From a bacterium (GTDB lineage Bacteria; Hinthialibacterota; Hinthialibacteria; Hinthialibacterales; Hinthialibacteraceae): 64,000 nt of DNA. This document shows, one piece after another, positions 1-64,000 of this stretch. The stretch lies in assembly GCA_041946805.1 (NCBI GenBank), contig JBHGBC010000007.1, forward strand, positions 1-64,000. The letters run 5' to 3'. Numbering within the stretch: the stretch's first letter is position 1; each line of letters starts with the position of its first letter. The notes below the pieces were generated by a model. It was not told the DNA's origin, did no database searches, and saw only the letters and a program-made list of their open reading frames with translations. A program made the translations under genes and the position numbers.

Positions 1-118
1 TCCCTCACCCTGGCCCTCTCCCAGAGGGAGAGGGGATTTTGGGGGTGGTTTTCATCGGTTCCTTCAACGAGCCGCGAGTTGGCCATTTGATGAAAAGTAC
101 GCACTGGCCGGATGAGCC
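1..118 (-). mobile_element. Partial copy of ~210-bp MITE family A (truncated by window edge)
   Basis: Reverse complement aligns closely with 58750-58867; ends in TIR gtacgcactggccggatgagcc (97-118); contains REP hairpin at 1-36. Confidence 0.85.
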
Positions 119-165
119 AGAATAAAGACCGATTACATCTCATCGGATTGACCGTACCGGGCCGC

Positions 166-2187
166 ATGATGTTTTCACCCAAAACACGCTTTCGGATCAT
201 CCTCGTCATTCAATTGTGTTTCATGGCCGCGCTGGCCCTGTTGTTTTGGATCTCAAAAAGCGGCCCGGAAAATCACTCCCCGTGGATGAATATCCTGCGG
301 AGGCTGGGATATCACTCCCCTTGGCTGGTGTGCGTGATCATGGCGGCGGCGTTGGGATTGACGGTCAACGCCGTGCATTGGGCCTGGCGCGGGGGGAGTG
401 GACTTTTGCGCGGGTGGCGATATCTGCCGGCGGCCGGCGGGTTGTTGTTGACCATGATGCCCTGGGGCAACTGGTGGAATCACGGGACTTTTTTTCATGA
501 AAAATGGATGTGGTATGCCGCGATCTGGTTTATAGGCTTATGCCTGAGCGCCACGGCCCTGGTGTTGACCTCTTCTTGCCATGCGGCATTTCTCGAACGG
601 TGGGGCCGCCGGTTCGAAAATCTCGACCGGGCTTTGCGGGATCCGCGCCTGACCTGGCGGGATGGACTTTGGATGGGTTTGCCGGCCGTCGGGGCGGCCC
701 TGGCGGCGCGCGGCATCTTCGTGTACGCGCTGGGGGGCGTTCCGCACGTGCAGGACAGCATCGCGCAGCTCTTTCAGGCCAAGGTGTTCGCGTTGGGAAT
801 GATGGCGGCGCCGGCTCCTTCCGATCCCCGGTTTTTCGAGCGGCTCTATCTGGTGGTGGAACGGGGGATCTGGTACGCGATCTATCCCCCCGGCCATTCG
901 TTGTTGTTGACTTTGAGTGTCCTGGCAGGGATGGCGGATTGGCTGAATCCCCTGGTGACGGCGTTGATCGTCCCGTTGTACTTTGGCCTGGCCTGGCGGT
1001 TCGCCACGCCCTTCCCCGCGCGGCTGGGGTGTGTGTTGCTGGCATTATCCCCTTTTTTTCTAATGATGGGATCGGAGTACATGAACCATCCTCCCTGCTT
1101 GTTGTTTCTGCTGTTGGCGATAGCGGGTCTATTCGCGCCGGGCGAGCCGGTGGTTTCAAAACGGCTGGCTCTGTTCGGATTGGCGTCCGGCCTGGCGTCG
1201 GGATTCGCGTATCTGATCCGCCCGTTGACCGCCCTGGCGGTGTTGAGCATAACCGCCGTGGGGTATGTCATCCGCTGGCGGAAGCAGCCGCGGCGGATTG
1301 TTCTCACCGGCCTGATGATGGCGGTCGGCATCGCGCCGCCGCTCATTTTTTATCTGATGTACAACGCGCGCACGACCGGCTCGCCGTGGCTCGTGGGGTA
1401 TGTCCATTATTTCGACGCCAATCCCATGGGATTCGGCGGCAAGCCCTGGGGGCCGCATCCGTTGGGGCCGCCGGTTCCCGCGGGAGTGCATCACAATCCC
1501 ATGCGGGGGCTGGCCAACACCATATGCAATTTCAACGGTCTGAATTCGTTTCTCTTCGGCTGGCCGATTCCCTCGTTGACATTGGCTTTCCTGTTGTTTA
1601 TCCCCGGATTTACACGAAACCGCGCGGATTGGTTCTGCGTGGCGGTCATCGGGATGGTGGCGGCCGTCTATTTCTTCTATTTCTACCAGGATTATTGTTT
1701 CGGGCCCCGGTTTTTCTATGAGACAATCCCCGGTTGGATCTTCTTGACGGCGCGGGGGATCGAGGAAATTCACCGGAAAGGGGGGGCGGGGGGAAGGCAG
1801 GCCCATTCCCGGATCCAAGGTTTTATGTACCTGTTTTTGATCGTCAACTTCGTGACGGCGGCGGGGACTTCGTGGGTGGAGCGGTGGCGGGAGCTGAGCG
1901 ACGATTACTGGGGCGCGCGGGACGAGGCCGCGGCCGTGCTCCGTGAAGGCGTGAAGGAGGAAAACGCGGTGATCTTCGTGGAAGACGGAGAAGATTACGC
2001 GGCGGTGTTTTCGTTTCTCGATCCACTCTTGAAAAACGGGTGGATCGTCGCGTTGGATTGGGGAGGGGAAGAAAACGCCAAGCTGCTCTCGAATTATCCG
2101 GAATGGCCGGTCTATATCCTGCGTCTAACCGGGCAGGGACCGGGAGAGGAAGCGCGGACCGTGTTGGAGCGGTATCCCTCCCCGTGA
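166..2187 (+). CDS. Multi-TM glycosyltransferase, GT-C/ArnT-PMT-like
   Basis: Many TM segments, D-S-x-A-Q-L-F-Q-A and YPPGH motifs, GPRF-F-YE near C-term; ORF-track start at 112 lies inside the MITE TIR, so ATG 166 preferred. Confidence 0.6.
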   Translation: MMFSPKTRFRIILVIQLCFMAALALLFWISKSGPENHSPWMNILRRLGYHSPWLVCVIMAAALGLTVNAVHWAWRGGSGLLRGWRYLPAAGGLLLTMMPWGNWWNHGTFFHEKWMWYAAIWFIGLCLSATALVLTSSCHAAFLERWGRRFENLDRALRDPRLTWRDGLWMGLPAVGAALAARGIFVYALGGVPHVQDSIAQLFQAKVFALGMMAAPAPSDPRFFERLYLVVERGIWYAIYPPGHSLLLTLSVLAGMADWLNPLVTALIVPLYFGLAWRFATPFPARLGCVLLALSPFFLMMGSEYMNHPPCLLFLLLAIAGLFAPGEPVVSKRLALFGLASGLASGFAYLIRPLTALAVLSITAVGYVIRWRKQPRRIVLTGLMMAVGIAPPLIFYLMYNARTTGSPWLVGYVHYFDANPMGFGGKPWGPHPLGPPVPAGVHHNPMRGLANTICNFNGLNSFLFGWPIPSLTLAFLLFIPGFTRNRADWFCVAVIGMVAAVYFFYFYQDYCFGPRFFYETIPGWIFLTARGIEEIHRKGGAGGRQAHSRIQGFMYLFLIVNFVTAAGTSWVERWRELSDDYWGARDEAAAVLREGVKEENAVIFVEDGEDYAAVFSFLDPLLKNGWIVALDWGGEENAKLLSNYPEWPVYILRLTGQGPGEEARTVLERYPSP

Positions 2188-2250
2188 AACCGGTGTATCG
2201 GAGTGTATACTGGCCGCAACGAATTATTAATGGGTTGGAGGGATTTTCGG

Positions 2251-3537
2251 ATGGCGAAATTTGTGGTGGAGGGAGGGCATCCGGTCAGCGGCGTCATCCG
2301 GCCGGCGGGGAATAAAAACGAAGCCCTGCCGATTTTGGCGGCGTCCTTACTGACCGACGAGGAAGTCCAGTTGCGGAACGTTCCCGGGATCGGGGATGTG
2401 AACAACCTGCTCACGATCCTGGAGTCGGCCGGCGTGGCAACCCTGCGCCCCCGGGAACATGAAATCACAATCCGGGCGGAGACGGTGCGGTCCACCGGGC
2501 TGCCCGTGGACCTATGCCAGAAGATCCGCGCCTCCATCCTGCTGTCCGCGCCGCTCTTGATCCGTTGCGGCCACGCGGAGATTCCCCTGCCGGGGGGAGA
2601 CCGGATCGGGCGGCGGCGGATCGACACGCATTTGCTGGGTTTCGAGGCCCTGGGGGCGAAGTACGAACTGACCGACGAGGTGTACAAACTTTGGTGCAAC
2701 GGCCGGCTGAAAGGGGCGGACATTCTGCTGGATGAAGCCAGCGTCACGGCGACCGAGAACCTGGTGATGGCGGCGGCGCTGGCGGAGGGGGAAACGATCC
2801 TGCGGAACGCGGCCTCGGAGCCGCATGTCCAGCAATTGTGCAATTTCCTCAATCAACTGGGAGCGCGCGTCGAGGGCATCGGCTCGAACGTGCTGACCAT
2901 CCAGGGCGTGGACCGGCTGCGGAGCGGCGCGCACCGCATCGCCGCGGATTACCTGGAAGTGGGCAGTTTCATCGCCCTGGCGGCGGTGACCCATGGGGAA
3001 TTGCTGATCCAGGACGCGGCCCCGGAATACATGCGGATGATCCTGAACCAGTTCCAACGGTTGGGGATCGAGGTGGAAATCCGCCGGAAGGACATTTTCG
3101 TGCCCAGTGAGCAGCCGCTGAAAATAAAGCCGGACCTGTATACGTCACTGGTCAAGATTGATGATGGGCCGTGGCCGGCGTTTCCCGCGGACATGATGAG
3201 CATCGCGCTGGTGGCGGCCACCCAAACCCAGGGCACGGTGATGATCTTCGAGAAGATGTTCGAAAGCCGGCTGTATTTTGTTGACCGCCTGATTTCGATG
3301 GGGGCCAACATCATTCTCTGCGATCCGCACCGGGCGGTGGTGGTCGGTCCGACGCCCCTAAGCCACCGGGTAATGAGCAGCCCCGACATCCGCGCGGGGA
3401 TGGCCCTGCTGATCGCGGCGTTGTGCGCCAACGGGGCCAGCGAGATCCAAAACATCGAACAAATCGACCGGGGCTACGAACGCCTGGATGAGCGGCTCTC
3501 CGCCCTGGGCGCGCGCATCCAACGCGTGGAGGGGTGA
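2251..3537 (+). CDS. murA: UDP-N-acetylglucosamine 1-carboxyvinyltransferase
   Basis: [59 protein letters not shown] motifs; GGAGG upstream of ATG 2251. Confidence 0.97.
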
Positions 3538-3614
3538 GGCCGTTGGCCCGGGAGTGTATGAGATGAAAAGGCTTCCTTGCGTTATCGCCGGGGGAAAAAA
3601 GTATATGCACTCAA

Positions 3615-3650
3615 TCCCCTCTCCCTCGGGGAGAGGGCTAGGGTGAGGGG
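3615..3650 (-). repeat. REP-like palindrome (CCCTCACCCTRRCCCTCTCCCNNAGGGAGAGGG family)
   Basis: tcccctctccctcggggagagggctagggtgagggg; 10-bp direct repeat actcaatccc at 3609-3618 and 3656-3665. Confidence 0.85.
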
Positions 3651-3691
3651 AAAAAACTCAATCCCGTTTTGGATCCCGCGCGAATGACCTC

Positions 3692-5545
3692 ATGTTGAAT
3701 CTCCTGTTCGGGTTATGGCAATTGGGGTGGGTCTGGGGGCTGGGATTTCTCCTGGCCCGCCGGATACGCTCCTCCTTGCCGTATGGCTATTGGCTGGCGG
3801 TGGCGTTCGGCCTGGGTGAGGCGGCGCTGTCGGGATTGTATTTTCTCCTGGGACTGGCTGGAGGTCTGCGATTTGGGATTCTGGTTCCGCTCGCGGTGTT
3901 GATCTCCATCGCCGCGCTGCCCGCCTGGATGCGGGAAGGGCAGGGCATTCCGCGGGCGGCCGGGCCGTATTTCCGCCATTCTCCCCTGGCGGGATTGATC
4001 ACGGTATCTCTCTTGACCTGGTATCTGCTGGGAGTTTGCGTGCCGGAGCGCGAAGTTGATTCGCTTTGGTATCATTTAGGCGTGCCGTTATACTACATCA
4101 CCCATGGCGGAGCGATTCAACTGGTTCCCTTCAACATGCCTTCGCATTACCCGATGAACCTCCACCTCCATTACACCTTTTCCCTGCTGGTGGGCAACGA
4201 CACCACCGCCAAGATGTTTATCTACGGCCATTTCTTTCCCATGCTGATCCTGCTGGCAGCGGCCGTGCGGCGATATGGCCGCCGGGGATGGAGTCTCTTC
4301 GCGGTGGCGGTGTATCTGTGCTGCCTGCATTTCCGCATGCCGGTGATGGTGAACGTGGAGCGCGCGGTCTATTTTTATGTGTTTCTATCCACTGCCTTGA
4401 TGTGGTTGGCAATGGAAAGGAACTCGAACCGCTGGTTGATCCTGTCTTCGGTGTTTTGCGGCATGGCGATGGGGACCAAGTTCAACGGCTTGTTGTTCGG
4501 CTTGGTTCCGTTGTGGCTGTTTCTCGCCATCCGGTTTTTTCTCTGGAAAAAAGCATCCTGGCGGGACGGATTGGTGAAACTGGCGCTCTTCACGGGCATC
4601 GCCTGGATGCTCTACAGCCCCTGGATGATCAAATCGTTCCTCTTCACCGGCAATCCCATGTATCCCATGCTGGAGGAGATCTTCCCCACGCGGGAGGAAT
4701 TCATCCCCGCCATGCGGTCCAACGCCCATAATCACGGGCTGAATATCTTGAAATCGAAAAGCCCCGGCGAGTTCGTGGGCCAGGTCGAAACCAACATCCT
4801 CTGGCTGTTGTACAACGCCGATTTAATTTTTTTCCTCGGCCTGATGGCGCTTTTCCTGTTATTGGTTTTGCGCAAGAAACGCTGGCTTTATCCGGCCACG
4901 CAATTGCTGCTGGCCTTTCTGCTCTTTCCCATGCTGTGGGGATCGGACATCGCCCGCTTGTACGCCGCGAATTACGGTGTGGCAGTGCTGGGCATCGCCC
5001 TGGCCGTATCCTGGCTGAGCCGGCAGATACGCTGGGGCCGCTGGTTGGGCGTCTTGATACTACTCAGCCTGGCCGTCACCTTCACCCAACAGCGGCTGTA
5101 TTACCTCAGCAGCCCTAACATTCGCTGGTTCGGCGATGTGCACCTCTCGGAACCGGCCCGCCGCGCCTGGCTGATCGAGCGGGGGCTTTTCACGGACGAC
5201 TTGTTCCGGATGAAGGATTGGATGGATTCCCACATCCCGCCGGAAGAGGAATTATACGGCTACCGCACCGGCTATCTCTTCTACTTGGACCGCAAATACA
5301 TCGTCAGCGACGCCCACTTCGGCGAACAGATGGATGGGTGGCTCCAGCAGGGCGCGGAGACCGCGGCCCGGAAACTAACCGGCCTGGGCGTGGATTTGGT
5401 CTTGTACAAGCGGCATCCGGGAGTCCCTCTACGTGAGGAGATCGAAACAGCCTGGCGGGAATTTGTGCACCGGGATTTGGAATTGCTGCACCAGGAGGGG
5501 AATGTGGATCTCTACCGCTTGCGCGCGGGAGGAAAGCCGGTTTGA
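3692..5545 (+). CDS. Multi-TM membrane protein, GT-C (ArnT-like) superfamily
   Basis: DSLWYHL..P motif, G.AMGTKFNG, PWMIKS..FTGNPMYP; ~13 TM segments. Confidence 0.6.
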   Translation: MLNLLFGLWQLGWVWGLGFLLARRIRSSLPYGYWLAVAFGLGEAALSGLYFLLGLAGGLRFGILVPLAVLISIAALPAWMREGQGIPRAAGPYFRHSPLAGLITVSLLTWYLLGVCVPEREVDSLWYHLGVPLYYITHGGAIQLVPFNMPSHYPMNLHLHYTFSLLVGNDTTAKMFIYGHFFPMLILLAAAVRRYGRRGWSLFAVAVYLCCLHFRMPVMVNVERAVYFYVFLSTALMWLAMERNSNRWLILSSVFCGMAMGTKFNGLLFGLVPLWLFLAIRFFLWKKASWRDGLVKLALFTGIAWMLYSPWMIKSFLFTGNPMYPMLEEIFPTREEFIPAMRSNAHNHGLNILKSKSPGEFVGQVETNILWLLYNADLIFFLGLMALFLLLVLRKKRWLYPATQLLLAFLLFPMLWGSDIARLYAANYGVAVLGIALAVSWLSRQIRWGRWLGVLILLSLAVTFTQQRLYYLSSPNIRWFGDVHLSEPARRAWLIERGLFTDDLFRMKDWMDSHIPPEEELYGYRTGYLFYLDRKYIVSDAHFGEQMDGWLQQGAETAARKLTGLGVDLVLYKRHPGVPLREEIETAWREFVHRDLELLHQEGNVDLYRLRAGGKPV

Positions 5546-5636
5546 GCGGGCCACTCCGGAACAAGCTTCCGCAACCGGCCCTATTCCTTCCTGACCGCAA
5601 TCCGGGATGGGAGTGGAAGGAAGGCGGCGGAACAGC

Positions 5637-6260
5637 ATGGTTTTTTATTTGTTCCAAGGAATAGGACTCGGCTTGGCGGCGGCCGCTCAGCCCGGCCCCT
5701 TTCAGGCCTATGTCATTTCGCAAACCCTGGATATAGGCTGGCGGCGCGCCCTCCCGGTTTCCCTGGCCCCCTTGATCACCGACGGACCGATCATCCTGAT
5801 GACGGTTTTTTTCCTCAGCCGGATCCCGGATTGGTTCGAGCCGGTACTCTACACGGCCAGCGGCTTCTTTATTCTCTACCTGGCTTACCACGCGTTCCGG
5901 CGGTGGCGGGAATTCACGGACGGCGGAACCGCATCGGGTTCCAGCGTCCGGGGTTTGTGGAGAGCGGCCGGGATGAATGCCATCAGCCCGGGGCCCTATG
6001 TGTATTGGAGCCTGGTCACGGGGCCCATACTCCTGAGGGCCTGGCGGGAAGCACCGATTCAGGGAGTGGCTTTTCTCGTTGGCTTCTATGGCGCGATGAT
6101 CTTCGTGCTGGTCACCATCATAGTGCTTTTCGGTATGGCCCGCCAATGGGAGACGCGCCTGCGGAAGGTTTTGCTGGCGGGGTCCGCGGCGGCATTGGCG
6201 GGTTTTGGGGCCTATCAGTTGGGGCTTGGTCTGGCCGGGATCCGTACGGCTTGGAGATGA
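5637..6260 (+). CDS. LysE-family translocator
   Basis: G.GLGLAAAAQPGP N-terminal motif, NAISPGPY.YW second motif, ~6 TM. Confidence 0.8.
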   Translation: MVFYLFQGIGLGLAAAAQPGPFQAYVISQTLDIGWRRALPVSLAPLITDGPIILMTVFFLSRIPDWFEPVLYTASGFFILYLAYHAFRRWREFTDGGTASGSSVRGLWRAAGMNAISPGPYVYWSLVTGPILLRAWREAPIQGVAFLVGFYGAMIFVLVTIIVLFGMARQWETRLRKVLLAGSAAALAGFGAYQLGLGLAGIRTAWR

Positions 6261-6560
6261 TCTGTTCCAATGCGGCTTCGGGAGAGGAATGCCGGAGCGG
6301 TCCGGGATCTCCCTCCCCGGGTAAGTATTCCCTTCCAGCCGCCGCGGAACGGCAGAGAATGGATTGACATGCACCCGTTTGCCATGGAATTATGTAAACG
6401 GGCGCGGAGTTCCAGGACCGGTTCGATCCGGCCCGGTTGGATAGACATGAAAAAAGGATTTCACTTTCAAGGAAAGGAGGACATCGGGAGCAGGTTCCTT
6501 GCATAGAACGAGCCACGTTAAATGGTTGTCCAAATTATTCATTCTAGGGGAGGAGAAAAA

Positions 6561-8633
6561 ATGAACAGTTTGACGATCGTGAAGCGTATGGTTTTGTTAT
6601 GGATGGGGCTGGGTATTCTTTTATATTCCCCGATGGCCGGATCCGTCCATGGCGCCGAGTCCCGCGCCGGGCAGCCGCAAGCCGCCCAAAACGTGATCTG
6701 GGAAAAGGATTTCAACGCTCTTCCGTTGGGAGACTACGTGGGGGAAGTGGCGTTCTTTGCCAATGGCAGCCGGTCGCCAGACGCGGACAATGGAAGAGCC
6801 AGTTCGACCTGGATCATCGCGGAAGATCTGCTCGATCCGCAGAATAAAGTCCTGCAGAATGTCGGCGGGGCCAACGACGACCATGATTCCTGGTATTTCG
6901 TGGAAACAGTCAACCATCCGGCCGTCAACCGCGGGCAATATACCATTTACCAGGCCGATATTTTCATCCCGTCCGGAGACAGCGACTACGATACGTTCCG
7001 GGTGGGATTGTTCGGCTTGATCGATCTGGAGCAGAAGGATTCCTACGGGGCGTGGTTCAAGTGGTCGGAGAGGAAAATGCGGGTGGGAAAACTGCAGGCG
7101 GGCCAGGAGATGAGCGTAAAATCGTCCGAATTCGCCGCCCTCGAGGATACGGACCAATGGTACACCCTGCAACTCCGTTACCAGATTCTGGGAACCCAAC
7201 TGAACGTCACCGCCTCGATCTGGCCGAAAACGAATCCCGCGAAGGTCACCACGCAGTCGAATACGGTCGATTTCACGGCGAAAAAGACTTTCGCCCTTGG
7301 CATTTACATGTATTCGAACGACAAGCCCTTCAAGATGTGGGACAATTTCAAGGCCATCGAAGAGATCCGGCCGGCCGCCAACGCGGGATTATCGTTCAAG
7401 GCGGCCGCGGGTCAGAAAAACATCCGGCTGGACGGCTCCCAATCAACCGGAGCGGCGACATATAAATGGGAACTGGTTCCCCGGACGCGGATCATCGATC
7501 CGAACGCCGCGTCGGAGGGCAATCCCGGCCCGACGGAGATCGATCCCACGCAAAGCCTGCCGGTGATTCGTGACGCCGATCAAGCGGTCGCTCAATTCGA
7601 CGCTCCAGCCGTGATTCCCATCGGGGCGGAACGCTTGGAATTCAAATTGACCATCAACGCCGGCACGGCGGATGAATCATCCTCCAGCGTCTTTGTCTAT
7701 CTGCAATCCTTTGGCGGCCCGGATGTGATCCGGGAGGGATTCGCTCCCCCCGCCGGCGGATGGGATTATACATGGGACGGGGATCTCAGCCCCTTGAACA
7801 GCATTCAGAAATTCCAGAAAAACTTCAGTTTCGATTACGATTTGGGTTCATACGGTCAAGTGTATTCCGTCCCGCCGGCGGGATGGGCGGGGGTTTGGTG
7901 CCAGAGTGACGCGATCGTGACCTTGCATACGGAATCGGGTCTGATCGTTTGCCGTTATTTCGGGGATACGCTGGGGACTTTTCTCGATTTGGATACGGTG
8001 TTATCCGGCCTGGGGGCCAACGGCGTGTTCGACGAGACCGGCGCCACCCTGCTGATCCGGGCCCGCAACCTCGATCTCCTGCGCGATGACGGCCAGCCGT
8101 TCAGCGCGTACCCCTGGCCGTTCGACAGCCGGACCGGGGCCATCGACACCGTGGACGAAAGCGCGTTGAATCCCGACGGCACCCGGATCGGAATCGGGAA
8201 CAAAACCCAGGACTTGGAAGCCGCGTTGACGTATGGATCCCTGGACAACAACGTGTATGTGATGCACGCGGATGGCGAGGACCCGGCTCTCGATGGCACA
8301 GTCATCCCCTCATTATCCATACTCGATTTTTCCACTCTGTGGGTCACGCTCGGCACGGTGGGAGGGAAAAACACGATCAACGTGTATAACGCGCCGGACA
8401 AGGCCGCGGTGGTCACGCAGACCATCACCCGCCATGCCCGGAGACAAAATCCCTTCGACGGCACGTCCTCCGCGGATCCCAATCTGTCCAACAATTACCT
8501 GCGTATCGACATCGAAACCGTTCCCGGCAGCAGCGAAACCAACGCGCTTTGCATTGATTTCCTTTGCTTGAAACGGGGAATCTTTTCGCCCACGTCCAAG
8601 CCCGCGGACGTCAGCCGCTGGATGTTGTTTTGA
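6561..8633 (+). CDS. Secreted multidomain protein (lectin-like beta domain, PKD-like domain) with C-terminal V-x-x-W-x-L-F tail
   Basis: Signal peptide, RBS GGGAGGAG, ANAG...LDGSQS.GA.TYKWE PKD-like motif, ends DVSRWMLF. Confidence 0.6.
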   Translation: MNSLTIVKRMVLLWMGLGILLYSPMAGSVHGAESRAGQPQAAQNVIWEKDFNALPLGDYVGEVAFFANGSRSPDADNGRASSTWIIAEDLLDPQNKVLQNVGGANDDHDSWYFVETVNHPAVNRGQYTIYQADIFIPSGDSDYDTFRVGLFGLIDLEQKDSYGAWFKWSERKMRVGKLQAGQEMSVKSSEFAALEDTDQWYTLQLRYQILGTQLNVTASIWPKTNPAKVTTQSNTVDFTAKKTFALGIYMYSNDKPFKMWDNFKAIEEIRPAANAGLSFKAAAGQKNIRLDGSQSTGAATYKWELVPRTRIIDPNAASEGNPGPTEIDPTQSLPVIRDADQAVAQFDAPAVIPIGAERLEFKLTINAGTADESSSSVFVYLQSFGGPDVIREGFAPPAGGWDYTWDGDLSPLNSIQKFQKNFSFDYDLGSYGQVYSVPPAGWAGVWCQSDAIVTLHTESGLIVCRYFGDTLGTFLDLDTVLSGLGANGVFDETGATLLIRARNLDLLRDDGQPFSAYPWPFDSRTGAIDTVDESALNPDGTRIGIGNKTQDLEAALTYGSLDNNVYVMHADGEDPALDGTVIPSLSILDFSTLWVTLGTVGGKNTINVYNAPDKAAVVTQTITRHARRQNPFDGTSSADPNLSNNYLRIDIETVPGSSETNALCIDFLCLKRGIFSPTSKPADVSRWMLF

Positions 8634-8658
8634 CCGGTTTGGACCGGTGGCGATGACC

Positions 8659-8687
8659 AAAGGGCGTGCGCAGGCACGCCCTTTTTT
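8659..8687 (+). terminator. Rho-independent terminator
   Basis: aaagggcgtgc-gcag-gcacgcccttttttc hairpin plus U-tract right after stop at 8633. Confidence 0.8.
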
Positions 8688-8815
8688 CGAGTTCCGGCCA
8701 GTCCGATTGAAGTGCAGCCGAACATGCTCGATAATAAGTGCGTAAGTGCCGGATGGATTCACATGGGACTGCGCGGCGGGATCGTCCGGAGATTTTGGCC
8801 AGGAAAGGAGAAGAG

Positions 8816-9868
8816 ATGAAAGCATCCACCCGGCGTCAATTCATGAAACGAATGGCCTGCCTCGCCAGTAGCATCTCATTCGCGCGGCGGTCCCCGGCGC
8901 AAGACGCTCCGGACGTGTTGGAGGGCGTCCGGACATTCATTCATCGCACCGCCCAGAAGGATGGCTCCTTCACTCCCGGAATCGATCCCGGCTATCCGGG
9001 AATCTCGGATACGAATCTCTCGGGGATCGCCGCTCCCGCGTATGCGGTGATTCTTTGCCGGACGTTCGATTGGAGCCTGCCCTATCCCGGGGAAACCAAG
9101 GAATTTTTCCACCGCTGCCAAAAGCCCGATGGCGCCTTTTACCCCCCCGCGGGCACGATGGATCCGAATTCCGCTCAGGCCAAATTCTACAATACCGCTC
9201 AAGGCATCGTGGCGTTGAAATTACTGGGCGAGAAACCGAAATACGATCCCGCGCCGGTCCCGGAGTATTTTTTCAAGGAAGAGGAACTCGAAAAACTGCC
9301 GCTTTACATGACCAGCTTCTTTCCCTACTTTTACACCGCGCTGGGAATCCCCATGCCCGAACAGGTGGACCGGATGCTGCGCGCCTTGATCGAGAAGAAG
9401 CAGACCGCCGATGGGTATGTCGGAAACCATGTCGCTTCCACGTTTCACGCCGCCCATTATTTCCGGTTGACCGGTTTGCCCACTCCGAAAGCCGGGGTCA
9501 TGGTGGAACGAGTCTTGCGGGATCAAAAGGAAGACGGTTCGTGGCACTTGTTCGAACCGGATTGGGATGTCCATGCCGCCTTCGATGCGCTTTTCATATT
9601 ACGGCAACTGGGAAACGCGAAAGATTCCCGCATTCAAAAATCTTGCCAACGCGCCAACCAATGGCTGTTGCGGTGCCGGAAACCGGAGGGAGGCTTCGCG
9701 CATTATCCCGGCAATCCCCAGGCGGACATGGATGCCACGTACTTCCAAGCCGGAGCCCTGGCGCAAACCGGTTATTTACCCATCTCCGCCAAGTTGGAAC
9801 ATGAGGAAATCTGGGGTTGGGGACATGCCATGATCCCCGGGAAACGATATTCGTGTTTGCGCTCCTGA
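8816..9868 (+). CDS. Tat-exported prenyltransferase/squalene-cyclase-repeat (alpha/alpha toroid) protein
   Basis: TRRQFMK twin-arginine signal; repeated QKDGSF, QKPDGAF, QTADGY, QKEDGSW, PEGGF motifs; RBS AAGGAG. Confidence 0.7.
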   Translation: MKASTRRQFMKRMACLASSISFARRSPAQDAPDVLEGVRTFIHRTAQKDGSFTPGIDPGYPGISDTNLSGIAAPAYAVILCRTFDWSLPYPGETKEFFHRCQKPDGAFYPPAGTMDPNSAQAKFYNTAQGIVALKLLGEKPKYDPAPVPEYFFKEEELEKLPLYMTSFFPYFYTALGIPMPEQVDRMLRALIEKKQTADGYVGNHVASTFHAAHYFRLTGLPTPKAGVMVERVLRDQKEDGSWHLFEPDWDVHAAFDALFILRQLGNAKDSRIQKSCQRANQWLLRCRKPEGGFAHYPGNPQADMDATYFQAGALAQTGYLPISAKLEHEEIWGWGHAMIPGKRYSCLRS

Positions 9869-10051
9869 TCTCCCGCGGCCTTCATTTCGGCTGCCTGATG
9901 GTTATGTAATCCTATCTGGTGCCTTCACTTCCCTGGTGGTTTGGGATCCGAGTATCCAGTATTTTATTGCGAAATTGGCCGCCATGGATTGGCTTTGGTC
10001 CCCACCGGGCATGCATTTCCATGATGCACCCAATTGATCATGAGGTGTTTG

Positions 10052-12985
10052 ATGAAGAAATTTTTTTTGGGAATTTGCCTGAGTTGGCTCAGTTCCGGCA
10101 TGGCGCTGCCGGCGTGGTGTGAATCACGGATCGCCATACTCGATGATTCGCTTCCCCGGCTGGACGCGCAATTGGTGGAGGATCTCGCCAACCGCTTGAA
10201 GAGCGAGGGGTATGAAATCATCCGGATCACCGCCGATGAACTCTGTGATCCGGCCATTATTACCCCGGACCGCGTCGATCTGCTGCTCCTGCCCGCGGCC
10301 GCGGCGCTTCCCGCCGAGAGCATGAAACCGGTGGAGGATTTCATCCATCAAGGAGGCGATATCATCGCTCTGCAGGCCCCCGCCTTCACGGAACCGTTGT
10401 GGAAATCCGGCGCGGACTGGTTGACCGTTTCCGAGTGGCGCGGGCGGCTCAACCAGGTCCCTGCCACCCATGTTCTATTTGATTTTGAAAACGAAAAACT
10501 GGAACGTTGGACCCGGAATTCCAACACTCCCAACTCGCCGGCTTCATGGGAACTGAAAGCGGGATATGAAGGTAAGGCGCTGCATGTTTCCATCGAAAAC
10601 ATGGCGGGGTGGGACACGATGGCCTCGCCGGTGTTGGACACACCGTTTCCGGACGGGCATACGCTGACCTGCCTTTATGCCAAGGGCGTGGGCAAGACCA
10701 ACGCCCTGAGCCTGGAGTGGTTGGAGAAGGACGGTTCGCGCTGGATCGCCGTTTTCCCGGTGACGAACGAATGGCAACGGATCGTGCTGACTCCCCGCGA
10801 TTTCAAATACTGGAAATCGGTCCCGGAGCGGGGGCGCGCGGGCGATGGTTTCAATCCACAAAACGCCGTCCGGCTGAACGTAGGCGTGGCTTGGACGCAC
10901 ACCGGGCCGCGGGGCGGGGAATACGAGTATTTTGTCGATCAAATCGGCACGGCTCCCAATCCCTTCGGCGATCACCTGAGTGAAATCCAGGAACCGCCCC
11001 GGATCGAGGGATTCAGCCCCTCGTACAAGTTCTATCCACTCACGGATGTGGCAAAGCTGCAACCGCGATGGATTCCGTTTGAGGGGAAAAGCGTACCAGT
11101 GCCTTCTTTAGAAACGATGCAAGCGCATCATCCCCGGCCCACGGGCAAGGGATTCGGCAAACGCCGGGACTGGCGGTGGATTCCCCTGATCGAAGCGCTG
11201 GGGCCGCATGGCGAATGGCGGGGCGCGCTTGCGGGGTTGTTCGTGGACAACGCGCTCCATCCCGGCAGCCTGCGCGCCTGGTTCGGGATTCAGGATCCCG
11301 CGTGGTACCGCCGGCCTGAAGTTCAGAAGTTCATCGTTCAACTAACCAACCGAATGGCGGAGGGTTTGCTGTTGATGGAAGGGGGAACCGAGTACTTCAC
11401 GTACCGTGAAGGGCAGCCGGTGATCGTGGGAACGCAAATCGCCAACCTATTGCGTGATGCGACACAGGAATTCACGGTTTCGTATGAAATATCCGCCAAG
11501 AACCATCCCGAGCTTCCACTCGTGAAACGGGATACCATCGCCTCAGCCGCGCCCGGTGGGATCCTCTCGGTTTCCAGCCCGGTGTCCTTGCCGGGGAAGG
11601 AGAGGCAGTATCAAATCACGGTGCGGCTGGCGAGGGAGGGAATAGTACTCGATCAAATCACCCACGATTTCTTCATTTACAAACCCAAGCCGGAGGACCA
11701 GCGCCGGTTGGTCACGGTCCGCAAGGGGGATTTTTATCTTGACGGCCGCAAGTGGTATGTCCACGGCGTGAATTACTTGCCCTCGACGGGTATCGGCGTG
11801 GATGATTATGGCTTTTTCGAACAATGGCTGGGCCGCCGCGCGTACGATCCGGAATTCATTCAACGCGACCTGGAACGCTGCCGGGACATGGGCTTGAACT
11901 CGGTTTCCATCTTTCTTTACCACCGCTCCCTGCGCGACAACAACCTGCTGGATATCCTCCGGCGCTGCGAGGAATTGGGGCTGTATGTCAATCTGTCCAT
12001 CCGGCCCGGCAATCCCATGCAATACGACTGGAACCGATGGAGGGAAATCATCGAATTCAACCGGCTGTGGGAACAGGATATCATCTACGCCTACGACATC
12101 GCTTGGGAGCCGTTTTTCGGGACGATCGAGGAACGGCGGGCGTATGATGCCGATTGGCAAGCCTGGATCATCCAACAATATGGTTCCCTCGAGGCGGTGG
12201 AAAAAACCTGGGGCGTGGGCGCTCCCCGTTTCGACGGGAAAGTCTCCTCTCCCACCCCGGAGCAACTCGGCGAGGATGGCCCGCACCGCCGGATGGTGGC
12301 CGATTACCGCCGCTTCGTGGATGATTTGATCCATGAAAAATACCTGGCGGCGGCGGAGCAGATCCGCGCCCTCGATCCTCATCACCTGGTCAGTTTCCGC
12401 ATGACGGTGACGGGCGATCCTACCTTCAAAGGTGATCTCCAAATGCCCTACGATTTCAAGGGCGTGGCGCGGCCGATGGATTTTCTCGCGCCCGAGGGCT
12501 ATGGCCGCATCGGGGATTGGGAGCGGGTGAAGCCGGGGATCTTCACCGTGGCCTACGCGCGGTACTGCGCTTCGGACAAGCCGGTCCTGTGGGCGGAAGC
12601 CGGGGTACACGTGTGGAACCACCAAACCATGCGCGTGGATCCCGAGTTGCTCGACTACCAAGGCCGCTTCTACGAGGATTTCTACCACATGGTGTCGGCC
12701 TCGTATTCCAACGGCGTGGTGTGGTGGTGGTATCCGGGAGGCTACCGCGCCAACGAGCAGTCGGATTATGGAATCATCAATCCGGATGGTACGGACCGCC
12801 CGGCCACGAAGGCCATCCGGCGGAACGCGGCCCGGGTGTTGGCGGAACGGACCATCCCCCGGCCGGACGTCTGGATCGAAATCGACCGCGACGCCGACGC
12901 GCGCGGATTGTATGGTGTTTACGACCGGGTGAAGGACGCGTTTTGGCGAGCCTTCGACTCCGGCCGTTTTCCCGGCTTGCGGTAA
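10052..12985 (+). CDS. Secreted glycoside hydrolase (clan GH-A TIM barrel) with N-terminal CBM-like domain
   Basis: Signal peptide; VHGVNY, DL..CRDMGLNSV, DIAWEP (acid/base-like), PVLWAEAG (nucleophile-like), DYGIINPDGT. Confidence 0.7.
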   Translation: MKKFFLGICLSWLSSGMALPAWCESRIAILDDSLPRLDAQLVEDLANRLKSEGYEIIRITADELCDPAIITPDRVDLLLLPAAAALPAESMKPVEDFIHQGGDIIALQAPAFTEPLWKSGADWLTVSEWRGRLNQVPATHVLFDFENEKLERWTRNSNTPNSPASWELKAGYEGKALHVSIENMAGWDTMASPVLDTPFPDGHTLTCLYAKGVGKTNALSLEWLEKDGSRWIAVFPVTNEWQRIVLTPRDFKYWKSVPERGRAGDGFNPQNAVRLNVGVAWTHTGPRGGEYEYFVDQIGTAPNPFGDHLSEIQEPPRIEGFSPSYKFYPLTDVAKLQPRWIPFEGKSVPVPSLETMQAHHPRPTGKGFGKRRDWRWIPLIEALGPHGEWRGALAGLFVDNALHPGSLRAWFGIQDPAWYRRPEVQKFIVQLTNRMAEGLLLMEGGTEYFTYREGQPVIVGTQIANLLRDATQEFTVSYEISAKNHPELPLVKRDTIASAAPGGILSVSSPVSLPGKERQYQITVRLAREGIVLDQITHDFFIYKPKPEDQRRLVTVRKGDFYLDGRKWYVHGVNYLPSTGIGVDDYGFFEQWLGRRAYDPEFIQRDLERCRDMGLNSVSIFLYHRSLRDNNLLDILRRCEELGLYVNLSIRPGNPMQYDWNRWREIIEFNRLWEQDIIYAYDIAWEPFFGTIEERRAYDADWQAWIIQQYGSLEAVEKTWGVGAPRFDGKVSSPTPEQLGEDGPHRRMVADYRRFVDDLIHEKYLAAAEQIRALDPHHLVSFRMTVTGDPTFKGDLQMPYDFKGVARPMDFLAPEGYGRIGDWERVKPGIFTVAYARYCASDKPVLWAEAGVHVWNHQTMRVDPELLDYQGRFYEDFYHMVSASYSNGVVWWWYPGGYRANEQSDYGIINPDGTDRPATKAIRRNAARVLAERTIPRPDVWIEIDRDADARGLYGVYDRVKDAFWRAFDSGRFPGLR

Positions 12986-13053
12986 AGTGTTTCCCATTGC
13001 GGTTGGCGCGTGAATACTGGAGAGAGCCCAGCGATCTGGGGAGGTAAAAAACC

Positions 13054-14481
13054 ATGAATCCACAAATCGTAGACCGCCGGACATTTCTGAATAGATTGGG
13101 AACAGGCCTGCTGGGCGGGGCCGCGGCGTTGACCCTGGGCCGCTATGCCGCTGGAGAATCCTCCCATGACCGGTTGAACATCATCTTTATCCTTATCGAT
13201 GATTTCGGCTGGACCGATTTGGCCTGTTATGGCAGCCCGTTTTACGAAACGCCGCACATCGACCGCCTGGCCGGCGAGGGGATGAAATTCACCGATGCCT
13301 ATTCCGCCTGCACGGTCTGTTCACCGACTCGCGCCGCCATCATGACCGGAAAGTACCCCGCCCGGTTGGGGATTACGGATTGGATTCCCGGGCATAACCG
13401 CCCGTTTGCCAAGCTGCGGATTCCCGCGATTCACAACCAATTGGCGTTGGAGGAAACCACCATTGCCGAAGTTCTCAATCCCAGCGGATACGCCTGCGCG
13501 CACGTCGGCAAATGGCACCTGGGCGGCGATCCGTTCTATCCCGACGCGCAGGGATTCGACATCAATGTGGGAGGCAATTATTTGGGCCACCCGCCCAGCT
13601 ACTTCAGCCCGTACAAAATGCCCATCATGAAAGAAGGCCCGGAGGGGGAATATTTGACTGACCGTCTGGGAGACGAGGCAGTCTGTTTCATCGAGAAAAA
13701 CCGGGACCGGCCGTTTTTCCTGTATTTCGCGCATTATGCGGTGCATAATCCGCTGCAGGCAAAGAAAGAAATCATCGAGCATTACCAGGCCAAGGCCGAT
13801 CCCAACGCCCGGCATAACCATCCCATCTATGCCGCCATGATCCATAGCGTGGACGAAACGGTGGGCCGGATTCTCGAAACGCTGGAAAAACAAGGCATCG
13901 CGGACCGTACCGTGATCTTCTTTACGGGTGACAACGGCGGCCTGCTGCCCAACACCTCCAATGCGCCCCTGCGCGCGGGCAAAGGATCGGCTTACGAGGG
14001 CGGGGTGCGCGTGCCGCTATTGGTCCGTTGGCCGGGCGTGACCCCGCCGGGGAGCGTGTGCGCCGAGCCGGTGATCAGCGTGGATTATTTTCCCACCATC
14101 GCGCAAATGGCGAACGTTCCGGCTGGTTCCGGAGAGGTGGACGGCGTGAGCCTGGTCCCTGTGCTCAGGGATCCCCAGGCTGCCCTGGGCCGCGAGGCGG
14201 TCTATTGGCATTACCCGCATTATCATCCCGGGGGCGCGGCCCCGTATGGCGCAGTGCGGCGGGGGGAATACAAGCTGATCGAATTCTTCGAAGACGGGAA
14301 ACTGGAGTTGTACAACCTGAAAGAGGATGTGGGTGAATCCAACGATTTGTCCCAAAAACTTCCCGATGTGACATCCGCACTGCGGCAGGATCTGGCGGCC
14401 TGGCGCGCACGGGTCAACGCCCAGATGCCGCGGCCCAATCCCGATTATGATCCTGAAAAGGCTGGGGAGAGGGGCAGGTAG
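13054..14481 (+). CDS. Tat-exported arylsulfatase-family (FGly) sulfatase
   Basis: DRRTFL signal; NIIFILIDDFG, CSPTRAAIMTG, GKWHLG, GDNGG, GKGSAYEGGVRVP. Confidence 0.93.
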   Translation: MNPQIVDRRTFLNRLGTGLLGGAAALTLGRYAAGESSHDRLNIIFILIDDFGWTDLACYGSPFYETPHIDRLAGEGMKFTDAYSACTVCSPTRAAIMTGKYPARLGITDWIPGHNRPFAKLRIPAIHNQLALEETTIAEVLNPSGYACAHVGKWHLGGDPFYPDAQGFDINVGGNYLGHPPSYFSPYKMPIMKEGPEGEYLTDRLGDEAVCFIEKNRDRPFFLYFAHYAVHNPLQAKKEIIEHYQAKADPNARHNHPIYAAMIHSVDETVGRILETLEKQGIADRTVIFFTGDNGGLLPNTSNAPLRAGKGSAYEGGVRVPLLVRWPGVTPPGSVCAEPVISVDYFPTIAQMANVPAGSGEVDGVSLVPVLRDPQAALGREAVYWHYPHYHPGGAAPYGAVRRGEYKLIEFFEDGKLELYNLKEDVGESNDLSQKLPDVTSALRQDLAAWRARVNAQMPRPNPDYDPEKAGERGR

Positions 14482-14659
14482 CATGGATTGTTCGCTGTGC
14501 GAGGTTGGCCGCGCTTGGCATCCACTTGGCCGCCGGCGTATTTGATTGCAGGCTGGACGCCCTCACTGCCATATCATGAATGGCCGCTTTCCTTGGGGAT
14601 TAATCCTAGATCCACCATAATAACGGGATACCGATCCCCAGGCGGAGCAGCGTGGTTCC

Positions 14660-16150
14660 ATGGCGGATGCGTTGAATTTCCCGAAATTATCCCGATACAA
14701 GAATCCGGACGCGTTCCGCGGGCGGCTGGCGGAACTGCGGCTGGATCTGCCCCTGGATGACCGCGTCCTCACGGCCGGTGACGATTCGCCCCTGGCGAAG
14801 CCGATAGAGATCTTCGGCCGGAAAGTGGGTAACCGCTGGTGCATTCATCCCATGGAAGGGTGGGACGGAACCCGGGAAGGCATGCCTTCCCCCCTCACGC
14901 TGCGGCGGTGGCGGAAATTCGGCCTGTCGGGCGCCAAGTTGATTTTTGGGGGGGAAGCGACGGCGGTTCAGCCCGGCGGGCGCGCCAATCCCCGCCAACT
15001 CATGGCCCTCGAAAGCACCCGCGCGGGCCTGGCCCAGTTGCTCTCCACGCTGAAGGAAGCGCACCGCGAGACCTGCGGCGCCGTCGATGACCTGCTGGTG
15101 GGCCTGCAGCTGACGCATTCCGGCCGGTTCTGCAAACCGAACGATTGGGGACGCCCCGAGCCCCGGATTCTGTTCCACCACCCGATTCTGGACCGGAGGG
15201 TGGGCGTGGCGGCGGATGACGATTCCGCCATCCTGAGCGACGCGGAGATCGACGCATTGATCGAGGCCTACATTCGGGCGGCCCGGATCGCCGCGGAAAC
15301 GGGCTTCGATTTCGTGGATGTCAAACATTGCCACGGCTATTTAGGACATGAGTTCCTCGGCGCGCATACCCGGCCGGGGAAATATGGCGGATCGTTGGAA
15401 AACCGCACCCGTTTTCTGCGGACCATTGTGGAGCGCGTGCGAGATGAAATCCCCGGCCTGGGCATCGCCGTGCGGATCAGCGCGTTTGACCTCGTTCCCT
15501 TTCATGATGACGCGGCCACCCGCGTAGGCCGGCGGAAGGGGACCGGCATTCCCGAACCGTTCGAGCATTGTCTTCCGTACCGGTACGGCTTCGGGGTGGA
15601 CCCGGAGGATCCCACCCGGTACGACCTGACGGAAACATGGCAATTGATGCGGATATTGCAGGACCTGGACATTCAACTGGTCAACATCACGGGTGGGAGC
15701 CCTTACTACAATCCACACATCCAGCGTCCGGCGATTTTCCCGCCGTCCGATGGGTACTGGCCCCCGGAGGATCCCCTGGTGGGAGTCCACCGCCATATCG
15801 AGGTGACCCGCGTCCTCAAGCAGCGGTTCCCCCGGATGATCTTCGTGGGCACGGGTTACACTTACTTGCAGGAGTTTTTACCCCACGTGGCCCAGGCGGT
15901 GATCCGGCAGGGTTGGACGGACCTGGTGGGCGTCGGACGGATGGTGTTGTCCTATCCATCCCTCCCCATCGACTCGTTGACCTCCGGGTTGTTGGATACG
16001 AAGCACATCTGCCGGACGTTTTCCGATTGCACCACCGCGCCCCGCAACGCCCTGGTGTCGGGGTGCTATCCGCTGGACGAGTTCTACCGCGGCCGCGACG
16101 AGGCGCGGCGGTTGAAGGAAATCAAGGGCGTGGCAGGGGAGACGGGGTGA
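14660..16150 (+). CDS. NADH:flavin oxidoreductase (Old Yellow Enzyme family)
   Basis: HPMEG, LQLTHSGR, GFDFVDVKHCHGYL.HEFL, YGGSLENRTRF. Confidence 0.88.
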   Translation: MADALNFPKLSRYKNPDAFRGRLAELRLDLPLDDRVLTAGDDSPLAKPIEIFGRKVGNRWCIHPMEGWDGTREGMPSPLTLRRWRKFGLSGAKLIFGGEATAVQPGGRANPRQLMALESTRAGLAQLLSTLKEAHRETCGAVDDLLVGLQLTHSGRFCKPNDWGRPEPRILFHHPILDRRVGVAADDDSAILSDAEIDALIEAYIRAARIAAETGFDFVDVKHCHGYLGHEFLGAHTRPGKYGGSLENRTRFLRTIVERVRDEIPGLGIAVRISAFDLVPFHDDAATRVGRRKGTGIPEPFEHCLPYRYGFGVDPEDPTRYDLTETWQLMRILQDLDIQLVNITGGSPYYNPHIQRPAIFPPSDGYWPPEDPLVGVHRHIEVTRVLKQRFPRMIFVGTGYTYLQEFLPHVAQAVIRQGWTDLVGVGRMVLSYPSLPIDSLTSGLLDTKHICRTFSDCTTAPRNALVSGCYPLDEFYRGRDEARRLKEIKGVAGETG

Positions 16151-16180
16151 TCCGGGGAAGGTACGGTTTTCGAGCGGATA

Positions 16181-16209
16181 GCAGGGGCGCGTGGCAACGT
16201 GCCCCTACA
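16181..16209 (+). repeat. Short GC hairpin of RAYT-type REP style
   Basis: gcaggggcgcgtggcaacgtgcccctaca; a similar hairpin at ~49032-49057. Confidence 0.5.
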
Positions 16210-16242
16210 AATTCAGACAATAGGTTCTGTTGAGTGTTCGCA

Positions 16243-16429
16243 TGGATGATTAACTGAAATGCAGAATTGTCTTTCCAGCGCCAACGGCGGGTAAGAAGCG
16301 AGTCCAGGGCAACACCCTGAGAGAATGGCGAAAACATAATAAATTTCCCCCCTCTGGGAGAGGGATAAGGTGAGGGTAACCGTGGAAGGGCGCAATCCAT
16401 CCTTTCTCTGCAATTGAGTAAACCGTTAC
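16243..16429. mobile_element. Divergent copy of MITE family B
   Basis: Right half (REP core 16346-16376, then catcctttctctgcaattgagtaaaccgttac) matches 18110-18198; left end ttaactgaaatgcag is an imperfect inverted match. Confidence 0.6.
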
Positions 16430-16514
16430 AAAAAATGATGTGTCCGCTTGAACAACATACCGTGCATCGGTAAATAAGAACGAAAAGCCAACGAAATCCC
16501 TTGCAGGTGACATT

Positions 16515-17936
16515 TTGAAATTACCCCACATTCCGGACGTCGATAGGTATTTGTGCCTCTTTCTATTTGGCGTGCTGGCATTGAGCTTTGGCGGGCATGG
16601 ATCGTCCGTGGATGAAAACCTGATCATCCAGGTGACCGAGTCACTGGTGGAACACGGCGAACTCACCGTCGCCAACATGTTCCAGGCCTTGCCGGGATCG
16701 GATGGGAAATACTACAGCCGTTACGGCATCGCGTTTCCCATGGCGATGGTTCCGTTCTACCTGCTGGGCAAGGGCTTGGAGATATTGTTTCCACCCACGC
16801 CGGCGTTTTTTGGGAACGGCCGGTTTTTCGCGATGCTGTGGGGCAACCTGCTGATCACGGTTTTGACCGGCTGGTTGTTTTACCGTTTGTGCCGGATGGT
16901 GGAGGGTAAGGAAAAAGCGTCCGCGGGATTGGCCGTGGCCTTGATCATGACCACGCCGTTCTGGCCCTACAGCCAGACGCTGTACCGATTGACCGCGGCG
17001 GGGGCGGTGCTGACCGGGGCGCTGCTGCTGATCCTGTCGATTTTCCAGAATCCATCCAAAGCCCGGCTGATCGGGTTGGGGGCATTGACCGCCTTCGGGT
17101 TGAATCTGCGCGAGGACCTGGTCTTCGCGTTTGGGCTCATGGGTATCTATGTCCTGTGCCAGGGGGAAGGAGCCGGGAAATGGAGGTGCGCGGCCGCGAT
17201 GACCGCCGGGGCGGCGGCCGGCGTGGTCATCTGGGGGATTCATAACTATATCCGTTTCGGGCAGGTGTTCATCGAGAACTACGAAGATCTGTCGTTTGAT
17301 TATCCCTTGATCCTGAGCTTGCCCCAGTTGATCTGGGGAGAACGCCACGGCCTGGTTCCGTATGCCCCCCTGGCGTTGCTCTTGCCGTTCTCCTATGGGG
17401 CCGCCTGTAAAAAGCAGCGGACCGGCCTCTGGTTTTTGTGCGCGGCGGTCATGGTGGTGTATATCGGCCTGTACGGGAAATCGAGCATGTGGCACGGGGG
17501 AATCTGCTGGGGGCCGCGGCATTTGTATTTTTTGCTGCCGTTCTGTTTGCTGCCTGGCGTCTGGATGTGGGACAATATTTCCTTGCGCCGGTTTCGGTGG
17601 TCTATCGGCATGGGCTTTATCATGGGGATCGTCATGAATTGGCCGGGCGTGTATTCCCACCAGGGCAAATACCAGGATTTTTTCAGCCGCCCCTCGTTTT
17701 TCCCGCTGGTTTGGAAGCCGGTGGTCCATCCGGATTATATTACCTTTGATGAACTGGATCTCTGGTGGATTCGCATGATCAAACTGGAGCCGGTATCTCC
17801 ATGGCCGGTGCTCTTCGCGGCGCTGCTACTCTTCACGGCCTGGAGTGGATACCGGTTGTGGAAGGCGATTGCGCGGCCGCGGTTGGAGGAGGAGGGTGGA
17901 TTAAGCGCAGCGAAATCCGCGAATATATCCGTCTGA
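16515..17936 (+). CDS. Multi-TM membrane protein, GT-C-like
   Basis: SVDE motif, YYSRYG.G-like loop, WHGG.CWGPRHL; TTG start with AGGTG upstream. Confidence 0.55.
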   Translation: MKLPHIPDVDRYLCLFLFGVLALSFGGHGSSVDENLIIQVTESLVEHGELTVANMFQALPGSDGKYYSRYGIAFPMAMVPFYLLGKGLEILFPPTPAFFGNGRFFAMLWGNLLITVLTGWLFYRLCRMVEGKEKASAGLAVALIMTTPFWPYSQTLYRLTAAGAVLTGALLLILSIFQNPSKARLIGLGALTAFGLNLREDLVFAFGLMGIYVLCQGEGAGKWRCAAAMTAGAAAGVVIWGIHNYIRFGQVFIENYEDLSFDYPLILSLPQLIWGERHGLVPYAPLALLLPFSYGAACKKQRTGLWFLCAAVMVVYIGLYGKSSMWHGGICWGPRHLYFLLPFCLLPGVWMWDNISLRRFRWSIGMGFIMGIVMNWPGVYSHQGKYQDFFSRPSFFPLVWKPVVHPDYITFDELDLWWIRMIKLEPVSPWPVLFAALLLFTAWSGYRLWKAIARPRLEEEGGLSAAKSANISV

Positions 17937-18035
17937 GGCGGTTTGACGTAAAGGATTTTCCTTCCCCTGGGCTACTCCCTGGGATCTAGTTTTTGAAATT
18001 CTGATTATGCGTTGAATTGGATCCCCTAGGGATTA

Positions 18036-18198
18036 GCAACGATTTACCCGGACGCGGAACTTTCTCAGTGTGTAATTCGTGGTATGACTAAAGAAGGGAA
18101 CGCGAAACGATTCCCTCTCCCTCCGGGAGATGGTTAGGGTGAGGGAAGCCCTGAAAAGACGAAATACATCCTTTCTCTGCAACCGAGTAAATAATTGC
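18036..18198. mobile_element. 163-bp MITE family B
   Basis: Imperfect TIRs gcaacgatttacccgg / ccgagtaaataattgc; REP core 18111-18146; similar along its length to the reverse complement of 20944-21106. Confidence 0.75.
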
Positions 18199-18239
18199 AG
18201 GGATTGCATGCAGGCAGGCTGCCTGCATCACCAGGGCCT

Positions 18240-18264
18240 GGATCCCCGCTTGCGCGGGGATGAC
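18240..18264. repeat. Palindromic repeat GTCATCCCCGCGCAAGCGGGGATCC type
   Basis: ggatccccgcttgcgcggggatgac hairpin, single copy in window; adjacent hairpin atgcaggcaggctgcctgcat. Confidence 0.5.
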
Positions 18265-18318
18265 ATTACATCAGGCAGCCATAACAAAACATAACACGAA
18301 AATGATGATGGATACCGA

Positions 18319-19971
18319 ATGAACACCTCTCTTCTCTTGTTTTTTCGTTTGCCTTTCTGGCTCGGGCGCAACCGGGTGCGTTCGGCGGGATTCGAGGATG
18401 TACTCAAGCATGGCGTGTTGCTGTTGTTCGGCCTGGGCGTGGGCTGGGCCGAGTACGCCTTTTTCGAGCGGTTTTGGACCATCTTGGGAACCGTTCCCAA
18501 TGGTTACGCCCTGTTGCTGCCCCGCTTCTTTTCCATCCTGGGGTCGTTTCTCTTCGCGTTTCTGGCCTATTCCAGCGTGCTGACCACGCTGGCCGCGTAT
18601 TATCAATCCGAGGATCTTCCCTTTCTGTTGTCGTCTCCTCTGCGGTTGCCTTGGATTCTGTTGTACAAGTGGCTGGATGTGGCAGTGCGCAGCGGGGTGA
18701 CGCTCGTGTTGCTCTCCTTGCCCCCCATGATCGCCCTGGGCCTGGTTCTGAAACTCCCTATTTCATTTTACCTCGCTTACCTGGCGGCGGTGATGGCCTT
18801 TTCCGGCATCGCCGTCAGCCTGGGCGTATGGGTGGCCATGGTCATGGTGGCCGTTTTTCCCGTGAAACGGATGCACCAGACGGTGGCGTTTTTGGGATTG
18901 AGCCTGGCGGTGTTTTTGATCACCGTGTTGCGTTTTCTGCACCTCGAAACCTTGTGGAGCGATGCCGCCGCCAGCAATCCGTTGATCCTGTTCCTGCGGT
19001 ACGAACCGGGCGGGTGGATCCGCTACGCGCCCGGGCTGTTCTTCTCGCGCGCCATTCAACCGTTCGTTCTGGCGGAGGCGGGATCCGTCACCGGGTTGTT
19101 GCTGCTGTCCGCGCTCAGCGGAGTGGCAATCACCGGCACGGTGTGGCTTCCGAAGCGTTTATTTCTCCGGGGGTGGTGGAAAAACCAGGAGCAGGCCGAT
19201 CCCGAGGTTCATCCCCGGGGCTGGACACGGAAAAGCGGCTCCCGTGTTCCTTCGAGGCCCCTGCGGGTGCTGATCAGGAAGGACTGGCTGATATTCAAGC
19301 GGGATCCATCGATTTGGACGCAGTTATTCATGATGGTTCCGCTGGCCGCCTTGTATTTGTTGAATCTTTCGTTTCTGCCATTGCAGGGAGAGGTGCTGGC
19401 GCCGTTTTTCGCTTTGGCGGACGTGGGCATGATCGGCCTCATCATTGCGGCGGTGGGGGCGCGGTTTTTGTTTCCCGCGGCCAGCCGGGAAGGCCGGCCG
19501 GTCTGGATTCCCGCGGTATCGCCGGTACCGCCGGGAACGATCATCTGGCAAAAAGTGATCTTTTTGATCCCGCCGGTGATGGTGTTGAGCGCGGTGATGC
19601 TGATTTTCTCCAGCCGGATTCTCCGGCTGCCCCCCGCCCTGGCCCGCTGGTGCTTCGGCTATGGGCTGCTCGTCTCGTTGCAGATCTGCCTGATGGCGGT
19701 GTTTTTGGGATTCTGTTTACCCTCGTACAAATTCCGGCATGTGCTGGAAGTGTCATTGGGCAAGGGGGCGTTTTTGTTTATGATGCTGGCCTTGGCGCAA
19801 ATCATGCTGCTGATGTATGGAGCCTGGAGCCGGTTGATGATCAGCCCCGAACCGGTTTTGCCGCTGTGGGACGGACGTTTTATGATCTGGCTGGCGGGGT
19901 GGAGCGGAGTGACCGCGTTTTGCTATTGGGCCGGGCGGCGCAGATGGGCCGCCGCCGGAGAAGGGGAATAA
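18319..19971 (+). CDS. Putative ABC-exporter permease subunit
   Basis: YYQSEDLPFLLSSP, LIRKDWLIFKRDPSIWTQ, RFLFPAASREG motifs; 12+ TM; no adjacent ATPase gene. Confidence 0.65.
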   Translation: MNTSLLLFFRLPFWLGRNRVRSAGFEDVLKHGVLLLFGLGVGWAEYAFFERFWTILGTVPNGYALLLPRFFSILGSFLFAFLAYSSVLTTLAAYYQSEDLPFLLSSPLRLPWILLYKWLDVAVRSGVTLVLLSLPPMIALGLVLKLPISFYLAYLAAVMAFSGIAVSLGVWVAMVMVAVFPVKRMHQTVAFLGLSLAVFLITVLRFLHLETLWSDAAASNPLILFLRYEPGGWIRYAPGLFFSRAIQPFVLAEAGSVTGLLLLSALSGVAITGTVWLPKRLFLRGWWKNQEQADPEVHPRGWTRKSGSRVPSRPLRVLIRKDWLIFKRDPSIWTQLFMMVPLAALYLLNLSFLPLQGEVLAPFFALADVGMIGLIIAAVGARFLFPAASREGRPVWIPAVSPVPPGTIIWQKVIFLIPPVMVLSAVMLIFSSRILRLPPALARWCFGYGLLVSLQICLMAVFLGFCLPSYKFRHVLEVSLGKGAFLFMMLALAQIMLLMYGAWSRLMISPEPVLPLWDGRFMIWLAGWSGVTAFCYWAGRRRWAAAGEGE

Positions 19972-20068
19972 AGGCTCTCCCGGTTTGAACTCCCGCGCCG
20001 GGTATAGTAGGATAACTCCGGCAATCCGACGGATTTTCCACGGCTAAAACAGGGAAAGGAGAAGGAGA

Positions 20069-20851
20069 ATGAAAACGGGTTTTGTATCAGGAGCCGTCAT
20101 GTTGGCCATCGGAGCGATGTGGCTGACTCCCGCCACGTTCGCGGAGGAGCCGGTCAAGGTGCTGTTCTTGACCAAGTCCTCCGGTTTTGAGCATTCGGTG
20201 GTGCAACGGGAAAAGGGCGAGCTGGGCTTCGCGGAAAAAGTCATGTTGGACCTCGCCAAGGACAACAACTTGTTGGTGGTGGTCACCAAGGACGCCGGCA
20301 TGATCAACGAGAAGCAATTGGCCGCTTTCGACGTGGTGCTGTTCTACACCACCGGCGATTTGACCCAGCCCAGCAAGGACAACGGCACCCCCATGGGCGC
20401 GAAAGGCGTGGACGCGCTGGTGAACTGGGTGAAAAACGGCGGCGGATACGTGGGATCCCACACCGCGTCGGACACGTTCCATGAGAACCTTGAATACCGC
20501 AGACTGTCCGGCGGAGTCTTCAAAACCCACGGTCAGCAGGAAACCGCCACGATGAAGGTGGTGGAGCATCCCATCACCAAGCATTTGGGGGATACGTTGA
20601 CCCTTCAGGACGAGTTCTACATGTTCAAGGACACGACGAACACTTTCCAACCGTTGCTGATTCTGCAGACCAAGGGCATGAAGCAGGAAATGTACAACCA
20701 GGTGGAACCGTATCCCAACACGTGGATCGAGGAATTGGGCCAGGGGCGGATCTTCAACTGCGCCCTGGGCCACCGCGAGGACGTCTGGACGAATCCCGGT
20801 TTTCAGAAGCTGCTCATCAATGGAATCAAGTGGGCGGCGAAGAAATTGTAA
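20069..20851 (+). CDS. Secreted ThuA-like (class I glutamine amidotransferase-like) protein
   Basis: Signal peptide; SSGFEHS, GGGYVGSHTASDT, DEFY, GRIFNCALGHREDVW. Confidence 0.85.
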   Translation: MKTGFVSGAVMLAIGAMWLTPATFAEEPVKVLFLTKSSGFEHSVVQREKGELGFAEKVMLDLAKDNNLLVVVTKDAGMINEKQLAAFDVVLFYTTGDLTQPSKDNGTPMGAKGVDALVNWVKNGGGYVGSHTASDTFHENLEYRRLSGGVFKTHGQQETATMKVVEHPITKHLGDTLTLQDEFYMFKDTTNTFQPLLILQTKGMKQEMYNQVEPYPNTWIEELGQGRIFNCALGHREDVWTNPGFQKLLINGIKWAAKKL

Positions 20852-20883
20852 CGCCTCCACCTCCAGCACCAGATGATTCAAAC

Positions 20884-20920
20884 AAACCGGGGCAGGGGGA
20901 TGATCCTGCCCTGGTTTTTT
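20884..20920 (+). terminator. Rho-independent terminator
   Basis: aaaccggggcagg...cctgccctggtttttt hairpin plus U-tract after the ThuA-like gene. Confidence 0.7.
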
Positions 20921-20943
20921 CATTTTTTAGAGCAACTTTTTTT

Positions 20944-21106
20944 GCTACTGTTTACTGAATTGCAGCGAAGGGATGAATTTCGCCCTTTCAGGGCTTCCCT
21001 CACCCTGACCCTCTCCCAGAGGGAGAGGGAATCGTTTCGCGTTCCCATCAATACTCGTATCACGAATTAGTCATTATGAAAGTTCGGCATTCGGGTAAAT
21101 AGTTAC
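20944..21106. mobile_element. 163-bp MITE family B (opposite orientation to 18036-18198)
   Basis: Imperfect TIRs gctactgtttac / gtaaatagttac; REP core 20997-21030; right TIR overlaps the TAA stop at 21103-21105. Confidence 0.75.
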
Positions 21107-21594
21107 CTTTTTATTAAACCACGCGGCCACCAGCGGTTCACGCGCCCGCAATATTCGATGTACGCCTCGCCGAAGGTCCGCCGCAAGGCCGGTTCTTCAT
21201 AAAGAACGGTAAAGAGATGGCATCCGGTCACCAGCAGGAGCGCGTACACGAGAAGCGTGCCGGATTCAAAAAAGACGGATTCGCCCAGGATTACCAGGAA
21301 CATCCCCCAATACATGGGATTCCGGACATATTGATACGGGCCTTGCACCACCAGGTGCTTGGGAGGATCGATGGGCGCCGGAGTTCCCTGTCCATACATC
21401 ACGAAATTCAGGGCGCACCAACCGGCCAACGCGGTTCCGGCTAGAAACACGGGTAGTCCCAGCCAACGCAGCGGTCCCAACTCCGCTTGGTATAGTTCGC
21501 GATGAGTTGAAATAAACCAATACGGAATCCATCCGGCCACCGTTCCTGGGATCAATACCGCGAAACAGAGGGTTTTAAGCCATATCTTGGTCAT
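21103..21594 (-). CDS. Isoprenylcysteine carboxyl methyltransferase/PEMT-family membrane protein
   Basis: GTPAP.DPP..LVV.GPY.YVRNPMY and EE..L...FGEAY..Y...V.RW; ATG overlaps upstream TGA (ATGA). Confidence 0.85.
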   Translation of the reverse strand: MTKIWLKTLCFAVLIPGTVAGWIPYWFISTHRELYQAELGPLRWLGLPVFLAGTALAGWCALNFVMYGQGTPAPIDPPKHLVVQGPYQYVRNPMYWGMFLVILGESVFFESGTLLVYALLLVTGCHLFTVLYEEPALRRTFGEAYIEYCGRVNRWWPRGLIKR

Positions 21595-23006
21595 TGTTGC
21601 CCGTCCGGAGACACGCGCTTCAAATACAGCACCGCGTCCGCTTTTGCGAAGGGTGATTTCAATTGGCGGGTTTCGCCACCGGAAATGGATTCTCCCTTCT
21701 CTGTAGTATCCTGTGACGGATTGAACCATTCCACCGTGAACGATCCTTCCGCTGGCGTGAGATCCACGGTCACTTCGCCTTCCTCCGGCAGGTAGACCAG
21801 ATATTCCCGGCCGGGATCGGCCAGGCAATACCGGCTGGAGGCCAGGTCATCCCGGGGCGTCATGTCCGCGAGGTTCATCCGTTCCGCGTAGCGGAGGGTA
21901 TATCCCAGGGAGCGTCGGACGGGATCCCATTGCGGATCGAAGGGATTGCCCAAGGTCACGCCGTCATAGGGATCCATGAAGAGGGGATGGAGGCCGCGGG
22001 TGAAGCTCTTCCACACCCAGGCTTGATGGCCGCCGATGCCCCAGAGGTGGTCGGTGTCGTTGAGGATGACTTTCCGGCCATCGTTGGCCGGAGGATCTTC
22101 CCGGTAACCGCCATCGGGATTGGGGGAGATCCAATCGGCGGGGCTGTCGAACAGAGACTGATTGCCGCCGCCCTTGTACTGGAACGTCATGCCCACGGGA
22201 TGCTGCAGGGGCTTGGATTTCTCGTACGCGTGAATCAGGCGGATCATGTGATATTGCCACGGCGTGGAAGGCGGGTGGTTCTCATTCGAGATTTCGTACA
22301 GCACGTTGTCCAGATCGTTTACCGTGTCGATCACGTGCTTGACGTAGGCTTCCTGAATGGCCGTGACCGCGGGGTTTTTCAGCGTGTGGATTTCCAAGCC
22401 CTGGCCGTCGCTGTTCAAGTCGCCGTTGATGCCGTTGATGTTGTTGTCTTGGTTGAAGGGATGGCCTTTCCAGGCGCCGGGGGCGAATTGCACTCCCCAG
22501 CCTTCGAACAGCATGATGGAGACATAAATCCCCCGGTCCCGCGCCGCCGCGGTCCGGGAGTGAAGCCGGTCGAAATAATCGGAATTCCAGCGCGCGAGGT
22601 CGAACTTGGGCTTGCCGTCCAAGGCGTTGCCCGGCCCGGTGCGCGCCCAGGGATGCGGCGCCGCGTGGTGCAAGGTAATCGGGGTATGCTGGCTGTTGGC
22701 TTCCGTGTTCCACCACACCAGTTCCCACGTCCACATGCGCATGAAGTTGTGGTTGAGGTTTTTCATCCAATCGAGGTAAGCGATGTAATCGAAAGGTTTG
22801 GGGGGATCTTCCGGACCCATATCCACCAGGTTGTACCAGACGTGCGAACCAGTGAGATACACCGCTTTCCCGCTGCCGTCGGTGAAATAGCGGGGATTTT
22901 TCTCCAATACCCGCAACGGGCCTTTGGCGGGATCTCCCGCGGCGGAAAGGACAAGGACGAGCAGGAAGGCGAAGGCAAAACCGGATTGCGGGATTTTAAT
23001 CTTCAT
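21591..23006 (-). CDS. Secreted TIM-barrel glycoside-hydrolase-like protein with C-terminal putative collagen-binding-like domain
   Basis: Signal peptide; NPRYFTDGSGKAVYLTGSH, NVLYEISNE, C-terminal EYLVYLP...VEWFNP. Confidence 0.6.
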   Translation of the reverse strand: MKIKIPQSGFAFAFLLVLVLSAAGDPAKGPLRVLEKNPRYFTDGSGKAVYLTGSHVWYNLVDMGPEDPPKPFDYIAYLDWMKNLNHNFMRMWTWELVWWNTEANSQHTPITLHHAAPHPWARTGPGNALDGKPKFDLARWNSDYFDRLHSRTAAARDRGIYVSIMLFEGWGVQFAPGAWKGHPFNQDNNINGINGDLNSDGQGLEIHTLKNPAVTAIQEAYVKHVIDTVNDLDNVLYEISNENHPPSTPWQYHMIRLIHAYEKSKPLQHPVGMTFQYKGGGNQSLFDSPADWISPNPDGGYREDPPANDGRKVILNDTDHLWGIGGHQAWVWKSFTRGLHPLFMDPYDGVTLGNPFDPQWDPVRRSLGYTLRYAERMNLADMTPRDDLASSRYCLADPGREYLVYLPEEGEVTVDLTPAEGSFTVEWFNPSQDTTEKGESISGGETRQLKSPFAKADAVLYLKRVSPDGQQ

Positions 23007-23170
23007 GAGGGCGCTCCTGAACGAGTCGCTTGGTTTCGGCGCAATGCAGGCGTTTACCGAATAACGGCCCTACTGTAGCACAGGGATTGTGGAGAAGGGC
23101 AAGGGGAAATGAGAGGCATGGTGTCAAAGTCAGGCGTTCCCTTGCCCCGGCCAACGGTTTTCCCCGGTTT

Positions 23171-24340
23171 TCAGATTTGATACTGGATATCCCGTTTGGG
23201 GGCGGGGGGGCAATCCGTGCCGAGGTTGTCGATCAGTTTTTGATAGAGGGCTTCATACTGAGTGGTGATGAGATCCACATTGAATTTGCGTTGGACCAGT
23301 TCCCGCCCGGCCGCGCCCATTTGGCGTTGCAGGCCGGGATTGGTCAGGATCTTGACCGCCGCTTCGGCGATGCCCTGAATGCATCCCACCGGATTCAGAA
23401 AACCGGTCACGCCGTCTTCCACCACTTCCACAACGCCTCCCGCGCGGGTGGCCACCACGGGCGTGCCGCACGACATGGCCTCGGCGATGGTCATCCCGAA
23501 CGATTCGCGCTCGGAGGTGGAGATCAGCAGGTCGGAATCCTGCAGAATCTCCCCCACGCCGAGGCGGGGGCCCCAGAATTCGACCTTGTCCTGCAGCCCC
23601 AGCCGGTCCACCAGCATCTCCGCCTTGAGCCGTTCCGGCCCTTCGCCCACGAACACCAGCCGCGCGGGAACGGCCGAGACGATCAGGTCGAACACCTTGA
23701 TCACGTCCTCGATGCGTTTGACGGGGCGGAAATTGCTGATGTGCACAAGGGTTTTTTTCCGCCGCGCCGGCCGGGGATCATTGGGTGGCGGGGAAAAATA
23801 CTCGGTGTCAATCGGATTGTAGATGACCTGAATATCCTCTTTGATGTCGAATTCCGCCAACGTGGCTTTTTTCAAGTAATGGCTGACCGCCGTGACCGCG
23901 TTACACGAGTCGATGCTGAATTCCACCACCGGTTTGTAGGAGGGCATCTGGCCCACCAGTTCCGTGTCCGTGCCGTGCAGGGTGGCCACCACTTTCAAGG
24001 CGGCCTGGTATTGCTTGCAGAGCATCTGCTTGGCCAGGAAGGCGGAAGTGCAATGCGGGATGGCGTAATGCACGTGCAGGATGTCGAAGGGAGTTTCCTG
24101 GAAGATCTGGTAGATGCTCGAGGCCAGCGCCAGGGTGTAAGGAGGAAACTTGAACAGGGGATAGAGGGGGACATCGACGTGATGGAAATGAAACTGTTCA
24201 GTCGCTCCCTGAAGACGCCGGGGGACGTCGTAGCTGATGAAGTGGACCTGGTGGCCCCGGCGCGCCAGCGATTTGCCCAGTTCGGTGGCGACGATTCCGC
24301 TGCCGCCCACGGAGGGATAGCATACTATGCCGATTCGCAT
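23171..24340 (-). CDS. bshA: N-acetyl-alpha-D-glucosaminyl L-malate synthase (GT4)
   Basis: MRIGIVCYPSVGGSG.VATELG, LHVHYAIPH, TLHGTD, HISNFRPVKR, ESFG...AEAM. Confidence 0.88.
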   Translation of the reverse strand: MRIGIVCYPSVGGSGIVATELGKSLARRGHQVHFISYDVPRRLQGATEQFHFHHVDVPLYPLFKFPPYTLALASSIYQIFQETPFDILHVHYAIPHCTSAFLAKQMLCKQYQAALKVVATLHGTDTELVGQMPSYKPVVEFSIDSCNAVTAVSHYLKKATLAEFDIKEDIQVIYNPIDTEYFSPPPNDPRPARRKKTLVHISNFRPVKRIEDVIKVFDLIVSAVPARLVFVGEGPERLKAEMLVDRLGLQDKVEFWGPRLGVGEILQDSDLLISTSERESFGMTIAEAMSCGTPVVATRAGGVVEVVEDGVTGFLNPVGCIQGIAEAAVKILTNPGLQRQMGAAGRELVQRKFNVDLITTQYEALYQKLIDNLGTDCPPAPKRDIQYQI

Positions 24341-24414
24341 CGTGGTTTCCCCTTCTTTCGGGATTTTTCCGAGACGTGGTCCGCGTAGGTGATAAGGGTA
24401 TTTCTGCTGGCTGG

Positions 24415-24567
24415 TTCAGGCGGGCCCCAAGGTCCGTCCCTGCCAAAATTCCCTCACCCTGGCCCTCTCCCCGAGGGAGAGGGGATTTTGGGTTGATCTC
24501 TCAAACCAGACTGTTAGAAGACCAGCCGAGCTATCTGGAAAATAAGTGCGCGCTTACCGGGTGAACT
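24415..24567 (-). mobile_element. Degenerate/partial MITE family A copy
   Basis: REP core 24450-24486, second hairpin region 24419-24443, decayed TIR gtgcgcgcttaccgggtgaact at 24546-24567; other end not recognisable. Confidence 0.55.
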
Positions 24568-24570
24568 TAT

Positions 24571-26526
24571 TTATTCATGGGACATGGATTGAATGGATAA
24601 TCGGGCCAGTTCGACGCATCGCGCGAAATGGTCCACGATGGTTTTCAATTCCGTGACAATGGATTCGTATTTCGGGATCATGACCTCCAGAAAGGCGTTG
24701 CCCGTGTTGTCCCGGGGATATTCGGCCCGCTGCCGGCGGTAGTAAAGGTGCTGGACCGAATTTCCCAAAAACGCGTCGAACAGCTCGTCGCCGCACATTT
24801 CCACCCACAGCGCCTCGAATTCCCGCCACCGGCTTTGCGCTTCCGCCCCGCTCACGGCCTGGTTCCGGACAAGGTGTTTCCACTGGTTGAGCATTGCCTG
24901 CAGCCGGTCACATATCCCCCTGGATACCAGGAGGCGTTCATAACCTTGGCTCAGCCTGCCGGTCAGTTCGGTGACCTGAGCGGCGCGGCGCATCCCGCGG
25001 AACGTATCCAACCGTTCGGGGACACCGGGCGTTACGAGATATTTTCGCATCGCATCCCGCAGCGGCAAGCGGACCGTGCCTTCAAAGCGCGCGCCGCCCT
25101 CGGTCGCGTCGACGACCTCCACCCCGCATTCCGCCACGGTTTTTTCCAGGGCCTTGATGTAGAGCGAGAAGGGAACCGTGGTCGGCACTTCGTCTCCGTA
25201 ATAGCCGGGGACGAGCATCATCTTGCCGGATTCGGCCGCGGCCTTGCCTTCTTTTCCGCCGATGACCACCGTCCCGTCCTCACGCATGGGTTCGATTTGG
25301 CGGGACAAGGCGGCCGAGGCGGCGTGGGTGGCGCCGCCGCTCCGGGGGAAGGCGAAGTCAAAACCCGCGAGCAGAATGGGCGCGCACCCCATGTGCAGGG
25401 CCAGGTTCAAGGCGAGATGGCCGACGTTCATGGCCCGTTTCATCACGCCGTATTCCGATTCGAGATCGAAGAGAAACCGCAGCAGGGGCGAATTCGAGTC
25501 AAACAAGGGCAGGAGATAGGGATGGCTGGAGTATTTCTGGGTGATCTGCCGGTAAACCTCGGGATGGAACGCCAGAAACGCGTGACCCAGGGAATCGATC
25601 TGTTCAAAATGGCTGAAATTCAGGGGCGTCGGATCGCCGGTGACCACCACATCCGGCGCGACGCCGATGGTTTTCATCGTGTTTTGGGCTGTATCGACGA
25701 CAAACAGGGCCGCCCGGCCGTTCACCTCCCGCAGTTGGCGGACGTTCTTGTCCAGGGATGGCCCGGCGGCCGCCACGATGCCGGGAAAACCCCGCAGCAG
25801 GCCCGCGCAATCCTTCAAGGCGTACCCCCGCGCCAGGGATGGCAGGTTCATGAAGATATTGAACTGTCCCCGTCCCTGGTTTTCGATGTTGGTGCGCATG
25901 TTGACTTCATCGTAGGTCAGCATGTCGAGCAGCGCCTGCTGGGCCGCGGCGTAATAATCGGGGTCATAACGCAGGGAGGCGGGATGAGAGAGGATTTGAC
26001 AGTTGTGGATCACCAGGTCGCGGCGGGCGTCTTCCAATATCCGGGACGGGAGGGAAGCCGGGACCGCGTCCACCAGAAACTGGGTTCCGGGCCGTTGGAA
26101 CAGGCTCCGAAGGTCAAGGACCGACAGCGCCAGCCGGAGAACGCGCGGATCGCGTTCGATCACGACCAAAAAACGGATCCTCGTGACGTGAGCCTTCAAC
26201 AGGGTCAACAAATGATATCCCAGTCCGGCGCCCAGGACCAGCACATTGGTGGGCCGTTCGAGGACGACGCTTTCCGCCCACCGCTGGGCTTCGCGCAAGG
26301 GATCGTAGGCGCTATGCAGCAAAACCGGCTTGTCACGTCCCGGCGGGAGGACGCGGAGCGTGGGAGCGCCGCTTTTGGCGTGCGTCAGTTCGGCCGGGAA
26401 TCCATCCAGGGACGTGGTTTGGATGAGCCGCGCCAGTTCCGGGTGGGTTTGTTGGACCGCGGCGAGGTTGGCCTCCAGGATCGATGCTGACAAAACGCGC
26501 CTCCGGGGGATGGATGATGACGGCAT
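24571..26526 (-). CDS. Motility-associated factor (Maf/DUF115-type) flagellin glycosyltransferase
   Basis: LHSAYDP..EA, LGAGLGYH, AAGPSLDKN, DTA, PD.VVTGD, G..PI.L.GFDFAF, DATEGGA; directly downstream of motAB. Confidence 0.8.
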   Translation of the reverse strand: MPSSSIPRRRVLSASILEANLAAVQQTHPELARLIQTTSLDGFPAELTHAKSGAPTLRVLPPGRDKPVLLHSAYDPLREAQRWAESVVLERPTNVLVLGAGLGYHLLTLLKAHVTRIRFLVVIERDPRVLRLALSVLDLRSLFQRPGTQFLVDAVPASLPSRILEDARRDLVIHNCQILSHPASLRYDPDYYAAAQQALLDMLTYDEVNMRTNIENQGRGQFNIFMNLPSLARGYALKDCAGLLRGFPGIVAAAGPSLDKNVRQLREVNGRAALFVVDTAQNTMKTIGVAPDVVVTGDPTPLNFSHFEQIDSLGHAFLAFHPEVYRQITQKYSSHPYLLPLFDSNSPLLRFLFDLESEYGVMKRAMNVGHLALNLALHMGCAPILLAGFDFAFPRSGGATHAASAALSRQIEPMREDGTVVIGGKEGKAAAESGKMMLVPGYYGDEVPTTVPFSLYIKALEKTVAECGVEVVDATEGGARFEGTVRLPLRDAMRKYLVTPGVPERLDTFRGMRRAAQVTELTGRLSQGYERLLVSRGICDRLQAMLNQWKHLVRNQAVSGAEAQSRWREFEALWVEMCGDELFDAFLGNSVQHLYYRRQRAEYPRDNTGNAFLEVMIPKYESIVTELKTIVDHFARCVELARLSIQSMSHE

Positions 26527-26569
26527 TGTACCGCCGGCCGGGCCGGGGGATAAGCGTCCACCGGCGGGA

Positions 26570-27436
26570 TCACCGGGACCTTCCGGATGGCCTGTTGCTC
26601 CGGTTTCCATTGGTGTTGCGGGGCACGAAGTCTTTTTCATCCGGCGCGATCTTGGGATCACCATTTCCCGCCAGGATGCCCGTGAAGGTTTCGGACTGGC
26701 CGCCTTGCAAGAGCAAGATCTCCACCCGGCGGTTCAAGGCCCGGTGTTCCTCGGAATCGTTGGGAAAACGGGGCCGGTTGTCTCCACAGGACATGACGCT
26801 GAACCGGTCCTCCGGCACGCGGTTTTGGGGAGGCTCCAGCTGGACGCTCAGGTAGGTCATGGTTTCGAAAGCGCGCGCCTGCGCCAGCCGCCAACGGTCC
26901 TGGAAGGGGGAGTTGCCGGGCAGGGGCGTGTCATCGGCATGGCCTTCCACCCGTATGCGCAGATGGGGGAAATCGTTGAGGATACCGGCGAGGGTGTTCA
27001 AATACTGCTTGCCCTCCGGTGTGAGTAAAGCCACGCCCGGGTAGAACAGGATCCGGCCGGCCAGGGTGAAGCGGATGCCTTCTTTCACCCCTTCCACACG
27101 GACATCCTGGCTGTCTTGATCGGTCACCAGCCGGGACCGGGCTTGTTCGACAATGGCTTCCTTGGCCTTTTCGATGGCCGGGTCCCGCTGGACCGGTTCG
27201 GCCCGCTGGGGATGGTTGGACGGAGCCCGGATATACGAGATCGTGAACAGGCCGGGAATGCGGCCCAGCGCGCCCTGGATGGAGCCGATGGCCTGATTGA
27301 ATTTTTCCTGCTGCATGCTGCAAATCGAGAAGAGCAGGACAAAAAAGCAAAGCAGCAGCGACATCATGTCGGAGAAGGTGCACATCCATTCCGGCGCGCC
27401 GGCCGGTGGATCTTCTTCCTTGCGTCTGCGAGCCAT
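26570..27436 (-). CDS. motB: Flagellar stator B subunit (copy 2)
   Basis: WMCTFSDMMSLLLCFFVLL TM with Asp; OmpA-like PG-binding domain VEGHAD...NRRVEI. Confidence 0.9.
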   Translation of the reverse strand: MARRRKEEDPPAGAPEWMCTFSDMMSLLLCFFVLLFSICSMQQEKFNQAIGSIQGALGRIPGLFTISYIRAPSNHPQRAEPVQRDPAIEKAKEAIVEQARSRLVTDQDSQDVRVEGVKEGIRFTLAGRILFYPGVALLTPEGKQYLNTLAGILNDFPHLRIRVEGHADDTPLPGNSPFQDRWRLAQARAFETMTYLSVQLEPPQNRVPEDRFSVMSCGDNRPRFPNDSEEHRALNRRVEILLLQGGQSETFTGILAGNGDPKIAPDEKDFVPRNTNGNRSNRPSGRSR

Positions 27437-27450
27437 GAGTCGAAACCTCC

Positions 27451-28266
27451 TTAGGGGCGCGGGGAATCCGGCGGCATCAAGGGGGTCCGCGGATCCTTCA
27501 CGAGCGGTTCGCGGAAGTAGGTCCCATCGCCTTCATCGGTTTGCAGCAGGGTGATTTCCACCCGGCGGTTTTGTTTGCGGCCGATGGCGGTGGCGTTGTC
27601 CGCCCCGGGCACGGGCTGGTATTCACCGAACGATTCGTAGACGAACCGGTCTTCACTCACCTGACCGGCGGGGGATCCCATTTCGGAGAGGAATTTCATG
27701 ACCGTATACGCCCGGTTGGCTCCCAGCAGCCAGTTCACCCGCCGGTCGCCGCTGGCGTTGGTGTTGTCGGTGTGACCGCCGACCTTGACCGGATTGGTGG
27801 GGAATTGGATCAATTCGCCGGCCACGAATTGCAGGGCCGCGATCCCCTCGGCCTGCAGATGGTATTGCCCCGGCTCGAAAAGCACATCGCCGGAAAGGCG
27901 GAACGTGATGCCCAACTCGGTTCCCGTGACCTGGAGGACATTCTGCAGGTTGAGCGCCTGGATTCGCCGTTGCTCTTCGCGGAGCAGCTCTTCCTTGGCG
28001 TAGGATGTCCGTTTTCTGGTCTGGGCCGGGCGCGAGATCAAGGGATCCGTCTGCCGGAGGGGAAGGGGAGGGACCACGTAGGGGGCGGGGAGTCCGCCGA
28101 AAGCCGCCTTCAGGGAACCGGCCGCTTGGGTCATTTTCTTTTCTTCCATGGTGGACAGGGCAAAGAGCAGAACGAAAAAACACAACAGCAGCGACATCAT
28201 GTCGGAGAAGGTGCACATCCATTCCGGCGCGCCGGACGGAGTATCATCGGTTTTTTTTCTGCGCAT
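27451..28266 (-). CDS. motB: Flagellar stator B subunit (copy 1)
   Basis: WMCTFSDMMSLLLCFFVLL; VGGHTDN...NW.L...RA...NRRVEI. Confidence 0.9.
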   Translation of the reverse strand: MRRKKTDDTPSGAPEWMCTFSDMMSLLLCFFVLLFALSTMEEKKMTQAAGSLKAAFGGLPAPYVVPPLPLRQTDPLISRPAQTRKRTSYAKEELLREEQRRIQALNLQNVLQVTGTELGITFRLSGDVLFEPGQYHLQAEGIAALQFVAGELIQFPTNPVKVGGHTDNTNASGDRRVNWLLGANRAYTVMKFLSEMGSPAGQVSEDRFVYESFGEYQPVPGADNATAIGRKQNRRVEITLLQTDEGDGTYFREPLVKDPRTPLMPPDSPRP

Positions 28267-28315
28267 CGGGTCGTTGCCGGCCTGGTCCCGGGTCCGGGAA
28301 GCCGGATCCTCCTTG

Positions 28316-29080
28316 TCAGTCCTCCCGCGGGGGGCGCATGGTGGGCGCAAGAAACGCGAGCAGTTTTTGTTCCAGAATGCGGGGATTGTCCCCGGATTGG
28401 ATCGACATCACGCCTTCGATCGCCACTTCCTTGACCAGGATTTCTTCCTGGGACCGGGCTTTCAATTTGCCGGCCAGGGGAATGAAGAGCAAGTTGGCCA
28501 TGAGCGCGCCGTACAGGGTGGTCAACAGGGCCACGGCCATGGCGGGGCCGATGGCGGAGGGATCGTCGAGGTTTTTCAGCATGGCCACCAGGCCCACCAG
28601 GGTGCCGATCATCCCCAGGGCGGGGGCGACCGTTCCCATGTAGAGCAGGATGGATTGTCCGTTACGGTGCCGGTCTTCGATAAAGGCCAGTTCGGTTTGG
28701 AGGATATCCTTGATGAGCTCCGGTTCCACGCCGTCGACGGCCAGCCGCAGGCCGGAGCGGACGAACTCGTCTTCGATTTCATCCATGGAGGCTTCCAGCG
28801 ACAGGATGCCTTCCCGCCGCGCGCGTTCCGCGAAGCTGACCAAGGTGCTGACGGTGTCCAGGGGAGAGGCGGTTTGGGAGAAAAACGCGTTTTTGATGAC
28901 GCTGGTCAGACTGAGAACGGAGGGCAGCGGGAAGTTGATCAAGGCGCAGGCAAAAGTTCCTCCCACCACGATCATCACGGAGGGATAGTCGATATAGGTG
29001 TTGAGGCTGCCGCCGGTCAAGATCGCCGCGATGACCAGTCCGAAGGCGAGTACGAGGCCGACCACAGTCGAAAGATCCAC
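28316..29080 (-). CDS. motA: Flagellar stator A subunit (PomA/MotP-like)
   Basis: ARREGILSLE, APALGMIGTLVGL, DDPSAIGPAMAVALLTTLYG, SIQSGDNP; GTG start with AGGAGG. Confidence 0.93.
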   Translation of the reverse strand: MDLSTVVGLVLAFGLVIAAILTGGSLNTYIDYPSVMIVVGGTFACALINFPLPSVLSLTSVIKNAFFSQTASPLDTVSTLVSFAERARREGILSLEASMDEIEDEFVRSGLRLAVDGVEPELIKDILQTELAFIEDRHRNGQSILLYMGTVAPALGMIGTLVGLVAMLKNLDDPSAIGPAMAVALLTTLYGALMANLLFIPLAGKLKARSQEEILVKEVAIEGVMSIQSGDNPRILEQKLLAFLAPTMRPPRED

Positions 29081-29109
29081 AGGTAAACCTCCTGATTACC
29101 GGGGAGTGA

Positions 29110-29304
29110 TTAGGGCCGCGGAGGCATCCCGATTTCCCGTTTGTAGTCGATGCATTTTTCCCGCACCCGGTCGACCGGTTCCCGGACGAGGTATTTCCGG
29201 CCCGTGACCAGGGTGATGACGGTGTCCGGAGTCGCTTCGACGGTTTCGATCAGTTCGGCGTTCATCATGAAGGGCGTTCCGTTGAGTTTGGTCAGCTGGA
29301 TCAA
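29110..29304 (-). CDS. flbD: Flagellar FlbD-family protein
   Basis: LIQLTKLNG..F..NAELIETVEATPDTVITLVTG.KY.V.E; TTG start with AGGAGA RBS; located just before motA. Confidence 0.85.
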   Translation of the reverse strand: MIQLTKLNGTPFMMNAELIETVEATPDTVITLVTGRKYLVREPVDRVREKCIDYKREIGMPPRP

Positions 29305-29519
29305 GCCGGATCTCCTATAGAGAACTCCGGGCATGGCTTGCTGGATCAAGCTGTCCGGAATCGGTTCCTGAAATTTCTTCGTCAGCTCCTGACGGATACG
29401 CTGAATCCGATTTGCATCCCAAGGGCCCATGGTCATGGTATCTAAACGGAAACAGGGGAAAAACCGGCTTTTCCCCATGGATAAATCCTTCCCGGCCGCA
29501 GTGGGCCGAACCGCCTTCA

Positions 29520-29547
29520 TTATCAGCGTGCCGCCGGGCAAACTTGA
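29520..29547 (-). promoter_or_regulatory. Candidate sigma28 (FliA) promoter for flbD-motA-motB-motB-maf
   Basis: Minus strand TCAAGTTT-N12-GCTGATAA versus consensus TAAAGTTT-N11-GCCGATAA. Confidence 0.5.
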
Positions 29548-29881
29548 GTGGTAGCCCGGTAAACGCCCGCGAGGACAGCGGGGGCTTTGCCCAAAGATAT
29601 TTGAGTATCCGGAATGATTCGGCATCCATTTTAAAATCGAGTCCACCCAGACCCAAGGGATGCCGGACCCTCGCCGCGTTATTGCGTGAAGGGATGGGGG
29701 CGAACCCCCGGCCGCCTCCTGCCCCCTCCTGATTCGGATCAAAGCCCCATCGTGCTTTGATCTGAGGATGTATGAGGCGAGCCGGGGCCTGTGGCGTCCT
29801 GCTCCTGTTGTCATATGCTGGAGCCCCATGTGATCGCATTGTCATCCCCGGCCGCAAGCATGCGCCGCAACAGGAAAAGTC

Positions 29882-29911
29882 AGGCCGGAAATTCCAAGAA
29901 ATTTCCGGCCC
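29882..29911 (-). terminator. Hairpin downstream of flgE
   Basis: ggccggaaatt-ccaaga-aatttccggcc perfect 11-bp stem; short U-tract nearby on minus strand. Confidence 0.55.
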
Positions 29912-29950
29912 CCTCAACACGCAAGATCAATAGGGATCTCGAAAGAGTAT

Positions 29951-32935
29951 TTACCGTTTCAGGGAGACCACCTCGGTCAGAATCTGGTCGCCGGTGGTGA
30001 TCACCCGGGCGTTGGCCTGATAAGCCCGCTGGGCGATGATCAGGTTGGTGAATTCCTGCGCCAGATCCACGTTCGACAGCTCCAATGCGCCGGAGTTGAT
30101 CTCGCCGCCTTCCACGCCCGCTTCCACGTAAACGCGTTCGCCGGAGTTGGGGCCGGTGGTGAACACGGTGGCCCCGTCCTGGATCAAGCCGCCCTCGTTG
30201 GTCACCTTGGCCAGAAGGATCTTGCCAAGAGACTGTGTGTCGCCATTGGTGAAGATACCCATAATATCACCGTTTTGCGTGACGGTGACACTGTCCAGGC
30301 TGCCCGCCGCGCGTCCGTCCTGGCTTTGAAACTGGGCGGTGTTGGAACCGCTGAAGTAGGTGATCCCATCGAGAGCCATCTGGACGGAAATGGGGGCGAC
30401 GCCGCTGTTGTTCGGATCCGTGCTGTCCGGATCGAAGGTGATCACCGGCGCGCCATCTCCGTCGCCGTAGGATTGGAAGCGGCCTTCGCTGTCGAAGATC
30501 AAGGTACCGGTGGTCTGGCCGGCTTGGCCGCGGGGATCGTTGGGAACCACCGCCTGGTAATTGACCGTGTTGCGGATCATACCCGGCTGATGGATGGTGT
30601 TGGTGGTGAACGACTGGCCGGAGCCGTCCCGCGCCACGATTCCCACCGGGACCTGGGGCGCCTGGTCCGCGCCCGGCCGGCCGTCGAAGTTCGTGGGGAT
30701 GCCGTAGCCTTCTTGATTGAATAACGCCCGGAACGCGGTGACCTCGGGTTGGAACGCGGCGTACCCGTCGAATTTCTCCGTGGTCAGACTGGTGTTGGTG
30801 GGATACACGCCCGTGCTCAAGGCCACCAGGTGAACGCCGGAATCGTTGATGCCCGAGGGCAAGGTCGTGGCGGAACTGCCGGAGGCGGAACTGCCGTCGT
30901 GGTTGGCCACGCCGAAAGCCTTGGAGAGGTCGGGATCGAAGGGATCGGCGGATTTGATGAAGCCCGTCGCCTTGCCGCTGTCGGCGGGATTGGCCAGGGG
31001 TTCCAGGGGATTGAGGGTGCTGACCCGGACGGAGCGGGTTTTCGCGGCCAAGTCCAGGACCAGGCCCAATTTATCCTCGCCTCCGGCGGCGGAGATCAGG
31101 TTTTGTGTGAGGGTGGCGTCATCCGACACGGACATGCCCAGGCTGCCTCCCTTCGCGCTGAAGGCCAGGCTTCCCTCCGGCGTCAACGTGATCTGAATGG
31201 TGGGAATTTCGGCCGGGGCGGAAAGCGTGGTGATGCCGTTCAGGTTCAGGCCGGTGGCGGCGGGATCGATTTTCGTGAGATTCATGGCCACCTGTTGTAT
31301 GGCGGCGTTGATCCGGTTCTCGATCTGGGTGCGCATCTCATCCAGGGTGGTGGTGGGACTGAATCCCGTGTCACCCAGCAATCCGCCGCCGGAATTGTTG
31401 TTGCTGGTCAGATTCAGCATAGAATCGCCGGTCACATCCAGCCCGGCGGCGGTGAAGTTCGCGTCGATTCCGCCATCGGCCTGGATGGGAACGTTGAAGG
31501 TTCCCCCGTTGAAGGAGAGGGCGCCGTCGGAAAGCCGCAGGGCGATCAGGTTCCCGCCGCCGTCCTTGAAGGTATAGATTCCCTGGGTGGCGACAATGTT
31601 GCTGATTTGGCGGGCGGTGAATACGGCGGTGTTGTTGGCCGTGTCGAGCACCGGTTCATTGTATTCCGGTTCCGCGGGGATGACGCCGCCCGGGATAAGC
31701 GGACGTCCCTGGCTGTCCTGGAACTGGCTGACACGGGTGGCCCCATCCGCGGGCGGGGTTTGGGTGTCCTTCGCCAGGCCGACCGTGATGGTGTGCGTTT
31801 TCCCCTGGGAATCGTAGATGTCGATGGACGTGGTGGTGTCGGCCCGGCGGATTTTGTTGGTCTGTACGACGGAATCCGGATTGACATTGAGTGTCTTGGT
31901 GAAATCGGGGTCGTCCTGGTTCATGAAGAGATTGCCGATCCGCTGGTTGGCGTCCGCGGGCGGCGTGTCCGAATTGTTCCGGGGGGTCACACCGAGCCGG
32001 ATGCCTTGGTACGCGTTGTCTCCGCTGTTGGCCAGTTCGAATTGGCCGGCGCTGGTGAAACTGACCTCCAGTCCGCTGGTCCGAGACGGATCGATGCTCG
32101 AGGCCGCCTGGTTGAAGAAATGGTTCAGGGCGGCCTGCAAATCGGCCACGGTGGTGGTGGAGGTGACGGTCAGGATCACTCCTTTCCCCTTGCCCGTGTC
32201 GACACCGGTCAGATCGACCGGATTTTGGATACTCTCCGGTGGATTTCCGAGGTTCATGTATCCGGTCTCGAAGCGGATGACATCGCCATTCATCAGGCCG
32301 AAGGATTTCCCCGTGGCATCGAACAGTCCCAGCAGGTTCGTCGAGTTTTGAGCCATCTGGACCGCATCGCCGCTGTTGGGATCGCCGATCCGGGCGTTGA
32401 AGTTGCCAGCCGCCCGGACGGTATCCGTCTGTTTGGGCAACGACTGCCGGTTGAAATCGATCTGCAGTTCCGACGGGGCTTCCGTGCTTTGCAACACGCC
32501 GTTCGCATCCGCCATCCGCCCGGTCAACCGGTAACCGGAGCCGGGATCGACGATGTAGCCTTCGTTGTCGAGGGTGAAGTTACCCGCCCGGGTGAGAAAT
32601 TCCTGCCCGGCCCCATCCTTGAGGACAAAGAAGCCGTCCCCATTGATGGCCAAATCCAGCAAACGGCCGGTGGTCTGGGGGCTGCCCTGGGTGAAAATAG
32701 TATCCACGCTGCCCAGATTCACGCCCGTGCCGATTTGCAGCGGATTGATGCCCCCGATGTTGCCCGTGGCGCCCGATCCGTTGAATAAGGTTTGATAGAA
32801 AATATCGTTGAAGGTCGGCCGGCTCGCGCGGAATCCGACCGTGTTGATGTTGGCGATGTTGTTGCCGATGACGTCGATGTTGTGTCCCATGGCGGTGAGG
32901 CCGGTGAGACCCATGAAGATGGATTGTACTGTCAT
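29951..32935 (-). CDS. flgE: Flagellar hook protein, very long (994 aa)
   Basis: N-term DVIGNNIANINTVGF, LDLAINGDGFF, TRAGNF; C-term LELSNVDLAQEFTNLIIAQRAYQAN. Confidence 0.93.
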   Translation of the reverse strand: MTVQSIFMGLTGLTAMGHNIDVIGNNIANINTVGFRASRPTFNDIFYQTLFNGSGATGNIGGINPLQIGTGVNLGSVDTIFTQGSPQTTGRLLDLAINGDGFFVLKDGAGQEFLTRAGNFTLDNEGYIVDPGSGYRLTGRMADANGVLQSTEAPSELQIDFNRQSLPKQTDTVRAAGNFNARIGDPNSGDAVQMAQNSTNLLGLFDATGKSFGLMNGDVIRFETGYMNLGNPPESIQNPVDLTGVDTGKGKGVILTVTSTTTVADLQAALNHFFNQAASSIDPSRTSGLEVSFTSAGQFELANSGDNAYQGIRLGVTPRNNSDTPPADANQRIGNLFMNQDDPDFTKTLNVNPDSVVQTNKIRRADTTTSIDIYDSQGKTHTITVGLAKDTQTPPADGATRVSQFQDSQGRPLIPGGVIPAEPEYNEPVLDTANNTAVFTARQISNIVATQGIYTFKDGGGNLIALRLSDGALSFNGGTFNVPIQADGGIDANFTAAGLDVTGDSMLNLTSNNNSGGGLLGDTGFSPTTTLDEMRTQIENRINAAIQQVAMNLTKIDPAATGLNLNGITTLSAPAEIPTIQITLTPEGSLAFSAKGGSLGMSVSDDATLTQNLISAAGGEDKLGLVLDLAAKTRSVRVSTLNPLEPLANPADSGKATGFIKSADPFDPDLSKAFGVANHDGSSASGSSATTLPSGINDSGVHLVALSTGVYPTNTSLTTEKFDGYAAFQPEVTAFRALFNQEGYGIPTNFDGRPGADQAPQVPVGIVARDGSGQSFTTNTIHQPGMIRNTVNYQAVVPNDPRGQAGQTTGTLIFDSEGRFQSYGDGDGAPVITFDPDSTDPNNSGVAPISVQMALDGITYFSGSNTAQFQSQDGRAAGSLDSVTVTQNGDIMGIFTNGDTQSLGKILLAKVTNEGGLIQDGATVFTTGPNSGERVYVEAGVEGGEINSGALELSNVDLAQEFTNLIIAQRAYQANARVITTGDQILTEVVSLKR

Positions 32936-33130
32936 TGGTGTATGACCTCCCTGTCCAAGCGTTTGGCGCCTTGGCGCCCGGTTCCTCCTTGAACCGCCGT
33001 CAATCCGATTGTGGGTGATTTCCAGGCTCCGGATACACGGGAGCGGAAATCCGGGTGTGGGACCGCGTCCAGCGGTCGGCGGTCCCCAAGGCTTCCTCGG
33101 AGAGGTCCAGCCTTGCTGAGGATCGATTGT

Positions 33131-33544
33131 TTACCCTGGCGTGGGCATGACCACGGTACTGTCGATCTGGGTGAAGACGATTTTTTGCAACTGGGACTGG
33201 TCCATCGCGGTGACCACCGTGCGGTTGTCCACGTTCACCACGAAGGCTTTGCGGTCCATCAGGATGAGGGAGAGGTGGCCCCCCTTCTCCTTGGCCAGGT
33301 CGATGGCCTGGTCCAGCTGGGTCAGGGTTTGGTCATCCAGATCGATGCCCCGGGATTCCACGCGTTGCCGGGCGTGGGCGGAGAGGTTGACGTCCACGCC
33401 GGGTGGAACCATTTTCTCACGCAGAATATCCCCGAATGAACGGCCTTGATTGGCCGCGGGCCGCATGCCCACGATCGGCGGTTGGAGAAAATCGGTGATC
33501 GCCGGGGTTGGCAATCCGGCCGGCGGCAGTTGGATCGAATTCAC
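33131..33544 (-). CDS. Flagellar operon protein (small protein typically found between flgD and flgE)
   Basis: LSAHA.QR...RGI...A.EKG...SLIL....AFVVNV.NRTVVTA......FTQIDS. Confidence 0.8.
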   Translation of the reverse strand: MNSIQLPPAGLPTPAITDFLQPPIVGMRPAANQGRSFGDILREKMVPPGVDVNLSAHARQRVESRGIDLDDQTLTQLDQAIDLAKEKGGHLSLILMDRKAFVVNVDNRTVVTAMDQSQLQKIVFTQIDSTVVMPTPG

Positions 33545-34224
33545 GCGGCGTTCCTCCTTTCATAGACGGCTTGCACATCCGATAACGGCGCGGCCTGGCC
33601 GTTGATCAGCAAAATGGGAGTTCCATCCAGGAAGGTGACTCCATCCACCAGATCCCGGATATAAACCGGTATTTCGCTTTCGTTGCCTCCCGCGTCCACG
33701 GTGGAGCCGATGGAAATCTGGTAATTCCCTGCCGTGAGCGTCTGGCCCTTGGCGTTTTTCCCATCGAAGTCGTATTCAACTTCTCCGGGGGCGGGGGCGT
33801 TGATCACATCGTTGTAAACAATGCGGCCCGAGGCATCCGTCACCTGGACCGGAATTTCGCCCGCCTGGGGCGCCTGAAACACGAAATGGACAGCCTCGTC
33901 CGGCTGGAAGGCGAACTGATTGCCCACCACGGTCGCTTCCTTGCCGATCAAGGAAAGCGCCTGGGCGGTGGCGTTGTTTTGCTGTCCCGCGACCAGTTGC
34001 TCCAGGAGTTTGGTTTGCGTTTGTTGCTGCTCGAGCGAACTGAAGGTCGCCAGTTCCGCCACGAATTCCTGGTTTTCGATGGGATTGAGCGGATCCTGAT
34101 GCTGCAATTGGGCAATCAACAGGCGCAGGAAGTCTTCCTTGTTGACGTTGTCCGTGCTCGTGGAGGTCAGCGTGGTTTCGTTTTGGGACACCGGGCTGTT
34201 CATGGCGGAAACGGCGGCGGTCAT
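33541..34224 (-). CDS. flgD: Flagellar hook capping protein
   Basis: KEDFLRLLIAQLQHQDPLNP.EN.EFVAELATFSSLEQ; SLIGK; FlgD-Ig region. Confidence 0.93.
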   Translation of the reverse strand: MTAAVSAMNSPVSQNETTLTSTSTDNVNKEDFLRLLIAQLQHQDPLNPIENQEFVAELATFSSLEQQQTQTKLLEQLVAGQQNNATAQALSLIGKEATVVGNQFAFQPDEAVHFVFQAPQAGEIPVQVTDASGRIVYNDVINAPAPGEVEYDFDGKNAKGQTLTAGNYQISIGSTVDAGGNESEIPVYIRDLVDGVTFLDGTPILLINGQAAPLSDVQAVYERRNAA

Positions 34225-34250
34225 GGTTCAAGCTCCTTTATCGATCCGCG

Positions 34251-36596
34251 TCATTGGAAATAATCCATCGCGGTAAACCGGTCTTTCCAATACGAATTGT
34301 TCCGGCGGGAATGGCGCTCCCCGGACGAGCGGCGGCCGGACCGGTCATCCTCTCCGGCGGGATCGTGCCGGCTGGACCGGTTGGATTGGGAATCGTTCTT
34401 GGCGGAATCCTGTTGTTTGGCGTCCAGCGTCTCCTTGGAGATGGTCAACCGTTCCACGCGAATGCCTTGATCGTCGAACGCGGAACGCAGGGCGGTGATA
34501 TTCTGTTCCAGCAAGGCGCGGGTGGCGTGTTTTTCGGCGCTGATCTGGGCGGACAACAGGTTGTTTTCCAAGGTCATGCGCACGACGATATGGCCGAGCG
34601 ATTCGGGAACCAGGCGCAAGCTGACCTGGCTGCGCTGCGAGCCGAGTGATCCTTGCACGGCGCGCACGATCTGGCGGGAAGCGGTTTCCTGCAATTGGGC
34701 GATTTTTTCGGTATAGGCCTGGGCCATGCCGGACGCGGAGGGAGTCTGGGCTGCGTGGGTTTCATTCATCACCGGCGGCGCGGCGTCTGGATGCATGGGC
34801 TGGTGGCATTGCGCCTGAACGATTTCCGGATGGACCGGGGTTGCCGGGGTGGTGGCCGGACGGGAAGCCGGCGGCAAGGTTTCCACTACCGTGTCCAGGG
34901 TGGCGCCAGAAGACGGTGGCGCAGATTCGGTTTGGGATTCCGGAATCCGCTGGAGCTGGGTGTCCGGTTCGCGGTTGGCGGCTTCACGGTGAAGAGAAGC
35001 AGATGCGGTTGTCTTTTTCACAACCGGTATGGCTATCTTTTCCATGGATTCGTTCGAGCATTGGTCCGATGGGCCGTCCTCGGCCATGACATCGATCCCA
35101 GGGATGAAATTCTTCCGTTTGTCATCCAGTTTCACCGAGCCGGGATCATGGGATGGGATTGTCTTACGGGCTTGCGGATTCGCGGCGGACAGGAAAACTG
35201 TCTGATCATCTTTCATTCCCCACTTGGAAGGGATTTCACTGGAGTCCGAAGTGAACAAGAGAGGGGAACGGTCCGGGTACTCCGGGGCTGTGCCCGGGGC
35301 GCCGGTTGATGGGAATCCGTTCTGAAATCCGGAGGGCATTCCCTGAAACGGAGGAAGAGAATTGGCTGATTGGATGGTCTCCCTTGTTGTGGAAGTGTTG
35401 ATTTCATCCGTACATTCAATGGGCTCTTCCAAGGTTATTTGAGTGAAAACAGATTCCGCCGGGAGAGACGGTTTCTCAGTTTTCCGCTGCATGTTCATAT
35501 CTATTGGGGAGGAATGAACCTTGCCGGCGGCATGCGGCATGGAACCATGGTGGTCCGCGGATATTCTAGAATGCTCCGTCAGAAACGTGGTTTCAGCGGA
35601 TAGTTGTGCGCCGGACTGGAAGTGTGTGACTTTCCTGACCGTCTTCTCTGAACTTATCCCTACGGGAATTGCGGTGTTGTCATTATTGGCGCTTTTGATG
35701 CCAACCGACTCCTCTTTGATACTCCGCTTTGGGGAGTGCTTTGATTCCTGTATTTTATATTTCCCGGTGGGTGCCGGCTGATCAGGGCTGGACTGGATAT
35801 TCAATGCCATCGGCCTGTCGGGAGTGGCTAAAAAATGCCGAGAATCGGCAATATTTTCCCACGTTGGGATATCATTTGGGGGGATGGATGGCCCGGATGG
35901 AGAAGGGATGGGAATGTCCGTTCCCTGAGGGTATCCTTGCACGGCAGGTTGGGACGGAAAATCGAAAGAAACACGTGTAGTTTGGCACTCATGCGATGCA
36001 TTCGAGTCGAGGATGGTTTTTGACACATCGATGGAGTTGTATCCGTTTGACTTGGCATCCCCTCGTTTATCCCGGACCAGGCTGCCAGCGTGAATAATCC
36101 GGGGGGAGAGAGCCGGGAGTTCGCCTGTTTCTTGCGGCGCCGATGCGAAGTCCAGCAGCCGTTCCGTCAAAGGGGAATCCGGTTTCGAGGAAATGCGGTT
36201 GCCTTCCAGATTTCCGCCCGCCGGGAGGGCCAGCGGATCCTGAGTGGAATCCGGCGGGGAAAGTATATTTAAGTGAATCGTGGGATTTTTGTCTTGGCCC
36301 TCGGTCCGCGTGGATTCGTGGGACAAGAAAAGCGCACGGGCAGAGCTTTCCTTTAAGTTCTCTGCCGATATTGCTTTTCGAGACTGGCCAGGCCGGGCCG
36401 GGGAGGTTATGGTCACTTCCTGGCGGGAAGAATGATTGGTTGAAGGACGATGCAGCGCTTCCTGAAACAGGGGGAAGAAGGGGGAAGTGGAGGTTGAGTT
36501 CAAAACCGTGGGAGCCTTGGCTCGAAGCCCGGCCGCCGTATTGGAACGGGAGCGGTCCAAAAAGAAAACAGCGGCGTTTTGTCCCATGTTTACCAT
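34251..36596 (-). CDS. fliK: Flagellar hook-length control protein (~780 aa)
   Basis: Long S/T/P-rich low-complexity N-term; C-term LRLVPESLGHI.V......L.A.I......TR.LLE.....LR..F..QGI; upstream of flgD; start uncertain (36629/36596/36587). Confidence 0.85.
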   Translation of the reverse strand: MVNMGQNAAVFFLDRSRSNTAAGLRAKAPTVLNSTSTSPFFPLFQEALHRPSTNHSSRQEVTITSPARPGQSRKAISAENLKESSARALFLSHESTRTEGQDKNPTIHLNILSPPDSTQDPLALPAGGNLEGNRISSKPDSPLTERLLDFASAPQETGELPALSPRIIHAGSLVRDKRGDAKSNGYNSIDVSKTILDSNASHECQTTRVSFDFPSQPAVQGYPQGTDIPIPSPSGPSIPPNDIPTWENIADSRHFLATPDRPMALNIQSSPDQPAPTGKYKIQESKHSPKRSIKEESVGIKSANNDNTAIPVGISSEKTVRKVTHFQSGAQLSAETTFLTEHSRISADHHGSMPHAAGKVHSSPIDMNMQRKTEKPSLPAESVFTQITLEEPIECTDEINTSTTRETIQSANSLPPFQGMPSGFQNGFPSTGAPGTAPEYPDRSPLLFTSDSSEIPSKWGMKDDQTVFLSAANPQARKTIPSHDPGSVKLDDKRKNFIPGIDVMAEDGPSDQCSNESMEKIAIPVVKKTTASASLHREAANREPDTQLQRIPESQTESAPPSSGATLDTVVETLPPASRPATTPATPVHPEIVQAQCHQPMHPDAAPPVMNETHAAQTPSASGMAQAYTEKIAQLQETASRQIVRAVQGSLGSQRSQVSLRLVPESLGHIVVRMTLENNLLSAQISAEKHATRALLEQNITALRSAFDDQGIRVERLTISKETLDAKQQDSAKNDSQSNRSSRHDPAGEDDRSGRRSSGERHSRRNNSYWKDRFTAMDYFQ

Positions 36597-36656
36597 CCGT
36601 GGCGACTTTCGCGGCGGCTCCGGCCGCAATGTGGGAACAGATAATGATCAAGGAAA

Positions 36657-36672
36657 AGCAAAGTCGATGCCA
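36657..36672 (-). promoter_or_regulatory. sigma54 (-24/-12) promoter upstream of fliK
   Basis: Minus strand TGGCATCGACTTTGCT = GG-N10-GC with TTGC box. Confidence 0.75.
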
Positions 36673-36710
36673 GGTTTGATTTATGGCAAGAAACCAGCGT
36701 GAGTATACGG

Positions 36711-36723
36711 TAATCACTTGATT
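36711..36723 (-). promoter_or_regulatory. Candidate IHF site
   Basis: Minus strand AATCAAGTGATTA exactly fits WATCAANNNNTTR, ~40-50 bp upstream of the sigma54 box. Confidence 0.55.
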
Positions 36724-36849
36724 TTGTTGAGCTAAAAACCACAATGGCGAAGGAGGGACGGGCAGGGGAAGTCAGGGAAAGGGGCAATTTTTGCCCAGGA
36801 TGGGATGGATCGCCAATCGGGCATCACAGGGAAGCAAAGGATCAAACGC

Positions 36850-37221
36850 GTGAGTGACCGGATTTATCTGGAAGATGTAGTGGTTATGGCGCGGGTGGGG
36901 GCTGGAAAGCGGGAACGGGGAGAGCCGCAGCCTATCCGTTTGACGATTGTCATGGATTTCGACGCGAGGGCGGCGGGACGATCGGACAACCTGGCCGAAA
37001 CGTTGAATTATGTGAAAGCCTACGAGACCGTGGTGCGGGTGGCTCAATCCCGCCCCTTTGCCTTGTTGGAAGCGCTTGGCGAACGGATCGCGGAGGAGTT
37101 GCTGGCCTTGAAAGCCGAGGCGGTACGTGTCAAGGCGTATAAAGAGAGGAATCCGATTCCCGGAATGCAAGGCCGGGTGGCGGTGGAAATCGTTCGCAAC
37201 CGTGAACGGATGGGAACATGA
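36850..37221 (+). CDS. folB: Dihydroneopterin aldolase
   Basis: DRIYL....G....ER...Q, SDNLAETLNY, FALLEAL.ERIA; GTG 36850 preferred. Confidence 0.88.
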   Translation: MSDRIYLEDVVVMARVGAGKRERGEPQPIRLTIVMDFDARAAGRSDNLAETLNYVKAYETVVRVAQSRPFALLEALGERIAEELLALKAEAVRVKAYKERNPIPGMQGRVAVEIVRNRERMGT

Positions 37222-39503
37222 CGCGAAATCCAAAGCCTCTCGATAAACTAGCATCCGTCCGGGGATTCAAGGGGGGATTGGAGACGCCTATCCAATTCTG
37301 CCCCGGGGTAGGTCCGCAGCGGGGGGCGATATTTGAAAGGCTGGGGATTTATACGATTCAGGATTTGTTTTGGCATCTTCCCCGGGGATACGAGGATTAT
37401 CACAGCCGGACGCCGGTGCTACGCCTGCGGGCGGGGGAATTGGCCACGGTGTCGGTGGAAGTGACCGCGGTGGAAGAACGGCTTCCCCGTCACGCCGGCA
37501 AGGTACGGCATATTCTGGAGGCGCGGGTCAGCGACCGGACCGCCGACATGATCGTAGTCTGGTTCAATCAGCCTTTTTTACGGGACAAGGTCAAGAGGGG
37601 AGTTCGGTTGCTGCTGCACGGCAAGGTCGAGTTATACAACTCGTTTTTGCAGATGTCTTCTCCAAAATACCAAATTTTGGACCGGGAGGAGCCGGAAACA
37701 GGGGAAAGCGGGATACTGCCTCTGTATCCCTTGAGTGAGGGATTGACGCAAGGCGTGGTGCGCAAGGTGATCCAAAAAGCCTTGGAGCGCTTCGGAGCGT
37801 ATTGCGAGGAATTCCTCCCCCCGGAATGGCTGGAACGGCATGGGTATCCCGGCCGCAGGCGGGCGTTTTCCATCTTGCATTGTCCCAAACCAGGTGACGG
37901 CGCTCCCACCGATGTAAACGTAAGGCAGATGAATTTCCTGTGGGAAAGCGGAGAGGAAGAAGCGTTGCCGGTTCCCTGTTTGACCGGCGCGCCGGATTCC
38001 ATCTGGGAAAAAGCCCGGCGGCGGCTGGTGTTCGAGGAATTCTGGCTGCACCAGTTGCTGACCCAGAAAAACCGGGCGGCGCGCCAACAACAACGGGGAA
38101 TCGCGCATCCGTCACCCGATCCCAGCCCGTGGGGGGAAGACGCGGCCGCCGCGAATCCAAGCAATCCCCGGAGCTGGCCGGCGGTGTTTGTGAACCATCT
38201 GCCGTTCCGCCTGACGGAAGACCAAATCCGGGTATGCCGGGAATTCGAGCAGGACATGAATTCCTCCCGGCCGATGAACCGGCTGTTGCAAGGGGACGTG
38301 GGATCGGGCAAGACGGTGGTATCGCTGTATGCGATGGTGGTGGCGGCGGCCGGCGGTGCGCAGGCGGCGCTGATGGCTCCCACGGAATTGCTCGCCCAGC
38401 AGCATGCCAACACCGTCCGCAAACTGACCGCCGGCCTGCCGGAATTGAAGACGGTTTTGCTGATCGGCAGCGATACTCCTTCGGAACGGCAGGCGCATCT
38501 GCAGGCGTTGGCGGATGGATCGGCGCGGATCGCGGTGGGCACGCACGCCCTGTTTCAGGAACAGGTGGAATTCGCCAACCTGGGCCTGGTGGTCGTGGAC
38601 GAGCAGCACAAGTTCGGCGTGCAGCAGCGGCAGCGGTTGATCGAAAAGGGGACTCACCCCGACTTGCTGGTGGCCACGGCTACCCCGATTCCCCGCACCT
38701 TGTCGCTGACGATGTTCGGGGACATGGATGTCTCGGTGATCCGCTCCCTCCCTCCTGGACGGCCGGCGGTGATCACCCGCTGGACGACCTGGGATAAGGA
38801 AACCAAGGTGTGGGAATTCGTGGAGGAGAAGATCGCGGCGGGCCAGCAGGCTTACGTGGTCTGCCCGATCATTGAACCGTCCGAGAACGTTCCCCATTTG
38901 CCTTCCACGGAAGAAGCATTCGAGAAATTGTCGCGAACCTTCTTGCCCCACCGGCGGGTTGAACTCCTGCATGGGCGGCATTCGGCGGAAACCAAGGCCG
39001 GCATAATGGCGCGCATGCAAGCGGGGGAGGTCGACGTCGTGGTGGCGACCACGGTCATCGAGGTGGGCGTCGATCTGCCTAACGCCACGATCATGGTGGT
39101 GCTGGGGGCGGACCGCTTCGGCCTGGCGCAATTGCATCAGCTCAGGGGACGAGTGGGACGGGGAACTCGGAAGTCCTACTGCATTCTGATCACGCCCGAT
39201 ACGATTTCGCCCTTCGCCCTGAAACGCATGCAGGCGATGGAAAAGACGCGGGACGGTTTCGTGATCGCCGAGGAAGATCTGCGGCTGCGCGGGCCGGGCG
39301 AATCGTTCGGAATCCGACAAAGCGGGCATCTCAAGTTCCGGCTGGCCGATCCGTTTCATGATTTGGATTTATTGCAGGAAGCGCATGAGGAGGCGAAGAA
39401 GCTGTATCAGGAAGATCCCAGCCTGTCGCTGGCCTCGAATCAGCGGATTCAAAAAGAGCTCGACAAGGCCGGCCATCATTTCGAGGGATTACGGCCTTCG
39501 TGA
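37218..39503 (+). CDS. recG: ATP-dependent DNA helicase RecG
   Basis: PMNRLLQGDVGSGKT, MAPTELLA.QH, DEQHKFGV.QR, TATPIPRTL, QLHQLRGRVGRG, DGF.IAEEDL.LRGPG. Confidence 0.97.
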   Translation: MTRNPKPLDKLASVRGFKGGLETPIQFCPGVGPQRGAIFERLGIYTIQDLFWHLPRGYEDYHSRTPVLRLRAGELATVSVEVTAVEERLPRHAGKVRHILEARVSDRTADMIVVWFNQPFLRDKVKRGVRLLLHGKVELYNSFLQMSSPKYQILDREEPETGESGILPLYPLSEGLTQGVVRKVIQKALERFGAYCEEFLPPEWLERHGYPGRRRAFSILHCPKPGDGAPTDVNVRQMNFLWESGEEEALPVPCLTGAPDSIWEKARRRLVFEEFWLHQLLTQKNRAARQQQRGIAHPSPDPSPWGEDAAAANPSNPRSWPAVFVNHLPFRLTEDQIRVCREFEQDMNSSRPMNRLLQGDVGSGKTVVSLYAMVVAAAGGAQAALMAPTELLAQQHANTVRKLTAGLPELKTVLLIGSDTPSERQAHLQALADGSARIAVGTHALFQEQVEFANLGLVVVDEQHKFGVQQRQRLIEKGTHPDLLVATATPIPRTLSLTMFGDMDVSVIRSLPPGRPAVITRWTTWDKETKVWEFVEEKIAAGQQAYVVCPIIEPSENVPHLPSTEEAFEKLSRTFLPHRRVELLHGRHSAETKAGIMARMQAGEVDVVVATTVIEVGVDLPNATIMVVLGADRFGLAQLHQLRGRVGRGTRKSYCILITPDTISPFALKRMQAMEKTRDGFVIAEEDLRLRGPGESFGIRQSGHLKFRLADPFHDLDLLQEAHEEAKKLYQEDPSLSLASNQRIQKELDKAGHHFEGLRPS

Positions 39504-39573
39504 ATGGATTTGGAGGTGAAGCGGGTGTTGCAACCGGTTTCCATCCCCGAACGGAGCATGGTGGGGATTCAAG

Positions 39574-40542
39574 TCAACCGGCCAGATACTCCCGGATCAG
39601 CCGGATATTTCCGGGGGGCGTTTCCAAGGGCAGCGCGCCGGTGCCCATCAGGCAATTGGACCGGTTGCCGGTGATGCCAAGAATAAAATCGATCGCGCGG
39701 TAGATGCGTTCCGGTTCGCGGCAGGCCACGACGCCGGGATCCAGATTGACTCGGATTTGGACCGTGGGGCGGGCGCGTGTGGCGGCTTCGACAAACGCCT
39801 GCTGATTAGTTTCGACGTTGCAGACGACGTATCCGGTGCCGGTGGAAAGAATATCCTCGAGTATCGGATAGGTGTTGCCGCCCATGATGCAGGGCACGGG
39901 ATGCCCGACGCATTCCGCCGCGATTTCCAGGATGCGCCGGAGCGCGGGCAATTCCACCTGGTGGAACATCCGGGGAGACAGCATGGGGGGCGAGGCCGCC
40001 GATTCGAAAAACGCGAGGTCGAGGCCCGCGTCCGCCACGGCGCGGCACAGGACGGCCTGGTTCTCCGCGAGCCGCCGCAGGAAGGCCGCGGTGATCTCGG
40101 GGCGAACCGCGACGTCCTCACACAATTGATTGATGCCGCGGAGATTGAAGGCGATCGAGAACGGGCCCGCCACGGGGATGCGCACATCGGCCTCGGGGAA
40201 TTCCCGCTTCAGGCGTTGCCCCACGCCGATGACCATCGCGATCCGCCCATCGCGCCGGGGATCGAAAGGCTTCAGCGCCAAGCCATCCTCCAGCGAGTCC
40301 AGCAGGGGCTTATGAATGGCGGGGATGCCGTTGGCGCCCGGCACCTGGATCGTGGCCCCGTACGCTTCGGCCTCGAGGTTGTAGATATCGATTCCCACGG
40401 CGATCATCTGGTGGCGGTATTCCAAGTACGCCGCGCGATGGCCGGCGAAGAGGAGTTCCGGATCGCGGGAGACTTCCCAGGGCGTGTGGCCCGTGAAACG
40501 GGCGGCGTGTTCGTAAATAACGGGCGTGAACGGAATCTTCAT
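39574..40542 (-). CDS. Uroporphyrinogen decarboxylase-fold protein (UroD/MtaA-CmuA-like)
   Basis: DIYNLEAEAYGA, AGPFSIA..LRG, FESAASP.MLSP..F, NLDP, GTGALP.ETP..N. Confidence 0.75.
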   Translation of the reverse strand: MKIPFTPVIYEHAARFTGHTPWEVSRDPELLFAGHRAAYLEYRHQMIAVGIDIYNLEAEAYGATIQVPGANGIPAIHKPLLDSLEDGLALKPFDPRRDGRIAMVIGVGQRLKREFPEADVRIPVAGPFSIAFNLRGINQLCEDVAVRPEITAAFLRRLAENQAVLCRAVADAGLDLAFFESAASPPMLSPRMFHQVELPALRRILEIAAECVGHPVPCIMGGNTYPILEDILSTGTGYVVCNVETNQQAFVEAATRARPTVQIRVNLDPGVVACREPERIYRAIDFILGITGNRSNCLMGTGALPLETPPGNIRLIREYLAG

Positions 40543-40601
40543 GGTGATACCTCCCAGGGCGCCAGGGACGCCTTATTTTTCCCAGTTTTCTTTCCGTGTA
40601 C

Positions 40602-40812
40602 GGCTCATCCGGCCAGCGCGTACTTTTTTTCAAGCATGCCCGGCCGCTTTTCAACCGGGCGGGCCGGGGGACGTAACCACCAAATCCCCTCACCCTCGGG
40701 GAGAGGGCCTGGGTGAGGGCCTATTTGCAGGGGCGGACCTGGGTGTCCGTCCGAATCCTTGAGTGGATAGTCCGCCTACCTCATTAGCCGGTACGCGCTG
40801 GCCGGATGAACC
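40602..40812 (+). mobile_element. 211-bp MITE family A
   Basis: 22-bp TIRs ggctcatccggccagcgcgtac / gtacgcgctggccggatgaacc (1 mismatch); REP core 40685-40719; flanks ccgtgtac/ccatgtca only partly match. Confidence 0.85.
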
Positions 40813-40967
40813 CCATGTCAGAACCTACCCTATCATGTTTTTCACGGGGATGAAACGAGGGGGACGAAGGTCTGGCGGATGGCGGTTTGGATCGCCCTAT
40901 CCCTTTCGCCCCGGCCGTGATTCATTGAGAGGTTGCGTGTCAATTCTTGAGATGCGGGAGAGACTTC

Positions 40968-42464
40968 ATGGATGCCTCCTTGGGATGGTTGGATAGCGGA
41001 ATTCTGATCGTCTACGCGGTCTTGATGGTTGGGACAGGAATTTATTCGATGGGGAAAAGCCGCACGGCCGAACAGTTCATGGTCGCCGGGCGGTCCATTC
41101 CCGCGTGGGCCGCGGGATTGGCGATTTTCGGCGCGTACACCAGCAGCATTTCGTACATCGCCACGCCGGGCAAGGCCTTCGACACCAACTGGCACCCGTT
41201 CATCTTCTCGCTGACGATTTTTCCCGTGGCCTGGGTCTCGTGCCGGTACGTGATTCCCCACTACCGGAACTCCGGGCTCATATCCGTGTACGCTTTTTTG
41301 GAAGACCGCTTGGGTTCGTGGGCCCGGTTCTATTCCTCGTTTTCCTTCCTGCTGTACGAGACCAGCCGCACGGCCGTCATCCTGTACCTGGTGGGATTGC
41401 TGGTGAGCCATTACCTGCCGCTGAGCATCGGGACAATCATCATCCTGGTGGGATTCATCACCATCTTGTACACCCTGATGGGGGGCATGGAAGCGGTGGT
41501 GTGGACGGATGTGATTCAATCCCTGGTGATGATCGCCGGCATCGCCTTTTGCGCCTACATGCTGACCATGGCCGTGTTCGCCCCGCCCGCTTATTTGATC
41601 CAAACGGCCTGGGACCAACACAAATTCAGTCTGGGCAGTTGGGATTTGTCCTTGTCCCCGCGGGAGGGCTCCCGGACGGTCTGGGTGATGATCATCTATG
41701 GCGTGGTGGAAAATCTCCGCAGCCTGATCGCCGATCAGAATTACGTGCAAAAGTACGTTTCCGTGGCCACCGAGAAAGAAGCCCGGCGTTCGGTCTGGAT
41801 CGGCATGCTGGTCTATGCGCCGCTCACGGTGGTCTTCCTGTACATCGGAACCGCCTTGTTCGCGTTTTATTCCCCCGGGGGACACCCCCTCCCGGACTCC
41901 GTCACCAAGGGCGACCAGGTTTTTCCGTATTTCATCGCCACCCAGGTGCCCATGGGGTTGAAAGGGCTGATCATCGCCGCGATCATGGCCGCCGCCATGA
42001 GCACGGTGTCTTCGTCGTTGAATTGCGCCGCGACCGTTACCCTGATCGATTTTTGGCAAGTGTATGTCAATCCCCACATCAGCGAGAAACACAGTGTCCG
42101 GTTGCTGCGGTGGATGACATTGGTCTGGGGCGTTCTGGGCACGGGTTTCGCCTTGTTGATGATCAAGGCCGCCAGCGCGCTGGATGTCTGGTGGACGTTC
42201 GCGGGCATCTTCGGCGGAGGCATGCTGGGCTTGTTCGTGCTGGCGTTGTTTGGAGTCCCGCTGCGTGCCTGGCAGGGAGTGACGATCATCGCCATCAGCA
42301 TTTTCGTCATCATCTGGGGGACTTTTTCCTCCAGTCTGCCGGCGTCCTGGCAATGGGCGGCGCTGTCGGTGGACGATATCCTGCTGGGCTCGATGGGTAC
42401 CGCCGCCATGCTGGTCTTCGCGCTGCTGTTTGGATGGAGCAACCGGAAGAGCCACGGGCGATAG
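40968..42464 (+). CDS. Sodium:solute symporter (SSS family)
   Basis: FMVAGRS, S.ISY...PG.AF, YT..GGMEAVVWTDVIQ, DQNYVQKY, AAAMST.SSSLN. Confidence 0.92.
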   Translation: MDASLGWLDSGILIVYAVLMVGTGIYSMGKSRTAEQFMVAGRSIPAWAAGLAIFGAYTSSISYIATPGKAFDTNWHPFIFSLTIFPVAWVSCRYVIPHYRNSGLISVYAFLEDRLGSWARFYSSFSFLLYETSRTAVILYLVGLLVSHYLPLSIGTIIILVGFITILYTLMGGMEAVVWTDVIQSLVMIAGIAFCAYMLTMAVFAPPAYLIQTAWDQHKFSLGSWDLSLSPREGSRTVWVMIIYGVVENLRSLIADQNYVQKYVSVATEKEARRSVWIGMLVYAPLTVVFLYIGTALFAFYSPGGHPLPDSVTKGDQVFPYFIATQVPMGLKGLIIAAIMAAAMSTVSSSLNCAATVTLIDFWQVYVNPHISEKHSVRLLRWMTLVWGVLGTGFALLMIKAASALDVWWTFAGIFGGGMLGLFVLALFGVPLRAWQGVTIIAISIFVIIWGTFSSSLPASWQWAALSVDDILLGSMGTAAMLVFALLFGWSNRKSHGR

Positions 42465-42555
42465 GGAAGCCGATGGATTACGCGCCGCGCGTCAATCCAT
42501 CCACCCCACGGGACCGCCGCTTTCTCGAGGATGACATGAGGAGCACGAAATGGAC

Positions 42556-43320
42556 TTACATGCCCCGCTCTCGCAGTAATTCTTCCGCGCGGCGCAGGTC
42601 TTCCGGCGTGTCCACGGCAAAGCCGGTGAAGGTGGAATCCGCGACGGAGGTTTTCACCACCTTGATCTTATAGCCATGCTCCAAGACCCTCAGCTGCTCG
42701 AGTGATTCTTCCCGTTCCAAGGGGGTCGGACTCAGCGTGGCCAGGATCCGCAGGAAATCCCGGCGGTATCCGTAGATGCCGATATGGTCATAGATGGGAA
42801 TTCCGGTATGCTGGCGGGGATAGGGAATCAGCGAACGGGAAAAGTAGAGCGCGTAGCCTTGCCGGTCCGTAACGGTCTTGACAATGGCCGGATTGGTGTA
42901 ATCTTCCGGGCGCTCAATCCGGTAAATGGAGGTTCCCATGGGAACGGCGGGATCTGCGCGCAGCGCGTCGACGATTTCGTCGATCATGCCGGGATGGACG
43001 AACGGCATGTCCCCCTGGATGTTGATGACGAGTTCCGGGCGGATCCCCTCCTGCTGTTCCAGAATATCCACGGCCTCGGCGATCCGGTCGGTGCCCGATG
43101 GATGATCGGGCGAGGTCAAAACCGCCTGGCCGCCGATCCTTTCGAGTTCCGCGGCGATCCGGGAATCGTCGGTGGCCACGTACAGCCAATCGAGGGTGCG
43201 GCAGCTAGAGGCTTGTTCATACACGCGTTGAATCAGGCTTTTTCCCGCGATGGAAGCCAACGGTTTGCCGGGCAACCGCGTGGATCCAAACCGGGATGGA
43301 ATGACGCCCAGGACGGCCAT
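42556..43320 (-). CDS. kdsB: 3-deoxy-manno-octulosonate cytidylyltransferase
   Basis: IPSRFGSTRLPGKPL, VATDD, SGTDRIAE, NIQGD.P, ALYFSRS.IP, HIGIYGYR, LE..ESLEQLR.LE.G. Confidence 0.93.
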   Translation of the reverse strand: MAVLGVIPSRFGSTRLPGKPLASIAGKSLIQRVYEQASSCRTLDWLYVATDDSRIAAELERIGGQAVLTSPDHPSGTDRIAEAVDILEQQEGIRPELVINIQGDMPFVHPGMIDEIVDALRADPAVPMGTSIYRIERPEDYTNPAIVKTVTDRQGYALYFSRSLIPYPRQHTGIPIYDHIGIYGYRRDFLRILATLSPTPLEREESLEQLRVLEHGYKIKVVKTSVADSTFTGFAVDTPEDLRRAEELLRERGM

Positions 43321-43430
43321 GTTTTTTCCCCTTTCATGGGACCTCTGGATGAAATGGATCCGGTTCCGCTGTAAAATACAAAAGGGAACACGCCAGGGTA
43401 AGTTTGGATGAGGGATTTTTTCTATTATTT

Positions 43431-43500
43431 GGGATGAACACCCTTTTTTCGCCCTTTCGGGGCTGCCCTCACCCTGGCCCTCTCCCGGAGGGAGAGGGAA
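43431..43500 (+). repeat. Fragment of MITE family B including REP core (43466-43500)
   Basis: gggatgaa...ttcgccctttcggggctgccctcaccctggccctctcccggagggagaggg resembles 20970-21030. Confidence 0.7.
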
Positions 43501-43619
43501 TAGGAGGCCCGCCCATGGGGAGACTGATCAACTGGTTTGGACAACAAGCGTGTACAGTGGATGAGGCCAATTTTCTTGGGTGATAGATCTGTCCAATTTC
43601 TTTTTAAAAGGAAAATTCC

Positions 43620-44813
43620 ATGAAACCGGAACGCAAACGAATCGAGGAATGGCGCGCGGCGCTTTCCCCGGAATGCCGCGGCCGGATCGATCAGGCCTGT
43701 GACATAATCTGCCGGACGAAGGAACGGGGCGGCAAAATCGCCGTGGTGACCGGTAGCGGGCCGAACGTGCATGAAGGCGTCACGACGCAGATCGCCGAAC
43801 TGATGCGGGCGGGAATCGTCGATGGGGTCACCACCAGCGCCGCGGTGGTGGCGCACGAAATGGGGGGCGTGCTGGACCGGGTGAAACGGGTGGACGGCCG
43901 CGCCTTGGGCATCGCGCCTGACCTGCTGCCCCGGGGCGGATTGTTTGAGTTTTCGTTGATCGATAAGACACGGCTGGAAGTGGTCGCCGGCGATCTCCCC
44001 ATCGATTGGGAACTGTGGAACCAAGGGGAGAAAGCCAGCGGCGCGGTGATCATCAAGGCCGCGGGCAACATGGGCTATCCCATGGGATTGTGGATCGAGC
44101 AGGCGGCGGAGCGCATTCTCCATCTGGCCCGGGACCAGAATCAGCCATTCGAAAAAATCGCGGGAGACTATGCCGATGAACGCACCATGACCGGCCAGGG
44201 CGCGCGCCGCGGAGTGCCAATGTTGGTCACGATTCCCCAGTTGGTTGGCGGGGGGATGGTGGGATTGGCCATCGGCGACAGCATCCCCATTTCCCAGCGC
44301 GCCCGCCGGATCGCGGAACTGCTCGAATCGGCCGAGGTCATCATCGAATCCGCCGTGGTTTTGACCCAGGAGATCCACGACGGCCCCTATGAAACCTTTA
44401 CCGGACACGGCATCTGGGCGGGCTGGCAAGGCCAATCCACCTACCGGCTGGAAAACAAGCAGCTGATCCGCATCGATCTGGATTCCGCCCTCGACCGCGC
44501 CTGGCGGTTCGAACGCGAATCGCGGACCGTACAGGAGGCGATCGACAAGGGACTTCCAAAAACCAAACTCATGGATATTCCGTTTCGCATGGAAATGTCG
44601 GGATTCGCCCGGCTGGAAGGCAGTTTGCCCATCATCGCCGACATCGGTGTGGTGTGGCCCATTCTCGCGGCGGGCCTGGAGGAACGGCTGGGGATCGAGT
44701 TGGACTTTATTTCCGCCCCGCAACAGACGCCGGAAGGCCAGCGCATGCGCGCATGGATCGCGGACGAAATCCAGCCGATCCAGCCGGTGCGGGAGAGAAC
44801 GCTTACCGGATGA
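43620..44813 (+). CDS. Hypothetical protein with deoxyhypusine-synthase-like (NAD-binding) N-terminal pattern
   Basis: KIAVVTGSGPNVHEG...IAELMRAGIVDGVTTSAAVVAHE pattern; normal coding style; divergent from kdsB. Confidence 0.5.
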   Translation: MKPERKRIEEWRAALSPECRGRIDQACDIICRTKERGGKIAVVTGSGPNVHEGVTTQIAELMRAGIVDGVTTSAAVVAHEMGGVLDRVKRVDGRALGIAPDLLPRGGLFEFSLIDKTRLEVVAGDLPIDWELWNQGEKASGAVIIKAAGNMGYPMGLWIEQAAERILHLARDQNQPFEKIAGDYADERTMTGQGARRGVPMLVTIPQLVGGGMVGLAIGDSIPISQRARRIAELLESAEVIIESAVVLTQEIHDGPYETFTGHGIWAGWQGQSTYRLENKQLIRIDLDSALDRAWRFERESRTVQEAIDKGLPKTKLMDIPFRMEMSGFARLEGSLPIIADIGVVWPILAAGLEERLGIELDFISAPQQTPEGQRMRAWIADEIQPIQPVRERTLTG

Positions 44814-44879
44814 TCCATTATTCTTCTGAAAAATACGATCGGTAATCATCCGAATTGACTGGCCAAATTTTTCACCTGA

Positions 44880-44964
44880 TCCCCTGTCCTCCGGGAGAGG
44901 GTTCGGGTGAGGGAGGTCCTTGCTTGGGCGTCCCTCACCCGGCTGCTCCCTGATGGGGGGGAGA
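44880..44964. repeat. Inverted pair of degenerate REP cores between convergent genes
   Basis: cccctgtcctccgggagagggttcgggtgaggga ... tccctcacccggctgctccctgatgggggggaga. Confidence 0.7.
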
Positions 44965-45029
44965 AGAAAAACAAACTGGCGAGGCATCGGTGTTTCCAAG
45001 GAAAATTGGCTAGGGACTGGAATCCAGGC

Positions 45030-45377
45030 TTAGCTGGATGACTGGGCTTCGGGCGGCTCGTGTTTCGGCTTCTGAAGTTCCATCATGCGCGACCACACCC
45101 AGGTACAGGCTTGGTGATATTCCTCCTTGCCGGGTGGAATCGAATTCTTGAAGTTCGTGTAATCCATGGTTTGGACATAATCCGCGAGCCATTTTTCCAC
45201 TTCCGCCACTGGAAGGAACGCGCGGAAGCGGTAATCGGCTTCAGGGTCCTGAAAAACCTCCGCGTCCGGAAAAGCGGATTCGATATCCCCTTGGCAACGG
45301 GCGCGGACCAAGCGGCGCTCCGGATGGTTCCGGTCTTTCACGATCGAGAGAAAAGCCTGGCTGGTGAAGATCCACAT
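45030..45377 (-). CDS. Small conserved hypothetical protein (115 aa)
   Basis: MWIFT..AFLSIV...LVRAR..GDI....P.......ADY.FRA......DY.NFK pattern; RBS GAGGA; 24 bp after the upstream stop. Confidence 0.75.
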   Translation of the reverse strand: MWIFTSQAFLSIVKDRNHPERRLVRARCQGDIESAFPDAEVFQDPEADYRFRAFLPVAEVEKWLADYVQTMDYTNFKNSIPPGKEEYHQACTWVWSRMMELQKPKHEPPEAQSSS

Positions 45378-45401
45378 GTATCTCTTCCTCCGCGCGATGA
45401 T

Positions 45402-46892
45402 TTACGATTCCACCGGGAACGCCGCGAGATGGCAGAGGGAATCCTCGAACCACACGCCGGTCCCGTAGAGGGAGGATTCCCGCACCATCAGTTCGTTGCC
45501 CAATCCGATGGACGGATCGCACAGATTGACCGATAGGCTGAGCCGGACGAGGAAATCGCGGGCTGCCTGGGGATCGGTTTTCGGCAGGCGGCGGGGATCG
45601 AAAGCCGCCTGGGTGAAGTACGATCCGGCCAGCTGGTCCCAGCAATCCTTGAAAACGCCGGGATCATGGAAGAAATCCAGGCCGATGATGGCATCCCCGC
45701 TGCCCACGAGGACCCCCGCCGCGTTGTCCGGCAGTACCAATTTTTCCCGGAAGGATTGTGTCTTTTCCTCCGATTGCTGGTAGCCGTCGGTGACCGAGGA
45801 GGTGGGGGAGCAGGCGTGCAACTCATGCAGGTGCAGATCCACCTCTTCCCAGACCTCGCCCTGATCGCTCATGGCCATCCCGGTGGAGGCCCGGCATTCC
45901 TGGACACTGCGCATTTTCTTGCCGCGCAGCCGGGGGTGGGCGTAATACGCGGATTGGAAGCGGCGGGACGAATACCGCCAGCGCCCCCGCTCCACGCAAC
46001 TGACGGGGATGCGCAGCGACTGCTTCGCGGCGACCAGGATCGACACGTTGACCACCCGGTTCTGCTTGGCCCCCACCAGAATTTCCCCCTCGGGGACCAG
46101 GAGGGGTTTGGAACCGAGGTTGTGGACCGTCAGTTCCTGCACCCGGCCTTCTTCGGACACTTCCTCGATCTGCGCCTCGCCGGTTTCCAGGGCCTTGCGC
46201 AGCAGGACGAAGGGGGCCTGCGAGCCGTTGAGCGGATACAGCGGGAACAGGGTGAGGTTTTGGTGATGGATGGCATCGCCCATTTTCAAGCCGCCGATTT
46301 TTTCGCGGATCGTGTCCAGCAGCGAGTAGGTCCGCGAGTGTTTCAGGGCTTCCGCCTTGGCGGGAAAGAGGGCGAGAAGCAGGTGCGTTTCGGGAGCCAC
46401 GCCGCGCGCCGCGGTTTTCTCCAGCCGTTTGGACAGACCCCAGATCACGTCCGGATTTTTGTAGGTGTCCAGTTTGACGAACACCTCGCGGATGGTCTCA
46501 TGCAGCGCCTCGACGTCGGTGGCGGGATTTTCGATGGGCGCCAGGATCGAAAAACCGTGCCGCGTCAGGAACACCTTGAGTTCCGCGGGAAAGCCCTCGT
46601 GCCGGCGGAAGGGATTCGGATTCCACGAGGCGGGAACCCGGGCCTCGAGCCAGACCGCTCCCCGGTCGATCAAGGGCGCAAGCCACCGCGTCATCTCGCG
46701 GGAAAGATAACCGACCCGCGCGAAATCCGGATTCTTCACCAGAATCGCGTTGGAGTCGTGCGGATTGTAGATGTCCCGCTCCAGATGCAATTCGTCCCCG
46801 GGACGGACTTCGCCCGCCACGTATTGGCACCCGGTCAGCCTTGTCTGAATCTCACCCAGATACTTTTCTTGTACATCGCCGATGGGGGTCAT
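45402..46892 (-). CDS. HIRAN domain + ARPP-1/DUF6569-like domain fusion
   Basis: N-term G.QY.....PGD.L.L.RD..NPHDSNAI.V......VGYL.R.....LAP.ID (HIRAN); C-term L.V.N....PLL..EGE.LVGAKQNRV.N.S.L.......IPVSCVE.GRW...Q.EVW; RBS GGGAGA before ATG 46892. Confidence 0.8.
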   Translation of the reverse strand: MTPIGDVQEKYLGEIQTRLTGCQYVAGEVRPGDELHLERDIYNPHDSNAILVKNPDFARVGYLSREMTRWLAPLIDRGAVWLEARVPASWNPNPFRRHEGFPAELKVFLTRHGFSILAPIENPATDVEALHETIREVFVKLDTYKNPDVIWGLSKRLEKTAARGVAPETHLLLALFPAKAEALKHSRTYSLLDTIREKIGGLKMGDAIHHQNLTLFPLYPLNGSQAPFVLLRKALETGEAQIEEVSEEGRVQELTVHNLGSKPLLVPEGEILVGAKQNRVVNVSILVAAKQSLRIPVSCVERGRWRYSSRRFQSAYYAHPRLRGKKMRSVQECRASTGMAMSDQGEVWEEVDLHLHELHACSPTSSVTDGYQQSEEKTQSFREKLVLPDNAAGVLVGSGDAIIGLDFFHDPGVFKDCWDQLAGSYFTQAAFDPRRLPKTDPQAARDFLVRLSLSVNLCDPSIGLGNELMVRESSLYGTGVWFEDSLCHLAAFPVES

Positions 46893-47001
46893 GATCGTTC
46901 TCCCTGTCTGGACAGTATGGACCAGCCTCAATTCCAAGCCTGCCATGCCCGGTTCCTTGGAAATCCCATGAAGAGGATGTCTTCTTGGGATTCCCCTTGA
47001 A

Positions 47002-47017
47002 TACAAGAACGATGCCA
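47002..47017 (-). promoter_or_regulatory. Candidate sigma54 promoter for the HIRAN-ARPP-1 operon
   Basis: Minus strand TGGCATCGTTCTTGTA (GG-N10-GT, one mismatch in the -12 box); shares AACCTGGCATCG with the fliK promoter. Confidence 0.55.
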
Positions 47018-47082
47018 GGTTGCGATGGCGCGGGACTCCCGGGGCGTAATTGTCTGAATCCAGTGATCCTGATGAAGATAAA

Positions 47083-47162
47083 ATTACCAATAGGGTAATA
47101 TTTCGGCGGGGTTGGGGCCAGGATTTGAGTTCAATTATTGCGTGGGAGATTCAATATTTGAG
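47083..47162. promoter_or_regulatory. Candidate enhancer (UAS) sites
   Basis: Inverted repeat ATTACC-N5-GGTAAT (47083-47099); tandem ttcaattattgcg / ttcaatatttgag 20 bp apart (47130-47142, 47150-47162) in an AT-rich patch. Confidence 0.4.
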
Positions 47163-47180
47163 CACGGGGCGGCGGCGGGA

Positions 47181-48755
47181 TCATTCGTCCTGCACCCATT
47201 TGCGGACGGTGTTGGGGGAGATCCCCAACGCCTCGGCCGCCTGAGAGATGTTGCCGCCGAAAAGCCGGTGGACGTGCCGGATGTAGGTTTTGCGGATTTC
47301 CGCCTCGGTCACGACCTCGGCGGGATGGGATGGACAGAACATACGCCGGCCGGAGGCGTTGTCCTCATCCGCGCGGGCGGTGCCGGCGTGGAACAGGGCG
47401 ATTTCCTCGGCCAGAATATCCCGCACCGGCTGTTTCATGTAAGCCGCCCGCCGGAGGATGTTGATGAATTGGCGGATGTTGCCCGGCCAATCGTATTTGT
47501 AAATGGCCTCCCAGTCGGCCTTGGTGATTTCCAGGGCATACCCTTTGTGCTTGAGTTCATAGATCTCGCTGCGGGCGATGGAGGGGAGATCCTCCAGCCG
47601 TTCCTTGAGCGGGGGAACGTGCAAAAACAGGACATTGAGGCGGTGGAACAGGTCCCGGCGGAACGTGCCCGCGCGGACCATGGCCGGCAGGTCCTGATTG
47701 GTGGCGGCGATCACGCGCACATCCACGTCATGGGATTTCATGGTGCCCAGGGGCGTGACCCGGCGTTCCTCGAGCACGCGCAGCAGCTGGGTTTGCACGG
47801 GCAGCGGAAGCTCGCCGGCTTCGTCAAGGAACAGGGTACCATCGTCAGCCGCGGCGAACGCCCCGGGCTGGGCGTCCTTCGCTCCCGTGTAAGCCCCCGC
47901 GGCATGGCCGAACAGCCGGTCGTGGGCCAGATCGGTGTTGAGGCTGAGGATGGCGCAATTGACCGGAATGAAGGGACCTGGGCGGCCGCTGGCCTCGTGC
48001 AGCAGCCGGGCGGCGATTTCCTTGCCGGATCCCGTGGGACCGATCACCAGCACGGGCTCGGGGACCGGTCCCAGGCGGGCGATCTGAGTGCGCATGCGCT
48101 GCATGGCCTTGCTGTTGCCCAAGGGAATGGCGTAGCGCCCCTCTTTCCGGTAGGATACGGCTACGCGGCGGTCGGCTTCGGTGAAGGGAACCAGCCCCGC
48201 GAGTTTTTGGATGACATGGATGTAACTGGACTTGTCCTCGTATTTGAAATACCGGCTGGCGCCGGCCGCGATCAAATCGTGCCAAAGGGCATCGGTTTCC
48301 GACCGCTTCAGGTCGCGGTTCACAAATTGCCGGGCCAGGGTCAACAAAGTTCCCGTGATCTCGGTGTCCCGGATTTTGAGATGCTGATACACCGCCTCGG
48401 TGTTGCTCGAACAGGGTATAAACACCGGCACGCACACTGGGATCAACAAGGTCCGGTATTCATCCAGGTATCCCCGCCCGCAGTACCACAAGACCTTGAT
48501 CCGCTTTTTTACAAACGCTCCGAGGACGGTGGTCACCCCCGCGATGTTATCATACACACCCACGCCGCAGATATGGATGATGCCCGGCGGGGGATCCAGT
48601 CCGGCGATTTCCTCCAGGGTCAGGGCGATCCGTTGCGCGCTGGTGGTGACGATCTGGGCCTTGGGGAAGCGCTGCAACACCATGGCGGCGGCGCATGCCC
48701 CATCCGTGCCGTTGGTGGTGAGAATCAAATGCGGCTGATTTTGGGAATACGGCAT
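47181..48755 (-). CDS. sigma54-dependent enhancer-binding protein with degenerate DHH-like N-terminal domain
   Basis: Walker A GPTGSGKE, VNCA, LFGHAAGAYTGA, Walker B LFLDE, FRRDLFHRL, YDWPGNIRQ, Fis HTH GNISQAAEALGIS; no REC domain. Confidence 0.88.
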   Translation of the reverse strand: MPYSQNQPHLILTTNGTDGACAAAMVLQRFPKAQIVTTSAQRIALTLEEIAGLDPPPGIIHICGVGVYDNIAGVTTVLGAFVKKRIKVLWYCGRGYLDEYRTLLIPVCVPVFIPCSSNTEAVYQHLKIRDTEITGTLLTLARQFVNRDLKRSETDALWHDLIAAGASRYFKYEDKSSYIHVIQKLAGLVPFTEADRRVAVSYRKEGRYAIPLGNSKAMQRMRTQIARLGPVPEPVLVIGPTGSGKEIAARLLHEASGRPGPFIPVNCAILSLNTDLAHDRLFGHAAGAYTGAKDAQPGAFAAADDGTLFLDEAGELPLPVQTQLLRVLEERRVTPLGTMKSHDVDVRVIAATNQDLPAMVRAGTFRRDLFHRLNVLFLHVPPLKERLEDLPSIARSEIYELKHKGYALEITKADWEAIYKYDWPGNIRQFINILRRAAYMKQPVRDILAEEIALFHAGTARADEDNASGRRMFCPSHPAEVVTEAEIRKTYIRHVHRLFGGNISQAAEALGISPNTVRKWVQDE

Positions 48756-49168
48756 GATTTGTAAGAACAAGCATCTCTATTCGGGTGATCAAGCTTCTAT
48801 ACTATATTATTCCAGGACGGGTCATGGTAGATCTCATGGAACACGCATCCGGATTTTCGATGAGTGTTGACGATCCATGGTTATATATTTCTGGGGGAGA
48901 AATAGGGATGTTGTCCGAGAGGTCTCCCCATCGATTGGTTACGCGAAGGGTGTCATCCAGGCGAAACGGGGTTCTGGCGATTGTCCAGGATTGAAACTCC
49001 GGATGCCAGAGGATCCTCCAATATTATGGAAGGGAGGCGCGTTGCCGCGTGCCCCCATTATTTGAATTGGACATCCCTCCCTCCTCTCCCAGAGAAATTG
49101 GTTCCTCGATTTGATTCAGTTGCGGGATGCAACGCATCAAAACCGAACAATTCCCGGATGGCCCATTT

Positions 49169-52100
49169 TTAATGCGTCCCTTTCCACCTATCCGAGAAGA
49201 GCAGCAAGTCTTTCCGGTCGATCCGGCCGTCCTGGTTGAGATCGGCGGCGGATGATCCATGCCAGTTGTGGATGAGGATCAGCAGGTCCACGCGGTTGAC
49301 GAACCCGTCCTGGTTCAGATCACCGAATAGTGAATGAGCCTTCGTCGTAAACCAGGCGAACTCGGACCACTCGCTCCATTGTTCGTTGGCGTCCTGGTAC
49401 CGGACGCGCCATTCGTAGTTTTGGCCGCTTTGGAGTGGACCTAACGGGATCTTGGTTTGGGAGGTGGGAGCGAGGGATCCGCTTTCCCAAACCAATGTGC
49501 CGAAGGTGTACTCGCGGATTTCGAATTGCGCCGCCTTCCGCGGAGTGCCCAGGGGATGCGCGTATTCCGAGGCTTGCAGGACCGGGGTCAAGGCGGGCGA
49601 ATACGCGCCGGCCACGGGAGAAAGAGCCTCGGGCGGGTTGGGCGGCTGCGTGGCGAGAGTATGGATGGTTTCGTTGGTGACGATCGCCGCGTTTGCGTCG
49701 AACACGATGGATGCCTGGTTGCGGATGGCGGTCCCCGGCTGCAATCCGGCCGCGGGATCGATCCGGAACGTGACATGGCCCTCGCCGCGGCCCGTGGCGG
49801 AGTCGTTGGGCGGCAGGAAGCCCGCGGTCCCGTCCAGGGGGATCGCGCCGGTTTCGGGATCGATCAGGGTCAACGTCCACCGCGCCCGGCCGGTGTAGGG
49901 ATTCAGGCGCGCCTCGATGTCCACCGCGTATTCATCCCAGGCCACACGTTGATAGTGATCGGTATGCCCCGCCGGGATGGGAATGATCCGGCCGCCGATG
50001 GCCACCTCGGACAGCTCGAAGGAAGTCCAGTCCAATTGGTTGCTCAGATCGTCGGTGAGGATGACCTGTTGGACCGAGGCCGTGGCTTCCGGGGTGTTTT
50101 CGAAGAAGATGGTGTAGGTCAGGGGATCCTGGCCGGAGATGACCGCCTCCTTGCCGCCGGGACCGGTCTTCTCGTTGGGATCGCGAGTGACGACCACAGG
50201 GGAGTTGGTTTGCTGGACGGGGGTCGTGGGCGGCTGGGGGAAGGGAGATTTTTCGCCCGTGCAATCGAGATACTTTTGAAACGCCTTTTGCGCCCGCGCG
50301 ACGTACAACTGATACGCGTGGTAGCGTCCGGAGGCGGCGTTGGTGTTATCGCGGATGCTGCGGACCGCATCGATGGTGGATTCGACCAGTTTGATCGATT
50401 CGTTGACGATCCCGATCAGGTTGAGGACCGGTTCGAAGGCGCGCTTGAATTCTTCACTCTTAATCATATTCATAAGTGGTTTCAACTTGGCCAGGAGACC
50501 CAGGAAGGTATGAAATTCCTCGGCGATGGAGCGCCAAGTCAGCTCGTTGTTCCGTGCGTCTTTCAAGAAGGTGAGCCGGCCCTTGTATTGTTCGATGTAG
50601 GAAAGCACCTTGAGCAGCCGCTGCCCCCAGACTTTGCCTTCCTTCAGTTTCTGGATGGCGGCGATGATCTTGGGGCCGTTGACCACGGCGGCGGCTCCGG
50701 CTTCGTAAGCGGCCAGTTCGAGCTCGGCGATCTTCCCGGCCAGCACCGCGGCCTGCAGGCCTACTTCGCCACCGCTGGCCAGCCAGGTGAAATTGGCGTT
50801 GCCCTTGGCCTTCCAGGCGTCCATGTAGACATATTCCGATTGCGCGAGCAGTTTGCCCACGTTTTTCGCTTCATTACGGCATTGGGCATCGGGATTTTTG
50901 ACGATGGCGTTCCAGTTTTGCAATCCGCCCGCGTGGTTGATCATCTCCATCACGCGGGGATCGCGGGCCAGGCCGCTGCGTTCGGTCACGAACAGACGGT
51001 AATCCGCGGGAATGTTGGTGTTGGAAAGCCAATCGAGGAATCCATCGAGATATTCTTGAAAGCCCCGGGCATTCATCAACGATGCGCTTGGATCATCGGC
51101 GAGTTTTTTGGTGGTATCGACGAATTGCGGTGTGATGGGCCAGGGATCGAAGCCCGCGCCCGGCGCGAGCGGCAGTGCTATATCCTTGACGAATGAGCCG
51201 GATAGATCGGTGACTTCCACGCTGTCTTTGGCAACCTGGGAACCGAAAATAATATCCAATTGATAACTTCCGACAGCGAGAGGCGTGGACTGATACACCC
51301 CCTCCGCGCTCGCGGTGGAGCGGGCGGCTTCCAGGCCATCCAGTTTGAAGATCACCACCGCGCCCGCCAGTGGCAACAGGGATGCGCTGTCCCGGATCGT
51401 GCCGGTTACGGTTTGGTCTTCACTGGGCAGGGTGATGCTCAATGGCGGTGTCGCGCCACTCTCCAGCACCGCAAATCCGGACTGCTTGTACCGGGGGAAT
51501 CCCGCGGCTTGCACGTGGACCTCATAGGTTCCGGCGGCCATCCCTGCCATGGTGAAAGTTCCATCCCCGGCGCTGAAAGATTTGAGTCCGGGATCCCCGG
51601 CCGCTTCTTTGAATAGGACCACTGCGTCCGAGACGGGATCTCCGGTCCGCGCGGAGACGATTTTGCCCGTGACCAGGCTCTCCGCGGGCAGGGCGAAATC
51701 CAGGGATAATGCGGAATCGCCCAGCGTGACTTGTTGCGTCATCCGGCCCAGGCCGGGTGCGATGACCGCCAGCAGGTAGTTCCCCGGAACCAGGTGGTTC
51801 AACTCATACTGGCCGTCCGCGCCGGATGAGGCCATCGATCCCTGCCGTACCTCCGCGCCGGGATCGAGAGGAACCGCCTCGATGATGGCGTTCTCCACTC
51901 CCAGGGCCGAGGTTCCCGCGGTGATGGTCCCGGCGATCTTTCCCGATGCCGCGATGAGAGTGATTCCATCCATGTTTCCGTTGACCTGGATGGTCTGTCG
52001 CGGGAATGTGTAATCGGCCAGCAAGGCGCTGAGAGTCAGACTGCGTTGGGGCAGGTTATGGAAGGCGAATCCGCCTTGCCCATCACTCATCACCATGCCC

Positions 52101-55100
52101 AGCACGACTCCATCCACGCTGACCGCCGAGACGAGGCTGTCCGCCAGGGGCGTAATGCCGTCCGCGTCCAGCACCCGGCCGGTGAGGGATCCACCGGGCG
52201 GGAGGAGCACGTCGCCCAGCGTGTTGGCCGCGCCGCTCTGGATTTCGATCATCCGGATTTGCAGTTCATATCCGGTGGCGTTGATCCAGACGCTATGGAT
52301 TCCCGGCGTAAGCCGGGACACGGTGAAATTCCCGAGCGCGTTGGTTTGGGCGGTGTCGGACGTTTGCGTGACCAGGTTGGTGAACAGCAGGATGGCATTC
52401 TCCAAGGGTGATCCCGCCGCGGCATCCAAGACCCGGCCTTGGCAGACCGCGCCGCGCTTCATCTGGATCGTCAGGCCGTTGAGTCCCGATTCGGGCACGG
52501 TGACCGCGAGCGGCGCGAGGACCTGGTACCCGTCCGCCTGGCAGCGCAATTCATAATTACCCGGCGCGAGTTCGGCAATGGAATATGTCCCATCCTCGAA
52601 TGACCAGGCAGGCAGAAGGCTTCCCTGGGGAGTTTTGAGATAGATCATCGGGTTGGCGATAGGCTGGCCGGTATCGGCGTCCTGGACCACGCCGTTCAAG
52701 TACACGGAAGGCTCGAGCAGGAAATCCACTTCCTTCAAGGCCCGGCCGTTCCAGACCTGCAGCCCGTCGTAGCGTTTGGCGGCGTACGAGGGATGCAGCG
52801 CTTCGAGGCTGTAAAGGCCCGCGGGCAGGGCGGGGAAGCGGTAGGCCCCTGTTTCATCCGCCACCATGGCGCGGATTCCGCCCAGGCCGTCCTGCAGCGT
52901 GAGCATGACGCCCTCGAAGGGCGTACGGCCGGGCATCTCGAATACGGTTCCCTCGATGATCCCGCCATAGGGAACCCGCCATTCCACGCCGGATACGATT
53001 TGCCCTTCGTTCACGTTGATTTGACCCGGATTGACGCCGGGGTAACCGTTGACCTCGATGGAGTAGATGCCGGAGGGCAGATTGATGAACTCGAATTGCC
53101 CTTCGGCGTTGGTATCGGCGGTGGTGGAGAAGGCGGGAATCCCGGAGCTGGAGATGTTTTGGATCAAGATACTCGCCCCGGTCTGGGGATGGCCGTATTC
53201 CTCATCCACCAGCCGGCCGTGGATTTCCCCGCCCGGTTTTTGTTGGAGGGGGCCGAGGAGGCGGGCCAGCAGTTCATCCGCGCCGGCCAGGATGACGCCC
53301 TGACTCCACAAGCCGGTGGCCATTGTGGCGAGGGCGTCTTGGTAATCACCCCAGGTGGGGCCCACCGCGTCCACGTAGGCGGTCCATTCCGGCGCGTCCC
53401 ACGCCACCAGCGAATTCAAGTCCTGGATGGCCTCCAGGCTGAACGAAATGCGATTCGCGGCGCCTGACTGGAAATAAACGGCGATGGAACCTTCCGCGCC
53501 GGGGGCCAGAATCCCCGCCGGGCCTTCCCGGGGGACCGCGAGGAACCGGACGGGCTTCGTCTCCAGCGGCGCGTCCGGATCGAGGCCGAGGGGGACATCC
53601 GCTTCGGACCGGAGCAGCAACACCGGCGCGGTCATGTCCGCGTCGCCGGTATTTTGATACCGGATCAGCAGCGTATACGTACGTCCCGGGCGGATGGCGT
53701 TGGGGGCCAGCAATTCCGCTTCCAGGCGCGGGCCGATACCGGGAGTCACCTGGAACGCGTTTTCGAAGGTAGATTGAGCGATGCCGCCCGGCCATTTCAC
53801 CTCGAGATTGTACGAACCGATTGGCGCACCGCGCAGATTCATCCGCGCGTGCAGTTTCGTTGAATCGGGAACCAGGATTTCATAGGCGGAAATGGCCGTC
53901 CCGCCCGGTCCCGCCAGGCGTACCTCCACGCCGGATTGGAAGAGGGAGCCTTCGAGGGACAATGTGACATCGCCGAGATTGCCACCCTGCGTGGGCGACA
54001 GCGAAACGACATATTGGTCCACATAGTCGAATTGGATTTGATACGTTTCCTGGCTGTCAGCCAAACCGATGGCGAAGACGAGGAAATAATAATCCCCCTC
54101 CCCGGTTTGGGTCATCAGCAATTCATACGCGGGCCGCAGTTGAGGTGTAATAGACCGGCGGTCATACCGCGCGGGAGAAGGTTCGTACCCCAGGGCGGCA
54201 AAGATGTGGTACCGGCTGGAAGCGTTGGCGTGGATCAGACGGCACAACAAGTTGCGCCCGGCTTGCGCGTGGAATTTGTACAATTTCAGGCCATATTTCT
54301 CGACGGTTTCGGAATAGGGCGTATGGAGCTCCACCTCGCGCGCCACGAGGACCTGATCCGGGACCTGCTCTTCGCTGGTGAACCACGGCTCGAACAGGAC
54401 TCCCTGCGAGACGGAGTCCCCGTTCCCCGGGCCGCTTCCCGAGGGGCCGTTCGCGCTGCCCCACCAGTTGAAGGTGGCGTTCACGTTGATCGAGGGCGAG
54501 AGGTTGTTCACTCCCGCCTGGTTGCCCACGATGTGGGAAAACTGCACGGCCGCGTCCATGCCCGATTGCCCGTTGGTTTCCAGCGCCGTCCCGTTGTTCA
54601 GAAAGCGGCTGTAGGCGGTGGTCATGCGGGCGGATTGCAGCACACGCAAGGCAAATTGATTGTATTCGAAACGGCAGCTCTCCAGGCTCACATCCGCCAG
54701 GCCCCGCGCTTCCACACCCGCCCGGCCGATGCCCGCGTTGCGGATCACCGCATGGCGGATCGATCCCTTGCCTTCATCCTGGAGGAGAATGCCGGCATAG
54801 ACCGACCAGCGCGTCGCGTCGGGAACCGTGGGTGGAGCGGCCAGCTGGACAGGCTGATTTATCTGGCCGTTGATGCCCAGGAATCCCGAGACCACGAATC
54901 CCGCATCCCCTCCTTCGAGGGCGATGAAAGTCCCCGGCCGGATTTGCAAGGAACCGGTGGGCGCGATGGTCCGCGAACGGTGAATTTCGTAATATCCGCC
55001 CAGGAGCGCGTGGAGCGCGCCGCTTTCTTTCAACTCCCCGCTGCCGATCTCCAATCCGGCCTGGTCTCCGGAGACGATGTTGCCCGGCTCGGATGACGCG

Positions 55101-58100
55101 GCGGTGAGGAAATTCACCGAACCCGTCCGGTTGTTGCCCAGAAATTGATTGTTGCCGAAGCGGATACGCGATTCATCGCCGTAGGTGAACAACGCGTCCG
55201 TGTTTTCCTGGAACACGTTGCCCCGCAGCGTGAGTTGGGCCTGGTCCCGCACAGCCACGCCCTGCCCGTTTTTTGTGAACCGGCTGGCGGTGATTTCCAC
55301 CGCGGCCTTCTGATCGCCCCGGAGGCCGCCCCGGGTGTTATCCTCGAACGACAGGTTGGTGAGCGTGGCGGCGGTGGCTTCGGCGATCATCCCGTAGTTC
55401 AGGCTCTCGCGCAGCGTCAGGTTTTCCAACGTCACATCGGCGCCTGCCATGAGGCGGAACTGAGATTCCAATCCCTCGGACGCGAAATTGGAGCCGCCGT
55501 ATTCCACCTCCGCCTGGCTGAGGCGCCCGGACGATCCGGCCGTGAACACCAGCGCGCCCCAATGACCCCGGGCGGGAACTGTCTGGGCCGATGTGAAAAG
55601 AATGGGGAGCGTATCGGAACCGGCCGCATCCAATCTCCCTTTTATGAGAAGATCCGATGAGATTTGCAGAAACTGAATCGTGTTGCCCTTGGCAATGGTA
55701 ATCCGGGCTTCCGGGGCGATTTCGACGTCCTCGGAGATCAGGTAGGGAATGCCCGGTTCGATCCACTCGCCGCTGCCGGTCCAGCTGCCGCCCGCGATCT
55801 TGATGGCGTTGAAGCGGTTGGCCACGGCGGCGGCATCCTGAATGACGGGAAACGCGTTGGGGAAAATCTGCGCCGCGAGGCCCTTGTTATTTTGGATGAC
55901 CGGTTCGATGAACACGGGGGAGCCGTTCTTGATCCAAATGCCGTCGCTGTTGCTGTATTGAAACACGCAATTTTCCAAGGCGGGCGAGGCTCCGTCACAA
56001 AATACCATGGAAGCCTGCGTAAGGCTGGCGAAGTTGGAACCGCCGTATTCCATCACGCAATGCTGGAGCCGGGTGATGGCGTTGTTGGTGGTGGAGCTGA
56101 AATAGATCCCGCCCCAGGATCCCGGCGCGGGCGTCCGATGGAGCGAAGTGAAACGGATGGGATTGGACACGGTCCCCACGGCCCACAGCGCGCCGTCCAC
56201 CCGGAGATCGGCCGCGATGTCCGTGAACTGGAGTTCCGTTCCCGGATCGATGGTCAGCATGGCTTCCGGGGCGATCACCACATCGTTGCGGATCAGGTAG
56301 GGGATTTCGGCATAATCCCACCGCCCGCTGCTATTCATGGTTCCGTTCAGGATCAGGATGCCGTCGAACTGGTTACTCTCCGCCGAGACCGCAGTGAATT
56401 GCGGGAAAGATTGGAGGTCCATGAAAGCGGCGTAATTGGCGTTGGCTGCGAAACGCACGGATGCCACGTTCGCGCGGGAAGTGATCAGGCTCAATCCGTT
56501 GGTATGGGAGTTGGCGATCCAGCAATCGCTCAGCGTGGGGGATGATGCTTCGCAGCGGATCATGGAATCCACCGTGGCGGAGGCGAAATTGGTTCCACCG
56601 TAGCGGATCTGGCAATGTTTCAAGATCGAGCCATCCGATCCCGAGTTGCTGAAGAGGATTCCTCCCCACGCGTTATCGGGGATGTCTTTCAGGGAGGTGA
56701 ACACGATGGGCCGGCCGGTTTCCCCCGCCGCGTACAAGGTTCCCTGGATGATGAAATCCGTGGCGATGTCTCGGGATTGCACCACCGTCCCCGGATCGAT
56801 GGTCAACGTGGCGCCGGAGGCGAGGGTGATGTCCGAATCGAGAAGATAGGGGATTTCCGCGTAGTCCCAGCGGCCGCCGGCCAGGATGGTCCCTCCCCGG
56901 ATCAGGAGCGCGTCGTATCCGTTGCCCTCGGCCGTGATGCCGGTGAACACGGGGAAACACCGCGCGTCCATGTAGAGGGCGGCCGCCCGGTTGTTCACGA
57001 AGTGAATGGAGGTCAATTGGGCCTGGGAATCGATCAGGCTGATCCCGGCGTTGGCGGAATCCTCAACCCGGCACGCGTTGAACGTGGGCGAGCTGCTTTC
57101 GCACCGGATCATGGAATCAATCGCCGCGGACGCGAAATTGCTTCCCCCGTGGCGGACCGCGCAATGTTCCAAAACCGAGGCGTTGGCCGTGGAACCCGTG
57201 AAGAGGATGCCTCCCCAGCGGTTTTCCGGTTTGTCTCCCATCGATGTAAACAATATAGGTTGGTCCGCGCCGCCCACGGCATGCAAGGTTCCCTTGACCA
57301 GCAGGTCGACGGCCAGGTCTCCCGTTTGGATGACCGTGGCGGGATCGATGGTCAACGTCACGCCGGATTCGAGGGTCACATCGCCCGCGAGGAGGTAGGG
57401 GAGTTCGGCATAGTCCCAACGCCCACTGGCAGTCAATGATCCGCTCCGGACCTGGATGGCGTCGAAACCGTTGCCCTCGGCGGTGACGGACGTGAACACG
57501 GGAAACGAGGCGGTGTCCATGGTGACCGCCGCGCGGGGATTCCCCTTGAACAGGACCGATGAGATCACGGCGGCTGAATTCACCAGGCACATCCCGTGAT
57601 TCTTTGAAGCCTCCATCCGGCAATTGCGGAACAGGGGGGAGGCGTTTTCGCAGCGGATCATGGCGTCCTGGGTGGCCGAGGCGAAATTGCTGCCCCCGTG
57701 GCGGAGCTCGCAATATTCCAGCAGGGACGCGTTGGTTTCATTGCCTGAAAATAGAATACCGCCCCAACTGTTCGCGGCCTCGTCGTTCAGGGAGGTGAAA
57801 ACAATCGGATTGCCGCTGGCGCCCACCGCCGTCAGTTTGCCGGCCGCGATCAGGTCGTCTTCGATTCCGGCAAACTGGATGACGGCGCCCGCCTCGATGG
57901 TCAACGCCGCGCCGCTGTCGATCTGGATATCATGGTCAACCAGGTACGGCAGGTTCGAAAACCGCCAGACATTCGTTTCCAGGATATGGCCCCCATCGAT
58001 ACGGAGGCCATCGAAGCGGTTGCCCGTGGCGCTGTTGTTGGACAAGGCGGGGGAGCAGGAGGGAGTCATCTGGACCGCGTCTTGCGCGTTGGCGGTAAAG

Positions 58101-58627
58101 ACGCAATCGGAAAGGACCGCTTCCGAATTTTCCATGCGGAGCCCGTTCGAGTGGCTGTTCCGGAACGTGCAATGCCGGAACCGGGGGGAGGCGTCAAGCA
58201 CGCGGAACTGGGTGGCCGCCGTGGAGGAGGCGAAATTGGATCCTCCGCCTTCAATGACGGCGTATTCCAGGCTGCTGGGCCGCCCGGGCGATTCACCGTT
58301 GATGAATATCCCGCCCCAGGTGTTGACGCCTGCCGCGGGCTGGAAGGTGACCGGCGCGTTCGTTGTTCCTTGCGCATCCAAAACGCCTAGGACTTCCATA
58401 TCCACGCTGATATCGGCGAATTGTATGACGCAGCCGGGAAGGATGGTGAGAGTGATATTTTCCGGCACCGTCAGGTCGCCTTTCACCAGCACCGCCTGGT
58501 TGGGTCCCCAGGTGGTATCCGAGGGCAAGACGCCGGAGATTTCAAGAACTTGTCCCCAACTGGAGAGTACCAAGCTCCCGGACACAAAAAGCCACCCCAT
58601 CCGACGAATCAAGAGATTGATTTTCAT
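49169..58627 (-). CDS. Giant secreted protein (3152 aa): beta-helix repeats, carboxypeptidase-regulatory-like Ig repeats, DPNEK-type domain, FN3-like domain, dockerin-like tail
   Basis: Signal peptide; six GG(S/T)NFAS repeats ~185 aa apart; about nine G.I.G.V.D...G.P...A.V......G.Y....L..G.Y.L repeats; RDPNEK.GP...YTIFFEN; GDLNQDG..N..DL..L / ADLNQDG.ID..DL. Confidence 0.85.
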   Translation of the reverse strand: MKINLLIRRMGWLFVSGSLVLSSWGQVLEISGVLPSDTTWGPNQAVLVKGDLTVPENITLTILPGCVIQFADISVDMEVLGVLDAQGTTNAPVTFQPAAGVNTWGGIFINGESPGRPSSLEYAVIEGGGSNFASSTAATQFRVLDASPRFRHCTFRNSHSNGLRMENSEAVLSDCVFTANAQDAVQMTPSCSPALSNNSATGNRFDGLRIDGGHILETNVWRFSNLPYLVDHDIQIDSGAALTIEAGAVIQFAGIEDDLIAAGKLTAVGASGNPIVFTSLNDEAANSWGGILFSGNETNASLLEYCELRHGGSNFASATQDAMIRCENASPLFRNCRMEASKNHGMCLVNSAAVISSVLFKGNPRAAVTMDTASFPVFTSVTAEGNGFDAIQVRSGSLTASGRWDYAELPYLLAGDVTLESGVTLTIDPATVIQTGDLAVDLLVKGTLHAVGGADQPILFTSMGDKPENRWGGILFTGSTANASVLEHCAVRHGGSNFASAAIDSMIRCESSSPTFNACRVEDSANAGISLIDSQAQLTSIHFVNNRAAALYMDARCFPVFTGITAEGNGYDALLIRGGTILAGGRWDYAEIPYLLDSDITLASGATLTIDPGTVVQSRDIATDFIIQGTLYAAGETGRPIVFTSLKDIPDNAWGGILFSNSGSDGSILKHCQIRYGGTNFASATVDSMIRCEASSPTLSDCWIANSHTNGLSLITSRANVASVRFAANANYAAFMDLQSFPQFTAVSAESNQFDGILILNGTMNSSGRWDYAEIPYLIRNDVVIAPEAMLTIDPGTELQFTDIAADLRVDGALWAVGTVSNPIRFTSLHRTPAPGSWGGIYFSSTTNNAITRLQHCVMEYGGSNFASLTQASMVFCDGASPALENCVFQYSNSDGIWIKNGSPVFIEPVIQNNKGLAAQIFPNAFPVIQDAAAVANRFNAIKIAGGSWTGSGEWIEPGIPYLISEDVEIAPEARITIAKGNTIQFLQISSDLLIKGRLDAAGSDTLPILFTSAQTVPARGHWGALVFTAGSSGRLSQAEVEYGGSNFASEGLESQFRLMAGADVTLENLTLRESLNYGMIAEATAATLTNLSFEDNTRGGLRGDQKAAVEITASRFTKNGQGVAVRDQAQLTLRGNVFQENTDALFTYGDESRIRFGNNQFLGNNRTGSVNFLTAASSEPGNIVSGDQAGLEIGSGELKESGALHALLGGYYEIHRSRTIAPTGSLQIRPGTFIALEGGDAGFVVSGFLGINGQINQPVQLAAPPTVPDATRWSVYAGILLQDEGKGSIRHAVIRNAGIGRAGVEARGLADVSLESCRFEYNQFALRVLQSARMTTAYSRFLNNGTALETNGQSGMDAAVQFSHIVGNQAGVNNLSPSINVNATFNWWGSANGPSGSGPGNGDSVSQGVLFEPWFTSEEQVPDQVLVAREVELHTPYSETVEKYGLKLYKFHAQAGRNLLCRLIHANASSRYHIFAALGYEPSPARYDRRSITPQLRPAYELLMTQTGEGDYYFLVFAIGLADSQETYQIQFDYVDQYVVSLSPTQGGNLGDVTLSLEGSLFQSGVEVRLAGPGGTAISAYEILVPDSTKLHARMNLRGAPIGSYNLEVKWPGGIAQSTFENAFQVTPGIGPRLEAELLAPNAIRPGRTYTLLIRYQNTGDADMTAPVLLLRSEADVPLGLDPDAPLETKPVRFLAVPREGPAGILAPGAEGSIAVYFQSGAANRISFSLEAIQDLNSLVAWDAPEWTAYVDAVGPTWGDYQDALATMATGLWSQGVILAGADELLARLLGPLQQKPGGEIHGRLVDEEYGHPQTGASILIQNISSSGIPAFSTTADTNAEGQFEFINLPSGIYSIEVNGYPGVNPGQINVNEGQIVSGVEWRVPYGGIIEGTVFEMPGRTPFEGVMLTLQDGLGGIRAMVADETGAYRFPALPAGLYSLEALHPSYAAKRYDGLQVWNGRALKEVDFLLEPSVYLNGVVQDADTGQPIANPMIYLKTPQGSLLPAWSFEDGTYSIAELAPGNYELRCQADGYQVLAPLAVTVPESGLNGLTIQMKRGAVCQGRVLDAAAGSPLENAILLFTNLVTQTSDTAQTNALGNFTVSRLTPGIHSVWINATGYELQIRMIEIQSGAANTLGDVLLPPGGSLTGRVLDADGITPLADSLVSAVSVDGVVLGMVMSDGQGGFAFHNLPQRSLTLSALLADYTFPRQTIQVNGNMDGITLIAASGKIAGTITAGTSALGVENAIIEAVPLDPGAEVRQGSMASSGADGQYELNHLVPGNYLLAVIAPGLGRMTQQVTLGDSALSLDFALPAESLVTGKIVSARTGDPVSDAVVLFKEAAGDPGLKSFSAGDGTFTMAGMAAGTYEVHVQAAGFPRYKQSGFAVLESGATPPLSITLPSEDQTVTGTIRDSASLLPLAGAVVIFKLDGLEAARSTASAEGVYQSTPLAVGSYQLDIIFGSQVAKDSVEVTDLSGSFVKDIALPLAPGAGFDPWPITPQFVDTTKKLADDPSASLMNARGFQEYLDGFLDWLSNTNIPADYRLFVTERSGLARDPRVMEMINHAGGLQNWNAIVKNPDAQCRNEAKNVGKLLAQSEYVYMDAWKAKGNANFTWLASGGEVGLQAAVLAGKIAELELAAYEAGAAAVVNGPKIIAAIQKLKEGKVWGQRLLKVLSYIEQYKGRLTFLKDARNNELTWRSIAEEFHTFLGLLAKLKPLMNMIKSEEFKRAFEPVLNLIGIVNESIKLVESTIDAVRSIRDNTNAASGRYHAYQLYVARAQKAFQKYLDCTGEKSPFPQPPTTPVQQTNSPVVVTRDPNEKTGPGGKEAVISGQDPLTYTIFFENTPEATASVQQVILTDDLSNQLDWTSFELSEVAIGGRIIPIPAGHTDHYQRVAWDEYAVDIEARLNPYTGRARWTLTLIDPETGAIPLDGTAGFLPPNDSATGRGEGHVTFRIDPAAGLQPGTAIRNQASIVFDANAAIVTNETIHTLATQPPNPPEALSPVAGAYSPALTPVLQASEYAHPLGTPRKAAQFEIREYTFGTLVWESGSLAPTSQTKIPLGPLQSGQNYEWRVRYQDANEQWSEWSEFAWFTTKAHSLFGDLNQDGFVNRVDLLILIHNWHGSSAADLNQDGRIDRKDLLLFSDRWKGTH

Positions 58628-58749
58628 GGCTTCCCACCTTTTCCCGCCTGGAACCGGGAGCCCGATTGGTAAGGATATGGAGGAGCTATAAAGGATGTGT
58701 AATTTTAGCCAAATTCTGGTTAATTTTCTATCTATTTTTTAAAAAAAGG

Positions 58750-58959
58750 GGTTCATCCGGCAAGTGCGTACTTTTCATCAAATGGCCAACCCGCGACTCG
58801 TTGAAGGGACCCATGAAAACCACCCCCAAAATCCCCTCTCCCTCTGGGAGAGGGCCAGGGTGAGGGAATTCAGGTCGGTGCGGACCTGGAAGTCCGCCCT
58901 CATCCCGGGGTGAATGAAATCAATTTTACAACATCCGGTACGCACTTATCGGATGAACC
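58750..58959 (+). mobile_element. 210-bp MITE family A with 8-bp target-site duplication
   Basis: TIRs ggttcatccggcaagtgcgtac / gtacgcacttatcggatgaacc (2 mismatches); AAAAAAGG at 58742-58749 and 58960-58967; REP core 58832-58867. Confidence 0.9.
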
Positions 58960-59157
58960 AAAAAAGGGATATAACAAGCGCTTGCTGTGCTTTGAAAAAG
59001 GAGCGGTGCACAGTTTTTGAATCCTTGACAACTCGGGAAGATCATGTCCGTTCCGGCCCGGGATACTCATTATTTCAATTGTTCACAATCACTTCACACC
59101 GCGGACCGGTTCCAGCACAATGATGTTCATAACAAAATAGCAAAGGCTGAATTAGCC

Positions 59158-61665
59158 ATGACCCAAGTTTTCAGTTTCAAATTCCCTAGGCCTTGGTTAA
59201 TTTTCTGTTTCATGGTGTGGTTTACAATGGGGCCCGATGCCTCCATGGCTCAAGAATCCGTTCCCCGGTCCATCGGCGGGATCTATCCGCATCTGGCGTA
59301 CTGGAATCCCAACGACGAATGCGGCACGGGCGCGGTCGTCCCCTGGGCCGGAAAACTCTGGGTGATCACCTACTCCCCGCACTTTCCTCAGGGATCCGAA
59401 GACAAACTGTATGAAATCACGCCGGATTTACACGTCACGGCCTTTACCGGCAGCGTGGGCGGAACCCCGGCCAACCGCATGATTCACCGGGAAACCAATC
59501 AACTCCTCATCGGGCCGTATGTCATCGATCAGGAAGGCACTGTCCGCGTCATCCCCCCCGCCCAGATGTTCGGACGCCTCACCGGCAACGCCCGTCATCT
59601 CTTCGAGCCCGAAAGAAAAATTTACTACGCCACGATGGAAGAAGGTTTTTATGAAGTCGATCTGGTCACGCTGGAAGTCAACGAGCTGTTCCGCGACGAT
59701 CAGGGAAGCATCCAAGGCGGACATCTGGCTGATAGCGTGACGGCGAAACCGTTGGCGGATTTGCCGGGCTATCATGGCAAAGGCTTTTATTCGGGCCAAG
59801 GCCGGGTGATCTACGCGAACAACGGCGATCCATCGGCCGAGGCCCGCCGCCGTCCCGACGTCCCCTCGGGTTGCCTGGCGGAATGGGATGGCCAAAGCGC
59901 GAAATGGAACATCGTCCGCCGCAACCAATTCTGCGATGTGCGCGGCCCCGGCGGAATTCATGGCAATCCGAATCCGGACACCGATCCGGTGTGGGCAATC
60001 GGCTGGGATCACCGTTCCTTGATCCTGATGTTGTTGGATGGCGGGCAATGGCACGCCTACCGGCTGCCCAAGGCGTCGCATACCTATGACGGCGCGCATG
60101 GCTGGAACACCGAATGGCCGCGGATCCATGACATCGGGGAAGAAGACCTGGTCATGAACATGCACGGGATGTTCTGGCGGTTTCCACGTACCGTTTCGCA
60201 CAAGAACTCCGCGGGTCTCCGGCCCCGGTCCACTTATTTGAAAGTCGTGGGGGATTATGGCCGCTGGGGGGACCGGCTGGTGTTCGGCTGTGACGACACG
60301 GCCAAAAGCGCGTTTCTCAATACCTGCCGCGCGAAGGGGAAACTGGCCGCCCCCGGGCAGTCCAATTCCAACCTGTGGTTCGCCAAGCCCTCCATTCTAG
60401 ATGAACTGGGCCCCCCGCTGGGACGCGGCGGAGTATGGGCCAACGAGGACGTCAAAGCGAATCAGCCCTCGGATTCGTACCTGTTCCAGGGATTCCAACG
60501 ACGTGGAGTCCACGTCGAGCACAACACGGACGCGCCGGTGAAGTTTACTTTCGAAATCGACCGCGAAGGCAATGGGCAATGGCAATTCTTCCGGGACGTG
60601 ACCGTCCCGGGGCAATCGGCCACCTGGTGGTCATTTGATTCGGATGCCCCCGGCATATGGATTCGTGTGTCAACGGATAGAGACTGTCTGGGCGCGTCGG
60701 TTCAGTTCGCCTACTCGAACGCGGACACCCGGAGCATGGAAGCCGATCCAATTTTTAATGGCCTGGCCGGGCTGGGATCGCGCAATCTCTCCGGTGGCAT
60801 CGTGCACGTGCGCGGCCATGATCTGAAAACGTTGGCTTTCGCGGCCGTGCGGGCATCCGAGGGCAAAATCTCCGAACCCCGCTTTTATGAGTTGGATGGA
60901 AACCTGGTTCTAAAACGGGTTGATGATCAACCGGCATTGCAATGGACGCTGGACAACTGCGCGATCCCCGAAAATATCCTGATTCATGACGCGGCATCCA
61001 TAATTTACATTGACGATGACGGCAACCGGTGGCGGTTGCCCAAGGGCCATCGTGCATTCGACACCAATGGATGCCTGGGGCCCGCGCGGATCGACCGCGA
61101 GGTGGTCACGGAACGGGATCTGTTCCATTGCGGCGGGATCTTTTATGAACTGCCCGCGCGCAACGCGGGCGGTTTCGCCAAAATCCGGCCGATTGGCCAT
61201 CACCATTTCCGGATTCATGATTATTGCAGCTACCGGGGCATGCTGATCCTGACCGGTGTGGAGACTGATTTTCCGTCCGGTAATCCGCATATCATCCGTT
61301 CGGATGACGGCCGTGTGGCGCTATGGGCGGGCGTGATCGATGATCTGTGGAAGCTGGGCAAACCCGCCGGCGTGGGCGGCCCTTGGAATGACAGCGAAGT
61401 TCAAGCGAAGGTTCCATCCGATCCCTACTTGATGACCGGCTTTGACAACAAGTCCGTTACCCTGTCCCATCGTTCCCCAAGGCCGGTTACTTTCACCCTG
61501 CAGGTAGAAATCGATGGCGCGGGCACCTGGGTGGATTACCGATCGTTCACCGTTCCGGCGGGTGAAACCGTGACATATCAATTCCCGCCGGAATTCTCGG
61601 CCTATTGGATCCGCGCGGTCAGCGATCAGGATACCCAGGCCGGCGTACTATTCACGTACCGGTAA
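59158..61665 (+). CDS. Large secreted conserved hypothetical protein (beta-rich)
   Basis: Signal-peptide-like N-term then GIYPHLA..N...ECGTGAVVPWAG; two similar internal modules (GGVW..E.V.AN.PSD.YL..G / GGPW..S.V.A..PSDPYL.TG). Confidence 0.7.
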   Translation: MTQVFSFKFPRPWLIFCFMVWFTMGPDASMAQESVPRSIGGIYPHLAYWNPNDECGTGAVVPWAGKLWVITYSPHFPQGSEDKLYEITPDLHVTAFTGSVGGTPANRMIHRETNQLLIGPYVIDQEGTVRVIPPAQMFGRLTGNARHLFEPERKIYYATMEEGFYEVDLVTLEVNELFRDDQGSIQGGHLADSVTAKPLADLPGYHGKGFYSGQGRVIYANNGDPSAEARRRPDVPSGCLAEWDGQSAKWNIVRRNQFCDVRGPGGIHGNPNPDTDPVWAIGWDHRSLILMLLDGGQWHAYRLPKASHTYDGAHGWNTEWPRIHDIGEEDLVMNMHGMFWRFPRTVSHKNSAGLRPRSTYLKVVGDYGRWGDRLVFGCDDTAKSAFLNTCRAKGKLAAPGQSNSNLWFAKPSILDELGPPLGRGGVWANEDVKANQPSDSYLFQGFQRRGVHVEHNTDAPVKFTFEIDREGNGQWQFFRDVTVPGQSATWWSFDSDAPGIWIRVSTDRDCLGASVQFAYSNADTRSMEADPIFNGLAGLGSRNLSGGIVHVRGHDLKTLAFAAVRASEGKISEPRFYELDGNLVLKRVDDQPALQWTLDNCAIPENILIHDAASIIYIDDDGNRWRLPKGHRAFDTNGCLGPARIDREVVTERDLFHCGGIFYELPARNAGGFAKIRPIGHHHFRIHDYCSYRGMLILTGVETDFPSGNPHIIRSDDGRVALWAGVIDDLWKLGKPAGVGGPWNDSEVQAKVPSDPYLMTGFDNKSVTLSHRSPRPVTFTLQVEIDGAGTWVDYRSFTVPAGETVTYQFPPEFSAYWIRAVSDQDTQAGVLFTYR

Positions 61666-61856
61666 ATCCGTGTCCATTCGATAAAACGGACTTTCCTCGA
61701 TGGCCGGGATCTCTGCTCGTATTTCATTGTCATCCTTCCCGCCTGAAAATGGGAATTCACTTGGCATGATTCCATGTTCGCCGATATGGTATAGAGGGCA
61801 AGAGGATTTTCCTCCAGGAATTTCTGATAATAAGCGTACAGGCGAGAGAAAATCAC

Positions 61857-62210
61857 ATGTCTATTCAAATCAAACGCGCGTATGATCCGCCGGATCCCGG
61901 CGATGGATTCCGGATTCTGGTGGACCGGATCTGGCCCCGGGGACTGAAAAAGGAAGAGGCGAAAATTGACCTGTGGCTTAAGGACGCCGCTCCCAGCACG
62001 GAACTGCGCAGGTGGTTCGATCATCAATCCGAACGCTGGGAGGGATTTCAAGAAAAATACCTCGCCGAGTTGAAAGCGCGCCCCGCGGTTCTCGAACCGT
62101 TACGGGAAACGTTGCGAAGGGAAAAAAACGTCACGTTGGTTTTTGCCGCCAAGGATGCCGAACATAACAACGCCGTGGTGCTGCGGGATTATCTGGCGCG
62201 TGGACACTAA
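61857..62210 (+). CDS. DUF488/YeaO-like protein
   Basis: IKRAYDP....DG.RILVDR.WPRG.KKE......WLKD.APSTELR.WF.H; TLVFAAKD.EHNNA.VL. Confidence 0.85.
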   Translation: MSIQIKRAYDPPDPGDGFRILVDRIWPRGLKKEEAKIDLWLKDAAPSTELRRWFDHQSERWEGFQEKYLAELKARPAVLEPLRETLRREKNVTLVFAAKDAEHNNAVVLRDYLARGH

Positions 62211-62231
62211 CCGTGGCTCCTCGTAAAATTA

Positions 62232-62268
62232 TTCCCACTCCCTCTGGGAGAGGGCCAAGGTGAGGGAA
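62232..62268 (-). repeat. REP-like palindrome
   Basis: ttcccactccctctgggagagggccaaggtgagggaa just after stop at 62210. Confidence 0.8.
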
Positions 62269-62535
62269 TACCTTTTCAAAGTGTTTTTACTTCCCAAATC
62301 ACGCAAATGCCCCTGGTGATCAATCATGGATGTTTCCTTTCGGGAAAGGCTCTTCCGTTGCCCGGGTTTTCAACCCCAAATTCCCGGCTCACCTGCTCAA
62401 AAGCCGGGGAACATGATATGATTTCTGGATTCGGCCGCGCGCGGGGGCGAGAAGATATTTCGTACATTTCCCAGGCCCCGGCGGGCGGACACAATCCGCA
62501 ACGAGAAACGCAGTTGGTCAGGGGAATACCGAATA

Positions 62536-63915
62536 GTGGATGAAATGGTCCATATCGAAATACAGAATGCCAAAGCCATAACGCTCCCCGCATGGCATCC
62601 CGGCGGTTGGCGGTCGCGGCCGGTTCTGCAACAGCCCGAGTACGAGGATCCCGCGCGGCTGGAGCAGTGCGTCGACGTGTTGCGCGAGAAACCGCCGCTG
62701 GTCGCCCGGGGCGAAGTGGACCGGCTCCGTTCGATCCTGGCCGAAGCGGTGCGGGGGAAACGGTTCGTCCTGCATGGCGGGGATTGCGCGGAACGGTTCA
62801 CGGATTGCACCAGCGCGGCCTTGACCGCCAAACTCCAGGTCCTTTTGCAAATGAGCCTGGTGTTGACGTACGCCACCCGCAAACCGGTGATCCGCATCGG
62901 GCGTCTGGCCGGCCAATACGCCAAGCCCCGCAGCGAACCCTACGAGCGGATCGGACAGGCGCAACTGCCGGTTTACCGCGGCGATCTGGTCAATTCCCAT
63001 GAAGCGAATCCCGAGGCGCGCCGGGCGGATCCCGGCCGGATCATCGAGGGGTACCATCACGCGGCCGCCAGCCTGAATTTCATCCGCGCCCTGATCGAGG
63101 GCGGTTTCGCCGATTTGCATCATCCCGAGCAATGGAACCTGGATTTCGTCAAGAACGGCGCGTACAACCAATCCTACCGCCGGGTGGTCGACGCCATCAC
63201 CGACGCCATCGCCTTCATGGAAACCGTGGGAGTGTCCGATTCCGCCGAGCATCTCAAACGCATCGAATTTTACACGTCGCATGAGGCGCTGCTGCTTCCG
63301 TACGAGGAAGGCCTGACCCGTGGATTCGGAGAACGGGACTTCTACAATCTGGGCGCGCACTTCCTCTGGCTGGGGTACCGGACCAGTATCCCGGACGGCG
63401 CACATGTGGAATACCTGCGGGGGATCCGCAATCCGGTGGGCATCAAGGTGGGGCCGCGGACGAAACTGGACAACCTGTTGGAAATTCTCGAGCGGCTCGA
63501 TCCGGAGCGAGAACCGGGGCAGGTTACGCTCATCACCCGCTTCGGGGCCGCCCAGGTCGATGCCGGCCTGCCCCTTCTCCTCCACGCCGTCGCGGAGAGC
63601 GGCCACCCGGTGTTGTGGAGTTGCGATCCCATGCACGGGAACCTCGAATATACCCGCGAGGGACGCAAAACCCGCCGTCTCGGTTCTATCTTTTCCGAGT
63701 TGGAACAGACCTTTGCCATCCACAACCGCCTGGGTTCGTGCCTGGGGGGGGTCCATTTCGAACTCACCGGCGAGGCGGTCACCGAGTGTGTCGGGGGATC
63801 CAGCGGATTGACGGAATCGGACCTGTCGCAATGCTACGAAACCGCCTGCGATCCCCGGCTCAATGGCGCTCAGGCCCTGGAGATGGCCTTTTTAATCGCG
63901 GACCTGCTGCGGTGA
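62536..63915 (+). CDS. Class II 3-deoxy-7-phosphoheptulonate (DAHP) synthase
   Basis: QQP.Y, GGDCAE.F, GR.AGQYAKPRS, YRGD, FYTSHEALLL.YE, CDPMHGN, GGVH.ELTG..VTEC.GG, CDPRLN..Q. Confidence 0.95.
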   Translation: MDEMVHIEIQNAKAITLPAWHPGGWRSRPVLQQPEYEDPARLEQCVDVLREKPPLVARGEVDRLRSILAEAVRGKRFVLHGGDCAERFTDCTSAALTAKLQVLLQMSLVLTYATRKPVIRIGRLAGQYAKPRSEPYERIGQAQLPVYRGDLVNSHEANPEARRADPGRIIEGYHHAAASLNFIRALIEGGFADLHHPEQWNLDFVKNGAYNQSYRRVVDAITDAIAFMETVGVSDSAEHLKRIEFYTSHEALLLPYEEGLTRGFGERDFYNLGAHFLWLGYRTSIPDGAHVEYLRGIRNPVGIKVGPRTKLDNLLEILERLDPEREPGQVTLITRFGAAQVDAGLPLLLHAVAESGHPVLWSCDPMHGNLEYTREGRKTRRLGSIFSELEQTFAIHNRLGSCLGGVHFELTGEAVTECVGGSSGLTESDLSQCYETACDPRLNGAQALEMAFLIADLLR

Positions 63916-64000
63916 AGCTGCGGGGTTGCTCTCCAGATTCCTAAGCGGAAGCAGGTTGAGACACTAACGGTTTTTTCTCCTTCCGCCGGCGGCGGAGTGG

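Follow-up and report, generated by a model that had tools for sequence, protein, structure and literature searches.

In the RtcR-rtcBA system, a one-component enhancer-binding protein (bEBP), in which an N-terminal ligand-sensing domain of the CARF type replaces the receiver, adjoins the sigma-54 promoter of an effector operon directed at nucleic acids. Defense operons of the BrxR/CapW type place a WYL regulator that senses nucleic acids or nucleotides beside a conflict effector; WYL regulators are repressors at sigma-70 promoters. In DHH enzymes, the DHHA1 domain supplies substrate contacts, and in Cdc45 a DHH fold is kept without catalysis. ARPP, a domain with a conserved Cys and Gln, has a conserved linkage to HIRAN domains (Iyer et al. 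2022, PMC9503650, section 3.8), so the link between HIRAN and ARPP is already known. The same account also links ARPP, separately, to a WYL transcription factor and predicts that it acts on sugar moieties in virus–host conflict, possibly with SRAP-like chemistry (PMC9503650).

The three-gene module described here is a variant of an RtcR-like circuit and an ARPP conflict system, with a signal and a chemistry that we infer. Its regulator is, like RtcR, a one-component bEBP with a probable ligand-sensing domain in place of the receiver and an AAA+/HTH part that is most similar to RtcR-type models, and it too lies next to a sigma-54 promoter that serves an effector operon directed at nucleic acids. 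The N-terminal domain, however, is DHH-like by fold rather than CARF, and the effectors are a HIRAN–ARPP-1 fusion and a small protein, with no RtcB or RtcA downstream. Relative to the ARPP systems in the published account, the conserved Cys and Gln are shared, but the module carries HIRAN and ARPP in one protein, its regulator is a sigma-54 activator with a DHH-like sensor where WYL or Nudix repressors are described, and it has no ARG or phosphatase gene (PMC9503650). The regulator also differs from those of WYL-regulated operons in being an ATP-dependent activator of sigma-54. Its N-terminal domain has the fold of DHH phosphoesterases and the RecJ-Cdc45 group but, unlike the phosphoesterases, lacks catalytic motifs and DHHA1 and is fused to a transcription activator.

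Three Co-oriented Genes Form a Conserved Unit

On the minus strand of the window (the whole 64-kb stretch of DNA that was analyzed), three co-oriented ORFs encode the bEBP, the HIRAN–ARPP-1 fusion, and the small protein (table 1), and ORF coordinates confirm the predicted gap of 24 nt between the last two. Both in a same-genus genome and in three other genera, the homologous stretch starts at the small gene and stops at the bEBP, and one flank outside the unit is common to the same-genus genome only. Pfam searches of the three module genes and two downstream genes found none of the domains of ARG-centric systems (ARG, phosphatase, Nudix/WYL regulator).

Table 1. Coordinates of the module and its associated sequence elements in the window
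Feature	Position	Strand	Details
bEBP	ORF 47181-48770, likely ATG 48755	-	524 aa; Pfam, Foldseek, alignment
HIRAN–ARPP-1 fusion	ORF 45402-47090, likely ATG 46892	-	496 aa; Pfam
Small conserved protein	45030-45377	-	115 aa; unnamed family
Putative upstream activator sequence, two palindromes TCAAATATTGA + GCAATAATTGA	47131-47161	-	TCAAATATTGA at 47161-47151; GCAATAATTGA at 47141-47131
Sigma-54 (-24/-12) promoter TGGCATCGTTCTTGT	47003-47017	-	Pattern search
REP-like hairpin CGGGTGAGGGAGGTCC / GGGCGTCCCTCACCCG	44904-44919 / 44926-44941		Beyond last gene

The full trio was found in four other genomes and the pair of bEBP and HIRAN–ARPP-1 in more, consistent with the predicted co-occurrence of the three families, though genome counts here and below are not independent events because the compared genomes are kin. 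A DHH-like bEBP is within 2.5 kb of HIRAN–ARPP-1 in 8 of 13 fetched loci, and coordinates reveal a ninth case of neighboring genes (G009). Across the phylum, 12 of 35 genomes have a DHH-like bEBP and all 12 also have ARPP-1; each of the 12 encodes a single one except G010, which has two and in which an IS3 element separates the bEBP from the operon. No bEBP was seen in the available flanks of three HIRAN–ARPP-1 loci (L183, L184, and L189). The three genes are confirmed as a real, conserved unit.

The inverted REP pair expected at the end of the unit is present, and its core GGGTGAGGGA is enriched in the window (24 matches vs. 6.9 expected; none of 100 shuffles reached 24). This REP-like hairpin is a dispersed repeat of the source genome and, possibly, the end of the transcript.

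The Regulator Has a DHH-like N-Terminal Domain

Judged from its translation, the regulator is a complete bEBP. An N-terminal domain (approximately residues 1–215 in the numbering of the 529-aa ORF) precedes an AAA+ sigma-54 interaction domain (Pfam Sigma54_activat, PF00158, E 7e-56) and a C-terminal Fis-type HTH (HTH_8), and the GAYTGA loop, the Walker A motif GPTGSGKE, and the LFLDE motif are all present. The start codon in table 1 is considered likely from an alignment of 53 relatives, in which no column other than Met6 is invariant. The source genome also has rpoN (G000:C1). The bEBP matches the NCBIfam RtcR model (E 4e-74) with 250 bits, far short of the cut-off of 650 bits, and the PADLOC model RtcR_PspF2 with an E of 1.4e-90. 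The RtcR and RtcR_PspF models align from residue ∼210 onward only, which corresponds to the AAA+/HTH part.

The N-terminal domain was modeled with high confidence (pLDDT 95.6). A Foldseek search of the PDB with this model returned 6mtz as the top match (E 4e-5, TM 0.60), RecJ 5f55 (E 8e-5), and, among others, 8a8k, 8iu7, and 7d62. The top matches belong to the DHH family (RecJ, RecJ-Cdc45, pAp phosphatase, NrnA, and PggH) and are moderate in strength (TM 0.4–0.6), in support of the DHH-like sensor originally predicted. We rejected the reading of this part as a receiver domain, as receivers rank below DHH proteins (E ∼5e-3, TM ∼0.3). Pfam recognizes neither a DHH nor a DHHA1 domain in the bEBP; in the model and the alignment, a helical bundle follows the DHH-like part, in the place of DHHA1. 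The catalytic Asp/His motifs of DHH enzymes (DXD, D, DHH, D), which were placed by eye, are absent from the alignment of the domain. Its conserved motifs are TxxGxDGACAAA, HICGVG, and WYCGRxYLD, without the Asp/His triad, and residues A28, A29, S44, G69, and W95 are nearly invariant. Because the catalytic motifs are missing despite the DHH-like fold, the domain is probably a degenerate DHH-type ligand sensor without catalytic function.

A Conserved Sigma-54 Promoter and Paired Palindromes Lie Upstream of HIRAN–ARPP-1

The -24/-12 box and AT-rich repeats noted between the regulator and the HIRAN gene are present and are conserved across relatives. The box has GG at -24, and GT replaces GC at -12. 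The sigma-54 pattern TGGCA[CT]N5TT[GA][CTA], which matched 18 times in the 613,792 nt searched, occurs upstream of HIRAN–ARPP-1, or of an extra 126-aa gene (p126) that some relatives have (including L183 and L079), in 11 of 13 loci of the phylum; it was not found at L184 and L187. The box is kept even in loci without an adjoining bEBP (L183 and L189), and inspection by eye located it in two metagenome loci, L079 and L083. A bEBP of 32% identity is encoded 5.6 kb upstream of a Nudix–ARPP-1 fusion that has its own sigma-54 box.

The AT-rich repeats are two 11-bp palindromes that are 20 bp apart and ∼125–145 bp upstream of the -24 element. The motif TCAAWWWTTGA has a single match in the window, where 0.07 are expected. 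Among 12 related loci, 7 have a similarly placed palindrome at -144 to -147 and 5 have one at -125 to -127. The paired palindromes are putative bEBP sites at fixed distances from the box, and the bEBP appears, from this arrangement, to switch on the genes of HIRAN–ARPP-1 and the small protein.

The Effector Genes Encode a HIRAN–ARPP-1 Fusion and a Small Conserved Protein

Both domains of the predicted fusion are well above their Pfam cut-offs (HIRAN, PF08797, E 2.5e-17, 62.9 vs. 24.7 bits; ARPP-1, PF20208, E 1e-77, 262 vs. 27 bits), with HIRAN at the N terminus, then a helical linker, and ARPP-1 at the C terminus. Among the matches listed, 110 of 120 relatives have both domains (660 relatives in all). 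The HIRAN part matches structures of the HLTF HIRAN domain, including the NP.D.NAI core (E 1.3e-9; as a profile, E 2.7e-15), and by this homology would be of the type that binds DNA 3′ ends. Residues C299, Q277, and Q344 of ARPP-1 are invariant across 27 relatives. When the protein was compared with solved structures, the HIRAN part alone was matched and ARPP-1 had no sequence match, and an Atlas search in which PF20208 was left out gave no usable match for ARPP-1. The PADLOC model PDC-M03B matches weakly (E 1e-6) over ∼50 residues of HIRAN. In PADLOC-DB v2, no system was matched as a whole, the only partial matches being this one and those of the RtcR type, which agrees with the view that the combination is not a named system.

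The small protein has no match in Pfam, NCBIfam, PADLOC, or PHROGs, and its structure model (pLDDT 83) has no clear match among solved folds. A candidate affiliation considered for it is the TY-chaperone superfamily, which is characterized by a beta-meander of five strands with two flanking helices and by similarity to T3SS/YbjN chaperones. An alignment of 17 relatives defines the motifs MWIFT..FLSIV..LVRAR..DYRYR..DYxNFKNSI. We found 75 genomic loci of this family. Its members occur in phages, bacteria, and archaea (including marine archaea), with Nudix, DSP-phosphatase, or ARPP-1 genes as neighbors. Of 73 downstream ORFs that were scanned, 15 encode a DSP-phosphatase; Nudix genes are found beside the small gene as well. 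A role as an ARPP-specific partner was rejected, as ARPP-1 is nearby in only 5 of 75 loci (tblastn). A complex prediction for the ARPP-1 domain and the small protein gave a score of 0.00, a value that speaks neither for nor against an interaction. The small gene accompanies 5 of 13 HIRAN–ARPP-1 loci and is therefore not essential to the module. Its assignment to the module thus stands in part: the trio recurs, but the small protein is not confined to it, and most relatives sit elsewhere, with DSP-phosphatases, Nudix genes, and in phages.

Novelty is similarly divided. The module had been called undescribed, but linkage of ARPP to HIRAN and to WYL is in print (PMC9503650). A literature search on DHH, enhancer-binding protein, and sigma-54 found no sigma-54/DHH-like regulator, nor was a small partner of HIRAN–ARPP-1 found in the literature; neither the small protein nor the 126-aa gene was found in the ARPP passages of PMC9503650 (section 3.8). 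Literature retrieved with the names ARPP-1 and HIRAN consists only of unrelated papers on ARPP-16/19.

A Predicted Inducible Circuit and Its Alternatives

We lean modestly toward an explanation in which the locus is a sigma-54-dependent inducible module with a DHH-like sensor and a HIRAN–ARPP-1 effector. To judge from the conserved sites, the two palindromes ahead of the -24/-12 promoter would be the binding sites of the bEBP. By analogy to RtcR, the DHH-like domain, having lost its catalytic residues, would hold the AAA+ ring inactive, and a nucleotide-type ligand (a short oligonucleotide, an ssDNA end, or a pAp-like or ADP-ribose-derived molecule) would free the ring, leading to transcription of the HIRAN–ARPP-1 and small genes. 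HIRAN, as its homology suggests, would bring the enzyme to DNA 3′ ends. Following the published ARPP prediction, the Cys and Gln of ARPP-1 would act on a sugar, such as a damaged sugar at a terminus or ribose/ADP-ribose, and a covalent Cys–sugar adduct may be involved. The small protein may be an optional accessory that comes from the pool of NAD/ADP-ribose conflict genes. Rather than serving core metabolism, the module most likely responds, as predicted from sequence, to DNA damage or to attack by phages.

A more specific proposal is that of an inducible immune effector, in which a dead DHH receptor fires the sigma-54 promoter, HIRAN–ARPP-1 caps DNA 3′ ends, and the small protein reflects an arms race with phages. 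The signal would be an oligonucleotide or a molecule of the ADP-ribose type that arises from infection or damage, a covalent cysteine–sugar link would halt phage or damaged replication, and the small-protein relatives that phages would carry in ADP-ribosyltransferase/Nudix injection cassettes would belong to the same arms race. Taken jointly, these claims are distinctly unlikely to all hold.

Alternatively, the genes could be a housekeeping operon for DNA-damage tolerance or repair that has no connection to phages. HIRAN–ARPP-1 would act at stalled forks on 3′ ends that are blocked or abasic, processing them in a manner likened to SRAP/HMCES-type shielding of abasic sites, and the bEBP would sense repair intermediates. 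The homology of HIRAN to the domain of the fork-remodeling HLTF and the comparison of the ARPP Cys with SRAP in the published prediction (PMC9503650) are consistent with such a role, as is the location of the locus in the window among ordinary chromosomal genes (kdsB-like, a transporter, and a giant surface protein) with no defense island. However, the distribution is patchy within the family (11 of 19 genomes), with two copies in some, and related loci neighbor IS elements and transposases, BREX genes (BrxA/BrxB), a NERD-kinase, and DUF559. In a metagenome locus (L077), a WYL-WCX regulator is beside HIRAN–ARPP-1 in the usual place of the bEBP. Together with the occurrence of the small protein in phages and in Nudix/phosphatase contexts, these patterns argue against a repair operon, which we consider unlikely.

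The tight arrangement of the last two genes, with gaps of 19–24 bp also in L181, L186, and L190, would suit a toxin–antidote or abortive infection pair, in which HIRAN–ARPP-1 is toxic by cross-linking or blocking DNA ends and the small protein neutralizes it. Relatives of the small protein in at least nine cultured phages, as well as in phage-dominated Atlas clusters, would then represent counter-defense. But the small gene is missing from 8 of 13 HIRAN–ARPP-1 loci and is therefore a poor fit to an obligate antidote, and the small protein pairs with unrelated enzymes, making this reading very unlikely. That the genes are mere neighbors, with the bEBP controlling another target and HIRAN–ARPP-1 read from another promoter, is hardly tenable: although the bEBP of G017 and one copy in G010 are beside glycoside-hydrolase-like or peptidase genes, away from HIRAN–ARPP-1, the box and palindromes upstream of HIRAN–ARPP-1 are kept even in those genomes (L183 and L189), and every genome with this bEBP has ARPP-1.

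If the inducible module is as we propose, RtcR would be joined by a second worked case in which a sigma-54 activator perceives a signal of the nucleic-acid type via a sensor other than a receiver, and the DHH fold would gain a purely regulatory role. The module would also offer a way into the activity of the widespread ARPP domain, as the conserved promoter and activator would indicate when expression starts, and the fusion to HIRAN where the enzyme acts. Lastly, an unnamed family of small proteins, found from phages and bacteria to marine archaea, would be tied to the NAD/ADP-ribose conflict gene pool.

Module Structure and Boundaries

Three minus-strand genes occupy 45030-48770 of the window in our ORF reading, encoding a sigma-54 activator (bEBP), a HIRAN-ARPP-1 fusion, and a small protein (see table). 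The original prediction ended the bEBP gene at 48755, and this coordinate is the likely ATG because Met6 of the ORF is the only invariant column among 53 relatives. The bEBP translation contains a Walker A motif (GPTGSGKE) and a GAYTGA loop and has Pfam matches to Sigma54_activat (E 7e-56), AAA lid, and a Fis-type HTH; its first ~215 residues have no Pfam match. The window's genome has rpoN. For HIRAN-ARPP-1, GGGAGA lies seven bases upstream of the likely ATG, and the resulting length is consistent with relatives of 486-529 aa.

In tblastx comparisons with four relatives, homology runs from the small gene to the bEBP gene and no further; only the same-genus genome (locus L181) shares flanking sequence, on one side. 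There, the block found at 61830-63919 of the window directly adjoins the module. In the window, ~13 kb (48770-61830) separates the two and includes a repeat-rich ORF. The REP-like hairpin core occurs 24 times in the window versus 6.9 expected, and inverted pairs on GGGTGAGGGA are scattered between genes (e.g., 18112/18137, 20996/21021, 40686/40711, 43465/43490, and 44905/44931). The ORF just past the hairpin has only weak N-terminal matches to deoxyhypusine synthase and ArgZ-like Rossmann models (E 0.003-0.01).

Features of the module, its surroundings, and related loci (window coordinates unless a locus is named)
Feature	Coordinates	Strand	Remarks
bEBP gene	ORF to 48770; likely start ATG 48755, stop 47181	-	Pfam and alignment
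Palindrome TCAAATATTGA	47161-47151	-	between bEBP stop and HIRAN start
Palindrome GCAATAATTGA	47141-47131	-	between bEBP stop and HIRAN start
-24/-12 box TGGCATCGTTCTTGT	47017-47003	-	GT at -12
HIRAN-ARPP-1 gene	likely start ATG 46892	-	496 aa; HIRAN (E 2.5e-17), then ARPP-1 (PF20208, E 1e-77), by Pfam
Small-protein gene	45030-45377	-	115 aa; 24 nt beyond HIRAN-ARPP-1 gene
REP-like hairpin	44904-44941		inverted pair after small gene
ORF past hairpin	43620-44813	+	397 aa
Repeat-rich ORF	49169-58627		3152 aa
Second sigma-54-type box TGGCATCGACTTTGC	36657-36672	-	just upstream of 792-aa ORF
792-aa ORF	34251-36629		FliK hook-length domain
p126	L182 7592-7972; L185 7599-8009; L188 7602-8009; L190 7612-8037	-	extra gene
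p126	L079 about 5138 onward	+	extra gene
GGACT gene	L079 5358-5990	+	gamma-glutamyl cyclotransferase-like
HIRAN and ARPP-1 ORFs of G011	L192 6017-7036 and 7033-7560	-	4-nt overlap
G001 boxes TGGCACGCCGATTGC	L197 8902 and 11261; L194 12801	+ (L197)	identical, 2.4 kb apart

The Predicted Sensor Domain

Residues 1-215 of the bEBP, folded with 53 relatives, yield a confident model (pLDDT 95.6, pTM 0.91) in which a helical bundle comes after an alpha/beta domain of five strands. The highest-ranked Foldseek matches in the PDB are DHH-family proteins, led by one from H. pylori (6mtz; E 4e-5, TM 0.60) and including RecJ (5f55, 1ir6), RecJ-Cdc45, pAp phosphatase (8a8k; TM 0.52), NrnA, and PggH, which upholds at the level of fold the DHH-like sensor originally proposed. 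Receiver domains rank below these proteins in the same search (E ~5e-3, TM ~0.3), and a receiver reading was rejected. Conserved stretches among the 53 relatives are TxxGxDGACAAA, HICGVG, and WYCGRxYLD, and A28, A29, S44, G69, and W95 are nearly invariant; the N-domain thus lacks both the Asp/His motifs typical of DHH enzymes and a DHHA1 domain. We read the domain, from model and alignment, as a predicted non-catalytic ligand-binding domain. Its family is small, with 89 clusters (50% identity) in a set of 1.84 billion representatives. Of these clusters, 56 are proteins of 476-571 aa, and 52 of the 56 match from a point inside their N-terminal 25 residues. Myxococcota, Planctomycetota, and Brocadiia MAGs supply the named members, whose annotations go no further than generic sigma-54 regulator.

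Predicted Promoter and Upstream Palindromes

The pattern TGGCA[CT]N5TT[GA][CTA], searched on both strands of the window and 25 related loci (613,792 nt), has 18 matches. Eleven sit just ahead of HIRAN-ARPP-1, or of an additional small gene in front of it, and these account for 11 of the 13 HIRAN-ARPP-1 loci examined in the phylum; L184 and L187 have no upstream match to the pattern. Five matches trace to the Nudix-ARPP-1 region of genome G001, which has three boxes, two being counted twice in overlapping loci (L194 and L197). One falls within an unrelated gene of L187, and one, at window position 36672, precedes a FliK-like flagellar gene. No TCAAWWWTTGA palindrome lies near the latter box, so a different activator is likely there. 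Boxes of slightly different spelling are seen by eye in metagenome loci L079 and L083.

TCAAWWWTTGA occurs once in the 64 kb versus 0.07 expected. A loose palindrome pattern, scored as raw matches over the 260 nt preceding the box in 12 loci, is found at -144 to -147 in seven and at -125 to -127 in five; L186 and L192 have only near-matches, by eye. Taken together, sequence and comparison of loci show a complete bEBP, a conserved predicted sigma-54 promoter preceded by a pair of palindromes, and an operon that is conserved downstream of it.

Linkage across Genomes

Across 35 genomes of the phylum, which are related to one another such that counts are not independent events, an ARPP-1 relative of the window's protein is present in 17 and the DHH-like bEBP N-domain in 12, all 12 of which also have ARPP-1. 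A co-oriented bEBP lies within 2.5 kb upstream in eight of 13 HIRAN-ARPP-1 loci (the window, L181, L185, L186, L188, L190, L191, and L192), and coordinates add genome G009 as a ninth. Five of the 13 loci also have the small gene (the window, L181, L186, L188, and L190), each with the bEBP. An IS3-type element sits between bEBP and operon at a contig end in G010; L187 likewise has an intervening transposase and a bEBP fragment at the contig end. The available flanks of L183, L184, and L189 have no bEBP, yet the sigma-54 box persists in L183 and L189. Two of three metagenome HIRAN-ARPP-1 loci with enough flank have a bEBP, divergent in L079 and co-oriented in L083. In metagenome locus L077, a WYL-WCX regulator just downstream of HIRAN-ARPP-1 takes the place of the bEBP.

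G001 belongs to another family of the phylum. It has a Nudix-ARPP-1 fusion (a 604-aa ORF) with its own box, and 5.6 kb upstream of the fusion is a bEBP gene whose product is 32% identical. The second of two identical boxes there precedes a 160-aa ORF of no family, an arrangement that suggests a small regulon.

Many relatives carry between the sigma-54 box and HIRAN-ARPP-1 an extra gene, p126, whose ~126-aa product starts MAINGxRFLK and has no Pfam family. It is found in eight of the 35 genomes, is missing from both the window's genome and its same-genus relative, and is reduced to a six-codon remnant in L186; in L079 a GGACT gene lies between p126 and HIRAN-ARPP-1. In G011, HIRAN and ARPP-1 are two overlapping ORFs, the result of a natural split or of a frameshift.

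The Predicted HIRAN-ARPP-1 Effector

HIRAN-ARPP-1 is a common fusion with 660 relatives; among the matches listed, 110 of 120 have both Pfam domains (~495 aa), and one Atlas cluster has 228 members, mostly Planctomycetota. The HIRAN part matches human HLTF HIRAN structures (E 1.3e-9; 2.7e-15 as a profile) and retains their R-D-x-x-N-P-x-D-x-N-A-I core. Sequence search found no solved relative of ARPP-1. All 27 sequences aligned share C299, Q277, and Q344. Passages of Iyer et al. 2022 (PMC9503650), who named ARPP, note conserved Cys and Gln residues, propose action on sugar moieties, perhaps with an SRAP-like covalent link, and describe conserved two-gene neighborhoods of ARPP with a HIRAN domain, a WYL regulator, or a deacetylase. 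The HIRAN-ARPP pairing is therefore already known.

The Small Protein

Searches of Pfam, NCBIfam, PADLOC, and PHROGs gave no hit to the small protein. Relatives occur at 75 loci in a scan of species-representative genomes, spanning Omnitrophota-labelled MAGs, SAR116-type Alphaproteobacteria, Endozoicomonas, Verrucomicrobiota, cyanobacteria, Fimbriimonadaceae, Actinomycetota, and Poseidoniales archaea. W2, I3, S11, V13, R25, R27, D48, Y49, R52, Y73, N75, F76, K77, and W95 are invariant, and by alignment the protein is a member of a real family. No solved structure clearly matches its model (pLDDT 83); one 279-aa all-Nudix Atlas cluster aligns to it (TM 0.84).

Neighbors come from a crude ORF call and a scan of the nearest ORF per side. 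ARPP-1 is directly upstream in 4 of 73 loci, two with HIRAN, and in one case it is 2 kb distant and next to a DSP phosphatase. Of 80 ARPP-1 loci from metagenomes, a single one (L137) is followed by the small gene. A DSP-type phosphatase is directly downstream in 15 of 73, all Poseidoniales-type and hence kin. Upstream genes include Nudix (two loci) and HNH/DUF3427 nucleases (four), and several loci have integrase, tail, polymerase, or terminase-linked neighbors. In the Poseidoniales-type MAGs (L030, L032, L034, L035, L037, L038, L042-L044, L049, L051, L056-L058, and L070), the phosphatase (PTP-SAK/Tc-R-P/DSPc) follows ~30-45 bp on, and an ~150-aa ORF of no family often precedes the small gene.

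Atlas clusters of the family (53-788 members) are mostly Uroviricota, BFVD holds a phage relative (E 9e-10, 36% identity), and at least nine cultured phages (86-129 kb) encode one. Four of five phage records examined (L201, L203, Aeromonas phage ST4 [L202], and Yersinia phage fHe-Yen8-01 [L204]; ~90 kb) have a giant protein, an ~160-aa protein, a 250-290-aa protein, and then the small-protein relative; this cluster is absent from DSL-LC01. In two records the depositors call the giant protein a virion ADP-ribosyltransferase; the ST4 copy has no Pfam family. Pfam assigns the 250-290-aa protein to Nudix in each of the two records tested. In fHe-Yen8-01, several cluster proteins are annotated as particle-associated. 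We read the small protein as a putative accessory from a gene pool of NAD/ADP-ribose conflict.

Proposed Mechanism and Role

Literature searches and passages of PMC9503650 yielded no published account of the DHH-like bEBP or the small protein. We propose that the DHH-like domain would hold the AAA+ module back until a phosphate-bearing nucleotide or oligonucleotide binds, that HIRAN would bring ARPP-1 to DNA 3' ends, and that the Cys/Gln site of ARPP-1 may act on the sugar there. RtcR is reported to follow the same logic of restraint until ligand binding, and to be constitutively active once its CARF domain is removed.

Several observations favor a conflict or damage response, as a predicted role, over core metabolism: a WYL regulator replaces the bEBP in L077; BrxA/BrxB, NERD-kinase, DUF559, and IS elements adjoin some relatives; and occurrence is patchy, with some duplications. 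Counting against this role, ordinary genes flank the window's own module. On sequence grounds, the module is real and conserved, and we rate it as a candidate RtcR-like sigma-54 circuit in which a new type of sensor would drive a published but uncharacterized HIRAN-ARPP effector.
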